Below are positions 1 through 64,000 of a DNA stretch of 64,000 nucleotides, in pieces. The DNA lies in contig NMRA01000760.1 in assembly GCA_002633005.1 (NCBI GenBank), positions 92,100 through 156,099 of the forward strand. Direction: 5' to 3'. Made by a program: the position numbers and the translations under genes. Positions within the stretch are counted from its first letter, which is position 1, and every line of letters starts with the position of its first letter. Source of the stretch: Phoronis australis. Its lineage: Eukaryota > Animalia > Phoronida. The notes beneath the pieces are model-generated. The model was not told where the DNA came from. It did not search any database and saw nothing but the letters and a program-made list of their open reading frames with translations.

Positions 1-1621
1 GCGATCGTTTGCGTTCTATGTTCGTTCGCTGGAGAAATTGAGGTAGAGGTTGATCACTGGGAAAAAATTAATGGAATTGAAGAGATACGCGTAAGTTTCT
101 AAGAATGGGGTACGGTACGACCGTTTTTTTTAGTACAAGATTTCGACGTAAGGTTTGGTAATCTTAGGTTTCGTTTGGCGACCTAAGGTTTTCGCCAAGT
201 CGCCAAATGCGTCTTACGCTAAGCGTTGAGCACTGTACCTGTATGTGGTCTAAATCCCGTGCTAGTTGTTTTAGAGGGAGAGAAGGTCATGAAACCTTCA
301 GTACAGTCTATGAATTATCCGCAAATGAAGGTATTTGTACACACGTTGACGAAACTGAGTTACGTCTGATAAGAAGACATTCTCAGAATTTGTAATGATT
401 TAAAAAGAAAACAACAACAAATATTAAATGATATATTGCTTTAACATTAATATCTAATAATGAATACTATACTAGACATAAAAACTTTAGTGCGTGGTTC
501 AATGGTATCCTAGTAACAACGTCCGCTGGTGCTTCTACTTTTAACAAATCACTGCTAATCATCTATAATCGGACCTCTGACCTATGACCTTGGCTATTGC
601 AGGCTGTACACACGTATTATAAATTTTCGAAAACAGTTCTGTATTAGAAACTTCATTTAGAACTCGGTGTAGTTTATTAAGGATGAAACTACACAGACAT
701 AATCTCTGAAATGAATATAAGGCCAACTATCAACAGCTGGCAGGTGTCTTACGATCCAGTAAACACGAAGAAATGAATGATAACGTAATTCAAGTGTAAT
801 TAACTGAATACTAAGTTGCTCATTTTGAATGTGTTCAGGCATATTGTTAAATTATCTTACAATTGTTTAAGATATGCCCGATGAGCTCCGCGCGTTGACA
901 ACAAAGGTAAAGGAACATGGGGAAGTAGAGGTGATTATTTGACAACGAACAAAACACGTAAGTTATGAAATGCAAGACGCCAGGAACTTGCTTGCTGCAA
1001 TAAAAAAAAAAAAAAAAAAAAAAAAAAAACGTATCGGGTGTGCATGGCAGGCTAATAATTGCAATGCAAAGATCACATGAGTCATCAAGGTAGGAGTAGA
1101 GCCCAATGTCAAAACAGAGTAATTTGCAACAAAGTTATCAGAATATTTAAGTTAAATGTGACGTGGGTATAACAAAGCACTGCGAATATCACATATGTTA
1201 TTATGGATGGACGTAAATTGAATTGATCATATCATAAGCGGATTTAGGGTCCCCTCACGGACACGTTTTTAGGGGCTACGCTGACATCTAGCCTTCGAAA
1301 ATTGTGGTTCCTTGCGACATCCCTGGAACCACCAGAGAATGCAAAGCGTTTTTTTTATCCCAGTGTCAGTTCACAAGTAACTTTTAGACTGAAAAATAAA
1401 TTTTTGAGGTAAAACAAGTTGCGTGAACATATTGGTTCGTGTCCTCTACACATCTAAACGGAAATGATATCAATGTGAACTTGAAGTGGTCGAGGCGCTA
1501 TACGAATCCACGGTATACGTAGCGCATGCGTAGTGGCGTGGTAAAGAATTGGGTAGAATATATCATACCGGTACCCATGGAGCAGACAAGCCACTTTTTC
1601 CATAATTTTGCTTTATGGAAA

Positions 1622-1856
1622 CAGAGGCGGATCTACAGAGGGGGGGGTTCAGGGGGTTGAAACACCCCCTCGGGACACGATCACAAATAAAAATTGAAAA
1701 AATGTCGCCAGTAAAACGACATCAGCTACTAAAAACCACAAAAGATCTTACATAGGAGGGGCAAACCCCCTCCCGACCTTCCCTCCGCTCGGCGCAACGC
1801 GCCTCGGATTTACTCGGATCCTAACCCCCCTTACTGAAAACGTAGATCTATCACTG
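1622..1856. mobile_element. MITE, CAG(A/T)GGCGGATCTAC-terminated family
   Basis: TIRs cagaggcggatctac / gtagatctatcactg; near-full-length homologue at 26219-26457. Confidence 0.8.
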
Positions 1857-2204
1857 GGGAACCCGATAATAATATGGTTTTTTTCTTAAGATATCGAGTA
1901 CCTAGTAACAATAGTGCTTGATAATAAATTTATGGTACGACTACGTGATTACAGTGGCATTGTTTTGATACAGAAACTTTCTGATTGTGTATGAAGTTAG
2001 CTTTTATTCCTCAGATCTCCGCTTCACAGGTCTCCGAGGGATTGGTGGTACACAGAATATTAATTTGCGAATGTAATGTTATGATTACAATAACTTAAAG
2101 ACGTGTTTTTCTTCCTTGTTTACATGACTAACTAATAGTATGAATACTGCACCCTGGTGTGGACTTTTTAATGAGCACAGGCCAAGAAATCGCTTTTGCA
2201 TTAT

Positions 2205-2381
2205 ATCCAGGATCTCATTTACTCCCTTGTATAATGTACCTTCACCAGTAAGACCGAGCTCAGAGGAGCAGGAGACACCTTTGTGCTGTGATTGATTTTC
2301 AACCAGTGAATCCAGGATTCGAACACAGGCAGTCTTCCAAACAGGAGTCCGGGAATCAAATCACTGAGCCACACCGTCTCC
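2205..2381 (-). mobile_element. tRNA-derived SINE
   Basis: On the minus strand, an A-box-like TGGCTCAGTGATT and a B-box GTTCGAATCC, followed by a non-tRNA body. The 3' end is approximate. Confidence 0.5.
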
Positions 2382-2705
2382 TAGTTAGTGGATCTCGTGA
2401 GAACATGGCCGATATTGCAAATTGCCGGATTTTTGGCGACGTAATCAGCGATCCGAAACTGAGTGTAACTGGTAGATGTCAGAGAGTATGACGAGTGTGT
2501 GACAATCCAGAATATTTTTGGGAATACCAAAATTCCAATCTTTAGACAATCTATAATATTCACTAATATTCCTTTCTGTTGAGAATCCCCTATTCTCAAT
2601 TTTAGAATGCATTTTAAAAAAGCATGTGTTTTTAGTAATAATGCGATAATTTCCAAGGCCAATCACGTTTTCACAGTGTCCATCCCATGGTCAGTATTCA
2701 TACTG

Positions 2706-3141
2706 TTAGTTAGCCATCGATACAAAGACAAACAAATTTTCACTACTTATTGCAATTGAGGTTTTAATTTCAATACAATTGCAATTGTTGCTACTGCCGA
2801 TCTTCATCGGCATCGGCTGACCAGCGAAGCCGAAGTCACACACTCTGCATTTTCTTTCCGGGTTCCCATCAAGCGCAATGCAAAATCGGTTTTTGCACCG
2901 TTCTGGTTTAGCTTTCCAGATGTGAGTTCGTACGCTCTGAGTGTGCTCAATTCGAAACCGTGGGATCCTGCATTGTGTATAATGCACGTGGTGACCTCTT
3001 ATGAGTAAACATCCGGGTTGTATAGATTCTTGTTGTTTTAAAAAATGCACTGTTTCAAAATAAAAGACATACTTTGCGTACCGAGCTGAAATTTACTGAA
3101 CCGAAGACCTACGAGCCTATTTTTTGTACCGTCTCACCCCT
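2706..3141 (-). mobile_element. hAT-like DNA transposon remnant (left end plus BED-finger-like fragment)
   Basis: Terminus TAGGGGTGAGACGGTAC with cggt subterminal motifs; ORF has RTHIWK...KCRVCD, which resembles a BED zinc finger. Confidence 0.4.
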
Positions 3142-3755
3142 AGTCAGCAGACGCTGACATGGAACAACTCGTACTGTATCAGCTTGTTTTGCATTCTTGT
3201 AAGTACAGCATACGGCCGCAGGCAATGTTAACTATTAAAGAGTCATCTTTGCATTACCTGTAGAATGCAATCACTGCAGCTACCCATCTGCATGGAGTAG
3301 CGACTCTTACATTGTAAATAGATGCATTTATACTCGGAACTTAATGTAGCGAATATTCGAGGATTATACTTAACAGACGTTTACGTCCCAAAATTTAAGG
3401 TGCATCGTACCACTTTAAAAAAGCGTCCATTTTACTGCTGTACACTTCCAAGTTCGAGGGTTTAATCACGAGCCGATATTTTGCATTTCACTGGCATGAC
3501 CACAGATGCCCGGCCGGAATATTCTTAGAACTCCACATGCTATTGGGCAACGCTGCCATAGCCAAAGTTACAAGATTTGTTAGATCACGTTGATCATGTT
3601 CAACGCAATACAGTCTTCAAAATGGGTGCTATACATAGTCTAATTTACATTACAATTAGGCTAAGTTCCAATATTTCAGAAAACTCGGCAAACACTACTC
3701 TCCACATATACTCAGAGAACTCAATAAACTGTTATATTCTAGCAATCTATTGTCG

Positions 3756-3889
3756 TCATGGTCGCTCCCTTGGGTCTCCGCTTAGAGCACTCTCTTTTGT
3801 TGGAACCTGCACCATTTCTTGTTTTGTTTCATATACTGGTTGTGACGTCATCGTTCCATAAGACACCATAGTGGCGGGGTCGTCCTTTG
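3756..3889 (-). CDS. VGLUT: VGLUT terminal exon 13 ([14 protein letters not shown]...GDPRERP*)
   Basis: Acceptor tttcag in phase 1, open for 43 codons to TGA. SYGT resembles the SYGAT motif of vertebrate VGLUT C-tails. Confidence 0.8.
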
Positions 3890-6800
3890 CTGAAACCAAG
3901 AAAGAATACAACTTTGAGGTTGAGATCCCTTTTCTGTAAAGACGTTTTTGCGATTTTTCATTATAAAGCCCTGAAAGAAATAATCATATCTTTCTTCATC
4001 GCATTTTTCTCACAGTAAATCAACATTTGCTTCAACAAAGTTTGGTTTCTAATTTTGTGTTCTCAAAAAGGTAAAACTATTCCTCAACTTTCCAGGAAAA
4101 GATACCGCTGTATACTCATGTAAATCGAGCGTTCAAAACTGGTCCGACGAAACAGATATACTGGTAGAGCTCTTAACGATCACAAACAATTGAAGTAACC
4201 CCTTGTGAGACACTTCTTGTCGATGGAGGTTCAGCTAGAAGAACAAAGCACTGGGAGAAATTAACCACCATTTTCATCTAACAAGAGGGGTATTTTATTT
4301 CTCATTCGCCCATCTAAAATTATCCAGTTGCAAGGCAATTAGATATATGTTAAAAATTCAGGGGCTCATTCGAGGAGTTTGGGAGGGTTAGTCAATCGAA
4401 TCCCATGGAGGCAAGGTACAGAATGGATTCGGAAGGAGATGAAAGATGATTCGTGAAACAGGATGTAATTAGCTGTAGAAAGCTGAGCTAGGATAAGAGT
4501 TTCAAGGTAGTTTCCTATCTCCTCAAAAGAGAAAGCGTGGATGTAGATGAACGAAGGCATTTCCACGGCGACCGCGGCTGCTGGAGTGGTAAAGACCGCA
4601 GAATTCATTTCTTCGGTCTACTAAACCTAATACAGAACCTTCGCAATGAGCCTTGCATTCATCAAAAGGCTTAGAGTTGTTACGGCAATGGAAATTCAAG
4701 GTCATGTGGCCTTGTTTATCACAAAGACTTGCTCGATTGACTTTTTATACAAAAACATCTGATATGAATGTTCAATGTATAGCGGAAAATCGAAGCATCG
4801 AATCCTATGGAACGCATAAAACGTCCATGGTCACCAGGCGACAGGGAGGAGGTCCTTGAATCTGATAACACGCATCAGTTTTCGGTGTTCCTCCTGAAAT
4901 CTAAACGCTGGGTAGCTCGCTTTCAAATGAAAGTTCAGATCAATACCTGGAGTACACAGCACTGTGCACGTGGAAAAAAAACAAAACCTCATAAAAGCAA
5001 GAGAAGGCAACAAATATGAGGAAGGCAACTGATAGTGAACTCGTACATGAGTACTGGTCGACATAAGCCACAACTAAGGTTAGTAAGACGGAGCAGATAA
5101 AACGAGTAGCTGCACTGCCGGTACATGTCAGTATATGGTGAACGCCATCAATCTACTGTACTAATTTTACCTGCCACGTGGGATGTGAATAACTGCAATA
5201 GAACAATATTGGCATTGAAAAAGTTTCTTGGATTCTGCGCGACATGACATTCCATAGCTCATAACTGTAAAAATCTTCTTGGGTATACACCTGTACGCGT
5301 TGCAGCGTACATACGCTGAAGTGAACGCTTTCTGTCCACATGTCAACTCAAATACGCCCTTAAGTGAGGCGTGACCGAGAGTTAGGAAGCGAGCTGTCTG
5401 TCATAATTGAACCAGATAGCTGAGCTGTCATCTCACCTGGGGGTGAGAATAATTAGTTCAATGAATTGTGATCGTATTTTCACGCCTTGACGAGAGGTGT
5501 CAGCACAGCTATGGTTACTTGAGGCAGGTTGTAGCTCTACGGCTGTGGTCTCAGTAAGAGCTGCAGTTGACAGACTGGGAAGCTAGTGCCTCGAAAAATA
5601 GATGACACGTTTACTACTAGGACACTGGTGACATCTGATACATAAGATTTTATTTACTTCTTAAAATCCCCACACACCGCTAGTAGTTAGGGAAGTAGAA
5701 AACTTCACAATGGAATGACTCAACTTTGCGGAAGCAAAATTAATCTTCTCGTTCAAGCAAAGAGTCGGCCTCCATTCGATCCATGGAGCCACCGTGTGTA
5801 ATTTTGAAGCCGTATCAAGTGCCACCAACACAACTTACCTTCGAACAGCGACGTTAAAGAACCAACGCAAAGGGTTCCAACCCAAACATGAACCAACCCG
5901 ATGACTTTGAAGGTTGGCTATGCATGGCACTTAAAGCTGTTATAAATCCGCCTAGGTGTCCGTCAAAGAAACTTTTGATTTAGATCACTCCTCGTTATAA
6001 AACTAGGTTAAGTACCGAAGACCGCAAGACATTAGCTTGCACTTGAGAAAAAACATCTTCGCTTATGGAACGGAAACAGTGAGTCTAATCCCACAATGCA
6101 ACACTCCAACCCCAAAGACCTATGATTAGGGGCGGCCATTTTGCTAGGATAGGCTAGCAAGCGGTTAGTTATTGCGCGAGACCATTCTCGGCGAATAAAA
6201 CGACACGCGGTGACAAGTCTACATGTTGAGCCTGGCCTTCAGCAACAACCAGCTGTGAGTTCTCTCGAAGCACTGAAATCATCATATTTTGTGATGGAAA
6301 GTGGGTTAAACAACCGATTCAATACAAATTTTCACAGCATTATTTTAGGGAAGTACATAACAGTTTTTCGATGTTAATGGCTTCATGGAAATTAGCATTG
6401 AGTTGCTCGCCTCATATTTTCGGGATCGAGCTAAAAAAGAAAAGTCAAAACCGGAACCGAGAGTTGCAGTAACAAGAGAACAAACACACGTCTGTACATA
6501 CATCAGTGATTACAAATGAAGTCATCATTTTTACCAACAGTCATGAAACATATCGAAACAATTGCAACATTTATTCATTTCACGTTACTCTAGCTAATTC
6601 AAGCACCCACAACCATGCCTATACAAATCATCTACAAAATTAATAAGCACTGGCGTAGCCAGTTTTCAAACTGATGAGAGCAAACGAATAAATGTTACGA
6701 CCTAAAAACTAAAACAGCGCCTCCACGAGGGTCTTTTTTCGATGAATTGGGGGTCCAAATACAAAGTTAAAATGCGTATCAACCGGGGGAAGACTTGTTG

Positions 6801-9800
6801 TACTCGTATGGCTACGCCAGTGCTAACACGTTTGTCGTCACGTGATCTACACATGCATCAAACCACATGACGCCAATCATTTCAAAACTCTAAAATGCAG
6901 TACACTAAAAGATGATTTGAAAATAAATTTGTTCGACCTTTGACACGAAGACTACTCACATTTTGCTGGGTCTGATTTTCAATGCTTAATGTTTGCTAGA
7001 AATCAAATGGTTCTCAACTTAATTTCAAGTACTCAATAAGTAGGGTTAACTTTTCTTTTGATCCTTATGTTTCAGCTTGAGCCGCCTGTTATAGATTGGA
7101 TGTTAAAATCTATGACTTGCTGACATAGGTGTTACATTATCTTCTGAAAGGACTAAGGAAGGGTTGACGAGGTGTGAAGGTTGTGGTAGGATGTTTAAGT
7201 CTGTTAAAGAAAGAAAGATCCATCAGACAAAGATGAAGTGTATATTAACCAATGGTAAGCGCTCGGGTTTACCCGATAACTCGTCGGAGTGTGTCGACCA
7301 GGAGACAAACCACCGTGTCAAACAGAATTCTGATCCTGAGAGTGGTAAAGGTAGAAGAGCTAGTAAGTGGCCGAAATCATCTGATAAACAGGTAAGGCTG
7401 GACATGGATACGGATTTAAGCATTAATTTACACACAATTAAAGACAGTGCAATAAGGAAAGTTCAGGTGCTGGGAAGTATGACATGTGACTATGGTACTC
7501 TGAAGTTTGGTGAGAAAGAGCAAAGGCAAAAGAAACAATTTCTTCCAAATCAAAGCAGGAGGAGGACAACCCAGTCATTAAGGAAGGAGGCGAGGAGACT
7601 ATGTGCAGCCATGCAGCAGAAGGTTCATAGAGCTGAAGAGATTGGAGTACTGCTGAGGGATGTGAGAAGACAGATTGCTAATCTGAGTAGACCAGAAGGT
7701 CCAGCTGAAAAGCGCCGCCGGTCTGCAAAAGCAACAAAAGATTTCACTGAGAATCCTTTCCATGTCACGAAGCAGCTGTACAAAGAGAAGACTAGTGGTA
7801 CTCTCACTGTGTCTCAGGAGAGATTGGAGGAACACCTGGAGTCGGTATACTGTAATGAGATGAAGAAGTCTGTCCCAGAACCAGTGGCTGATCTGAGTAA
7901 GCCGTCTGCTCCTACATTTCTGCTTGATGAGTCAATGGTTAAGATGAGGTGAAGGAGGTCATCAGGAAGGCAAGAAGTAAGTCAGCAGGAAGACCCAATG
8001 GTGTAACCTATGCAGTGTATAAGAACTGTCTTAAGTTGGTCTCTTGTATGTGGAGCGCCTTGGTTAAGGTGAGGGAGAAGGTGGATATACCTGAGTCTTG
8101 GTGCAAAGCAGGAGAAAACTCTACTGAGTTAGGTCAGTTCAGACCAAGCTCTTTGTTGAATATTGAAGGAAAGATCTTCTACACAGTCTTGGCAAAGAGA
8201 TAAACAAGATTACTCTCGGCTAATGGATTCATTGTCACCAGCATTCAGAAGACCGGTATACCAGGATTTCCTGGGTGTCTGGAACATGTTGTATAATCTG
8301 GCCAAAAATTAGGGAAGTCAAGAAAAATAAGAATGACCTGCATATGATCTTGCCAATGCTTATGGATCTGTTCCACACAGCATGCTGAGACTGGCAGTGG
8401 AGCTTTTTCATATTGCACAGAGGTTGCAAAGTTGCTTAATGTTGTATTTTTGATCAATTCAAGATTCGTTTCACCACAGCAAAGTATACAACAAAATATT
8501 TGAGCCTGCAATGGGATGTGCTATTTCAACTATCCTATTTGTAATTGTAATGGAGATGATTATTAGAGGTGTCAATGAAGAGCAGTGAGGAACTTCCAGA
8601 GGAAGGTGAGATCCAGGGCTTTATGGATGACCTAACAATCTTGCAGGAGATTGCGTCTGTTGCAAAGAGAGTTTTCCAAAGACTTACTGAGTTAATTGGC
8701 TTGAGAAGAATGGCTTTCAAACCCAAGAAGAGCACGGTGTTGTCATTCAGAAAGGGTGCTGTTGTGAACTTTGACTTTGGCATTACAGGAGAAAGAGTTC
8801 CAACTGTGCGTGAGCAGGGAGTGAAATGCTTAGGAAGGTGGTATAGTTTCCCACTTGCAGATCGTCATCGAGGAGTGGAATTACAGCGACAGGCAGAGGG
8901 TGGTTTGCTAAATATCCATAAATCAGGCTTGTCAATGACCAGAGACAATTGAGCGTAAGATCGGCGAAATGGTGAGAAAGTGGCTTGATTTATCCAGGAT
9001 TCTCTCATCAGCAGCATTGTACAGTAAGCAAAGTAAGTTGCGTTTACCAATTACATATGTTGTAGAGGAGTACAAGGCTGCAAAGGTCAGGCTGCAATCT
9101 ATGCTGTGTGAATTGAATGATAACACCATAAGAGACAAACCACCAAAGCTAAATATTGGTAGGAAGTGGAAAGTGAGTGAAACAATGAACACTGCAAGTG
9201 AGATGGCTCATCAGAAGGAATTTGTTGGTGTGGTGAGAGATGGTAGAAGAGGTATTGGAGTGACACAAAGGGAACATTTTTGGTCTGAGACAAAGGGGTC
9301 AGAAAGAAGGAAACTACGTGAGCAAGAAGTCCGGCAAATGGAGGAAGAGCGTCGTTCAGTGCTTGCTGTGCAACAGGCTCAATAGGGACTGCGGCTGAAT
9401 TGGGACGATGCGGAGCTGCAGGTCATCAGCTGGAACGATTGGCAGAGTATGAGTGCAGGTCATCCGAAGTTTCTCATCCAGTCAGCACATGATATATTGC
9501 CATCACCTGCCAGTTTGGTGAAATGGGGCTTTCGGACAGATTCTTCTTGTCGTTTTTGTCATAGAATTGGTAGTTTGAGACATATGTTATCTGACTGCAG
9601 TAAGGGGCTCACGTGCGGATGGTATACTTTCAAGCACAATTGGGTACTAGATGTTATACTAGAAGCAGTTGAGTGTGCAGTAGTTTCATCCAAATAATGT
9701 CAAAAGATAAATTTCGTCAGGCAAGGGGTTGCAGTTACGAACAATGTTAAGAGACCAGCTGCTACCAATAGGCATTGGACGGTTCGAATAGAGAAGTCCC

Positions 9801-12800
9801 TTCCAGAGGGATTGCTCCTGTCTGGTTTGCGTCCCGATGTAGTGTTGCTCGATGAAGTGAGAAAACTTCTTGTTAATGGTGGACTAACAGTTGCATGGGA
9901 AGAGGGTTTCTGGGAAGCCCATGAACGTAAGCTGTTACGGTATGCAGAATTAGCAACTGAAATCCAGGGGAAAGGTTACAACTGTGAACTGATTCTTTTT
10001 GAGGTGAGGGTGTCGAGGTTTTCCGTCTTCGTCTTTATGGAGGTTCCTGAAAGTCGCCGTTGTGAACCATTCTAGGATGGTGCATGGTCAGAGTGTGTGG
10101 ACAGAAGGCTGTGGAGGGCAGCACATGGATTATGCGGAAGTACATGTAATATAGTCATTAAAATGGAGTTAGGACTTTATGGCCAACTGCAGCGCATTTA
10201 CATTGAGCAGCTGTTGCTGGCCCACCGTGTGGAGAGATCCTGAGCTTAATGGGCCGAAATCTTGAGGACGCACTGCGCTCAGCTGATGATTGCAGTTGAC
10301 CGTGGAGCACAATCATCTATCACCTAAGTCTTCAGTCGGAGTAATTAATAGGCTGGGTCTGATCTATCCTACGATGTGAGGTAGCCGTTTTAAGAAAAAA
10401 AACAGTAGTAAGAATAATTAGAGTCAAAAAATGACTGATTTTCATGATACGTACTCACAATTTCAGAAGCATAGTTTACGAACTGCTTTGGACTCCTGCT
10501 ATTGATATAAAGAACAAGTGAACTCAAGTTTGAAATGTTTAGTAACTTTCTGTTTCAGTTTGGTCTCTTAAAAATGGTTTTAGATAAACTAATAAAAGAG
10601 ACATTTTTAAGCCCATTACCTAAGATGGAAATCACGAAATAGCTATGTCAAAGGTACATGGGCAACCATTGTCTCCAACATCTCCAGAGCACTAAATATT
10701 AATGAGCAAACCAAACATCGGTTCAGCGAGTTAGACTTTCCTACAGTATGTTAAAATGTACTCTCGTACATGGACCTACAATTGTCAGCTTTCTACAATT
10801 TTGTGAACACTTCATGTGAAAATGAAAGTCTTCAGTTAAAATGTTGCAAAGAAGCTAAAATTTCTCATTTCACGGATTGTCATTTCTGTTTTTAAGTCAA
10901 AAAATTATAGGTCTTATAACTTTCTATGAAATCTGAAAAATGTCGGATATTTTATGCTTCGGCTTTGTTTAAAGAGACTCTAAATCCGCCTTCCTTAAAA
11001 AGCCCATTTGACTAGAATACTTTGCACTATAAATCTGGTCTTAAATTTTCTTTACTCGGGTTCGAGACAATACTTGGGCTTGTTTGATAACATGCTCGAT
11101 ACGTTGGTTTGTACACTGCGTGTCACTGATTTTATGCGTCAAGTACACGTATAAAGGCCTTAAGCACTGCTTATCTGTCAGTATATCAATAGCCTAGAAA
11201 TCATTCTTCATCTGAATAAGGAACACGCTACGACCAAATTGAAAGCGGAAACCATCTAACTCAAACGTTGGATTTAACGTCCAAAGGCGTGTTCATAGCC
11301 GCCTTAATTAGGCCAATGCCCGCACAGCTTCTTTCAGGACCGAGGTTTTGTTCCCTGAACTCGAAACGTGATTCCACACGACTATTTAAAAATAACTTAA
11401 TCTCATTTTAAAAAATAGAGTGCAAAGTATCTGAAAAAAGCCCCGGTTACCGAGACAATTTCTATTTCTAAACTGTGATCCAATCGTAATTGGATAAAAC
11501 GTTTTTCACTAATTATGAAGTGCGAGAGTAAGACCAAACTCACGTCTAAGTCTTAAGCCACTATTTCATGCTGCAGGCCCCAGTATACGATTGGCAACGT
11601 TTACGGCTTAGGAAATGTTGCCGTAGAATTGAACCAGAGTCAACATTAAGAGATTTTCAAAAAAGAAGAGGAAATGAACTTTGTCAAAAACGTAAAAATG
11701 TGGTTAAGTGTTCGGGTTCACAATTTATTTTCAGAGGCGCTGAATGATATTTTTGGCTACAAAACAAACTTGCATTAGCATTTACGATCAATGCCTTACA
11801 AAGGATGACTCTGGGATGTTTGATTAGAAAAATTTTTCTCAATGAGACATCATTCGAGTAACAAATGAACGCGAGGTTCAATTTGACCCCGGTCGACTAA
11901 GTTGAATTCCGTAACTAAAGGTACACGGACGCGTACTTGTAAGTCTAGTCTTCGCCGAATGGTCAAATGAGTCATTTTTATGCAAGGGAGAAACACCTGA
12001 ATACTGTACTATTTAGGATACCAAAGAAAAGTGAAACAGGCAGTATGTAATACATGTACAAATCATATAAAGTTGACTGTTATTAGAAATAGAGTGAGTG
12101 CACTCTGTGTGAAAGGAGACACGTGAGAGACGGTACTGCGGTCACCCGATACAATGTACGCGTGCATTCTCCAGTTTTCGCGTGCCTACTGACTGACTTT
12201 ATTTGTATATTTACAGATGCATGTTTTCTCGGACTTTTTGTTTCTCTGAGGCGGACGTTGTTACCCATTTCGCCAAATGAGGGGTTCGTTCGAACCCCCG
12301 AGCCACCCCCCACCCCTTGGGTGCGCGCATGCATACAGAAAATGCTTAGTGCCTAGATCACGTTTTCCGGAAATGTACGAATACAGTACCGAGTGACCCT
12401 AGAAGAGGCAATGAGTGCTAGAAAACTAAAGAATATCAAAACACAATTTACCCAACGTTTCCTTGTACTGAATGTCTGTGAATAAATATATCCGTGGTTT
12501 ATATTTCATAAGGAGTTCTACTGCAAAGGAGCTTCGTGGCAAATCGGGAAGGAAACTATTTAGGAAATGAAAACGAAACAAGACTAAGAAGGAATCCGAT
12601 TATCTTTACAACAATAAATATTTCTGACATCAAAAGCTCATCGAAAGTAGAAATACATAGCTTTGATCATACCGCAAAGCAATTTAAAATTTGAAATTAT
12701 ACAAGTAAAATAGTTCATAATTTAAACTGTATATTTTCACTTGCGAAAAAGGTTTCAAAATAATTGCAAACAAATTCAGTATAAAAAAGTTCAAAGCTCT

Positions 12801-15800
12801 TAAGTTTGTCTAAAGAAGTACAACAATGTTGTGAAGTACTTTACACCGTACGCTTTGTGCTCGTCGAACGGGCGTCTTATAACGTCATTCTATTGGAAAA
12901 CTTCACTGTAGCAATGAACAAACATAAGAATTCAGTGATAATACCTTTTGGGTTTATCTTTTCTTCCGGTTCATCGTTTTCGTGGTTCCATGTGGGTTCA
13001 ACGTCATCTGGCATGTCTTCCTTAGGTGGGTCGGCCCACGGCTGTTTCTCGCCGGAAGCGAATATGGCGTAAAACGTGACACCGATGTAGTGTATAAGGG
13101 CAGCTGCCAGAAATACTTTCTGCCATTCTTCGGCAGTCTGAAACAATGGATAAAATATAATGTCTCTGAAACTCGGTCAGCGTTCTGTAGACCACAAGAC
13201 ATGATAAGATCCAAATGGTCATAAACATAGGTCTCCAATTAATCTTGCAAATTAAATGGTCAGGAAAAATAACCACTGAAACTGTTGGAACAGAGAGAGA
13301 CAGATTAAGAAGCAAAAGTAGAGGTGGGTCGGCCACACACTGAGAAAGCCGGGATAAGGCAACGAAAGCGAGGAGGACCTATACAAAACTGGTGAAGAAC
13401 TGTCAGTCTTATCACCTCTCCATCGGTATGTCGCGGAACGAGATTCGAGTGAAATCTGCCAACAGGACTAGATGGTGAACAGTCACGGAGTTATGCTCCT
13501 CACGGTAGGCCATCCAGAGGGTTAAGTCAGAAGTGACCATGCTAGCTTGCAAGGGGACATTGAATTCAGCGGACTCTCTCTGTTCGTCGGTGCTATAGGC
13601 CTACAGGCTGAACAACTTCATACCAAAAGAATGGAGTGGTAGCCTAATTTTATCCCCCGAAGATGCATTCAGCAGCTTTATATGTGCCAACTGAAGAAAA
13701 ATATGACACAATGTGGATTCGAACCAGACTGCCAACCATCAAGCTTCCACTCGTCATTCTTGCTCTGACCAAAACATATACTGCGCGCTTGTTGACGTGC
13801 ATGTACTAAAAGAAACACGTGTTATACGAGGTCATGCTGATGGGGTAAAACGTCGTCTTCTTCTCCTCTTTGACTTCCGCTGCTGTCTTCTCAAATTTCT
13901 ATAAACTCAGTGGCATTTGTTTTTGCATAAGTTTTAATGTCAGTGGCGGATCTAGGATATCACAAGNNNNNNNNNNNNNNNNNNNNNNNNNNNNNNNNNN
14001 NNNNNNNNNNNNNNNNNNNNNNNNNNNNNNNNNNNNNNNNNNNNNNNNNNNNNNNNNNNNNNNNNNNNNNNNNNNNNNNNNNNNNNNNNNNNNNNNNNNN
14101 NNNNNNNNNNNNNNNNNNNNNNNNNNNNNNNNNNNNNNNNNNNNNNNNNNNNNNNNNNNNNNNNNNNNNNNNNNNNNNNNNNNNNNNNNNNNNNNNNNNN
14201 NNNNNNNNNNNNNNNNNNNNNNNNNNNNNNNNNNNNNNNNNNNNNNNNNNNNNNNNNNNNNNNNNNNNNNNNNNNNNNNNNNNNNNNNNNNNNNNNNNNN
14301 NNNNNNNNNNNNNNNNNNNNNNNNNNNNNNNNNNNNNNNNNNNNNNNNNNNNNNNNNNNNNNNNNNNNNNNNNNNNNNNNNNNNNNNNNNNNNNNNNNNN
14401 NNNNNNNNNNNNNNNNNNNNNNNNNNNNNAACACTAAAACTGCACACATTTAAATCTTTTTTCATCCGTATAATTTTAATTACCGGGGTTAATTAATAAA
14501 CTCAACGTTTCCCTACGCTCTTACTGTTTTTTTTTGCGGCAGCCAAGAGGGGGGGGGGCCCGGGCCCCCTGGGCCCCCCCCCTAAGTCCGCCTATGTAAT
14601 GTAGAACTCGGTGAAACTAACCTTAGCTGGCTTCAGCACTTCACGTTATACAGTGGTTACTATGTGTCACGAGGGTTCACCTTGACTATTACTTTGCTGG
14701 GGAAACGCAGGATTTGAGTAACCATGATGGTTGAACCTCGGGATTCGCCTCCCTCCTATGGTGGACGTGGTTGGTCGATACAAGTGTGGCGGCATCCGGA
14801 GACCGGGAGGTGGGGGGAGGGGGGGGGGGCAGAGGTGGATAGTAAGGGGGCTGGGGATAGTTTGACGAAATCGAATTGGTTTGAGCCTCCCCCCAATAAT
14901 TTTTACCGTCCTGCGGGCCTGCGTGAAACCGAGGTAGGCTGCCACGCCCTACTTGTCTTAAAGCGTCCTACAATGAATTTTTGAGGTTTTAGGCCGTACA
15001 TAATAATTTCATAACACAAAATTTAACTAAAGACTCACTTATTTTGAGAAATAGTTGATAAATTTTGATTTTTAAAAAAATGAGTTTTTTGGTTCCCCGC
15101 CACGTGACGTCATCAGTGGAAGACGTTGATCAGTTGACAGTATATTTGCAAATGCGGGAAGTAGTGGTTTTTTGAAGATTTAGAGAGCGAGCTTGACGAG
15201 TATTATGAAGACACGCATGGAGATGAGGGTGTTTGAAGCTGTACGAACTCGACCCTCTCGCAACTGCGTCTTCGGCCAGTGAATCATGGTTGTAGAACTT
15301 ATGCCAAGTTATGTAACACGATGGTGATTTTTACGACCTTTCTGCTAAATTTGAAAACCCGCACGTGGTCTACTATTAAAATGCTGCACATGTAACTTAC
15401 GCCGTTTTTTGTCAAAGATTCCGTGACAAACGGGCAAATAAGTCCGGAGAGAGTGCCGACTCCATTGGAAATACCCATCAGTATACTGGCGTATCGAGGT
15501 GCAATATCCAGGTGATTGACGTTATAACCTGCAAAATAACGAAAGAAAGTCATCTTTGAAATTACGAATTTCAAAGCAATCGAAAGAAAAACAGCCGCAC
15601 GTGTAAGAACCCAACTGCGGTTTTAAAGTTGTTAGTACAACCTTAGTGATAGAACAAAGTCCAGAGTGCGCTGAAACTTCAGGAAACATAGTTGAGTCCT
15701 TTTGGGAGTGTTTCGTGCAACCGGACACAAGAGCCTTTTATGAGTGCGGACCGTTTTTGTGAGTCTTCGAAGTTGAATTACTGGTAAGTGAGTCGTCTTC

Positions 15801-18800
15801 ATGAGTGCTGAAATACGTTCATGAGTAAATGAGCCCTGATGGTGGCCAGTTGTTTCAAGTACCACTTGTGTGTAAAGTGTAGGGAGTGAGTACAAACTTA
15901 ACCACAGTAAATTCAATAAGTATTGCTTATCGGAACTCGCATGACCGACCTATGTGTGAAGGAACTGTGCTTTATCACGTGGGTATACCAACTTTTAGAA
16001 TGCACACGAACCCGGCCTATATGTAAATTACCTGAGATTGCGAATCCACTAAATCCTACTGCTAAAATAAGGGCGACGACAGCGGTGGTCTCACTCCTTG
16101 TGTAACCCACTACCAGCAGAAATGTAGCTTCCAGACCGAATCCTGCAATTGTAAACTGTATCGCTGGACATTGTTTCACAACAAAAAGTACTTTTCATTC
16201 AATTTCGTTTGCAACCTATTGTTTGCTTGGACATCAGCTGTTGTTTAGGCACGTTTATGTGTATTAATATTCTGCAGTCAACATTGAAGTGATATTTCAG
16301 TGGATATTATTACAATGTTGACTTGGTGATACATTATGCAAATTTAGACCGATCTCTGAAGTGCCTCACAACGGAAGTTATCGTAACGCGTTTTTAACCA
16401 ATCGGCTCCCTGCAGCACTCTTGCTGTTGTTGAAATGACTTAAACTTCTCATTGCATTTAAGCAACTTTTGGCAGAGTGGTGTGAAGGTGGTAAACCTAC
16501 TGACTTATGTACTGCTAGGCAAAAAAACCATGTACCTTTTGATTCGTGTTTGCATGGACGAGCAATGTCTGCCGCGTTTCTTTAAATTACCTGCCACAGA
16601 ATTACAGTGCACGCAAACCAGTTCGTTGTTATTAAAACTTATGAATAATTTATCGCATGACTTCAATATTTTATCGCTACGACACCCGTGAAGAACTTAA
16701 TAAAGTTTACGAGTGTGAAAAATAACGTGACAAAGAGAGCTTATATATTGTCTGTAAAATGTGCAAACTCTCTTTTGAGAGCCTAATTCTCTAAGCGAAA
16801 CTGTCAATGATGTAAATGAGATGATGTCTCAGTGGTATCGCAATGAGCTCTTGACACCTGGAGTCAGGTTTTATTTAGGTGTTGGAATTCAATTGATATT
16901 AAATAAAGCGTTCTCTTGGACCAATCCATTAGAGAAGGCCTACGCAACAGTGGCCCATGCTAAATAATTCACTCATGTATACATGTATTTATTGATTTTG
17001 GGGGAAGGGAATACTAAAGAATATGGATTATTTGCTCTTGCATTATCACCTTGATCTCGAATTCTGTGGAATATTGGTACCTGGGTTTTCAGCTTTTTAA
17101 AAATTAAAATTAGATCCGAAATAACATATCTATCACATTTATTGAAGAAATAAACCGTTTTGAAACGCAATGATGACCATCACCATTGGTAATGACGTAG
17201 TTTAAGCCCATTTCTGATGGGCAGGTCTTTGTTTAACTTTCTTGTTCACCAGTTTATTCAGTATATGTAAAAACAGTTAAAAATCGCTGCATATTTTGTG
17301 GATCAGTTAGTATGCATGTACATGTATATGAATTTGCGAGAATCTAATAGAGCGAACTCTGGCGGAAAGAGAAGAACAAACCTGTGTTACCATCATTAAC
17401 GAGAGACCTGAATTGCTGTTATATAAGTCTATAAAACAGTATTATTGTAATGAAACCTATGTCTATCTGGTGAGAGGTCAGATATCAGCCTTGGCACCAC
17501 TGAGAATTTGAGGTAAAGACGGGAAGTTCTTTATGTGAAATAATTTGTAAACTATGTTTAAGTTGCTAAGGTGAGAACGAAAATCATGATGTTTTCAAAT
17601 GTGAATTTTTTTCTGATTGAGAGATTCCCTCCACTTCATTTTAGTTACAAACTTCATAAAACGGATTTTAACGCAGGTTAGCTCAGTCCAAACTGAAATC
17701 CAAATAGGTAATTCAACACCCCCGCCAAATATTTTCAAATCTAACAGAGTTTAACATAATTTCTTAGTTTAATTTTTATTTTTGGTGGTGCAGCAACCCC
17801 TGAAATGACCATGATCGTAGGGAGTGATAGCTGACTCGTGCCTAATTGGTACTCACAAAGTTGTCGCCATATGAAATGAGGTTTCCGCAGAAACCCCGCA
17901 CACTTTACACAAATAAAACATTAATAGTAGAATAAGGTAAACACAAACAGGGCTTAAACTTACGAAATTTTTATATTTTATTGATGTATTTCGACTGACG
18001 AAACACATCCTGTGTTATAAATCGGTGCATGTAAACGGAAAGGTCGGCGAGACGTCCCTGTCACTCATGTTTGAGTGAGGTCTCGTCGACCTTTTTGATA
18101 ACACCAAGTTAAAAGTTCTTGAAATTTTCATTCACCAAGATTTAGAAAACTTTTTCTGCATAGTTATTCTCCTATAGGTATTTTGTTGCTATTGTTTTCA
18201 AGATGACTTGATGACCCGCGCGTGACTGGAGGTGTCAATTTTCATTACCGTGTATACATCTATATACAACGTCCCAATGAGTGTATGTTGTACACCTTTG
18301 TCAGCATGAAAATATATACTGTATGCCATATACGTAACTCTCATCTTACCTCCACAGTTAAAGATTTTTCGAACTGCTGTCGTTGATAAAATCTTGCGGT
18401 AACGAAGAAGATCAGCTAAATACCCGCCCATGGGCACGACCAAGGCCATAACAAGGTGAGGTAACGCTGACAGAATACCACTCTGTGGGAATGAACGAGT
18501 TGCATGAGAACACACTCATCTCCAGACAAACATACGTCCAGTTCACACAACACAAAAATGCTCATTTCGATTAATATCAAGAACGAACATTAGTATGTTT
18601 GGATCGTTTGAATGAAATTGAATTTTAAGGAAGTATGGCCAAAAAGAGCAATTTATTTTCAAGTTATTCTGTCAAAGAGAAAATAGGATTTCTAGGTTTT
18701 GCATCGCCATTGCCAACCCCAATCGACTACATAATATAACGAGGGCAACGAACTGTCTGAAAAAATTTGTATTCCGAAAGACGATATCTACTCCAGCGAA

Positions 18801-21800
18801 CCCCAAGTTGATTCCATTCCAATGTTCGTCCGAGTGATTCTGCAGACTTGTGGAAACTGATTTTTTATTCGTTTCATTTGAGCGGTGGATTCGATGTTCA
18901 AAAAGTGGATTGGTTATATTTGAAGTTAAATACTGGAACCAAATGTACACCTTGAGAAGCTTCTGTTAATGGGACTTAATGTATCTAGCTTAGTTATTTA
19001 TGGTGCACTTTCATTATTATTCAAAATGAATTGGAATCTTTTCCTGTAACAATCCTAATTTAAGGACTAAAATCTAATATATTAATTTCCGCATTTGAAA
19101 TATGAGCTCAATTAAAAATATATGATTAGAATTTGTCATTAGTCAAAGAGGAACTCATTGTAAAGGTAGTGATAGTAATATTCATGAGTAAACGTAGACA
19201 TATATTGGCAGAATATAAGGGTATTTAGTTGAGTCCCTCTAAAGTTCTATTTAATGGCAAGAGGCCACTGACGTTCAGTAGTGACGTCATAATGTTCCGT
19301 CATCCTACGGTCGAGTCGATCTCGTCAGGTGGTGACTTCCAATACATGTAGATTCTTTAAATTTTATATTTAGAAATGGAAGCGCCTTCACCTTGCCAGC
19401 TTCTAAAATTAGATCACTTGCCGTTATGAAATTGGTCTCAAATTGTTCTTTGGTCAAATTGGAGTTTAGAAAGAACAGGCAGTTCGATGTTGCTTGAGAC
19501 AAGTCTGTGTCACTGCGAGTCATTTTGTGGGCGAAGCATTGTCTGACGCAATGACGAAATTCGCAACCCAAGAAATTACTTCTGAATAAGACACAAGTCA
19601 TAACCAGTTTTATACCCGGCCGGTATCTGGTCTAAACCAGTAGTCAGTTCATGGCAAAAGCAAAAAGTACAAAGAATTACCAACTTAAGACATAAAAACA
19701 CCCAGTCAAGTCATATGCATAAGCCACCACCTGCGGTCATAACAAGTTTGGGTGCATTTCAGGCACGTTTCAAATATTCAAATCCTGTGCAAAAATTATC
19801 TATTGCGGAAAACAACATTGCTAAGAGTATATGTGTACTGAGTTATTGGATACATGGGTACACGGTTATTATAAACACAGTGGTCAATTTTACGCAATTT
19901 TCTGCATCGAAACCGACAAACACAACCCCAATTAGTGATCATGACGTACCTGAGATATGTCGCCTTCAAATACGTCCGTGAAATATTTGACTTGACTAAT
20001 AATGAATAAGTAAAACGTCCAACTACGGCATACGTTGGCGACAATAATGGCGTAGACACAAGCTGACGAGAAGATCTTCTTCCAGGGAGTGTGATGAATC
20101 TGTACGTAAAAATCAATTATTAAAATTAAAAAAACTCTCAAAAGATCGTTGTTTGTTACACATCATGTTGTTGACATGTAATCTTGCCAAGCAAATACAC
20201 TGGGTGTTTATAAAATCTGTGAATATATACAGTTCAAGCAAAGTATGTTTTCTTTCCGTTTTTGTTTTTACTTTCCAAGCGAATGAAATTTTGCGGGTAA
20301 TGCATGCATGTATTTGTACAGTGGAAACTTTCATATAATTAGTTGGGCATTTTGCACGATGGGTGCTCTTGCGAGTATTTTATTAGACAGGCATCCTCAA
20401 GACAAAAACCATGTAATTAATTGAAAATGGTTTGAAGAAGTCTTATTAATAGAGATTTTATAATGAGTTCTGATTTGTTCAAAAATAGTCTTTCATCTTG
20501 GCCTTTGATTTGAAAAAATGAAATTGCTTCGAAAATTGCTAAGCTGTCACTTTGATCAGGAATTTCAAACTGAACTTGTGTGGATTACGTTATTTATTTA
20601 GTTTCTAAAAATCAAGCTCTAAGTAGTGTACCTTTACTTCTTGAGAACTGGTTCCCCATTGTTCTCCATATTTTGTGAAGAGGAAATGTACCTAGTTCTC
20701 AACCAGGAGCCAAACTCGGTCCTCTAAAGTTTGATCGGTTGTAAAGAAAATCAAAATAGTCCAAAATATCTTCAAAAATACTGGAGTGAAAGAATGCAGT
20801 AATAGAATTTGCATTGTATGTCTAGGTTATATGCACGTACGCGCAATTTTGCTGCAATGCTGGACCTAAAGTTGGCAAGTCAACAATTAGTCTTAAAGAA
20901 ATGATCGTGCATACAAACTGTATGTTTACATTAAAGCCCACAAAATGCTCTGTTTGTCCACAGGCAAAACATTGTTTAGCAGTTACACGTGATTATTCGT
21001 TGTAATTAATTAGAACATCCTTAACTTAATCTCAGCGGTCGCTAATTATCCTAATTAGATGAGATCAAAACAGCTTACGTGACTGATCAATAACGGTCTG
21101 TGATCAGCTCAAAAGATGAGTCCAAAGGCATGTTTTGCATTTCATAGACATTCGTGATAAAACAGTATCGTAACTGCATATAAAGGAACATTCACTCCTT
21201 GCAACTACCGCGAATCATGATAATTACGCTAACTTTTAAGGAGACTTTACGTAGGTACATCAGTTCATTAGTTCAAAGCTTATTTTCCGTTTGTAAGAGA
21301 ATCGTATCAAAATCTTAACGCGTATACTGTTGACTATGAAATTGTTGGCAGCATCGCCATAGACGTAGTTATTGCTACCTCTCAGTAATTCTCTGAGCTG
21401 AATTACTTAATTATAGGTAAATTTCTATCCATTTTCTGTTCTTAGGTGAACATAAATTATATTCAAGCTTGTACAATTCTTCGCTACATTGTCGTTAAAG
21501 TTACACTGAACGATGTTTAGATAATGTGACTATTACCTTGAGACAGCTCGTTTCCCGCAATGAGTATAGTTCGGTAGCAGCCGAAGACACGACTGTGCTT
21601 TTTGTTTGACAGTTAAATACATACTCGCTTGTAGTTTCTAAACAATCTCGTATCTTCAGGTGTGCAGCTATGTAGCAAAACACCGAGAGACATAACAGAC
21701 AAACAATTGAATACATTAGCTATATCTCGAGATTACATGTCTCATCAACAGGGAATGAGTGAAATGAACATATCCACTGTTAATTTCGCTAGGCATATGT

Positions 21801-24800
21801 TCATTTCACTCATTTTCTGATGATTAGAAAGTAATCTCGAAATATAGCTAGTGTTTAACTTGTTTGTCTGTTATGTATCTCGGTGTTTTGCTACAAAGCT
21901 GCACGCCTGAAAAAAGATTGTTTAGAGCCTGCGAGCGAGTCTGTATTAAGCTGTCAAACAAAAAGTACAGACGTGTCTTCAACCAACTTTCACACAATGG
22001 AGAATGTCAAATGTTTTGATTTAAATTTGCGATCCTCAGAGAAAATCTAGTTATGAAAGAAGGCACAATTAGACTTCCTGTTTTCTTTGGTAAAACTGGG
22101 ATTAGAATGGAGCATGTGTTACTTTGTCATAACTTTATTCTTATTTCATTTTATTATTTTTCGCATCGCCAATGCAACAGCTCAATATAACATTTAAGCA
22201 TCTTACAAAACCAATACTTCAAAATTCATCTCTAAAGCTGATTCGACGTTTTCGTTCCAATAACTTAACATCAAGCCGTTCCCCTGAAAACATATATTGG
22301 TGCATTAGTATTAACATACTGTTTGTTCTTTCAGTTCAAATCCTGGCAGTTCCCGCGAGGGGGTGGTCTGATGCCACCGAGCTCACTAAGCCCACACGAG
22401 TTTAATAATTTTGTATTGTGATAAGTGCACGTATCCGTAATTCAACACAAAATGCGATGCAATATGATAAAATTCACCTTTGGAATCATAGTCTCCGTTT
22501 CACCAAGAGATGTCTCTATGTATATCCTTTCTGATTCGGAGATGAATTTATGTCTAGACGGTCGGTCAGAGGAGAGATAGATCCAGACTATGAACCACAT
22601 AATACCAAACGCACCTAAAATATAGCATAACAATTAGCCTTTGGCAATCGTTTCATAAACGAAAACATATATGACGAAGTAGAATAACAATGGAAATGTT
22701 TTTCTTGCACAAATAGAACAGGTATTCATTTATACCTAATGACATAAAAGTCAAACATTTCCATAAAACCTAAAATAATGCGAAGTTGGCATATTAATGA
22801 TCATTCACGCAGGTATTAAAGGCACATTGCACTCGTTCAAGCTAATGATACTATTATAATGGAACAGATATACATGTACCTGAGTGCATCAATGGCAGGA
22901 GTGTGTTGTTCTGATTTTGCTACGCCTGTCCACATAAAAAATCAATTTCTGAAATTAGACCAACTGTGGAATTTTTATGCAAATTTGATATGTAAAACCA
23001 CTTCAAACTCGTTTTATCTTTGAATGTGACAATCGTAAGCAACTAAAGAAGTCCTACCATAAAAGAAAAAACATGCTTGCCATCCCAAGTAGTCCGTCAA
23101 TATGCTCGACAAAGGCATACCTATGACAGCGCCGGCGTACGAACCTAAAATAAGAGATAGGAGACCCCTTCACTAAATCATAGTCACATCAAAGCTGTAC
23201 AGTGCCCACAACTAAGCATCGGGCACGTATATCTGTCGCCTAGCAACAAAACGTGGGTATTAGTTAGTTTATTTTCATTGTTGCTTTATAACAGGCCCAT
23301 TCAAAGTTGCTTGTCACGGCGGTTTAGTTAAGCGATCTGGCCGCCACGAGAAATTCCATAATATTTATTTCAACCGATATCAATTTGAACCGAGGATAAG
23401 GGCACCAGATGGTTTGCTGTGGTTTTAATAAAAGTTGTTATGTACCAGCCTTCTTTCAAAACATGAATTAGTTGCTTTCAATCAAAAACGTTTTCAAACA
23501 TAGGCCCCAGGATTGTAATAGTGGGAACACGCTGAAGAACGTGTTCACCGCACATTTTTACAACCATGGCTATCTTCGTTTTCGTCTCCGTCAGTTCTGT
23601 GTTTTGTTGTCCGTGGTTGTCGTCTGTAGATGCCACCCGTGGTTGTCTGTGTTTGTAGTCCGTTGTTGTCGTCCGTGGTTGTTGTCCGTGGTTGTCGTCC
23701 ATGGTTGTCATCCGTGGTTGTCGTCTGTCATAGGTTGTTGTCTGTGGTCGCCGTGTGCGGTAGTGGCTGAGATACATCTTGTTTTGGGGAAGCAATTCAA
23801 TAAAAGCCGTGAAACAACAAACCCCTGACATTTGGCAGACTGTAAACATCTGGTCCTCTTACTCAAGTAAGTGACAATTGTTTTCGGATTGGTTTGGTAC
23901 CCACTGAAATGAATTCCAGTGAAAGCCGCTTCCAATATATATAATGATTATAAATCAGAACGTAATCGATACTTGCCTTTTTCTTTCAAAACGTTTCAGC
24001 TTCTAAATGTGATCTTATTTCATAATTTTCAATTTCAATTTCAAGTGTATAACTTATCTAAACACATGTAAAATAATTAAACCATTTTCCTCGGTTGCGT
24101 TATTCAATAACTCTACAGACTTGCATTAACCACCAAATAAATATTATAGTTCAAGAGTTTGAGAAATGGGCACGTGTCAAATAAGAGATAATAAGTGTTT
24201 GAAAAGAGATACTTTATTCTGGAAATTTTATTAAGCTTCAATCGAAAATCAATTTCACTTAGCAATTCGTTTCCGAAAAGCGACATGGTGGAGTAGAATC
24301 GTTAAATCACGCTTCCTCTCTCATCTGTAATTGAATATAACGTTTTTGTTCCATGGACTATTGAACGCGTTTTGTTGACTTTCCTGAAACAATCAAATAC
24401 AATTTTAAGCTTTTACGTGTGGTTAATAATACTATAACAATTAACCTGTGATGTTTCGTGAAAATAGTAAAGACATATCAGCCTATATTGAATGATTCTT
24501 TTTGTATGACGCCATCCAATTGCCAGTCACAGGCCAGTTTATTGGCCAGCTGATATTGTCCATGTTCAGATACAGAAATCTTCATGTTGTACATCTTGCA
24601 ACTCACCACAGAATGTTATAGTGGCAAGGCGTGACCTCTCAAGAGGTGGAGCCCAGTGTCTCCAAATTCCGTGACACGCTGGATACGTGACTCCCTGTGA
24701 AAAACCAAGAAATACAGTTCCACGCCTAATCTAAATGAATAGACTCCCAAAGTATTACTATCACCTATAGTAATGTGGGATATTCTTTTCGTTCCTGTTG

Positions 24801-27800
24801 TGTCTTATACGGATGCCCTTGAAATTTTGAGTCTCTGATACTTAAACTTATGTGAATCTTATACCGGCGTGGAAAAATGAACAGATCGCAAACATTTTAA
24901 GTCCGGTCTGCACGTCACCTATTGGCCACATCACGTGACCTAATGAACATAAGTTCGAAAAGACTTCTGCCCGAGTCCTGGTCGGGGGCAGAAATCTTTT
25001 CGAACTTATGTTCATAAGGTCACGTGATGTGACCAGTGAGTGGCATGCAGACCAGACGTAAAAAGTTTGTGAGTTGTTCAAATATATTGAGTGCTACAAC
25101 GTACAGTAAGTCTAGTTATCACTGTTTCGCTAATTCACACACTGCCAGGCTTGATTACTAACTTCTTCAAGAGCTACGTAGTTACTGGACATTCCATACT
25201 GTCACATAAGCCACCGGCTAATGTTATTAATTCAGTTCATTTCAAAGTGTTGTGCTGTATTCGTATCTATTATATTTTTACTCATATCACGTGCTCTTTA
25301 GGTACTCGACATTTCGTTGCGCCGATCGCAGTTGTCTACTTGCCTCGACTAGACCTTGTATGATTCGGACAAACATGACCATTCCATAATGGACTTTAGC
25401 AGCCGGAGGGATGAATAAATTTAACACGGAAGATGTGCATATTGCGCCCCCAAATATCCTGAAAATAAAAGTTAATGTCTTGGATAAAATGCACGGGGAC
25501 TCATCGATTACAAATATACGTGACGACGATACAACGTTTTTGGAGTTCTCTGATGACCTTGGCGATCACCCTGTTGCAGCGGCGGTAGTTATGGTATGGA
25601 GGTAGTGTTGATGACGCCACCACCGCCGCCGACAAAGATTACGGCATCATGATGATGATGATGATGATGATGATGATAATGATGATGATGATGACGATAA
25701 TTATGCAAAAGCGGTGTTTTGTTGTTGTTGTTGTTGTTGTTGTTGGTGATGGTGGCGATAGTACTGGTAGTGTTGGTGGTGGTGTTACTGGTGGTGTAGG
25801 TGGTGATAGATGGAGGTGGTGATAATTATGATATGATGCAGTGGCAATGATAGTGGTGAGGACGGTAGTTGGGGGTGGTGATGATGATGGTGGTGGTGGT
25901 GGTGGTTGCAGTGGGTGATGGTAACGTTGTCAATGACATTGATGGTGATACGATGTAAGGGAATTTATATGTTTTCACAAAAGTGAGACGTTAGCTTACC
26001 AATTGGCAGGCAGACGCGACGCCAAGTAACCGCCGGGAATTTGTGTCACAAGGTAACCCCAGAAGAAAGAACTGTCCACCAAGCTGATGATTTGAGGAGT
26101 CCAGTTAAATTCAGGCCGCTGAAAAGTAAGATTGATACCAAGATGGCAACACAAACATTGTTGGTTGAAAAATAATGCAGGCTGAATTTCAATATGTAGC
26201 CCTACCACTGTATATACCCAGAGGCGGATCTACAAGGGGGTTCAGGGGTTCAAACTCCCCCTCTCGAGACAGGATCAAAAATAAAAATTGAAAAAAATTC
26301 GCCAGAAAAACGAAATCAGCTACTAAAAACCACAAAACATTTTACACTAGAGGGGGAAACCAACTCCCGACCTTCCTTCAGCTCGGCTCTACGCGCCTCG
26401 GTTTCGCTCGAATCCTAACCCCCCCGCCCCCTTGCTGAAAACGTAGTTCTGCCACTGATACCGACAGGTTTCCTTCAGTATGTAGCCCTAACACTGTACA
26501 TAGCGACAGGTTTCCTTCAAGATGTAGCCCTAACACTGTATATAGCGACAGGTTGCCTTCAAGATGTAGCCCTAACACTGTATATAGCGACAGGTTGCCT
26601 TCAAGATGTAGCCCTAACACTGTATATAGCGACAGGTTTCCTTCCATTCTTGACCGTAGTCACAGCTAGATGTATAAACTTAAATCGACGATCAATGTGA
26701 AAAGTTACATGTAAGTTAATGTTAGTTCATTTGCGCTATTTTTCTGTTAATTCCAACCGTTTAATATGTTCACAAATTTGTTGTCGATATTTTTATGCCT
26801 ATCAATATTTTTAACTATGGTGTTGGTTTTCGCCCCTAAATGCCAGTTAGCTACTATCGTAATTAAGAAGTGATGCATACTAATTTGACGTGGCTGTGAG
26901 TGCGAGTGTTTTTTCATCTATCATTCATGTTCATACGAACGTAGCAACAGGATCACCTCGGGTAGTTTCGACCTCAATTTTCCCCTCGGAGTTGAACGTT
27001 ATCTTTGCGTGTGCGAATTCCAGTTATACGGCCAATCATTCTCCAGTTTGAAAGTCACATGACTTACCGTATTACGACCTTCTGCACATGCGCGTTCACC
27101 TAAGAGGGAAAATTTGAGTCTACGAAAATACTCGAGGTGTATGTCCAACGCAAGTATTGTTTTAACTTACATGTTAAGACAAGCAAATTGACGAATATAA
27201 TATCGAGTGACTTTGATTTGACTTGCAAAATGATTTTAACTTAGTTTGTGAAATTGCTCCGAACATGAAAATTAGTTCTGTAATTTATCCGAAATTTTGT
27301 GTTTTTATTGATGAACAGGAGCCTTGATTTACTGGCATAAATGACAAATATAAAACTGGTAAGCGTTGCATAACATTTGAGGAATAACGAAAGTATTTTT
27401 TCAAACTCAGGAGATTAAAATCGATTCCACTAACAATGTATTTGTCCTGGAGTCACTTTATAATTAAAGTGAAACGAATATCTTGGCTAAGTGGTACTCG
27501 ATGTAGTTTCCTGGTTGTACGAGGCGCCGACAAACAGGCAGACGTAAATTAAACATGGACAATATCATAATTTGATTCATCGCCACAGCGCATCTCGAAT
27601 CTTCAAATCCATCCCAAATCACCGAGTCAACGACTGTTTTATAATCCGAATCAAATCTAAGCATGGTTCACTCATGAGAACATGAATTATGGATGATATC
27701 ACTGGCTGAAATATTAAACAGACCCAGTTGACAACTCATCGCGTGAGACAAACCATTCCAGATCGATTGGTACGGGTGAACCAATGTCACTTGTCAAACA

Positions 27801-30800
27801 ACCACGTAGATAGACAGCTTGACCAAATTCTTTGTAAAAAGTTGAAGATTGCTTTCTGATAACCCCCCTGGGCGCATTGTTGAACATGTACATATAAGCA
27901 AATTTAACTGAAAAGCATTTTCCGTCAAGCGACAAGAAGGCTGTAGTAGCAACGAGTAGATTCAAAAATCCATTGATCGCTTTGTACACAAGTATTAAGT
28001 ATTAAAACAAAATCGCTATGCCAAAACACAGTTCTGTTTAGATTCAAAATTAACCATCTTAAAAACATTAGAATTCAATACACTAAGATTATGCTGGACC
28101 CGCCGCTTATCGACAAGTCAGGATATGAAATCAAATATCTTCGAAACAGTGAATTTTAAGTTAGAAAAGGGATTCATTTAATGAAATAGGACATCCGGTA
28201 GTATTTGATTATTATCTTTACGTTAATGTCTTATTAATTGGGTCTCATGCAATTTCGCAAAAAAATGTGCGTTCATAGCAAAATAACGGTAAAATTACGA
28301 AAACGTCACATCACTTCCACGAAACAATAATGAAGGATATAATATCAACCTTCCGATCCCTGTAGGAATCTGTGACATGTACATGTAGAAATATTGTTAA
28401 ATAGCACAGGGCAGTGTAGGAATTCCTACAAAGCGTGACAATGTAAGAATCTTTGTAGGCGTGAATGTTTTGCCGCTTTAGTCGTTTTTATAAGCGCGAA
28501 TTCAATCATGATTGCTGTAGGCCTAGATCATAGACTGCCTGATACATGGCAGAACTCAAATCGTAGTTTGACGTTCCGGAACCCATGCAACAGCATCGAA
28601 TTATTTTTTAATAATAAAATAACATAGATTGTTGCGCTATTCTGTGCGATGTAGGAATATTCCATCTACATCGCTCAGATGGTTCGGAATATCATCGTGC
28701 TCCTTTATACAGCAATGCAAGTCGCACATTTTCCCTGTTAAAGAGTTCAGGCGATTTCCCATTATGAAATACGACGGGATATGTAGTCAGTAAAAAGTGT
28801 CTTGGCAAACACCATAAAGGCTAGAAACAAAGCAGCCACGCAGTCGTTTCTTGAATGTCAATGACAATTCGCGACCGCAGTCACTATCACTTATCACACA
28901 CAACCAAGATCAGTTTCACTTATGGCCATTATTTCTCACTTAGTCATATTTTACTGAATCGACTCGCTGGGATCTCGAGAGCTTCGTCCTCCAAACTCTT
29001 GAACGGATGAAACCCTTTATTGTCTCATTTACGTCAATTTTCGGTTATTTATCTCCAAACAAGCTTTCAAGTACTTGCTCTGCCTCGTGTTCTATTTGAT
29101 AAGTATGGATTAAGACAACCTAATTAAGACGAAGCCATTATTCAATTTAGAATATTAAGTGACAGGTCTGATATCCAGCGGATATCTTGAATGCCACTTT
29201 TCTCAGATTCCTATATTCCGCGTTCGCAACATGAAGACCACTATTGAAAATGTACGGGTGGAAAAGAGAATTATACGTGCCTACGTTTCCCGGCTTGTAG
29301 TGGCACCCAGAGGATACAGAATAGGGTATTTTGTGCACTCCAGTAGTGCCAAGGAAACGACGCCGCTTGACAAGAGTGTCTTTTTGCCACAGCCTGTTCA
29401 AATTCCAGTTTTACATTACACGAAATCAAAAAACAACGTAAATGTATTTCTGTCAAAAGGTGTCGCTGCCGGAACGGGGCCTACAGCTCGCGCAATGTTT
29501 AAAATCGACAATCCTGTGGCTAACTGAACGGAACTGGCCGCCCTGGGAATTGTATCCCTGAATCTACTTGTGAGTGACCGCTAATTTGAACTCAAAGAGA
29601 TTAATACACAGAATATACGTAAAATAGGTTACACCAGAAAATCCTGTTGTCAGACTAGAATCAATATACACTGTATAGAAGGAAGTCGAAATGTGACCTT
29701 AGAACCGTGTCACCCTGAACGCATTTACGATCAGTAATTGCCTATCATTGGTCCTAATCACAATGTTATTACGGAAAAAATAACAATGATCATTTTCCTA
29801 ATTTAGGCAGTATTCAAGAATGCACGTAAGCGCATCATCACATTAGGCGAAAGGAATCACGTGGCCGCAAAAAGTTATTGTCTGAGACAGCCCCATAATG
29901 CAATTTGTTCTCCTTTGGGAAAAACAGCTAATCAGACCAAAACGTGATTTTATTTACAATTTCGGAACACTCGGAATACTTGGATATCATGTCTACTTTG
30001 AAGTTCAGTAGGAATGCAAGCTAACTTGCCAGGCTCTGGCTGCAAATGCATTTGCCAAGTTTACTTATTGGGTTCTTAACTATGACAATACAACGCGCCA
30101 TGTATTCCCACCGTTTTTCAGTAGTCAAAAGCATACAAATGCCAACAAACGAACACTCTTTTTCTATTTACGTTCACAGGTGTCACTTCTGCAGGGGTGT
30201 AGCCTGCGTTCCAAGGTTTCAATATTTTGTGATTAATAGTCGGCATAGTCTAAGTGAAATATGGAAAATGTCACTACACGTCATACAGTACAAAAATATG
30301 AATAGAGTTGCTCTATTAAACTTTATAACTTTCATTATAAACTAAGTAACGAAATGAGTCTCATCGTATTTAAAACTGCATAACTAGGCCAATAGATTAC
30401 ACAATAGCAAGTCCTCAAAGGGAAAATCGATGGAAACTCAGTGATTATTTTCTATTTCGCTTACTAAAATCAGAGTATGTTAATCCGGTCGCGATCCCAT
30501 CCTACTATAATCTCGTTATGGTTTGTCTACAGAAACATGAAAACCTTTACGTAGTTCCCTTGCAGAAAACTCGATTGAGTTAATGCACTTTTTGGCTCGA
30601 AGACATAATTTCGATAAAAGTGAACAAGTGTCGTTGACATGCAGTGGGATGATTTTGATGAGAAAAACAATTCACAAGACCATGACCATAAATTATCTTA
30701 CATTGGCCGTTGGTGTTATACCAGAGATTTTATAATTGCTCACAAAGGTAAATATAATATTTGAAGCTATACTAAACGCTGTTTGGGTACTATAAAAATT

Positions 30801-33800
30801 ATGTTGGGACATCCCATTTCAAGAAATGGCCAGTGTTACATAGAAAGTGCAGTTAATCAAATAAGAGCTCACAATTACGCTAAACTGGTAGAAAATAAAC
30901 ATTGGTGACACGGGTGGATCCAGGATTCTGAGGTTAGGAGGGGCCAGGGCAGAGTATTATCCAGGATTTTGCCCGTCAGATATTCGCACTCCCGAACTGC
31001 CAAATGGAATCTGGGAGGATTTTAGGGGGGGGGGGGCATTGCCCTCTTGGCCGCCCTCTAAATCCGCCACTGGGTGAGTACAGAAATACGCACGCGATTC
31101 AGGGATTTTAGTTGAGCCCCTATTTAGGTCAGTCTTGTGCAATTGGTCAAAGAGGGGTATCACAATACCAATTAAGGAGAACTCGCATTGCATGCGGGGA
31201 CAAAACCGAAAAAGTAAACAGCGCTTAATATTAAATTCGAAATTAAAAAGAGAAATACTTTAACCTATACGAATATTCTCAATTTTCATGAAATATCAAT
31301 TTCACACACTGTCAACGAAATACTTTGAAGGATACAAATTTTAGCTGTTAACACGGTTTAACTCGCTTTAATTGGAAGACTGTATTTTGAATATTCAAAG
31401 ATATCGAAAGTCAACCGTTGAGAGAAAACTGTTGAGCATAAACATAGATCAGAGAAGCACACATGTATGTGTACCAAACGCACGTGTGAGAAGTAGTAGA
31501 AACATCCAGATTCGGGCAAAAACAGTGAAAAATGCGGGAAAGTTGGGAAAATGGAGAAAAACAGAGCAAAAATATGTTACCCCGAAGCAGCAACAAAGTC
31601 TAAATACGTTTGTGCTGAGCAGCTCTGCAAACGAGCGTAACACTCCAGTTTTGTCAATAGCCTATCTTCATCAAAAAGACACCGCTTGGCTTACAACGAT
31701 GACAATTGGCGCAACAAAATAGATATAATCCCACAAGAATGTGTTTTTGTTTGCAAAAATTGATATAGAACAGTTTCATAATCGTAACACATTGGGTGAA
31801 TATTCGTGTTTATTGAACCGATGACATAAGTTTGTGGAGTATCCAATGACGAAGTGAAAATGAGGCTAATATGTGTAGGTAGCCGACAAGCGCGATGACT
31901 AAGCCGTCAGACATGGTTCTCTGCACTAAACGCCAGGAGCCACAGTGGTATTATTTTTCATCACTTTCTACTAGAAGAGAAAAAGGACTGAGACAATGAT
32001 CATATGACACGGTGCAGAAGACCACAGGCCTAGGCAGGCCTACTTTTAACTCTTTCGACCACTGACAACGAATATAGATTTGCTTTAGCTGAGTGTTTTG
32101 AAGCGTCCAGCTAGCATAACAGTAGACTCATCGTTCTGAGTTTTTTTCTTTCATTCAAAATATTTAGTAGTACATAATGCAACTATCTTAAAGCTTCTTA
32201 CAGAAGTCAGGCGTTTATTAATTTCACTTTTAATATCTACATAACCGCCGTTTTTTTTCCGAAACCTAGCATCTATTGCTTAGCCAAAAAATACAACAAA
32301 TAGATCCAAAATTTATTAATATTATCGAATCTTTCGAATTCCCCGGCTTCTATTGGAAAACTGCCTTCTATTAGTAATTTTACGTTTCTAATGGCACGTC
32401 AGGAGATCGTTGGGGTTACCACGCGCACGGTTTTATGACGTTTGCCAGCGGCGAAATAATTATGATATTAACGAAGATAAAGAGATTTGTCTACTGTATG
32501 CTTATCACAACGTACATGTACATGTGTAAGAATTATTGCAGGCGTGTACATACTTAATGTAAATCTCAACCGGAAATTTATTCAATTAAACCGGTGTATG
32601 TTTCTTTAAATCCTACCTTTTCTTTTATTCCCAACATCTCGTCTCTGTGCGTGGTTTGGTTGTTAGTCATATCCAACACGGCTACACCAACGTTACACCT
32701 TATACCAAAACTGATTAGGAAACCAACGCTACCAAGGCAAGCAATAAGGTATCTTTGAGCGCACTGACAGGGACATCCGGGACATCGTGGACAACGTGGG
32801 AAACATGATCGCAGCCCTTTCGAGCCACTCTCGTCGAACCCCTGTTCCACTGCTTCTTCGACTGTATACTCCTCGTCCAGTTCATCGTAGCGAACGAAAC
32901 TCTTCTCTTCGTCACTTCTTCTAAGGAAGCTAAAATGAACAAAATGAACAGGTGTTCAGCAATAGTTATATTTGCACTCATTGATAATGACATTAGTGCT
33001 AGGTCGTCACCGAATATCCCAAAGGACTATTAAGGAACTCGTTACTTTTTCCTGTAACGAAACTGGAAATAAATTAATGAAAGCCTGTTAAACTTATTAC
33101 GATTGCATTACGACTATGAAAATGAACAAAATATGAACACACGTTCAGTTTGTTAGAATGCATTTTGCGGGTGTTATGACATTTGTACAGGTCCGTGACC
33201 GTGTATTAAAACAGACTGTAACGGAACCACTGAAGAACCTCCTTTGGAAGTAATTATACTTTGTATTCAACCAGTGCATGAATGGTCCAGATAGCTAACG
33301 CACAGCTTAGTCGCAAATGCCAACCTGTATTTTAGAAACGTTTGCAAAAGCATAAAGTTCTGTTTCTCGTGAAACAGAACATTTTTCTTACACTGTATAA
33401 ATCACAATCTATAACATCATGCTACGTGTACCTTTCAGTCAGTAGTACCTGTGGACTTATGTTTATACACACTTTTTCAAGACCATCATGTTTACAATAC
33501 AGAGACTGGTCCGTTTTTGGTATAGAGGAACAGACATACAAATGCCTGTGCACGTGCAACAGTCTAGTTCGGTTTCAAAAATGAGTTGAATTGCACACAA
33601 TATACGGAATTCGATGCAAGATATCAGTTCATTACTTAACACTTTCGTACGCGCCAAATTACGTGAGTGTGCAAAATGTCTAGTTGGTTTAAATTAAGGT
33701 GATGCAGGACCCAGGAAAAATGGTCAATTTTGGCTGACTTCGGAACATCATATCTCAGTAAAAGATTCGCATGAAACTGTTAGATACTATGCTTTGAAAA

Positions 33801-36800
33801 TTGTTCTTCAAAACACTGTTAGGAATGTTCCACTTCAAAACACTGTTAGGAATGTTCCACTTCAAAACACTGTTAGGAATGTTCCACTTCAAAACACTGT
33901 TAGGAATGTTCCACTTCTGCTTTGTGAGAATCAAAAGGACTTACGTTATTTTTGTGTAAAATATTAATCTGCATCATGAAAATGACACGATCCCTTAAAA
34001 AGCCGTAACAGCTTTTTTGAGATTTTATCTTGAACGTTTATATCATAAGACATTTTTTGTAATATTGATCACGTTGTTTTGCTAGGAATGTATCTTTATT
34101 TTTTGCTAAACTTTTCCATTTGGTCACGTGATCTAATTAGTGTCAGAATGGCACAAATTTTCGAGAATTCATACTTTCAGAAAAAAAGTACTTTTACTGA
34201 GTTGAATTATACTGTTTTGTAGATAATTAGGTAAACGTACAGACTTGTTGATAAGGTCCAAGATAGCCTCAAGCTTGTCACAGATCGATTTTAAGGCAAA
34301 TCAATATATGTGTCAGTTTCCAGTTTCAAGACTCAGTTTTAACTGAATTATGAAAAAAAAATACATGTGCCAGTTTTCAGCTCAAAAGCACAACTCAAAA
34401 TGAATTGAATTGAAGAGTTGATAAATACATCGTAGATGATCTTCAGCGTAAAATCAAAACAAGGACAATTTCGGAATCATATCCACGTTTAAATTTACAA
34501 TACTCTTGTTCATGTAAAATGTACTTCAGAAGTGATGACACATATAGTGGCCGGCTATGTCATCTCCTTTCACGACGATCACGTTTGCTTAGACATAAAA
34601 ACCTCCGCGGGATGTTTTCACTGCTACCTAGACATTTTGGCCACACTTAACACATTCAGTAGTTTACCAGCACGTGAATACTATCACGTTTTGATGCAAC
34701 CTGTATTTATTTGAAATAATTGATTTCGCCTACGGGTTATAAATTGACTGACTTTGTCATCTGAACAGTCAACTAAGTGAAGAATAATACTTGTATAATA
34801 TTTGTAACGTGCAATTTATTTATGCTGTCTGTTTTGACAATGAATGTTGAACCCCCTGGATAGTGTGCGTGATCATTAGTTAGTTAGTGCACAGCCAGCT
34901 AATTATTGTAACTGCTGTATTGGCTTATTAACTAACGGGTTATAGATCGCACGAACCAGTGTGACAATTAACGTGATTCACTGTGCACGTAGGCTATTTT
35001 AAGATTATGTAGAACCATAGAAGAATGTCCAAAATGGATGATCGGATTCACTTTCACATAGCACGCCTTATACACTGCTCTCTAAAACTCTAAAAGTGGT
35101 TTTTAAATATTCCACTTTTCCATGAGGGGCTATCAAAAATAGGACTTATATATTTTTTTCTGAAACATTTGCATAAAACAAAAATGATAATTTAGAAATC
35201 TGAAAAAGTATTTTTGAGATTTTACTTTGCCGATTTATACAAATATATTGTCATTTGATTGACCATGTTATTGAGCGAGAATTTTACCGTTTTTCCTAAA
35301 AAGCAAGGCCTCGTGACCTGATTAGAAGCAGATTGGTATAAAGTCAAAAATCTAATTTTATGGAATTTCTACTTGCAGAAAATAACTACTGTTGCTGAGT
35401 TAAATTCTATTGTTTATAGGCACTTAGTTAAATGTACAGACTTGTCGATAAAATCATGCAAAGGCTTAATGAATCCTGTACAGCAGTATTATGTCAAAAC
35501 TCTCCATGTATATGCACTATGTAAGAGTTACGTAATATTCTCGTGCATCTCAGTGTCAGCTTTTGCACATTTTCTTCTACCAAAACAACTTTTACTGAGC
35601 AATCTTTTATGGAAGAATGGGCTTGGACAAAATATGGAATAAACGCAAAGGAAAAGACAATAGTTCTGCCGGATCATGTTCGAGTATATACAAATATCTA
35701 CAAAGGTCAAACGTTTCGATGACATTTCAGTAGGGCACTACAGGAACTTTTCAAAACATAAAATACCTTTACATGTCAGCAAAATTCAGCAATTCAAAAA
35801 CTCCGAGTTGACCAAATTAATAAAACGTGTTATTCTGACACGGCGTACGGAACCTTCACATTATGTAGTCACGTTTACGAACAATGCAGCGGTTTATTGG
35901 ACCGGGAAAGGATGGTGAGTACTAATGAGTGAAACGCATTATTTTGCTGTTGAATCGTGCTTTGCTGTGTCAGTTCTTGATTATAATTTCACTTATTTTT
36001 TGTGGCTTACTGGCAATTTCCGACTATGAGCACGTACAATGTATGTCGGTAATAAAATATACGACTAGGCGTATATTTATGGCAGCAGAAAGAGAGAATT
36101 CACAACAGCGACGTGGTGGTCGATCACGTCGACATGGTGACCGACAAGGTCGATAATTTCGACCATGACTGTAGCTTTTTATGGACAGTACCTTACATGT
36201 GCATGCCCGAGAGTATAACGCTGTTCCCCGTAGTTTTTTCAAAAATATATCGTAACAGGTACCGTTTGTTTAGTAAAAGATGGCAAAGTTACGCGTTTTC
36301 GATTGAAAATTTGATTTCATTTAGGTCTTACATCTACTTCCCTTTAAAATGGGGATTCACCAAGGCATTTTTTCCGAACTATGCGCTCCTGGCTTGTTTT
36401 TGGAATACGATCGTTACATCGCCATGCTGGGGCGGATTAACCATAAAGTTGACGAGGATGAAGCTTAGGGGTCCGGTAAGGCCCGGGACCTGGATGGACA
36501 GAGAAATTCCATGTCCAAAATTTGTGTACCTGTGACGTACTACTAAATATGATTTTCATTTCGCATCATAATAACCCAAAATTGAAGCGTTCAAATCCTC
36601 CACCAGGGGTCGCGTACTATTTTGAAAACAAGATGTTGAAATATGCTAAAACGCATCCCTGTGATTATTGCTGAATGGGATGGACTTTTTAAAGTTAAAT
36701 AGATTCGACCCGGACTATAATACAATGAAATCCGTTGTGATTTTTTGTGATTGCAATTCGACAATTCTAGCTGTCGTCAGCCAGACACTGGCTGAAATCA

Positions 36801-39800
36801 AGCCTGGTGATATTACCAGTTACATACGCTCAACATACTCCGCTGCCTAAGAATTGAAGCCTTTTCGACAACGAAAGAGGGCCTTTTCCAGTGTACATGT
36901 AATTCCCTTCAAAAGCGTTCACTTCGACAGCCACAAACTCTGTACCTCTTCTGACAACTCAATATAAAGATTAATAGAAGGATTTTTAACGTTATCTATA
37001 TTTTTAAGTTTTGGTTGTACATGTTAATGATATAATCATTTCTTAAAACTTGACATATTCGCTTGGACTACTTCAGGCTTAACGGTCACGACTTGCTACT
37101 AAAGGGTTGGGATTTATGGGACTAAACCGCCGCTAAAAAAGGCCGTGGGAGGTTTCTGGAACGTACAGAATCTTTACGAGAGGTTGGTCTTTCATGCAAG
37201 CTCCTAATAAATGGTTCCCTTAGTTCGAAGCCAATTTCTCAACATGTGGGTACCCTAAGTTTCCAACTGCGCCCCCGCCATCACTATAGTCCTTTACCTC
37301 CCCCGGGGCACCGCGTTGAACTACGAGCGATCTTGTTTCTAACTTCTGCGTAGTGCGCATGCATGCAGCAGAATACGTCATCTCCGCCTTGAATCCCATA
37401 CAGTGTATAACCAAGGTGGGGTTAGCTGGTGAAAATACTAGAGGGGTAGGATGTTTGCTAGCATGAATAACTATTGAGCAACTAAGGGTGATGAGCAGCT
37501 ACAATTGAGAGGTTATTCACTGATTTGAGCTTATGCATGCATTTTGCTACGACCGTTGAATCCTTTAATGTAGGCCTTTGTTATTGCGTGTCATAGCGAG
37601 CCTACCTCTGTAAATTTGCAACTTTTTTAGTCTAACGTTACCACCTGCCAATCCACAAAAGTTTAGTTTTGCAATGAGCTAATGGTCATCCTCTGGATTT
37701 TTGCATTCCGTTTAGAGGTTTCGAAATACGCCTAGCCAAAGAGAATATTTCTGTTTGGATGTAAATGTCGATAACTTACGGATTTTTAGACGTAAACACC
37801 AGGAGATCGTGCAGCGCTAAAATGTCTCTCTTCGCCCATGTGCCCATTGAAAAGTGAACTCGCTCAGCAGCGCCACAATACGGTTTTTATCCAAATTCCC
37901 AGTGAAATTACTACAATTTCTACAACAATCCTACATCCCCGCTGCATTACTTAAGGTTATGGATTCGCAAATGGTAATGGGATTACATTTGGGAGACAGT
38001 TCGGCTACTTATATTCCTTAAAAATCAATTTAACTCCCACGAGTTAAGTATGAACATAATTTCTGGTCACTGCATTCGAAGATTTGGACTACATCAGTGT
38101 GTACACAGTAAGCATTCCTGCCTCTTGCCAGTACAAACTGGAGTCCCTTGGTGTGCAACAGTGTGAAAGATATTTCATTAAAATTTCGATGAATAGTCCC
38201 GTGATCGTTGACAATGTCTAAATACATCAGCATAAACGCCTTGGATCGCGAATAAGGCGTAGTGCATGTCCGCACGACATTTATATCCCCCTACTTTTTG
38301 ACGAATTCTCTGAATTCGCCCATGTTCAGTGCTAGCTCATCAATAAGGACACTGTCAACGAATGGCTGTCAGTTCTTATTCCGATAAATTTAAAATGCGC
38401 TGCTTAAGCATTTAATTCTGCCAACACATTCCAATTTCTCGCATGTTAGGACGTTATCCTATTACACAGTGTACACATCATAGAATGTACAAAAACAGAT
38501 TCACTTTCGAGGGTCATAACCTAAAAATTTAGGCACGCGTGTTGAAACTTGACTCTCGAGGGACACAACCCAAAAATTAGAGTTCTTATGTTTACAAGTA
38601 ACGTAAACCACCGGGTTACTTGCATGATTAAGTGAAGCGCATTGACACGAAAATCATCGTGGCAGTGATCAAACTCCTAAGGAACGAGAGTGATACGTCT
38701 GCGATCTGTGCGGGAGCGCGTGTTATGTCGTAGGTAGAAACGTTGAAACAATAGTTGCGTAAACCAAGCGCGAATAAATAGTCACTGTGTACCAAAGTAA
38801 GAATGTTCACACCCAGAACTTGATGGAGGCGTGCACTGTGCGTAACCTTTATATGTGCCTCATCGTGCCACTGAGTCCCATTTATGTCGCGAACAGTGCG
38901 TAAATTATGCGCCAAAAATTCGCAAATGCAACGCAAGCAGATTTCCGCTGAACTGTCACATTTCCTCACGCCAAATTGGGTGTCAGTACAAGCCAAAACA
39001 CACGAAAGGCTCGCGCGCGCGAAGGGGGCCGTTTTTCGATCTATCTGTGTGTGGCGCACGTTACTTGTTTTGGTCACGTTTTCTGTCATTTTGGGCAATA
39101 ATGAGTGCCTTTTATCTCCGTAGCGAGAGTAGGGTTTCTGCAGAGGCAATTTAGGCTTTCAGGGTTTTAAAACGAAAATTGCACGCACCTGACAAATTCA
39201 CTCAATAAGCGCCACTTTTGGAGGGGTTTCACTTGCACTGGGTAGGTTTTTGTTGTCCCAAAACGATAAATTAGGATCTATTTTTGACGGCTTTTCTTCA
39301 GCGTAATGGGTACCGGGTTTTTGCGTTGTGCCCCCAAGGTTTCACTCTTCCCCGCCTGGTTTAATGTTATCGAAAGCCGCGTAGCCAATGGCCCGACGAG
39401 ACGATTAAGATATATGGTCTTGGCATAAGCACGTGAGTCAACATGCATTGCTACATGTTGGGTTAAACTTGCTCCGTGTTTACCATTTATCATTTATCAT
39501 CCGTGTCTACGATGTGGCGGAAACAACAGACAGTGTTAAAGTTCTTTTTTGTTTGTTTGGAGGTAAGTAGTGGCGAATATATAGCAGAGAATAAATGAAT
39601 TCATATCCGCAGACGGGTAAAAATATTACTTTACGTGTAATGCGTGTGTTTTTTATCTTTATGCTTCCAAACGATCGGTTATTAAGAGGCTAATTGCGAT
39701 GACGATTTGTGTCCGTGTAAACTATCAGAAATTGGGTTTATTCTCTCCTTCTTCTGTTTTTTCCATGTTTCCTCTTCGGTAGACGTACATGTGATACGTT

Positions 39801-42800
39801 CGTAAGAAAGAGAAAACTTCGTTTTGGAAAGCATTTACCAAATTTGTCTGCGCGGACGTTAAATAGAAAAACAATCTTAATACAAGACCAATTAGCGTGA
39901 TCGATGGAATTTCTTTAGATGATCCGCTGTATAATATCTGCCAACGAATGATCAGTTGGGAAATAATTTTATTACGTCTAACTAATTATGCATTCTGAGA
40001 TTGCGTGCCTGCAGTGTTTTCCCCGCCATTTGCTAAGATATATCCAGCGTTCATGCAACTCGCTGAAAAACGCTGCACACAAGCGGTACATGAAGATTTT
40101 AAAACAAGTATATCGATGTTTCGGCACAGTAGTTCCGTCACCAAATGTTGGCCCTCGATCATCATAAAATTTCCACCCACAGGATTGTTCGTCAAAATAA
40201 TTTTCCAGCTTTTGTACACTGTAAAAATACCCATTAGTTTTTGTTCAGGTAATTGAAAGAAACGTCACAATGCAAAGTTTTATTCAAAGCGTTTATATTC
40301 ACCGTTTAATTAAGACAGGTTGAATGATTTGTGAATCTAGAGTTTCTCTAAAACAACAAAGCTGTGGTTGGAAATCGCGCGCTTCTCAGGTCACGAGTTT
40401 ACTTCTGAGGCAAGTGAAGTAGCAAAACACTAACGACACCTTACATAACATTGTTACTGGTGTCACCTCGCCATACACGCACCCCAGGAACCAGTGGACA
40501 TGCACCCCAGACCAGGTCTTAGCAACACCATGGGAGATGGTGAAATATTTCCCCAAGACAATTCTGACTGATAAAATCATGCCCAAGTGAATGCCAACAT
40601 TGTAAATATAATGGTAATTTAGCTACGGAGACAGAGGGATGGTACACAGAACTCTGTACATGTACGTGTAAATGCTGTCTCGCCGCCGTTCTACCGCTAC
40701 CGTACGCCTACTGTACATGATTACCAAGCGAGGTACCTTCTCGGGAGTAAGAAGGAAAGCCACTCTATCGTATTGTTGGCATCTCATACATAGAGTTCGG
40801 CATGACAATGTAACAAAAACCAAGCTGCGATATGAAAGACCAACAAAAGAAAATCCAGAAGACAGAAGAAACCTCTGATCCTTAATTCTCACTCGCAGGT
40901 CGGGTATAACCATATTCACGTGGTCTACCCTAGGGGGCGCGATTATATATAACTGGCCGGACAAAATAGAAACTTTCGTTATGAATTTCAAAGCGGTTTG
41001 TTGGACAAGTTTCCTGCTGGACAGGTCGTGTGAATGGACCTGTTGGCCCAATAAACGTTCGGCTGTTGCAGAAGTGGGCATTTGAGTAAATAGGAATCGA
41101 CTATCGCTTACTTCTGGGCCATTCTAAATGAACTGTAACTATGAAATGGCATTGATAAAAGAGCTCTACATTGCTTGCAGTGCTGGTTATGAAAACAAGT
41201 TGACTTTTGTGTGATATCCGTCATAGAAACACAGCTGAAGCACCTAACCCCCCCATATCAATCACCATTTACGGTTCGTAGTAAACGCATTAGGTCCATG
41301 GTAAGGTGGACTGTTGCCTCACAGATTCGGGCAAAATCAACAAATAATGAAAGAAAACAAGAAAAATTCTGTTAGAACCTTTTCCACTGAAAAAAAAAAC
41401 ACGCTGAATAGCATTATAAAAGCCGGATCGAAAGCAAATGTTAAACTTTAATGTTTACGCGAGAGGATTGGTTGCAACCGGGAAGGGAAACTGGGGCACG
41501 AACCGGGGAGATGAAGTTAATGACTGCCGCACTCAATGACAAAGTTCAGATACGTCTATGTCCCTACATCCAGACAAATACAACAGCAAAATTTGATTGC
41601 ACGTGAAAACCACAAGTACCCAGGCACCGTCTCAATTACCGCCACAGTCTTAAAGTACAATACACCCATATTGACTATGCTGCCAGTTGAACTGACCAAA
41701 CTGTTGCCCAATAAAATTTACTTGATTTTCAATCGATGAAAGTGCAATTAAACAAAAATGTGTGTGTTTTGTACATGATTTATTCCTGTCCAACGTGCAA
41801 CCGGATGCTTTTAAAGAGAACTGGTGAAAATGGATTTTTTCGTTTGTCGAGTGATGTGTAGACGCATATCGGGATCTCTCGAGTCAGCAGACAAATCAAG
41901 TTCACCATAACCTGTATGTGATACGGAACAAAAGTTTTGTAATGATAAAGCACATTGGTGGTATTTGAGATATGTCATGCTTGGGCAACTGCAATTTCTG
42001 ATTGAGAAATAAAGGCGTGACCCTCACAGGCTTTTTGTATTTTTTTCCACCAACACAACCGTGAAGGACAGTGACGTCAAAATGATAAAGGACGAAAATA
42101 TTTGTAGAGCATTGAACAGAAGCACATTTTTGTGTGTGTTGGCGATTGTGTTTGTAGACAAAAGCGTTCAATTGCACTGATTCGAATGTCGGCCACAAAA
42201 AACAGCAGCTATGACGACAATGGCGACGCTGACGTTACATTTCATGTGTAATTTATAAGGACGATGTGCAACTTGGGAGCGGGTTAAATAACACCAGTCA
42301 GCCAAAACATTGCATGCGCGCACCCCGTGGGCTCGGGGGGACTCGAACGAGCCCCCCATTTGGAGAAGTGGGAAAAAAAGGTCAGCCTCAGAGAAACAAA
42401 AAGTTCGAGAAAACGAGACAAAAGTCCACTAAAAAGGCGCAGACGCACAGTTCACAGACCTGAAGGTGGTACCACGTTTTTTTTCAGTCCTCCCTCTTTT
42501 TTGTTAGCAAAAGTTCCACTTCGTCAGAGATTCGAGCCCCCAATATTAAAGGCTGGGTGCGCGCATGCATTGATACCATCCTCTCAAGCCAACATCATCT
42601 AACGAACATTACTCAAACAAGTGGACATCAAAATCAACCGTTGGCCACTGGAGGGCGTAACAATAATGGGACTTGTCCGAAAATTAGTGTGAGCCGTCTA
42701 ACAAAAACAAGTCAGTCAAATTCACCACAAATATTGCTCAAAACAGAATACTACCAACCAGCGAGGGGGCAGAACTACACAGGTTTACCTGAACAAACTC

Positions 42801-45800
42801 CCGGTGGGTACTCCCCTAGAAGTATACAGGACCTGTCGCTCAGAAGACTGATTTTTTTCACCACCAGTTTTTCTACAAACGGGTGTTTTTTCCGAGATAT
42901 TTCCTTACAAAATGCACACTTTAAAATGTGACACTCTACAACTTCAAAAATTTACAAAAAGTGTAAAGTTTCTACTGTTGTCTATATCTCTAAAACTTTG
43001 GATTTACTCGAACTGGACAACAGGGCCTCTCTTATCGCACTGTCTGAGGTTTAATAGTTTTAAAAAAATTCCTAAGTAATTAACCAACGTTGAAGCACCA
43101 CACATATGGGTGTCGTCCGTTCTTTAAATAGGTGGGTCGACCTAATTTTCATTTATAGTCTCTTCCCGCCCACGTCAAAAAATACCGTTGAGTAGCCTCT
43201 GTGAACACGTTGCAAAGAGCATTAGTAATCGTTTCTCGGATTCAACTCTCCTCTGTCGTGGAGATATAAAAATGTGTGATTGACCTATATTGTTCAGTAG
43301 TTAAGTTGCTATACGTGTCTGAGATGAAGCGGACAAGAAAAGAACGGCCTCGTATCAGTTTGGAACTTTTTGAAGCCACCATTGTTGCTCACTGCGCAAT
43401 AGCAAAAATCAAAATTATTTATCACGAGAGTAAAATACGGCTGTACTGTAGTTTATTTCATTTCTTGTGGACAACCTTGAGGGTGAAGAGCGCAGAATCA
43501 GAGAGGAAGGTGTTATGTAGGATAGTGGCTCAGTGTACAATCGCTTCCCCAATACAAACCTACATATGTACAAGCCAAGTTTCATAAATCTCTTGCAGGC
43601 TTTTGGAAATAGAAAGGTTGACTCAACAGTAAATTGCATACCAAGCCCATCTACAGTGACCTCAGTGCACGTGCTGAATGTGCAGTGTACGTGTATATGC
43701 GCTCATTCAGGCTCATACGTTGGGATATTAGACGCATACGCCTATTTGTGAAAAAAATTTCATCACAATATTATGTGAATGTTACTTGACTTGTCCATTA
43801 CATACTTGATTTAGCACAAAGTATAATTGCAGGCGAAAACCATTAAAATTATACTTTGCTGCCCATTTTATATTTTCTACTACGTTTTACTTGTCACGGA
43901 ACATTATTATATACGTTAAAATATCAAAACTTCAAAATTTCGCTTAATTAATGAACTTGTATAATGTAACAATGTTTTTAACGCCGTGTTTGTTGAAAAA
44001 CAAGAACTCGCAGATACCACGTGACCAATTGTTGAATCACCCACAATGTCCACACTCTGAGGTTGTTTTTGACCGAAGGTCACCACATCCAACGTGTGGC
44101 GCTGCTGGCATGAACATCACTAAAAACATCAACTGATCTCTTCCTGTTCCCTTGCCATTTCGTGAAAGTTTGTAGTTTCTGTTAGGACATTTTACAATGT
44201 GACCTTTGAGGTTCTGTGGATGCACATTTCCAACTTAAGCTCAAAATATCCAGTTTTAGAAACGAAAGTGTAGAAACATAGCAGAATGTCAAAATTTGAC
44301 TAATTTCGGAACCCAAAATTTTAGAAACGTCTGATAACGCCGAAATTAAATTTTTGAATACCTGATTTATGCACTGTGCTCCAAAACACGACATGGAGTT
44401 GCTTTTAAATGTTCCGCTATTACATAAGGGGCTATCAAAAATATGATTTTTATTAAAAGCCTCAAAAGCGTAATTTGGCCCTGTTATTCACTCGTTGATT
44501 TGCTACGAGTGCCTTTTTGCTAATTTTTTAGAAAGACATGCTCACGTGACGCAGTTAATGGCAACTTTGGTTTAAGTCAAAAATCAACTTTTACAGATTT
44601 TCTACTTTCATAAAACGAGTAGTTGTATTGCAACAGTTGGTTAAATACCAAAATTTGTCGATGAGGTCCATCACAAGGCTTTAAGATTTGTCATAGCTAA
44701 GTCAATTTTCTTGGAACGGCTCCCACATTTATGTCTTTGGCAGATATGACTACAGGTCGACGTACTTGCAGCTGCGTGCATAAATACTTATTCTAAAAGT
44801 GATTAATTACAAACTCTGGACCTGTGAGCGTCTGCGTCGCCATGGTCTATAAGTGAGCTCAAACAAAATGTCTTACAAACTGGATAAAGACCTATGCAAG
44901 TTTGTTCGAATTTTCAAATTCATTACACTGACGGGGAGATGTATGCATGTTTTGAAATTATACCGTATCTGCATTGAAGATAAAAGATCAATCGGTTATG
45001 TTTGCACTCACTTCTGTGATACCAAGATGCATTGCTTTGTTCCACTTTGACGTCACGGAAACATATTTTTCCGATACGCATGTTTCAATTTTAAAACACA
45101 CATCAATTGATTAGGATGACCATGTCATCGTAATTTTTGTAGTTCAAGCGAATTTTGAAAGTTTCTAATCGTTGTATTTAAAACATACACACAAAAAGTT
45201 TGATGGTTTACTCGGAAGTATAGAGTGAAAGGGATGTTCCAATAAGACCGACTTTTAACACTTTCTGGCTGGTCTTACATGTATTAGCATTTGGGCGATG
45301 CCCTGTGGGACCCACCTCTCCAAATGTGAGGTTACGGGTCTCTTTGCTAATAGCTAGAAAATGCAAGAACTTTGGGTTTTTTGTACCCAGAGCAACGATC
45401 ATGGTTCGTTTTGGTGTATAAAGGACAAAAAAGGCTTAATTAATTTGAATTTAGATTGTCTTATTAGCCAAACTCGAGTCCAGCATTGTGCCGCAATAAG
45501 ATTTTCCGACATTACCTGTCAGATCCTGACTTGTTATCTATTGTGACAGTGTGGTCCACGGGTTGTTTTCAGGAGGCTGATAGGTTGTAATATTACGGAA
45601 AAGGGCTTGGAAACTCACAAATTTCAAATCATTCATCCCATCTTAATTTTTATTGATAGCTATAAAAGTTAAATCGTGAGCAATTTATGGTTAAAGGAGC
45701 GGATCTTCAATCGTTGTCAAAGAGGAACCTTTCTGACAACCAAGATCGTTTTAGTGCGTGGACCCACTAGGCCCTTGCCCAGGACCCCACTAACTTACGC

Positions 45801-48800
45801 GCCCCCTGACGACCCGTATTTGTTGTCAGGTCGAAGATTTGCAGTTATCAAGTCGTATAAGTAAAGGTCGCGAATGGCATATCCTTATGCGCTCAATACC
45901 GGATTTACCATAATGTCACTGCATGTCCATCTTATGTCAAAACAGGGACACGTCGTACAGCCACAACGCCGATGCTGTGCTCGGTAAACTTGCAACGTTA
46001 CATGTAACTTTGCAGTAACCAGGCTGTGGGTTTGCGAAATTTGTTTTTATAGTGTACGTGTATGTTCCCATGTGGTAAATTACAATACATCCGTGACAGT
46101 CCACTGATAAGCAGTTATTTATTTATGTTATAATAACTGAAAATGAATACTTGTTTACCTTATTTTTGATAAAATAATCGTATGTAGGAGTATGCACCTC
46201 ATAGCGTGCTTATGTATTACTTTGTACGTCAATATCCTACCTGTTGCACGTCACAATGTAGGCTTCATCAAAATCGGTTTATGCAACAAATTATACGTAA
46301 TTGCTCTTCAATTCAAGAGTTACATTTTGCCGTCAAAGTTAATTTAAAATATTCATGTCGAAATAGCTTCGAAAGTTAAATTGCTTAATTAAACAAATAT
46401 TTTGTCGGTAATTATAACTGTTCACTAGCACTAGGCGCGATTTATTCTCTCTATTGGAAATTTGTTTGATGTCGTCTTGGTTTATTTGACAAAATAAGAG
46501 TGACTTGTTTACAAGCCCGCCACAGCTACTGCAAGTCAAAATATTCCAAATTAATTTGGTGTTCTAATTAAATATTTTCGTTACTGATGAAAGTAGTTGT
46601 TGTCATGGTGATGCAGATTATGTTGATGACGGCGACGGTGGTGGTGATGATGACGACGACGATTATGATGATGACGACGACGACTACGATGATGACGACG
46701 ATGACGTATGGTATTGACAGTGATGACAATGCCGATGATGAGGATGATAAAAATGGTGATGTTGACATTGATCCTGAAAGCGATGATGGTCACTTATTCA
46801 GAACCATAGTAACCACAATTACCGCACAGGTGGTACTAACATACCCTTGCACGAGATACAGACTTGCTATTATGTGAGATCACTGAGATAAATTAAAAAT
46901 AATACGCTGCTTATGATCACAACTCATAAGTTATAAACAGTCTCATATATACAGGCTGATGCTGCTGATTAGGAGGATGAGAAGGCGAGAGGTACTTTTG
47001 ATTTCGCTAGAGACACTCTTTAGTGTACACAAGGATGAAGTGCTTCGGCTCGAGGCTATATGTTTTTTCATAAAAGACATTAGTTGATGAACAGAAATCT
47101 CGTAATTCGCCACGTGTATCGATTATATTATGGAATTACGCAAAAACGTTTAGGATGAGTAGAAAGAGACAACATCACAAAGTCGTTATTGATTCACAAT
47201 GGTCTGTCTACAGTGAATCTTTTGTTAGTGAACTCTTCCACTTCCTCTATGTTTTAAGCATCTAATACATCACCATCGCAAACGCATTTCCGAAAATAAT
47301 TTCGCTAAATATCCATTCGAGGAATGTTTAATTTCTCAGTGCGTACCTTGTAAGCCTATATATACCTTAAGTTTATCACACGTGTTCTTGTGTTTTAATA
47401 GGACGAATACGCGCTAAAGGGGTGAATTTAGTGTTTTGAAGTTTGTGTGCGGATTAATTGCTTTCAAATTCTGCCACGTTACCACCATTACCCTCAACTT
47501 CCCCTTCGGTGGTCGAGCTCCCTGTTTGTGTCATCTTTGTTAGTCAGAGCCTGGAAATCATTAATTATTATGGATGGTTCCGCAACACTAACTGGTAAAG
47601 TCGCTGCACGTGCTCATGACAGCATTCACTCATGCGCAGGAATTTTATGTAGGTTACACTGCACTATGACTATTACCTTGAGACATGGCGAGTGTCAATT
47701 GTTTAGATTTAATTTCGCGCTTTGATGTCCCAAAAATCAAATCATCAAATAACGTAAGTTAAAAATGCCTGCTTTCACTTCAGACGTCCCGAAAGTGTTT
47801 TTTTTTCTTCTCATAATCAATTGCGTCGTTCTTATACACGCGTATCTTACTTTGAACTTGTGTTTTTGACCCGCCCATGAGCACTCGAAATTCCCAGCTG
47901 TCCAATACACTCTCCTGGCCTACTACTATATCCATGGTGATAATGGGCTTTTGTAATTGTCCGCGGGTGATCAAAGTTCTCCTTTTAGCAGTGTAGTAAG
48001 TACAACCGCAAAGACCTAATGGGACCATTTAAGATTATGCTGACGCAAATGACTTTCGTTACAGAACGCTGACTGTGAAATGATCATTATACAGCTGATT
48101 AACTAAACTTTGGAGACTGAAAGTACCCGTATATAATTCCATTGTTTAAGTAAAGCAACATTTTCCTTTCGCTTTCACCAAGTCTATGCCACTCATCAGG
48201 CCCAGCACTGGTATCGATTTTCCCTTTCAATACATGTAGTACTTAAGTTCTGCGCCTAGTACAACATCCGGGGCAAGCCCGAGTCAAAGAGCACTTTAGA
48301 ATGTGACCGCTATCCAATTCAGGAAAAAGTCATCTAAGCGAGCGTTGAAACCGATGCTGTCATGACTTACATGTACTGAAGCATTCTCAGGAGGAAAGCA
48401 ATTTCAGAAATTAATAGTAGCGCTGAATCAAACCCATCAACTCCACGCTCTACTACTGGGCATGAAGCGCCTAACGGTTCTTAAGCGAGCACCTTTCTGT
48501 TCACTGAAACGTGCTTATTCAACGCTGACAACTGCTTTTTCTACGCTTTTGATCGGCCATGTTTCGTCCGTGCTGCCTCCTCTCGGCGGGACGACGGTAT
48601 TTACCGTAAACATGTCTTTGATTGGACTTAATACAGTGCTCGCAAAATAAGCGCAGAAAGATAATGAAATTTGTTAATTTAGATGTATTGGGCTAACCAG
48701 ATAATCTTAGCCAAGCCTTAGCAAAATATGAAAATTTTGGACCCGTCAAGTGATAGTGGAAGTAGTGTTTTGGTGCCATGTTACGTCACCGCGAGATCCC

Positions 48801-51800
48801 AGCACAAGCAAATGACCGATAACAGTTGGGTGTTTGAACACCATTGCGTGCGGGTGTTATTCGCAGCTGTTTGAATTAAAGCTTATCTTCAACGGTAACA
48901 CCTGTAAATTCGATTCCTACAGTATGTTAAGAGCATCGCTCTGAGCCCACTAGTGCCATGAATTGCCAAGTGTAACGAACTGTTAGGCGTATTAGCTTGC
49001 TTTTGTTTACGTCACCGCGAGAATCACCTTTTAATTCAAACAGCTACGAATAACCCCCGCATGCAATGGTGTTCTATTCAGTTTGTGCTGGGATCTGGTG
49101 ACGCAACATGGCACGAAAAGGCAGCTTCACCTATCATTTGACGGGCTTACATTTTCTTAATTGAACTCGCGTTTTCTTATTTTACTAAGGCTTTGCTGGG
49201 ACTATCTGGTTAGCCCAGTACATCTAAAATAGCGAAATTCCGCTGAAGTTAAGCTTTAAAAGGTGATTCGTGCGGTGACGTAGACAAAAGGTAGCCAATA
49301 AGCAAAATGAAGCTTTACATTTGACAATTTGTGGCACTACTGGACTCAGAGCGACGCCCTGAACATACTGCAGGATCCAACATGTACAGGTGTTACCATT
49401 CAATATATAGTCTTTAATAACCATTATTCCTTTACATGTAAATCCAGTTAAGATTAATTTGCAAAGTTTTTTTATTTTTACGTATGTATAACAAATAGAC
49501 AAAACAGCGGTTTGAGGTAACGTCGGGTAACTCTAAACAGGTGTAAAACAATGTATTTTTTCATAAGGAAATGCGCTGCTCTAAAGTGAAATCATAAATA
49601 ATACCCGCATTTCTCTCAAATTCCAATGCCCCGATTCAATTAGACTGAGGATTAGAAGCATGGATTCAGTTTACGCAATTGATTATGAGATAATCCGTTG
49701 TGATTAACGATGCTGATCACTGTCTCATTGCCATCATTAACGAAGTTCACCCTTATTAAACAAAGCAGAGGGGATCAGTACAGTTTAACCTGCTGCTTCA
49801 ACTCATTAACCTTGGTCATTAAAAAGCACTTATCATGACAACCTGGATGGGATTAACAGTAATTTTGAAAAAATAACGAATATTGACTAGTAAAAAAGTA
49901 ATGAAGAAATGTCGGACCACAAATTCGTTAATGATTTGTCGCTGATTTTCCTTCAAAGTTTTCGACTTAACTTTATCGATAATAGAGACGATTTCGACAT
50001 GATATTGTTATTTTTCCTTCAATAGTACGTTTTAGTAAGTCATGCAAGTAAGCAGATACACGCACGTTTTGTGAATCGACCACGTTTCACTTGTGTAGTC
50101 TCTGTACTACTCGTGGATAACTAATTCGAGTACAACGTCAAAATGTCAACAAGATGATAAAACCAAAACTAAGCTAGGGTCGCACGGTTCTTTCACTTTT
50201 ATTTTGCACACTTCAAATAAGAACTGGCAATGTTCTGGAATACAGTACATTTAGTTACTTTGCTTTAAGCGAGTTCAGAGTTTGAGACTGAGTCGATTTT
50301 AAAGAAAGCGTGTATTCAATAACACCACCAAGAGACATTTGTAAAGTTTAAAAGGACGGCTGTATTTCAACATAACCCATTTTCATTCAGAAACAATTCA
50401 GTTGAAAATCTTCAAAAGTATAAAATTTAAAATTGCTTTTTGCAACAGTTGTTAACTAATACAGTCGGCTTCGAGATGCAATCGGAGATTATTGTCGAAA
50501 TGCAATCGGGGATTATTGTTGAACAGGGTACAGTTTCCGAAGTAATCATAGTTATAAAACAACCCCGTCGTGTTTTCACGATTTTATTCGAATTTACCTA
50601 TTCCCGATGTTGACTTTCTTTCAGTTCGGCGGTACCCGTGGTTGAGTAATTGAAACCGAGGCGCTGACCTTATTAGCTACTCTTTGCGCAATGGAGAAAA
50701 GCGATGAACGCCGACGTGGTGATATTCAAAGTCAACGCAAGAATACCAAGAAGTCTGCTCTCCTGAGTCCATATGAACGCCGACGTGGTGGTATTTAAAG
50801 GCAACGCAAGAATGCCAAGGGCTCTACTCTCCTGAGTCCATGCTGTTCAATCAACGGTCCTTATTAATTTGACACTTTTTTGAAATTCTGCGCACTTCGT
50901 ATTTTTACAGTAATAAGAACATGTACATAATATGTCGTAATTATCCGATCAATCACATGTTAAGTCATGCCACATACTGTTACGTTTATATTAACTTGAG
51001 AATTAGGAACACTTCCAGAAAGCTAGATTTATTCCTTTCTGAACACCCTGTGTTCGTGGATTTGGTTAAATGCTGAAACCACAAACAGTCAACAACTTCA
51101 ATATAATACAAAATAGACAAACTTGCAAAATATGTTCACCTATATAGCAAAAATTTTAGTTGTGAGAATAAAGGTATTTTTCTGTCTTATTTTGAAATAT
51201 TTTTGTCACCTTTTCCCGTTGTTTTCTATGCTCGATGATCTCTTTACGTTCTCCTGTCCCGACGTTCCCCAAATCAAAATTCCCAGGCCTCAATGTTCGA
51301 TCTTCCCTATGGCTCCTTGGCTTAGTGCCAGTTGGTTCTGTTATGACTTGCTGTATAGCGGAGTATCATGCGCTTTTGTTAGTCGTTTATTAAATTATAT
51401 AGCAAAACTTTTATGTTCATCGATAAACATGTACTGTATTCTGGACATATTTGCTCGTGCTAACAAAAGCATCTATCCTGCTCCGAGCGATGGAATATTT
51501 TATAATGGTGCTTATTTGAAAGTTGGAAACAAAAATTTTACAGCCATTTGGCGGCCTTTTCTTTCTCTTGCAGACTAGTTATGAATCCATTGCCTTATCT
51601 AAAAGTCGAAATGTTTCAAAGGCGAAAAAAGATGGAGTTGTCTTTCTTCTGTGATTAGTAGACTCAAGTGGGCTTTTGGAAATGACGTTCAACCATTGAT
51701 TTCTCTTGTTTCAATGTACACTCTCAAATCCAGAAGTAGACTGTGCTGCTTACTTGTCGATTTCAAGAATGCATTTGATAGTGTTCGGCTAGATGGTTTG

Positions 51801-54800
51801 AACTACAAACTATTACTTTATAACTAAAAAGGAAAATATACAGCATTTTACAAGGTTTTATGACAGGAAACAATGCGCGTGTTCAAATCAATTACACAAG
51901 TGTCAAAGCTGAGTGTTTTGAATGTGCAATTGGGATGAGACAAGGTTGACAATTGTCACCTTTTCTATTCTCCTTGTTTCCAATGACAAAGCATAAAACC
52001 AGGAATCGACATTGGAGTTAGGGCTGGTCTATTAATTCTTTATTATTTAATATCCCCTGGTGATTTACTGGTATTTCCTGGAACTGCAAGAGGTATACAA
52101 AGAAAAAGTTATCAATTAGTACATATTGTAAATAAGGTGTACAAGAGCTGTCCAAGATTAGCCAAGACTCTGTGGAAGCTGCCAAGAGTTGTGTGGAGAA
52201 GAGGAAGGTTAGCTGAAAGTTTTCACAAAACAAAAGTATGCTTTAATTCAAAGCAAAACTAGGCGAAAGGCCTGCAGGAGTTCAGGACAATATTTTTGCT
52301 GAATGTTGAAGGGAAGATCTTTCTGGCGATAGCGGCGGGGAGGATGGCAGAGTTCATGATAGCGAACAAGTATATCGACATAGCAGTGCAGAAAGGAGGC
52401 GTTCAAGAGATCTCGGGATGTATCGAGCATACAAGTGTGGTTACCCAGATCATCAAGGAGGCTAAGGAAAGGAAAAGGAATCTGGTTGCACTAAGGCTTG
52501 ATCTGGCGAATGCTTATGGTTCAATACCACACAAGGTAGTCATGTACCAGAGGCGGTAAAAGGAATGTTACGTGGCTACTTTGACAAAATCAAGATGAGG
52601 TTCTCTGTGGGTAACTATGTTACAGCGTGGCAAAGATTGAAGGCGGGGATAATAACAGGATGTATAGTGTCTGTGATACTGTTCGCAGCAACGATGAACC
52701 TACTTGTGAAATCAGTGAGCAGAGAACCATTCATGGAGTCAAGGGTCAGACAACCACCGACGAGAACATTTACGGATGACATGACTGTGACAACCAAGTC
52801 TTATATAGAAGGGAAGTGAGCACTGGAATACTTAGAGAGAATAATTGCATGGGCACGGATGAAGTTTAAGCCGGCAAAGTCAAGGAGTCTAGTGCTTAAG
52901 GACGGTAAGGTGGCAAATGAGAGATTTCGGCTAGGCGACGACGTAATACCAACAGTGGAGGAAAAACCAGTGAAGAGCCTGGGAAAATGGTTCTACTGTA
53001 CTCTCAAAGATGTTGTCAGCGTGGCTGCCATCAAAGGTCAAGTAGAAAACTGGATGACGGCAGAGGATAAGTGTAGATTGCCAGGCAAGTTTAATGTATG
53101 GGTTTACCAGCATAGAGTGCTACCTAGGGCACAAAGGCCATTATTGGTGTACAATGGTCCGACATCAACAGCAGAGGTAGTAGAGCGTCTAGTGAGCTCC
53201 TTTCTACTTAGGTGGTTGGGTGTACCAAGGAGTTTTAGCAGTGTAGGATTATACAGCACTGGGTCCAAGGTGCAGTTATCCATCACATCGCTGGTGGAGG
53301 AGTTTAAAGTCGGGAAGGTGCGTCACGAGTTAACTCTGAGGGACAGCGCCGACGAAAAAGTGCGAGGAGCCAGATTCAGGGTCGATGTAGGAAGAAAGTG
53401 GCTAGCATCACAAGCAGTCAAGCAGGCAGAGGAAAGACTCAGGCACGATGATATAGTAGGCACAGTGGCAGTGGACAGACAAGGACTTGGTTTGTTTCCA
53501 CAGGCACGTTGGGGAAAAGCGAGTCCTAAGGAGAGACGTAGAATGGTACAGCAGCAAATGAGAAGCATGAAAGAAGAAACAAGAAGAGCCAGAGCAGCAG
53601 GCATGAGGAAGTAAGGCAGTTGGTTGAATTGGCAGGGAGTTAGACAGAAGAGTTTGAAGTGGCAAGAGATCTGGACAATGCAGGAAAGTAGACTAAAGTT
53701 TTTGCTGAGGTCTGAGTATGATGTNTGACCAAGCATAAAACCAGGAATCGACACTGGAGTTAGGGCTGGTCTATTAATTCTTTATTATTTAATATCCCCT
53801 GGTGATTTACTGGTATTTCCTGGAACTGCAAGAGGTATACAAAGAAAAAGTTATCAATTAGTACATATTGTAAATAAGGTGTACAAGAGCTGTCCAAGAT
53901 TAGCCAAGACTCTGTGGAAGCTGCCAAGAGTTGTGTGGAGAAGAGGAAGGTTAGCTGAAAGTTTTCACAAAACAGAAGGATGCTTTAATTCAAATCAAAA
54001 CAAGGCGAAAGGCCTGCAGGAGTTCAGGACAATATTTTTGCTGAATGTTGAAGGGAAGATCTTTCTGGCGATAGCGGCGAGGAGGATGGCAGAGTTCATG
54101 ATAGCGAACATAGCAGTGCAGAAAGGAGGCGTTCAAGAGATCTCGGGATGTATCGAGCATACAAGTGTGGTTACCCAGATCATCAAGGAGGCTAAGGAAA
54201 GGAAAAGGAATCTGGTTGTACTAAGGCTTGATCTGGCGAATGCTTATGGTTCAATACCACACAAGGTGGTCATGTACCAGAGGCGGTGAAAGGAATGTTA
54301 CGTGGCTACTTTGACAAAATCAAGATGAGGTTCTCTGTGGGTAACTGTGTTACAGCGTGGCAAAGATTGAAGGTGGGGATAATAACAGGATGTATAGTGT
54401 CTGTGATACTGTTCGCAGCAGCGATGAACCTACTTGTGAAATCAGTGAGCAGAGAACCATTCATAGAGTCAAGGGTCAGACAACCACCGACGAGAACATT
54501 TATGGATGACATGACTGTGACAACCAAGTCTTATATAGAAGGGAAGTGAGCACTGGAATACTTAGAGAGAATAACTGCATGGGCACGGATGAAGTTTAAG
54601 CCGGCAAAGTCAAGGAGTCTAGTGCTTAAGGACGGTAAGGTGGCAAATGAGAGATTCCGGCTAGGCGAAGACGTAATACCAACAGTGGAGGAAAAACCAG
54701 TGAAGAGCCTGGGAAAATGGTTCTACTGTAATCTCAAAGATGTTGTCAGCGTGGCTGCCATCAAAGGTCAAATAGAAAACTGGACGACAGCAGAGATAAG

Positions 54801-57059
54801 TGTAGATTGCCAGGCAAGTCTAAAATCACTCATATTCGTGCAAAGTGAGCATGACAATACCTGGCAGCCACGCGATCCCGCCCAACAGGGTTGTCGACGG
54901 TCATTGGCTTAGCAGATTTTTTTTGTTGATAAATAGCTTCTGAACAAGTGTCGCAGAGTACTCAGCGGAGCTAAAAGTCGTGTAATTTTGTTCAACGTTG
55001 TGCATTTTATTTGTACTTCATTTCCGCCGATTCACTTTAGACAAGGCAAGGTCTCGCAACGCAACTGTTGGATACTTTGGTTATGTTTTTGACAAACCAG
55101 AGGTATCTGTACGTTTAGTGGTTCAAACTACAAAATTGGTGTAATACATTAAACAGCATGTTTATCGCGTAGACGGTGTAGCTGAACGTAGCACAAATCT
55201 GTTAGTCTATCTACCATCGGAACCTTTGATTGTTGTGGGCTCATTAGTTTTTCGGTTGTGCTAAAATGATAAACGAAAACCAGAATTGCCACATTTATTA
55301 CAATGTGTAATGCTTTTCAGCTGACGGTGACAAAGCGTTATGACATCGCTTTTCTGGAGCAAGTGGGGTACGTTTGATGGTCGCCAGGGGAAAATATTGA
55401 CGAACAAGCTACTTAAGTGGTAATTATTATGAATCATCATAACGATACCTTCTGATTTAATTACTAAAAATATCGAGAACTATACTCATTAACGATACCA
55501 ATATTAAAAAATACGGTAATGATAAGTGATCAGTTGGTGACGGGCAATCCAAAATATCGCCAATCAGACCTTTTGGATGTTTATGGCGATGGTGTGACGT
55601 CATCACATTCTAATTTTTGGCGACGAGTTGAGGCGTACATGTATGCCCATCTGTGTTCTGGCTGTGAATAAAATGTTGGGTATAAAGTGGATTGTGTCCG
55701 TAAGCACATGGTGCTCGCGGGAGAGTGTGTACGGTGAGAGTATGTCGTAAACAATATTTGATAGTTTTACTCTGCTCTTCATCAATGAATCCACCGCTTG
55801 AAGAACTTATAAAGTCACCCATGTGTGTCCACAAATTGCCGTTGCCCGCGTTTTGGACAATACCTGACATGAATGTTTTATGCCCTTCTGACAATAAACT
55901 CACTCATTGTGATTTTTATTATAAATAATGCAAACATGGATTGAGATCAGAGCAGCTGTGCACCAGATTACTAATAGCATTCTTCCCCTTTGTCAGCAGA
56001 AAGCATGCGCGCACCCAGCGTTCGATATGGGGGGGCTCGAATTCCCGACGTTGTGGACCATTTGCTAACAANCCGGGGCCGGACCTTTTTGCCCACTTTG
56101 CCAATTGGGGGGGAGGGGCTCGTTCCAGCCCCTCGAGCCCCCCCCCCGAGTGGGGGCATGGAAAGTGGGAAATTCTTGACAATTAATTCCCCATTAGCGA
56201 AAAAATTATTTAAGTTTTTGCAGATTTGATCTTGAGCAAAAATTCTAACCCTGAATGCAGAAGGTATACTTTTCTGTGATCCGTGGTAATCAAATTATGA
56301 AACAACTTAACCTCCTGTTTTGTAACGCTAGGACGTCGCTAAAAAGCACGACTTCGCGAGATTGCCGTGAGATATTGCTCTGTATTTTAAGTGAGAGCAC
56401 GTGATTTTGGACAGATTTCAGCTAGATCCTACTGTAGGTTTTAGCGCTACTGAACGCACGTCTGGTGTAATGATCTGTGTTGTGAAGTTTCTTCTGATTC
56501 TTTTTAAGAACATCTCAGTTCCAGTGAAACGAGTAAACGGAGTCGACTGAGAGAATGGAGTCGACTAAATAAACTGAGTTTTATTGTCAGTAGGTCAACC
56601 AAGGTGAGTGACAGTACCCGAAACGCGTCACACATTTGTTCTCATTTTACCCATTCTTTGCTTTTGCCACCATTTGAGGTTAACACACCATGACAGAGGG
56701 TTCAAATTTGGTACAATACACTGCTTTAGTCTATTGTAACAATGCGTTGCCCACTTTCGTATTGTAGTGCTCAAAATGGCTAGTTTGTCCAAATAGCAAT
56801 AAAGGTACTTTCACTGGGGTCAGTTATTATCAAAAGAATCATTTAAGGACTTCAACCTGAATACGATGTCTCACGTGACTTTGCACGAAAATGTTTAGAT
56901 TGAAAGCTGACTTCGCGTCAGCCGCGAACTTGTCAAAACCATTCAGTCCAGCACAAGTATCTGCACTGCTTGTGCGGGAGAGATATTGTCAATTAGCATA
57001 TTTATGCACCCACATATCTATATATTTTATATATTCATGCATTTGTATGCTTGTGTGTG

Positions 57060-57090
<31 letters not shown>

Positions 57091-60000
57091 CCGTCATAGT
57101 CACTGAATCCGTCCCTCCGCCCTTTCGTCCATCCGTCCGAGGTCCGTCTACAAAATCCCGTAATAGAAGTTTGTGATATTTTACAAATATGTTCTGTCTT
57201 ATCGTTTATGACTCGGAGACGACATGAGCGAATATAGTTCGGACGTATCCGACAACCGCAGTGCCCCTTAGTGGAAACTTTCATAACATATATGGCACTG
57301 AAATAGGGTATTTATAAAGAGACGGCATCGCCTTGTCGTTTGCGGAAGGATTCGACACCTGACGATGATTTTCGGACGGTTCTTACTGCCGTTACGCCTC
57401 CTAGTGGCAGTTTTGCTTTTTTGTATGTCCTTAATTTCTTGCAGAAACTTTGTGTTATACTTGGCAAGTGCATTTCTCAACAAAGGGGCAACAGATGACG
57501 ACGACATTCGGACCGATTCGACTACCGACCACTGTGAAGTGTTTTTTATTTGTTTTACGTTTTCCTACCAGAATGCGACGTTATGTTTTCTGGCCAAAAA
57601 TCGGTTGAATATATCTAAATATTCCACCTTGCCATAACATGAAGTGGAAATGCACATTCTATTCTGGTCCGAGCTAGTGAACCCTGGCTTCATTGGCCGA
57701 ATGAGCCTAACCTAAAGCCACAGTTTTGGGCCACTTACCGTCACGAATTAGGTCTCAGATTCCCTTAGTCAAAATAATTGTGACCTGAAATTTCACGAAT
57801 TTGGTCTGAAGAAAAGACACTTGGTGCCGGACTGACCTTCCACTCGTATGGTTCCCGACCCCGCCAGAACAAGGGGCACAAGTGTTAGGTCAATTTCAAT
57901 AACCGTAATTAGCCTACAAATCAAAGCTATTTGGTTTTTGTATTACATTTTAATTGCGGAGCTGGGTGCATTGATCGCGGTATTGAAAAACTTGTTTTGG
58001 ATTCAAAGCGGGCAGATCAGACGGTGGAAGAACGTTGACGTGTGAGTGTTTAACGTCATGTGGCCCAGTCAGAAGGCAAGTGAATGCAGTCTAAGGTTAC
58101 CTTGGATAGAGATCACGGCTTTCAAACACGAATCACTGACCCTGTCTCCGGTGCATGCTAAGCTTCGTCAGTTTTAATAGTCAGCATGACTCCGGCGAAA
58201 GCGTGATCAGGATGTAAACAGGCACAAGTACTCGCCGCTACCGATAATAATAAATTGATGTGAATACAAAGACGAACAACATTATTTGTAAAACCGAACA
58301 AGCAGTCCAAGCTATGAGCGTGTGCATGGCGCTGAACGTATTTGTGGTCATTTTGGTTTTATTTGCCCATTTTATGTTCATCTTTTTATCTTTTACTCAC
58401 ACAAAAGTGTCAATAGCAAATCAAGATAAGATTTGGTGGCAGAGTACGGCACGTCAGTGGTCGCATGGCAGGGGTGAAAGTTGCTTTGTGTATGTACATG
58501 TCAATGTGTGTTCGAACGTTTATACCGATGTAATGCTCAAACTCAAAAATCAACTAGCTGCCTCATAACGATTTGTTGTGTTTAAATAGACAGTGGAGAA
58601 AAGGGAAGCTCAATAGTGTCACTTTTGAAGTGAAGAAATATATTTTATTATCTAGCAGCCGCCACACAATTACATACGGCGGCCGCCCGGTAATAAAATA
58701 TTTTCTTCACTTCAAAGTGGAACTATTGGGGTTCGATAAAGGAAAGTCACTTGGTGTTAAAACTTTGTTTTTCTTTTGTAAAATGGCAATGGAGCTGCAT
58801 CCGGCGGTGCGAATGCAACGTCACACTCCATAGAGCACTTCGATGTCACTTTGTAGCTGTGCGACTTNNNNNNNNNNNNNNNNNNNNNNNNNNNNNNNNN
58901 NNNNNNNNNNNNNNNNNNNNNNNNNNNNNNNNNNNNNNNNNNNNNNNNNNNNNNNNNNNNNNNNNNNNNNNNNNNNNNNNNNNNNNNNNNNNNNNNNNNN
59001 NNNNNNNNNNNNNNNNNNNNNNNNNNNNNNNNNNNNNNNNNNGGGGGGAGGAGGGTGGGTGTGGCATTGGCTATTCAAAACTTTTCAGACAAGACCAGTA
59101 GTTATACACGTCAAGTGAATAGTTAGGCCAGATTATCTTCAGGAATGGAATTTGCGCCAGCAAACGTTAGAAATCTTGCCCAGAAGTCCTTCCAAAGTTA
59201 AAAAAAGTGTCAAATGCTGAAACGTGGGAAAACTTGGAGTCGACAGACCTGCGCTTCATGGCTTTGCTACATGTAAATGTGTCAGTATCGCAATGGGTGA
59301 TACTGCATATGTTCTCGATTCATTTGAATTTACCTTTGCATCAAAGATATCAATTCCGAGAATTCGCTCATCCTGGTGACTCTTTTACGTCCTCTCAATG
59401 CAAAAGTCTCCCACCCTCGTCGCCAAAACTGTTGTGTTGCCATGTGAGCCAAAGACAACAGGCATGCGCGCACACAGCCTAAAAATGAGGGGCTCTAAGA
59501 TTCACAAGTTACGTTCAGACCTATGAATTGTGCGGACCTTTTTGCCCTCTTCACCAAATGGGCGGGGGCGGGGTGGTAAGCAGTGCCAGTTGAAAGCGTC
59601 CAGTGCTGGAAACTCAAATGCCCGTCAATTTCATATTCTCAGGCGCGTAACGTCACAGGTTATGATATTCATTAGGGCAGCCCAACGTCAAATAAAAATG
59701 AAGTTTTATGAGTTTGGGGAAAGACAATTATCTGGTTAATGGAGTAAGGCGACTACAAACACACCTACCTTAAAAGCCGGTCTATTTAGGCCACATACCC
59801 TTACCAAACTGGTCTAAATTGTTTAGTAGACAAACCGGAGTGATTTCAGTACTTGAAAAGAACTGGTAATTGGTTATTGCTTGAGGTCAGGCTGTACAAG
59901 TTGACTTGTCACTGCGTGCAGTTTGATTCTAGGGCCGCTGAGCACGGCCTCAGCGAGTAACGAAGTTTCAGCAAATCTTTGCAAACCGTGGAACTATCTG

Positions 60001-60283
60001 ATCAAGAGGCAAATTTTATAGCAGCAAGTTGTCCTACCTAAAAGCTCGCTTCTCACAGAACGTTTAAGTTACTATAGTTGAATATCTTTCTGGTTGGTTA
60101 CTTCTTCTGGCTGGTTATTTCTTACTCAACAATTTTAAATCCCAGTTCAAAAATTAAACAATGTAAAAGTGGAGAGAATAAAGCAGGTAGTGGAAAGATT
60201 ACTCACTTTTTGATTGAAATTCCAGCTTCTTTCATCGGATCTAAGATACGATCTTGTAAATTCTTCAAACGTCCCGGTGGCAT
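3756..60283 (-). CDS. VGLUT: Vesicular glutamate transporter (SLC17 family, MFS); 13 coding exons, 1785 nt, 594 aa
   Basis: Manually spliced exons are all phase-compatible and contain VGLUT signatures: [155 protein letters not shown]. Confidence 0.95.
4300..6139 (-). pseudogene. Highly degenerate coding-like segment, probably an old DNA-transposon ORF
   Basis: Starts AAAATGGCCGCC, is more GC-balanced than the flanks, and gives broken Cys/His-rich peptides ([19 protein letters not shown]). Many stops. Confidence 0.3.
6648..6822. mobile_element. MITE with CACTGGCGTAGCCA TIRs
   Basis: Perfect 14-bp terminal inverted repeats. Confidence 0.75.
7150..10402 (+). mobile_element. Degenerate near-full-length non-LTR retrotransposon with restriction-like endonuclease (HERO-like clade)
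   Basis: N-terminal Zn finger CEGC..H....C; RT motifs [43 protein letters not shown]; CCHC knuckle CRFC..H.LSDC; RLE LRPDVVL...LTVAWEE...AHERK..RY. ORF ends about 10149, then a 3' UTR and short A tract. Frameshifts and stops are present. Antisense to VGLUT, in its last intron. Boundaries approximate. Confidence 0.9.
10175..10307 (+). ncRNA. Putative pseudoknotted/permuted hammerhead ribozyme in the retrotransposon 3' UTR
   Basis: CTGATGA (10283-89), GAAA (10256-59) and ATC (10237-39), with stem I (ctgagc/gctcag) and stem III (gagat/atctt) in exact register around the core, plus three further helices. Confidence 0.6.
12220..12331. mobile_element. Partial CATGCGCGCAC-family MITE
   Basis: Ends gggtgcgcgcatg; body is the reverse complement of the start of the 42313 copy. 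Confidence 0.7.
12945..13137 (-). CDS. VGLUT: VGLUT exon 12 (TAEEWQKVF...ASGEKQPWA...EEKINPK)
   Basis: Acceptor tttcag; donor G|gtatta (phase 1). Read-through of this donor would stop at 12877. Confidence 0.9.
13200..13410 (+). mobile_element. RTE-clade LINE 3' ORF fragment
   Basis: Broken peptides [30 protein letters not shown] and GGPIQNW*RTV match the RTE C-terminal pattern (W.GHTLR...RGRP..TW.RT). Confidence 0.6.
13941..14596. mobile_element. CAGTGGCGGA-type MITE spanning an assembly gap
   Basis: TIRs cagtggcgga / tccgcctatg flanked by a duplicated TAATGT; G/C-run palindrome near the right end. Confidence 0.65.
13967..14429. other. Assembly gap
   Basis: Run of N. Confidence 1.
15401..15528 (-). 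CDS. VGLUT: VGLUT exon 11 ([15 protein letters not shown]...LTKNG)
   Basis: Acceptor tgcag, donor gtaagt. Confidence 0.96.
16032..16142 (-). CDS. VGLUT: VGLUT exon 10 ([12 protein letters not shown]...GFSGFAIS)
   Basis: Acceptor tgcag, donor gtaatt. Confidence 0.95.
18350..18482 (-). CDS. VGLUT: VGLUT exon 9 ([12 protein letters not shown]...VRKIFNCG)
   Basis: Acceptor cacag, donor gtaaga. Confidence 0.95.
19950..20099 (-). CDS. VGLUT: VGLUT exon 8 ([10 protein letters not shown]...RSWTFY...GDISQ)
   Basis: Acceptor tacag, donor gtacgt; contains the conserved Arg of RSWTFY. Confidence 0.95.
21583..21980. repeat. Long imperfect palindrome (foldback element), ~190-bp arms
   Basis: gaagacac...gaatgagtgaaatgaacatat, a ~20-nt loop, then atatgttcatttcactcatt...gtgtcttc. 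Confidence 0.9.
22478..22614 (-). CDS. VGLUT: VGLUT exon 7 (GAFGIMWF...[25 protein letters not shown])
   Basis: Acceptor ttttag, donor gtgaat; H..IS..E..YIE.S.G motif. Confidence 0.95.
23058..23144 (-). CDS. VGLUT: VGLUT exon 6 ([13 protein letters not shown]...CFFFY)
   Basis: Acceptor ttttag, donor gtagga; phase 1 at both ends. Confidence 0.95.
23600..23755. repeat. Degenerate (CCGTGGTTGTCGT)-type minisatellite
   Basis: Repeated ccgtggttgt/gtcgt units. Confidence 0.8.
24607..24694 (-). CDS. VGLUT: VGLUT exon 5 ([29 protein letters not shown])
   Basis: Acceptor cacag, donor gtgagt; hallmark motif. Confidence 0.96.
25344..25458 (-). CDS. VGLUT: VGLUT exon 4 ([10 protein letters not shown]...RIIQGLVE), GC donor
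   Basis: Acceptor tttcag; ends GAG|GCAAGT exactly at the conserved QGLVE/GVTYP junction. Confidence 0.92.
25600..25955. repeat. Compound trinucleotide microsatellite (GAT/GTT/GGT)
   Basis: Visible (gat)n, (gtt)n and (ggt)n runs. Confidence 0.95.
26000..26118 (-). CDS. VGLUT: VGLUT exon 3 (RPEFNWTPQ...ASRLPAN)
   Basis: Acceptor tttcag, donor gtaagc; SFFWGY..TQIPGG motif. Confidence 0.95.
26188..26645. repeat. 42-bp minisatellite, ~5 units, first unit interrupted by the MITE
   Basis: Unit atgtagccctaacactgtatatagcgacaggttgccttcaag. Confidence 0.92.
26219..26457. mobile_element. MITE (same family as 1622-1856) with 5-bp TSD ATACC
   Basis: TIRs cagaggcggatctac / gtagttctgccactg; ATACC on both sides. 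Confidence 0.85.
26954..27139. mobile_element. MITE-like element with ~45-bp imperfect TIRs
   Basis: cacctcgggtagtttcg..ctcaattttcccct..gttgaacg versus cgttcacc..agggaaaatttgag..cgaaaatactcgaggtg. Confidence 0.6.
30909..31072. mobile_element. CAGTGGCGGA-type MITE with 5-bp TSD GGTGA
   Basis: Termini cacgggtggat / atccgccactg; GGTGA on both sides. Confidence 0.75.
32617..32929 (-). CDS. VGLUT: VGLUT exon 2 ([12 protein letters not shown]...[18 protein letters not shown]...MLGIKEK)
   Basis: Acceptor ttttag, donor gtagga; TM1 motif [11 protein letters not shown]. Confidence 0.93.
33806..33917. repeat. Perfect 27-bp tandem repeat x4
   Basis: (cttcaaaacactgttaggaatgttcca)4 followed by cttc. Confidence 0.97.
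37780..37847 (-). CDS. VGLUT: Candidate alternative VGLUT first exon ([22 protein letters not shown], phase 2)
   Basis: ATG, 22 codons plus CC, then a consensus GTAAGT donor in phase with exon 2. No recognisable homology. Confidence 0.35.
42313..42567. mobile_element. CATGCGCGCACCC-family MITE with 5-bp TSD CATTG
   Basis: Perfect 13-bp TIRs; CATTG duplicated. Confidence 0.85.
46590..46790. repeat. Degenerate (GAT/GAC)n microsatellite
   Basis: gatgacgacg-type runs. Confidence 0.9.
48880..49255. mobile_element. TTAA-targeting MITE (Kolobok-like AG termini) nested in an inverted copy of its own family (48666-49397)
   Basis: TTAA|AGCTTATCTTCAACGG ... CCGCTGAAGTTAAGCT|TTAA; its body is the reverse complement of the joined flanks. 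Confidence 0.7.
50704..50841. repeat. 69-bp tandem duplication
   Basis: atgaacgccgacgtggtg...ctcctgagtccat twice, with a few substitutions. Confidence 0.9.
52134..53724 (+). mobile_element. 5'-truncated HERO-like non-LTR retrotransposon (RT/thumb region), copy A
   Basis: [57 protein letters not shown]. Same clade as 7150-10402 but a divergent family. Frameshifted. Confidence 0.9.
53876..54820 (+). mobile_element. Second, 3'-truncated copy (B) of the same HERO-like fragment
   Basis: Near-identical to copy A, including the ~150-bp upstream flank; has FMDDMT; diverges after gccaggcaagt. Confidence 0.9.
56004..56160. mobile_element. CATGCGCGCAC-family MITE with 5-bp TSD GAAAG
   Basis: gaaag|catgcgcgcaccc ... 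gggggcatg|gaaag. Confidence 0.8.
57052..57090. repeat. (GT)n-(GCGT)n microsatellite
   Basis: Directly visible. Confidence 0.95.
58868..59042. other. Assembly gap
   Basis: Run of N. Confidence 1.
59463..59575. mobile_element. Degenerate partial CATGCGCGCAC-family MITE
   Basis: catgcgcgcacacagcc...ggggctc...ggacctttttgccc, similar to the 56004 copy. Confidence 0.55.
60207..60283 (-). CDS. VGLUT: VGLUT coding exon 1 ([25 protein letters not shown], phase 2)
   Basis: ATG, 25 codons plus AA, then a GTGAGT donor. Phase 2 fits the exon-2 acceptor. The peptide resembles the vertebrate VGLUT2/3 N-terminal RIL.P.KE motif. Confidence 0.8.
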
Positions 60284-60439
60284 TGTTATCGTTGCAGTTG
60301 TGAATACCTATGGGTCAGTGGGTTGACTAAAAAGTTCGTCTCCGCCAGTGCGTTATTCACACAAGTTGTTTTGTTGCTCTTGTCAAAGCTGCCGATCGTT
60401 TGTCAGTAATCTCGAAGCCTTCTGAGCCGTTCCTATTGG

Positions 60440-60660
60440 ATGACAGGTTGTTGGAGTAAACGGACGGAGGATTAATAAGCGCGCGTGATATCTTAGCAAA
60501 TGCTGAATTATTGAGGCGCTGTATATTGAAGCTATTTTCCGGTTGACGGAGGATACACGTAATCCAGCAAAATCGCTAAAGATTATGAATATTTAATGCA
60601 CGCTTCGTCAGGGGCGAATCCTCAGGGTGCATTAACAAATTAAATTTACGCGCACAGAAT
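60440..60660 (-). promoter_or_regulatory. Putative VGLUT proximal promoter
   Basis: Non-repetitive DNA just upstream of exon 1 with clustered homeodomain-type cores (GGATTA, TAATCC, TAATT, ATGAATATTTAATGCA). Confidence 0.35.
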
Positions 60661-63169
60661 ATCAGCTTAGTGGTAATCTTTCGAGCCTCTCACCAGTTCG
60701 TCAGTTCCAATATTTTAGTGCCGAACATAAGTTAACAGTGTTTTTATAACTCAAACTAAATACACAAATAACCGCAAGTCAGAATCCATATATTTTATTC
60801 ATTAAAGCGGATGTGTGATACGATATTCACAACTTAACGCATTTGAATAATATATTTGTTTGTACAGGGTGATCTTGTCATGACGTTATTTATCGATCAG
60901 ACGGTGAAACGACGCAAGTGCCATCTTTTATATTCATGTTCGAGTCCCTATTCAAATGGATTACACACGAATGTTTGTGAATTCAGAACACTAACACAGT
61001 CATCGAGAGTGCGGTAACCCAAGCAACACCAATGAAGTATGAGTTGAGTTTGTTGACAAATTCAATATTCCACATCATTCAAGAAGATATTTATGGTAAA
61101 ACTATTTGTTTTGGATGTTCAGATGCATTCCATTGAGGCACACTGGCGTCACTCTCACTTACCTGCGTGTGTAGGCCTATGTATAGATAAATACATTTTT
61201 GGAACTTGGACATATTAATTTTATTCAGACTCTCGTCAAAGACATATCTTTAGAGACACTGACTGGTTTAAAATTAGCTAATAACTCGACTTGTCAGAAA
61301 TTTCACGGTACTTCATTACTCAAATCTTGCACTTCCCACAAGAAACTGTAAAAAGACATTGCATAGGTGTCTGTGTTCATCAGAATCTTCAGTCCAACTT
61401 ATGCGAGACAAAGACGCACTTTAACTATTAACTAGCCCCTCGTAAAGTCCTCTGAAAAAACAGCACATCAAAAATAAATGTTGAAATATACATAGAAATA
61501 GGTTCCTTTTAAAGATCTCAGTGGAAAAATGGTGACATAGTAATCCGACTAGGGCCCAGTTGAAAGCGAATGTCCTGTGGCGTAACAGCCCAACTCACAC
61601 GGCAGTCCGACGCAATGAGATAAATTAAGCTCATTGGTTGCAAAGACGTTACTAACCCTCTCTACGGTCTCTGATCAGAAGCATAACTAGCTGTAGCGTT
61701 CTCTGGTGTCGCTAGTATAAACTAATAAAAGATGACCCGAGAGCCCTGGACAAACGCAAAAACATACTGAGATATATTGTCATTTCAAGACCAGAAGCAC
61801 GTGATCACGCTAGAGACCTATTGTATTTGATCACATTATAGGTTCATGTGGGAGATCCTTGGGTCTACCCAAGCTTCATTTACTACGTAAGCCAACACTT
61901 TCGTGTGTTATGCGGTCGCCAGCCGAGTAGAACGTCATTTTCCTGAAAATGCCCGAATTTGAATTACGTGACGCAAGAATCTGCTGTCGGAGACTAAGTA
62001 AGCCTTCAGACCAAGTTAACTTGGTCAGCTTACACGGTCCGACCTCGCAGAGCAAGAGGATACCTCAGATCAAATGGAGTTGCAATGTAACGTTGATATC
62101 TGAATTACAATAATGAATGCTTCTGCCAAATACGGCTTTTCTAAATAAGATTTCATTTTTATGAGCTTTTTATCGTTTTAGCTACCCGTGTGGCGTCAAA
62201 ATAAATCCGGCCAACAAAAACCTTTATTTTAATCCTTTGAGGCTTGGAACAAGACGCGGATAATATAGATTGGAGTAAGCGACTAAGTGAACCAACCTGG
62301 CCTCTGGATTGGAACCGCACCGAAGTGCACAATACGACAAATCAAACAATTAGATTTCATTTTCATCTGTCTTCCTCTAGAGAGTTATCAACCAAATTTC
62401 GTGGCAGAACGGGGGGGGGGGGGNGACCCCTTTTTCTTCAAACACCGTTTCTTCACCGGACAACACCTAATTCATTAGCAACGCCAACTAAAGGTCTCAT
62501 CGATGGAGTCTTTAAAATATCTGTATGTAAACACTCAGACGCTATTTGCAGCTCCGTCAAAATCCAAAGTTTCTTCTAATTTTTACTTGCCTGACTACCA
62601 GGTGAGGAGGTCCACTGTAGACACTTGGCGTCAATGAAAAGTAATTAATTTCAAGACAAATGTACCTAGCAGCTTTAAAAATAATTAATAAATAAAAACG
62701 TGCAGCCGAGCGGTGCAACCCCGGTCCAGTCAAGTCCAGTGGACTGTACAAGAAAATTTAACCGTTTTAAAAAGCACGGTAAAGGGGAGCAGACCTTTGA
62801 AAAGTTTTACAGAAAAAGGCCCTATTTAATTCTAAGAGGCGTTACATGATGACTGAAATTGCTGAAGATCCGATCAAGTGAACACGCAAGCAAAACGTTC
62901 AGCATTTAATTAAAGATTCATAATTTGCTGAGATGTATTCCAGAGATACATAAATGGGCTGTAACTTAAAAGCGAGCCTTGCAGTTATCTCTAATATATC
63001 ATTACCAAAGTTTCAAGTACCGGTTGGAAACAGCTGGGTGCCTCCGTCCGCGGAGTATTAAACCCGAAAGTTTAGTACTGAGTGCTGTTGCCAGTGAACT
63101 ATGTTGAAAGGCTGCATTAAGCACATGAATGAAATTTCGTGTAAAACTATGGGCAGCGAAAAGGTTCAA

Positions 63170-63440
63170 AATAGACAACACTGCCAAATAAACAAGTGGT
63201 TTGACAAACAGACAAGTGGTTTGCTAAACAGACAAGTGATTCGTCAAATAAACAGGTCAAGAATGCTATGGTTTTCCAAACAGACAAGACAACTTTGCAG
63301 ATTCTGTCGGATTAACAAGTGCCTACTGTTGAACGAACAAGTAAGTTGGCAAATGATTAAGTAGGTTACCGAACAGACAAGTAACCTGATAGGCTCAACT
63401 TGTCGAACAGACAAGTCATTTGTTAAACGAACAAGACAAG
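63170..63440. repeat. Array of ACAGACAAGT-like motifs at ~20-bp spacing
   Basis: About ten degenerate motif copies with variable linkers. Confidence 0.7.
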
Positions 63441-64000
63441 CACGGCAAATGAACAGAGGGCGCTACTTGAAAACGAATGACGTCACGGAGTCTCAATCTG
63501 ACTCAGTGATCCCCGAACCTGCATTATGGTATTTTTATTTTGGGATGAGACAAAAACTGCATGCTGCGGCTTTGCGCCATTGGACGTTTTGAAGCTGTAG
63601 CTGAAAGGTAAGATCATGACTATTTATTCTTCATTCTGTAGAATTTGCATTGCAAATTAATCAATATAATAGAGTAAAACAACAGCTTGTTAAGAAACAG
63701 CACCTTTCTTATTTTGTTTTTATTTTGGCAGACATTAACCTGGATAAGATAATACACATAAAGTTCTTTTTGTGATATTAAAGTCACTATTTCCTTTACT
63801 TTCGCCTGCTTAGATCACAAATTGAGCTTTGCCAATCGAAAGATATCACTAAAATTAACTCATTTCGTAAATTACAGCCATGTACATACTCTCGTTATTT
63901 TACTATTAATTTTTTTAAATTTGTAAAAAGTGGGCGGACCTTCAGCGAAACCTCATTATTTATGCGGGGTTGCCAGTGGAGAGATTACCCATAATGCACA

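Follow-up and report, generated by a model that had tools for sequence, protein, structure and literature searches.

A split-core, hammerhead-type RNA fold conserved behind the open reading frame of probable HERO retrotransposons

Does the DNA behind a decayed retrotransposon ORF of Phoronis australis encode a self-cleaving ribozyme and, if so, of what kind and for what use to the element? The window, i.e., the whole 64,000-nt stretch of contig NMRA01000760.1 that we analyzed, contains a hammerhead-type fold at positions 10175-10307 of the forward strand, in the 3′ UTR of what is likely a HERO element (Table 1). A sequence-only reading of this DNA had reported all hammerhead core nucleotides and their helices in register, including a TTAA linker, and every one of them was confirmed on the letters of the window. 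The same reading proposed that the strand order belongs to none of types I, II, or III, that the variant is possibly undescribed and invisible to standard descriptors, and that it processes the 3′ end of the element's RNA. These proposals fared differently, as described below.

As expected of a HERO element, the host has one ORF that encodes zinc-finger, RT, CCHC, and RLE domains. Using two intact relatives (P0005 and P0001) as tblastn queries, the ORF was recovered as pieces in three frames matching at 36-61%, with nine in-frame stops across the P0005 matches, and its Pfam matches to RVT_1 and zf-RVT were weak. The RT rows of HERO-1_BF and HERO-2_DR, as given in the excerpted supplement of PMC5678591, resemble these proteins closely in a comparison made by eye only. 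Together with the ORF domains, this resemblance suggests that the host is likely a member of the HERO clade, as the sequence-only reading had it. The hosts of related elements, where named, are fish, lancelet, molluscs, and sea urchins. A second HERO-like remnant at 52137-54741 of the window has no 3′ end and no motif. Protein scans of viral contigs yielded no HERO locus; the locus L001 resembles the RT only weakly and lacks the C-terminus.

Table 1. Features of the predicted fold and its host element, in window coordinates. Pair counts were checked on the letters of the window; "rows" are the 47 full rows of the alignment of related loci.
Feature	Position	Strand	Details
Decayed single ORF of a probable HERO-clade RLE non-LTR retrotransposon	7173-10143	+	N-terminal zinc finger, RT, CCHC, restriction-like endonuclease
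P1 5′ strand (clamp helix)	10175-10192	+	Partner 10290-10307; 17/18 pairs; two-sided changes in 10/10 modelled pairs
Hairpin B, between P1 and G10.1	10193-10218	+	Weakened in the window copy; 4/4 modelled pairs covary
Stem II 5′ strand	10219-10224	+	GGCCCA, pairs with TGGGCC 10250-55 (6/6); G10219 = G10.1, non-contiguous with A9
Bridging helix 5′ strand (interaction "I" of Eckert et al.)	10225-10230	+	Partner 10270-10275; 6/6 pairs covary
Predicted k-turn, non-bulged strand	10231-10233	+	3n, 2n, 1n = G, G, A; consensus in 27/47 rows
Stem III 5′ strand and NUH triplet AUC	10234-10239	+	GAGAT 10234-38 pairs with ATCTT 10259-63 (5/5); AUC 10237-39; predicted cut 3′ of C10239; NUH in 46/47 rows
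Stem I 5′ strand	10240-10245	+	CTGAGC, pseudoknot with GCTCAG 10277-82 (6/6); 95.7% of cells paired and 4/4 pairs covary, unmodelled
Short stem I-stem II linker	10246-10249	+	TTAA; as in type SGC (excerpts of PMC10085705)
Block G	10250-10263	+	Stem II 3′ strand, GAAA 10256-59, stem III 3′ strand; GAAA in 42/47 rows
Predicted k-turn, bulged strand	10264-10269	+	3-nt bulge followed by G, A, 3b; at 3b the window copy has C, most copies A
Bridging helix 3′ strand	10270-10275	+	Single mismatch in the window copy, at 10274
Stem I 3′ strand and CUGAUGA core strand	10277-10289	+	CTGATGA 10283-89; CUGAnGA in 44/47 rows
P1 3′ strand	10290-10307	+	Begins right after A9
Final stretch common with other copies	10307-10321	+	5′ arm of the terminal hairpin; 3′ arm absent from the window copy

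We searched for the motif in related elements from a metagenome scan, using the best 80 of 315 confirmed loci (from 598 candidates), whose proteins are 24-44% identical to the query. A strict descriptor, which was written after inspection of the window and is therefore post hoc for the window and not for the loci, identified the motif in 30 of these best 80 loci. Among the 59 loci with at least 150 nt after the stop codon, it matched 29 of the 59 3′ regions in sense orientation, none of the 59 minus strands, and none of the 59 ORF-side regions, and one of 2,950 shuffles. We also built a covariance model from 20 training rows that describes the nested helices only and leaves out stems I and II. 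Searching 82 sources with it returned 52 matches, none of them antisense: the window, 48 of the best 80 loci (29 of them outside the training set), and three further copies located where contigs begin. In the matched loci the motif lies behind the ORF, in sense orientation only.

The helices covary across these loci. In the model alignment 93.7% of the cells are paired and 33 of the 35 pairs present two-sided changes. Stems I (Table 1) and II (93.8/86.6% paired) behave similarly even though they were left out of the model. Slid controls were 36-42% paired; they take no account of kinship, but protein identity of the loci to the query is just 24-44%. An alignment of 20 rows made from sequence only, with the ends of the rows set from the descriptor, was 87.0% paired with two-sided changes in 33 of 38 pairs. 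We retained 47 full rows after removing the three contig-start partials, the truncated L030, and the duplicate L056 from the 52 matches. The catalytic letters are kept in nearly all of these rows while the stems vary (Table 1; two of the rows with CUGAnGA are misaligned by two columns in alignment A5), and the cut position is occupied by G in one of the 47. This alignment of related 3′ UTRs, with its preserved core and covarying crossing helices, is the outcome that the sequence-only reading had named as support. We regard it as almost certain that the conserved RNA fold is real.

The motif is widespread on a quick, midpoint-rooted tree of 81 rows without named references. A side branch of 12 rows is devoid of it (five with long tails and seven with short ones). 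The other 69 rows comprise 49 model matches, three cases recognized by descriptor or eye, 11 tails that are too short, and six without the motif, including L002, which starts with the motif's tail. In the motif-bearing clade, no motif was found in L037, L039, L041, L049, and L077, which have tails of at least 300 nt.

Could the motif be due to chance? When the 143-nt stretch was dinucleotide-shuffled 20,000 times, the split-core descriptor never matched. Among 3,000 longer shuffles (850 nt) it matched two, with scores of 24 and 26 against 32 for the motif. Applied to both strands of the whole window it returned one further match, at 57776 with a score of 25, which receives no support from the covariance model and which we attribute to chance. 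The nested minimum-energy structure of the window copy is another fold in which the core is buried (z -2.16), pseudoknots being outside the reach of nested folding. The probability that the motif is a chance arrangement of short motifs is nevertheless practically nil, given the shuffle tests, the sense-only model matches, and above all the clade-wide covariation, which already refutes it.

The anticipated blindness of standard descriptors was also observed. With the Rfam models, neither positions 5000-15000 of the window (10 kb) nor the 20 loci searched of the 81 gave a match to a hammerhead. Neither ARAGORN nor Rfam called tRNA-like segments.

Which kind of hammerhead is this? Stems I, II, and III stand in register around the core and covary, and the G10.1-C11.1 closing pair is G10219-C10255 in the window, G-C in 38 of 48 filled rows, and G-U in three. 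The three-way junction and circularly permuted order of types I, II, and III are absent: the strands follow the order S-G-C, with a short linker between stems I and II and an extra helix that bridges them. The order is thus indeed none of the three classical ones, but it is not new, since it has been described for type SGC ribozymes, which cleave (HRIMA-1 and variants; excerpts of Eckert et al. 2023, PMC10085705). According to these excerpts, type SGC shares with the HERO motif the strand order, the short linker, and the bridging helix, as well as stems I and II formed as pseudoknots and identical core letters.

The resemblance ends at the continuity of the core. No row possesses a contiguous stem II of at least 3 bp after CUGAnGA (0/47), whereas 40 of 47 rows present a stem II of at least 3 bp upstream of the cleavage block. 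Block C is not the unbroken CUGAUGAG or CUGAUGAUG followed by the stem II strand of the published descriptors, A9 is not joined to G10.1 within 0-2 nt (0/47 contiguous), and none of the 47 rows fits the type SGC descriptor. Instead, the path runs from A9 into P1, from P1 into hairpin B, and from B into G10.1, with zero linker bases in 31 of the 47 rows; of the remaining 16, six gave no junction and ten, including the window, have other offsets. The alignment indicates that the core is interrupted at A9/G10.1 by a predicted four-way junction of P1, hairpin B, stem II, and the core. This differs from the sequence-only reading, in which two helices replaced stem II and positions 10193-10218 were left as a loop. 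Stem II is simply 10219-24/10250-55, and the 18-bp helix together with the overlooked hairpin forms the junction. Stacking of P1 on hairpin B, and of stem II on the core, would hold A9 beside G10.1. As judged from its letters, the fold combines the core and stems of a hammerhead with a failure of the contiguity that characterizes types I-III as well as SGC.

A viroid hammerhead tolerates a single additional nucleotide between A9 and G10.1. For a core opened by whole helices, we found no tested precedent in the open-access literature. The CUGAnGA block was assumed not to be interruptible by more than 1-2 nt (excerpts of Eckert et al. 2023, PMC10085705), and in type SGC, as far as these excerpts go, it is followed by the stem II strand within 0-1 nt, whereas in HERO that strand is found on the 5′ side of the cleavage block. 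Unlike in type SGC, A9 of HERO leads into a separate clamp helix, and hairpin B completes the four-way junction. This breaks the stated rule that the block is uninterruptible and places the wiring outside the six permutations thought possible. The two motifs differ in source as well: in the same excerpts type SGC is known from metatranscriptomes only, whereas the HERO motif belongs to a retrotransposon in genomes. Non-circular permutations thereby move from metatranscriptome RNAs to genomic retrotransposons with plentiful copies.

A second distinctive element lies between the bridging helix and stem III, where the standard k-turn consensus (a 3-nt bulge followed by G.A and A.G) is found in the window and in 27 of the 47 rows in total. 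It corresponds to the 3x6 purine loop, whose match to a k-turn had been overlooked in the earlier reading. Like a standard k-turn as defined in the excerpts of PMC4382518, it sits between two helices, although here as a prediction from sequence only. The 3b-3n pair permits ion-only folding in 17 of the 27 rows and is C-G in four, including the window; by the 3b-3n rule in these excerpts, C-G does not fold in ions alone. Most same-species copies have A.G at this position. Since the other 20 of the 47 rows lack the strict consensus and have a plain bulge instead, the k-turn is one way to build this link and not a requirement. Where present, it may bend the bridging helix so that it reaches the far end of stem III. 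In type SGC, as excerpted, the bridging helix is not tied to stem III on both strands, as it is in HERO, and how it reaches stem III is a puzzle left by Eckert et al. (PMC10085705) to which the k-turn offers a testable answer. These comparisons leave as new the A9/G10.1 opening by a four-way junction, the k-turn link to stem III, and the HERO host. The earlier suggestion of an undescribed variant thus stands for the opening, whereas the S-G-C order, the linker, and the bridging helix are published in the excerpted paper. In the open-access literature, we found no paper linking a hammerhead with a HERO retrotransposon and only Eckert et al. 2023 on type SGC.

Other copies in the same species refine the model. 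We aligned same-species reads, and contigs from two DNA runs, on window positions 10140-10340. At T10274 the contigs carry G at a depth of 319.6 out of 338.7 in one run and 420.5 out of 446.8 in the other; at C10269 they carry A (301/309 and 378.5/386). The crossing helix first proposed (GTGTG 10227-31 with CGCAC 10269-73) does pair in the window (5/5), but most copies use 10225-30/10270-75 as the bridging helix. Likewise, most copies form a hairpin at 10193-10218, where their differing letters at 10197, 10198, and 10218 are paired, and their majority letter at 10299 restores the sole P1 mismatch. The window copy also departs from most copies at 10192, 10204, and 10207. Its positions 10203-10208 are able to pair with the 3′ strand of stem I, a competitor that disappears with the letters of other copies at 10204 and 10207. 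These features suggest that the window copy is decayed and may misfold; it probably cuts poorly, though its core is intact. It is a poor test construct because several of its paired positions differ from most copies. Finally, 11 contigs per DNA run extend beyond 10321 into common sequence unlike that of the window, so the window copy is without the last bases of the element.

If the fold is a ribozyme, where does it cut relative to the ends of the element? We consider it quite probable, from the conserved core and the type SGC precedent, that intact copies cut after NUH (C10239 in window numbering): ribozymes of that type, which share the strand order, cleave in vitro at 0.007-0.19 per min (excerpts of PMC10085705). 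In all nine pairs of related loci compared, 74-240 nt after the predicted cut are held in common (three of the cut positions in these pairs being the author's estimates), and same-species copies share at least 82 nt. Genomic copies thus end well past the cut, which makes simple 3′-end trimming unlikely, and the proposal that the motif processes the 3′ end of HERO RNA was too simple.

The ribozyme is followed by a 5′ UTR and the N-terminus of the ORF in four of 32 tails (L005, L018, L020, and L023). The contigs L009, L017, and L019 open with a second ribozyme copy that is 92-99% identical, starting at cut+2 in L009 and 23-27 nt before the cut in L017 and L019. The L002 contig opens with a ribozyme tail, L014, L047, L054, and L050 continue into 5′-UTR sequence, and three contigs wrap around. 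The ribozyme and its tail thus stand directly before a 5′ UTR in some copies, which are spread over the tree, in short-read contigs whose head-to-tail joins may be collapsed repeats and in which arrays, terminal repeats, and circles look alike. Upstream of its ORF, the window copy has neither a ribozyme half nor a 5′-UTR repeat cluster, and no upstream ribozyme half was found in five loci whose ORF start is close to genomic flank.

An element that ends beyond the cut and abuts the next 5′ UTR is better explained by a clamped or circular, internally primed template than by trimming, and we give such a template an even chance. RNA read across a head-to-tail junction would be cut into units at NUH, so that the cut would mark the ends of unit-length RNA. 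These ends would stay clamped or be ligated into a circle: the four helices that bridge the cut (33 bp in the window copy) could hold the products together and favor re-ligation or a template jump. The HERO protein would then prime internally, just after the terminal hairpin downstream of the cut, and cross the cut, and copying past the start would produce head-to-tail junctions by analogy with Penelope-like elements. The full proposal, that an ancient and clade-wide split four-way-junction hammerhead with its k-turn lets HERO LINEs replicate via a self-cut, rejoined circular RNA primed internally, is tentative and falls somewhat short of an even chance. A clamped or circular template with internal priming would mean that a LINE clade departs from textbook 3′-end priming. 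If true, internal priming would also bear on the spread of these elements and on R2-type gene insertion tools.

Parallels for parts of this cycle exist in other retroelements. Penelope-like elements are autonomous retroelements that likewise carry a hammerhead at the junctions of tandem or partial-tandem units and insert with an end downstream of the ribozyme (excerpts of PMC11167929 and PMC6765202). As described there, their hammerhead is a minimal type I, accompanied by a GIY-YIG nuclease and a telomerase-like RT, whereas the predicted HERO ribozyme is a full, pseudoknotted one and its host is an RLE LINE. For the Penelope-like element PAc, both tandem structure and internal priming were shown (excerpts of PMC11167929), whereas for HERO we infer internal priming. 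Speaking against the proposed cycle, the hammerhead of a Penelope-like element was dispensable for insertion in vitro and required protein in order to cut (same excerpts). Retrozymes also carry hammerheads in terminal or tandem repeats and have a proposed circular RNA template (excerpts of PMC4918200, PMC7229834, and PMC6155905). These elements are non-autonomous, with type I or III ribozymes and circles that have been shown; circles of HERO are a proposal. R2 and L1Tc are non-LTR retrotransposons that carry a self-cleaving ribozyme, as is predicted for HERO, and R2 shares the RLE protein type (excerpts of PMC6765202 and PMC7650587). According to these sources, their ribozyme is an HDV fold at the 5′ end that cuts at the 5′ junction, whereas HERO has a hammerhead fold behind the ORF.

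The R2 parallel leads to the main rival. The motif could act as a 5′-processing ribozyme like the HDV-like ribozyme of R2, freeing the 5′ end of the next unit in a head-to-tail array, with the 3′ copy left uncut on linear templates by being slow or protein-blocked. A ribozyme that immediately precedes the following 5′ UTR in junction contigs, an element end past the cut, the start of L009 at cut+2, and the slow rates of SGC ribozymes are all consistent with this role. We nonetheless judge it unlikely, since the 5′ copies of L017 and L019 include 23-27 nt from upstream of the cut and the 33 bp of bridging helices would hinder product release.

A different possibility is that elements retain the fold as a 3′ UTR structure to which protein binds in target-primed reverse transcription, with cleavage suppressed or incidental. 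Its site just ahead of the element end would suit this role, k-turns bind proteins (excerpts of PMC4382518), and RNA reads span the cut site. In addition, PAc hammerhead mutants still insert in vitro (excerpts of PMC11167929). Against this, the catalytic letters and the NUH rule are kept across elements with no more than 24-44% protein identity to the query, whereas the stems vary freely, and we find this explanation distinctly improbable.

The motif might also cleave off read-through 3′ sequence and destabilize the element's mRNA, as a brake on copy number with no template role. Hammerheads are known in the 3′ UTRs of Clec2 mRNAs (excerpts of PMC6155905), and RNA reads matching intact cores are few. 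Such a brake is very unlikely: it leaves the clamp helices and the head-to-tail junctions unexplained, and the cut would part the element's 3′ end from its ORF, yet copies retain both.

Two minor sets of observations touch on the clamped or circular template and on cleavage itself. Many relatives present a similar hairpin after P1. A search for terminal hairpins found them in 24 of 44 cases, a count that carries little weight as it was made without a control and includes distant chance hairpins, and a likeness of 10332-10350 to L064 was not significant (E 0.26). In RNA, no pile-up of read ends was detected at the cut in four alignments of 12-35 reads each from unstranded, fragmented libraries. 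Letters that break the core are present in reads across the cut: G10285A in 4 of 13 reads (X6) and G10256T in 7 of 10 (X8). The same letters are rare in DNA contigs (about 3-4% for G10285A and 0 for G10256T). This enrichment among RNA reads, which stems from about two loci and from individuals other than those of the DNA runs, is a weak hint for cleavage.

Among the related retrotransposon loci recovered in the metagenome scan, several subfamilies lack the k-turn predicted between the bridging helix and stem III and instead have a simple bulge, 2-6 nt long and confined to one strand (L021, L026, L036, L038, L053, L054, L056, L060, L062, L064 and L065). Such a bulge appears to be a natural alternative to the k-turn that would give the same bend.

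The ribozyme motif is directly adjoined on its upstream side by tRNA-like segments in L003, L005, L007, L022, L045 and, incompletely, L016, mostly within one subclade. These segments lie 10-100 nt past the stop codon and carry an A box and a B box of tRNA type; neither ARAGORN nor Rfam returned a call for them. The boxes could constitute a Pol III promoter producing a short RNA that contains the whole ribozyme, or else a SINE head. At the other end of the element, several short hairpin-like units (GGAAAGAC, GGAGAGAC and CAGTGAC) are repeated at the start of the 5' UTR and directly adjoin the preceding 3' end (L002, L005, L009, L014, L017-L020 and L023). An uncontrolled search also found, in many loci, a small hairpin with a TGT-AT end located after the clamp helix P1, near the element 3' end, which is a candidate priming-site signal.

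Some relatives encode additional protein domains: an N-terminal Ulp1-type protease (PF02902) or a ubiquitin hydrolase (PF00443) domain (proteins P0004, P0080-P0096; P0077, P0100). The reading frame extends further past the nuclease domain in L037 and L039, both of which are without the ribozyme motif.

The window also contains a second, more distant HERO-like RT remnant, in which no 3' end is present. Further repeats in the window, either dispersed or inverted, measure 80-240 nt and are 77-93% alike.

Coordinates of the hairpin, the second remnant and other repeats in the window
Feature	Position	Remark
TGT-AT hairpin site	10307-10321	
Second HERO-like RT remnant	51984-54823	
Direct duplication within remnant	51984-53094 vs 53726-54823	1.1 kb, 96.8%
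N within remnant	53725	
Repeat pair	1622-1856/26219-26457	dispersed or inverted
Repeat pair	12223-12333/42311-42414	dispersed or inverted
Repeat	34156-35451	dispersed or inverted
Repeat	48875-49418	dispersed or inverted
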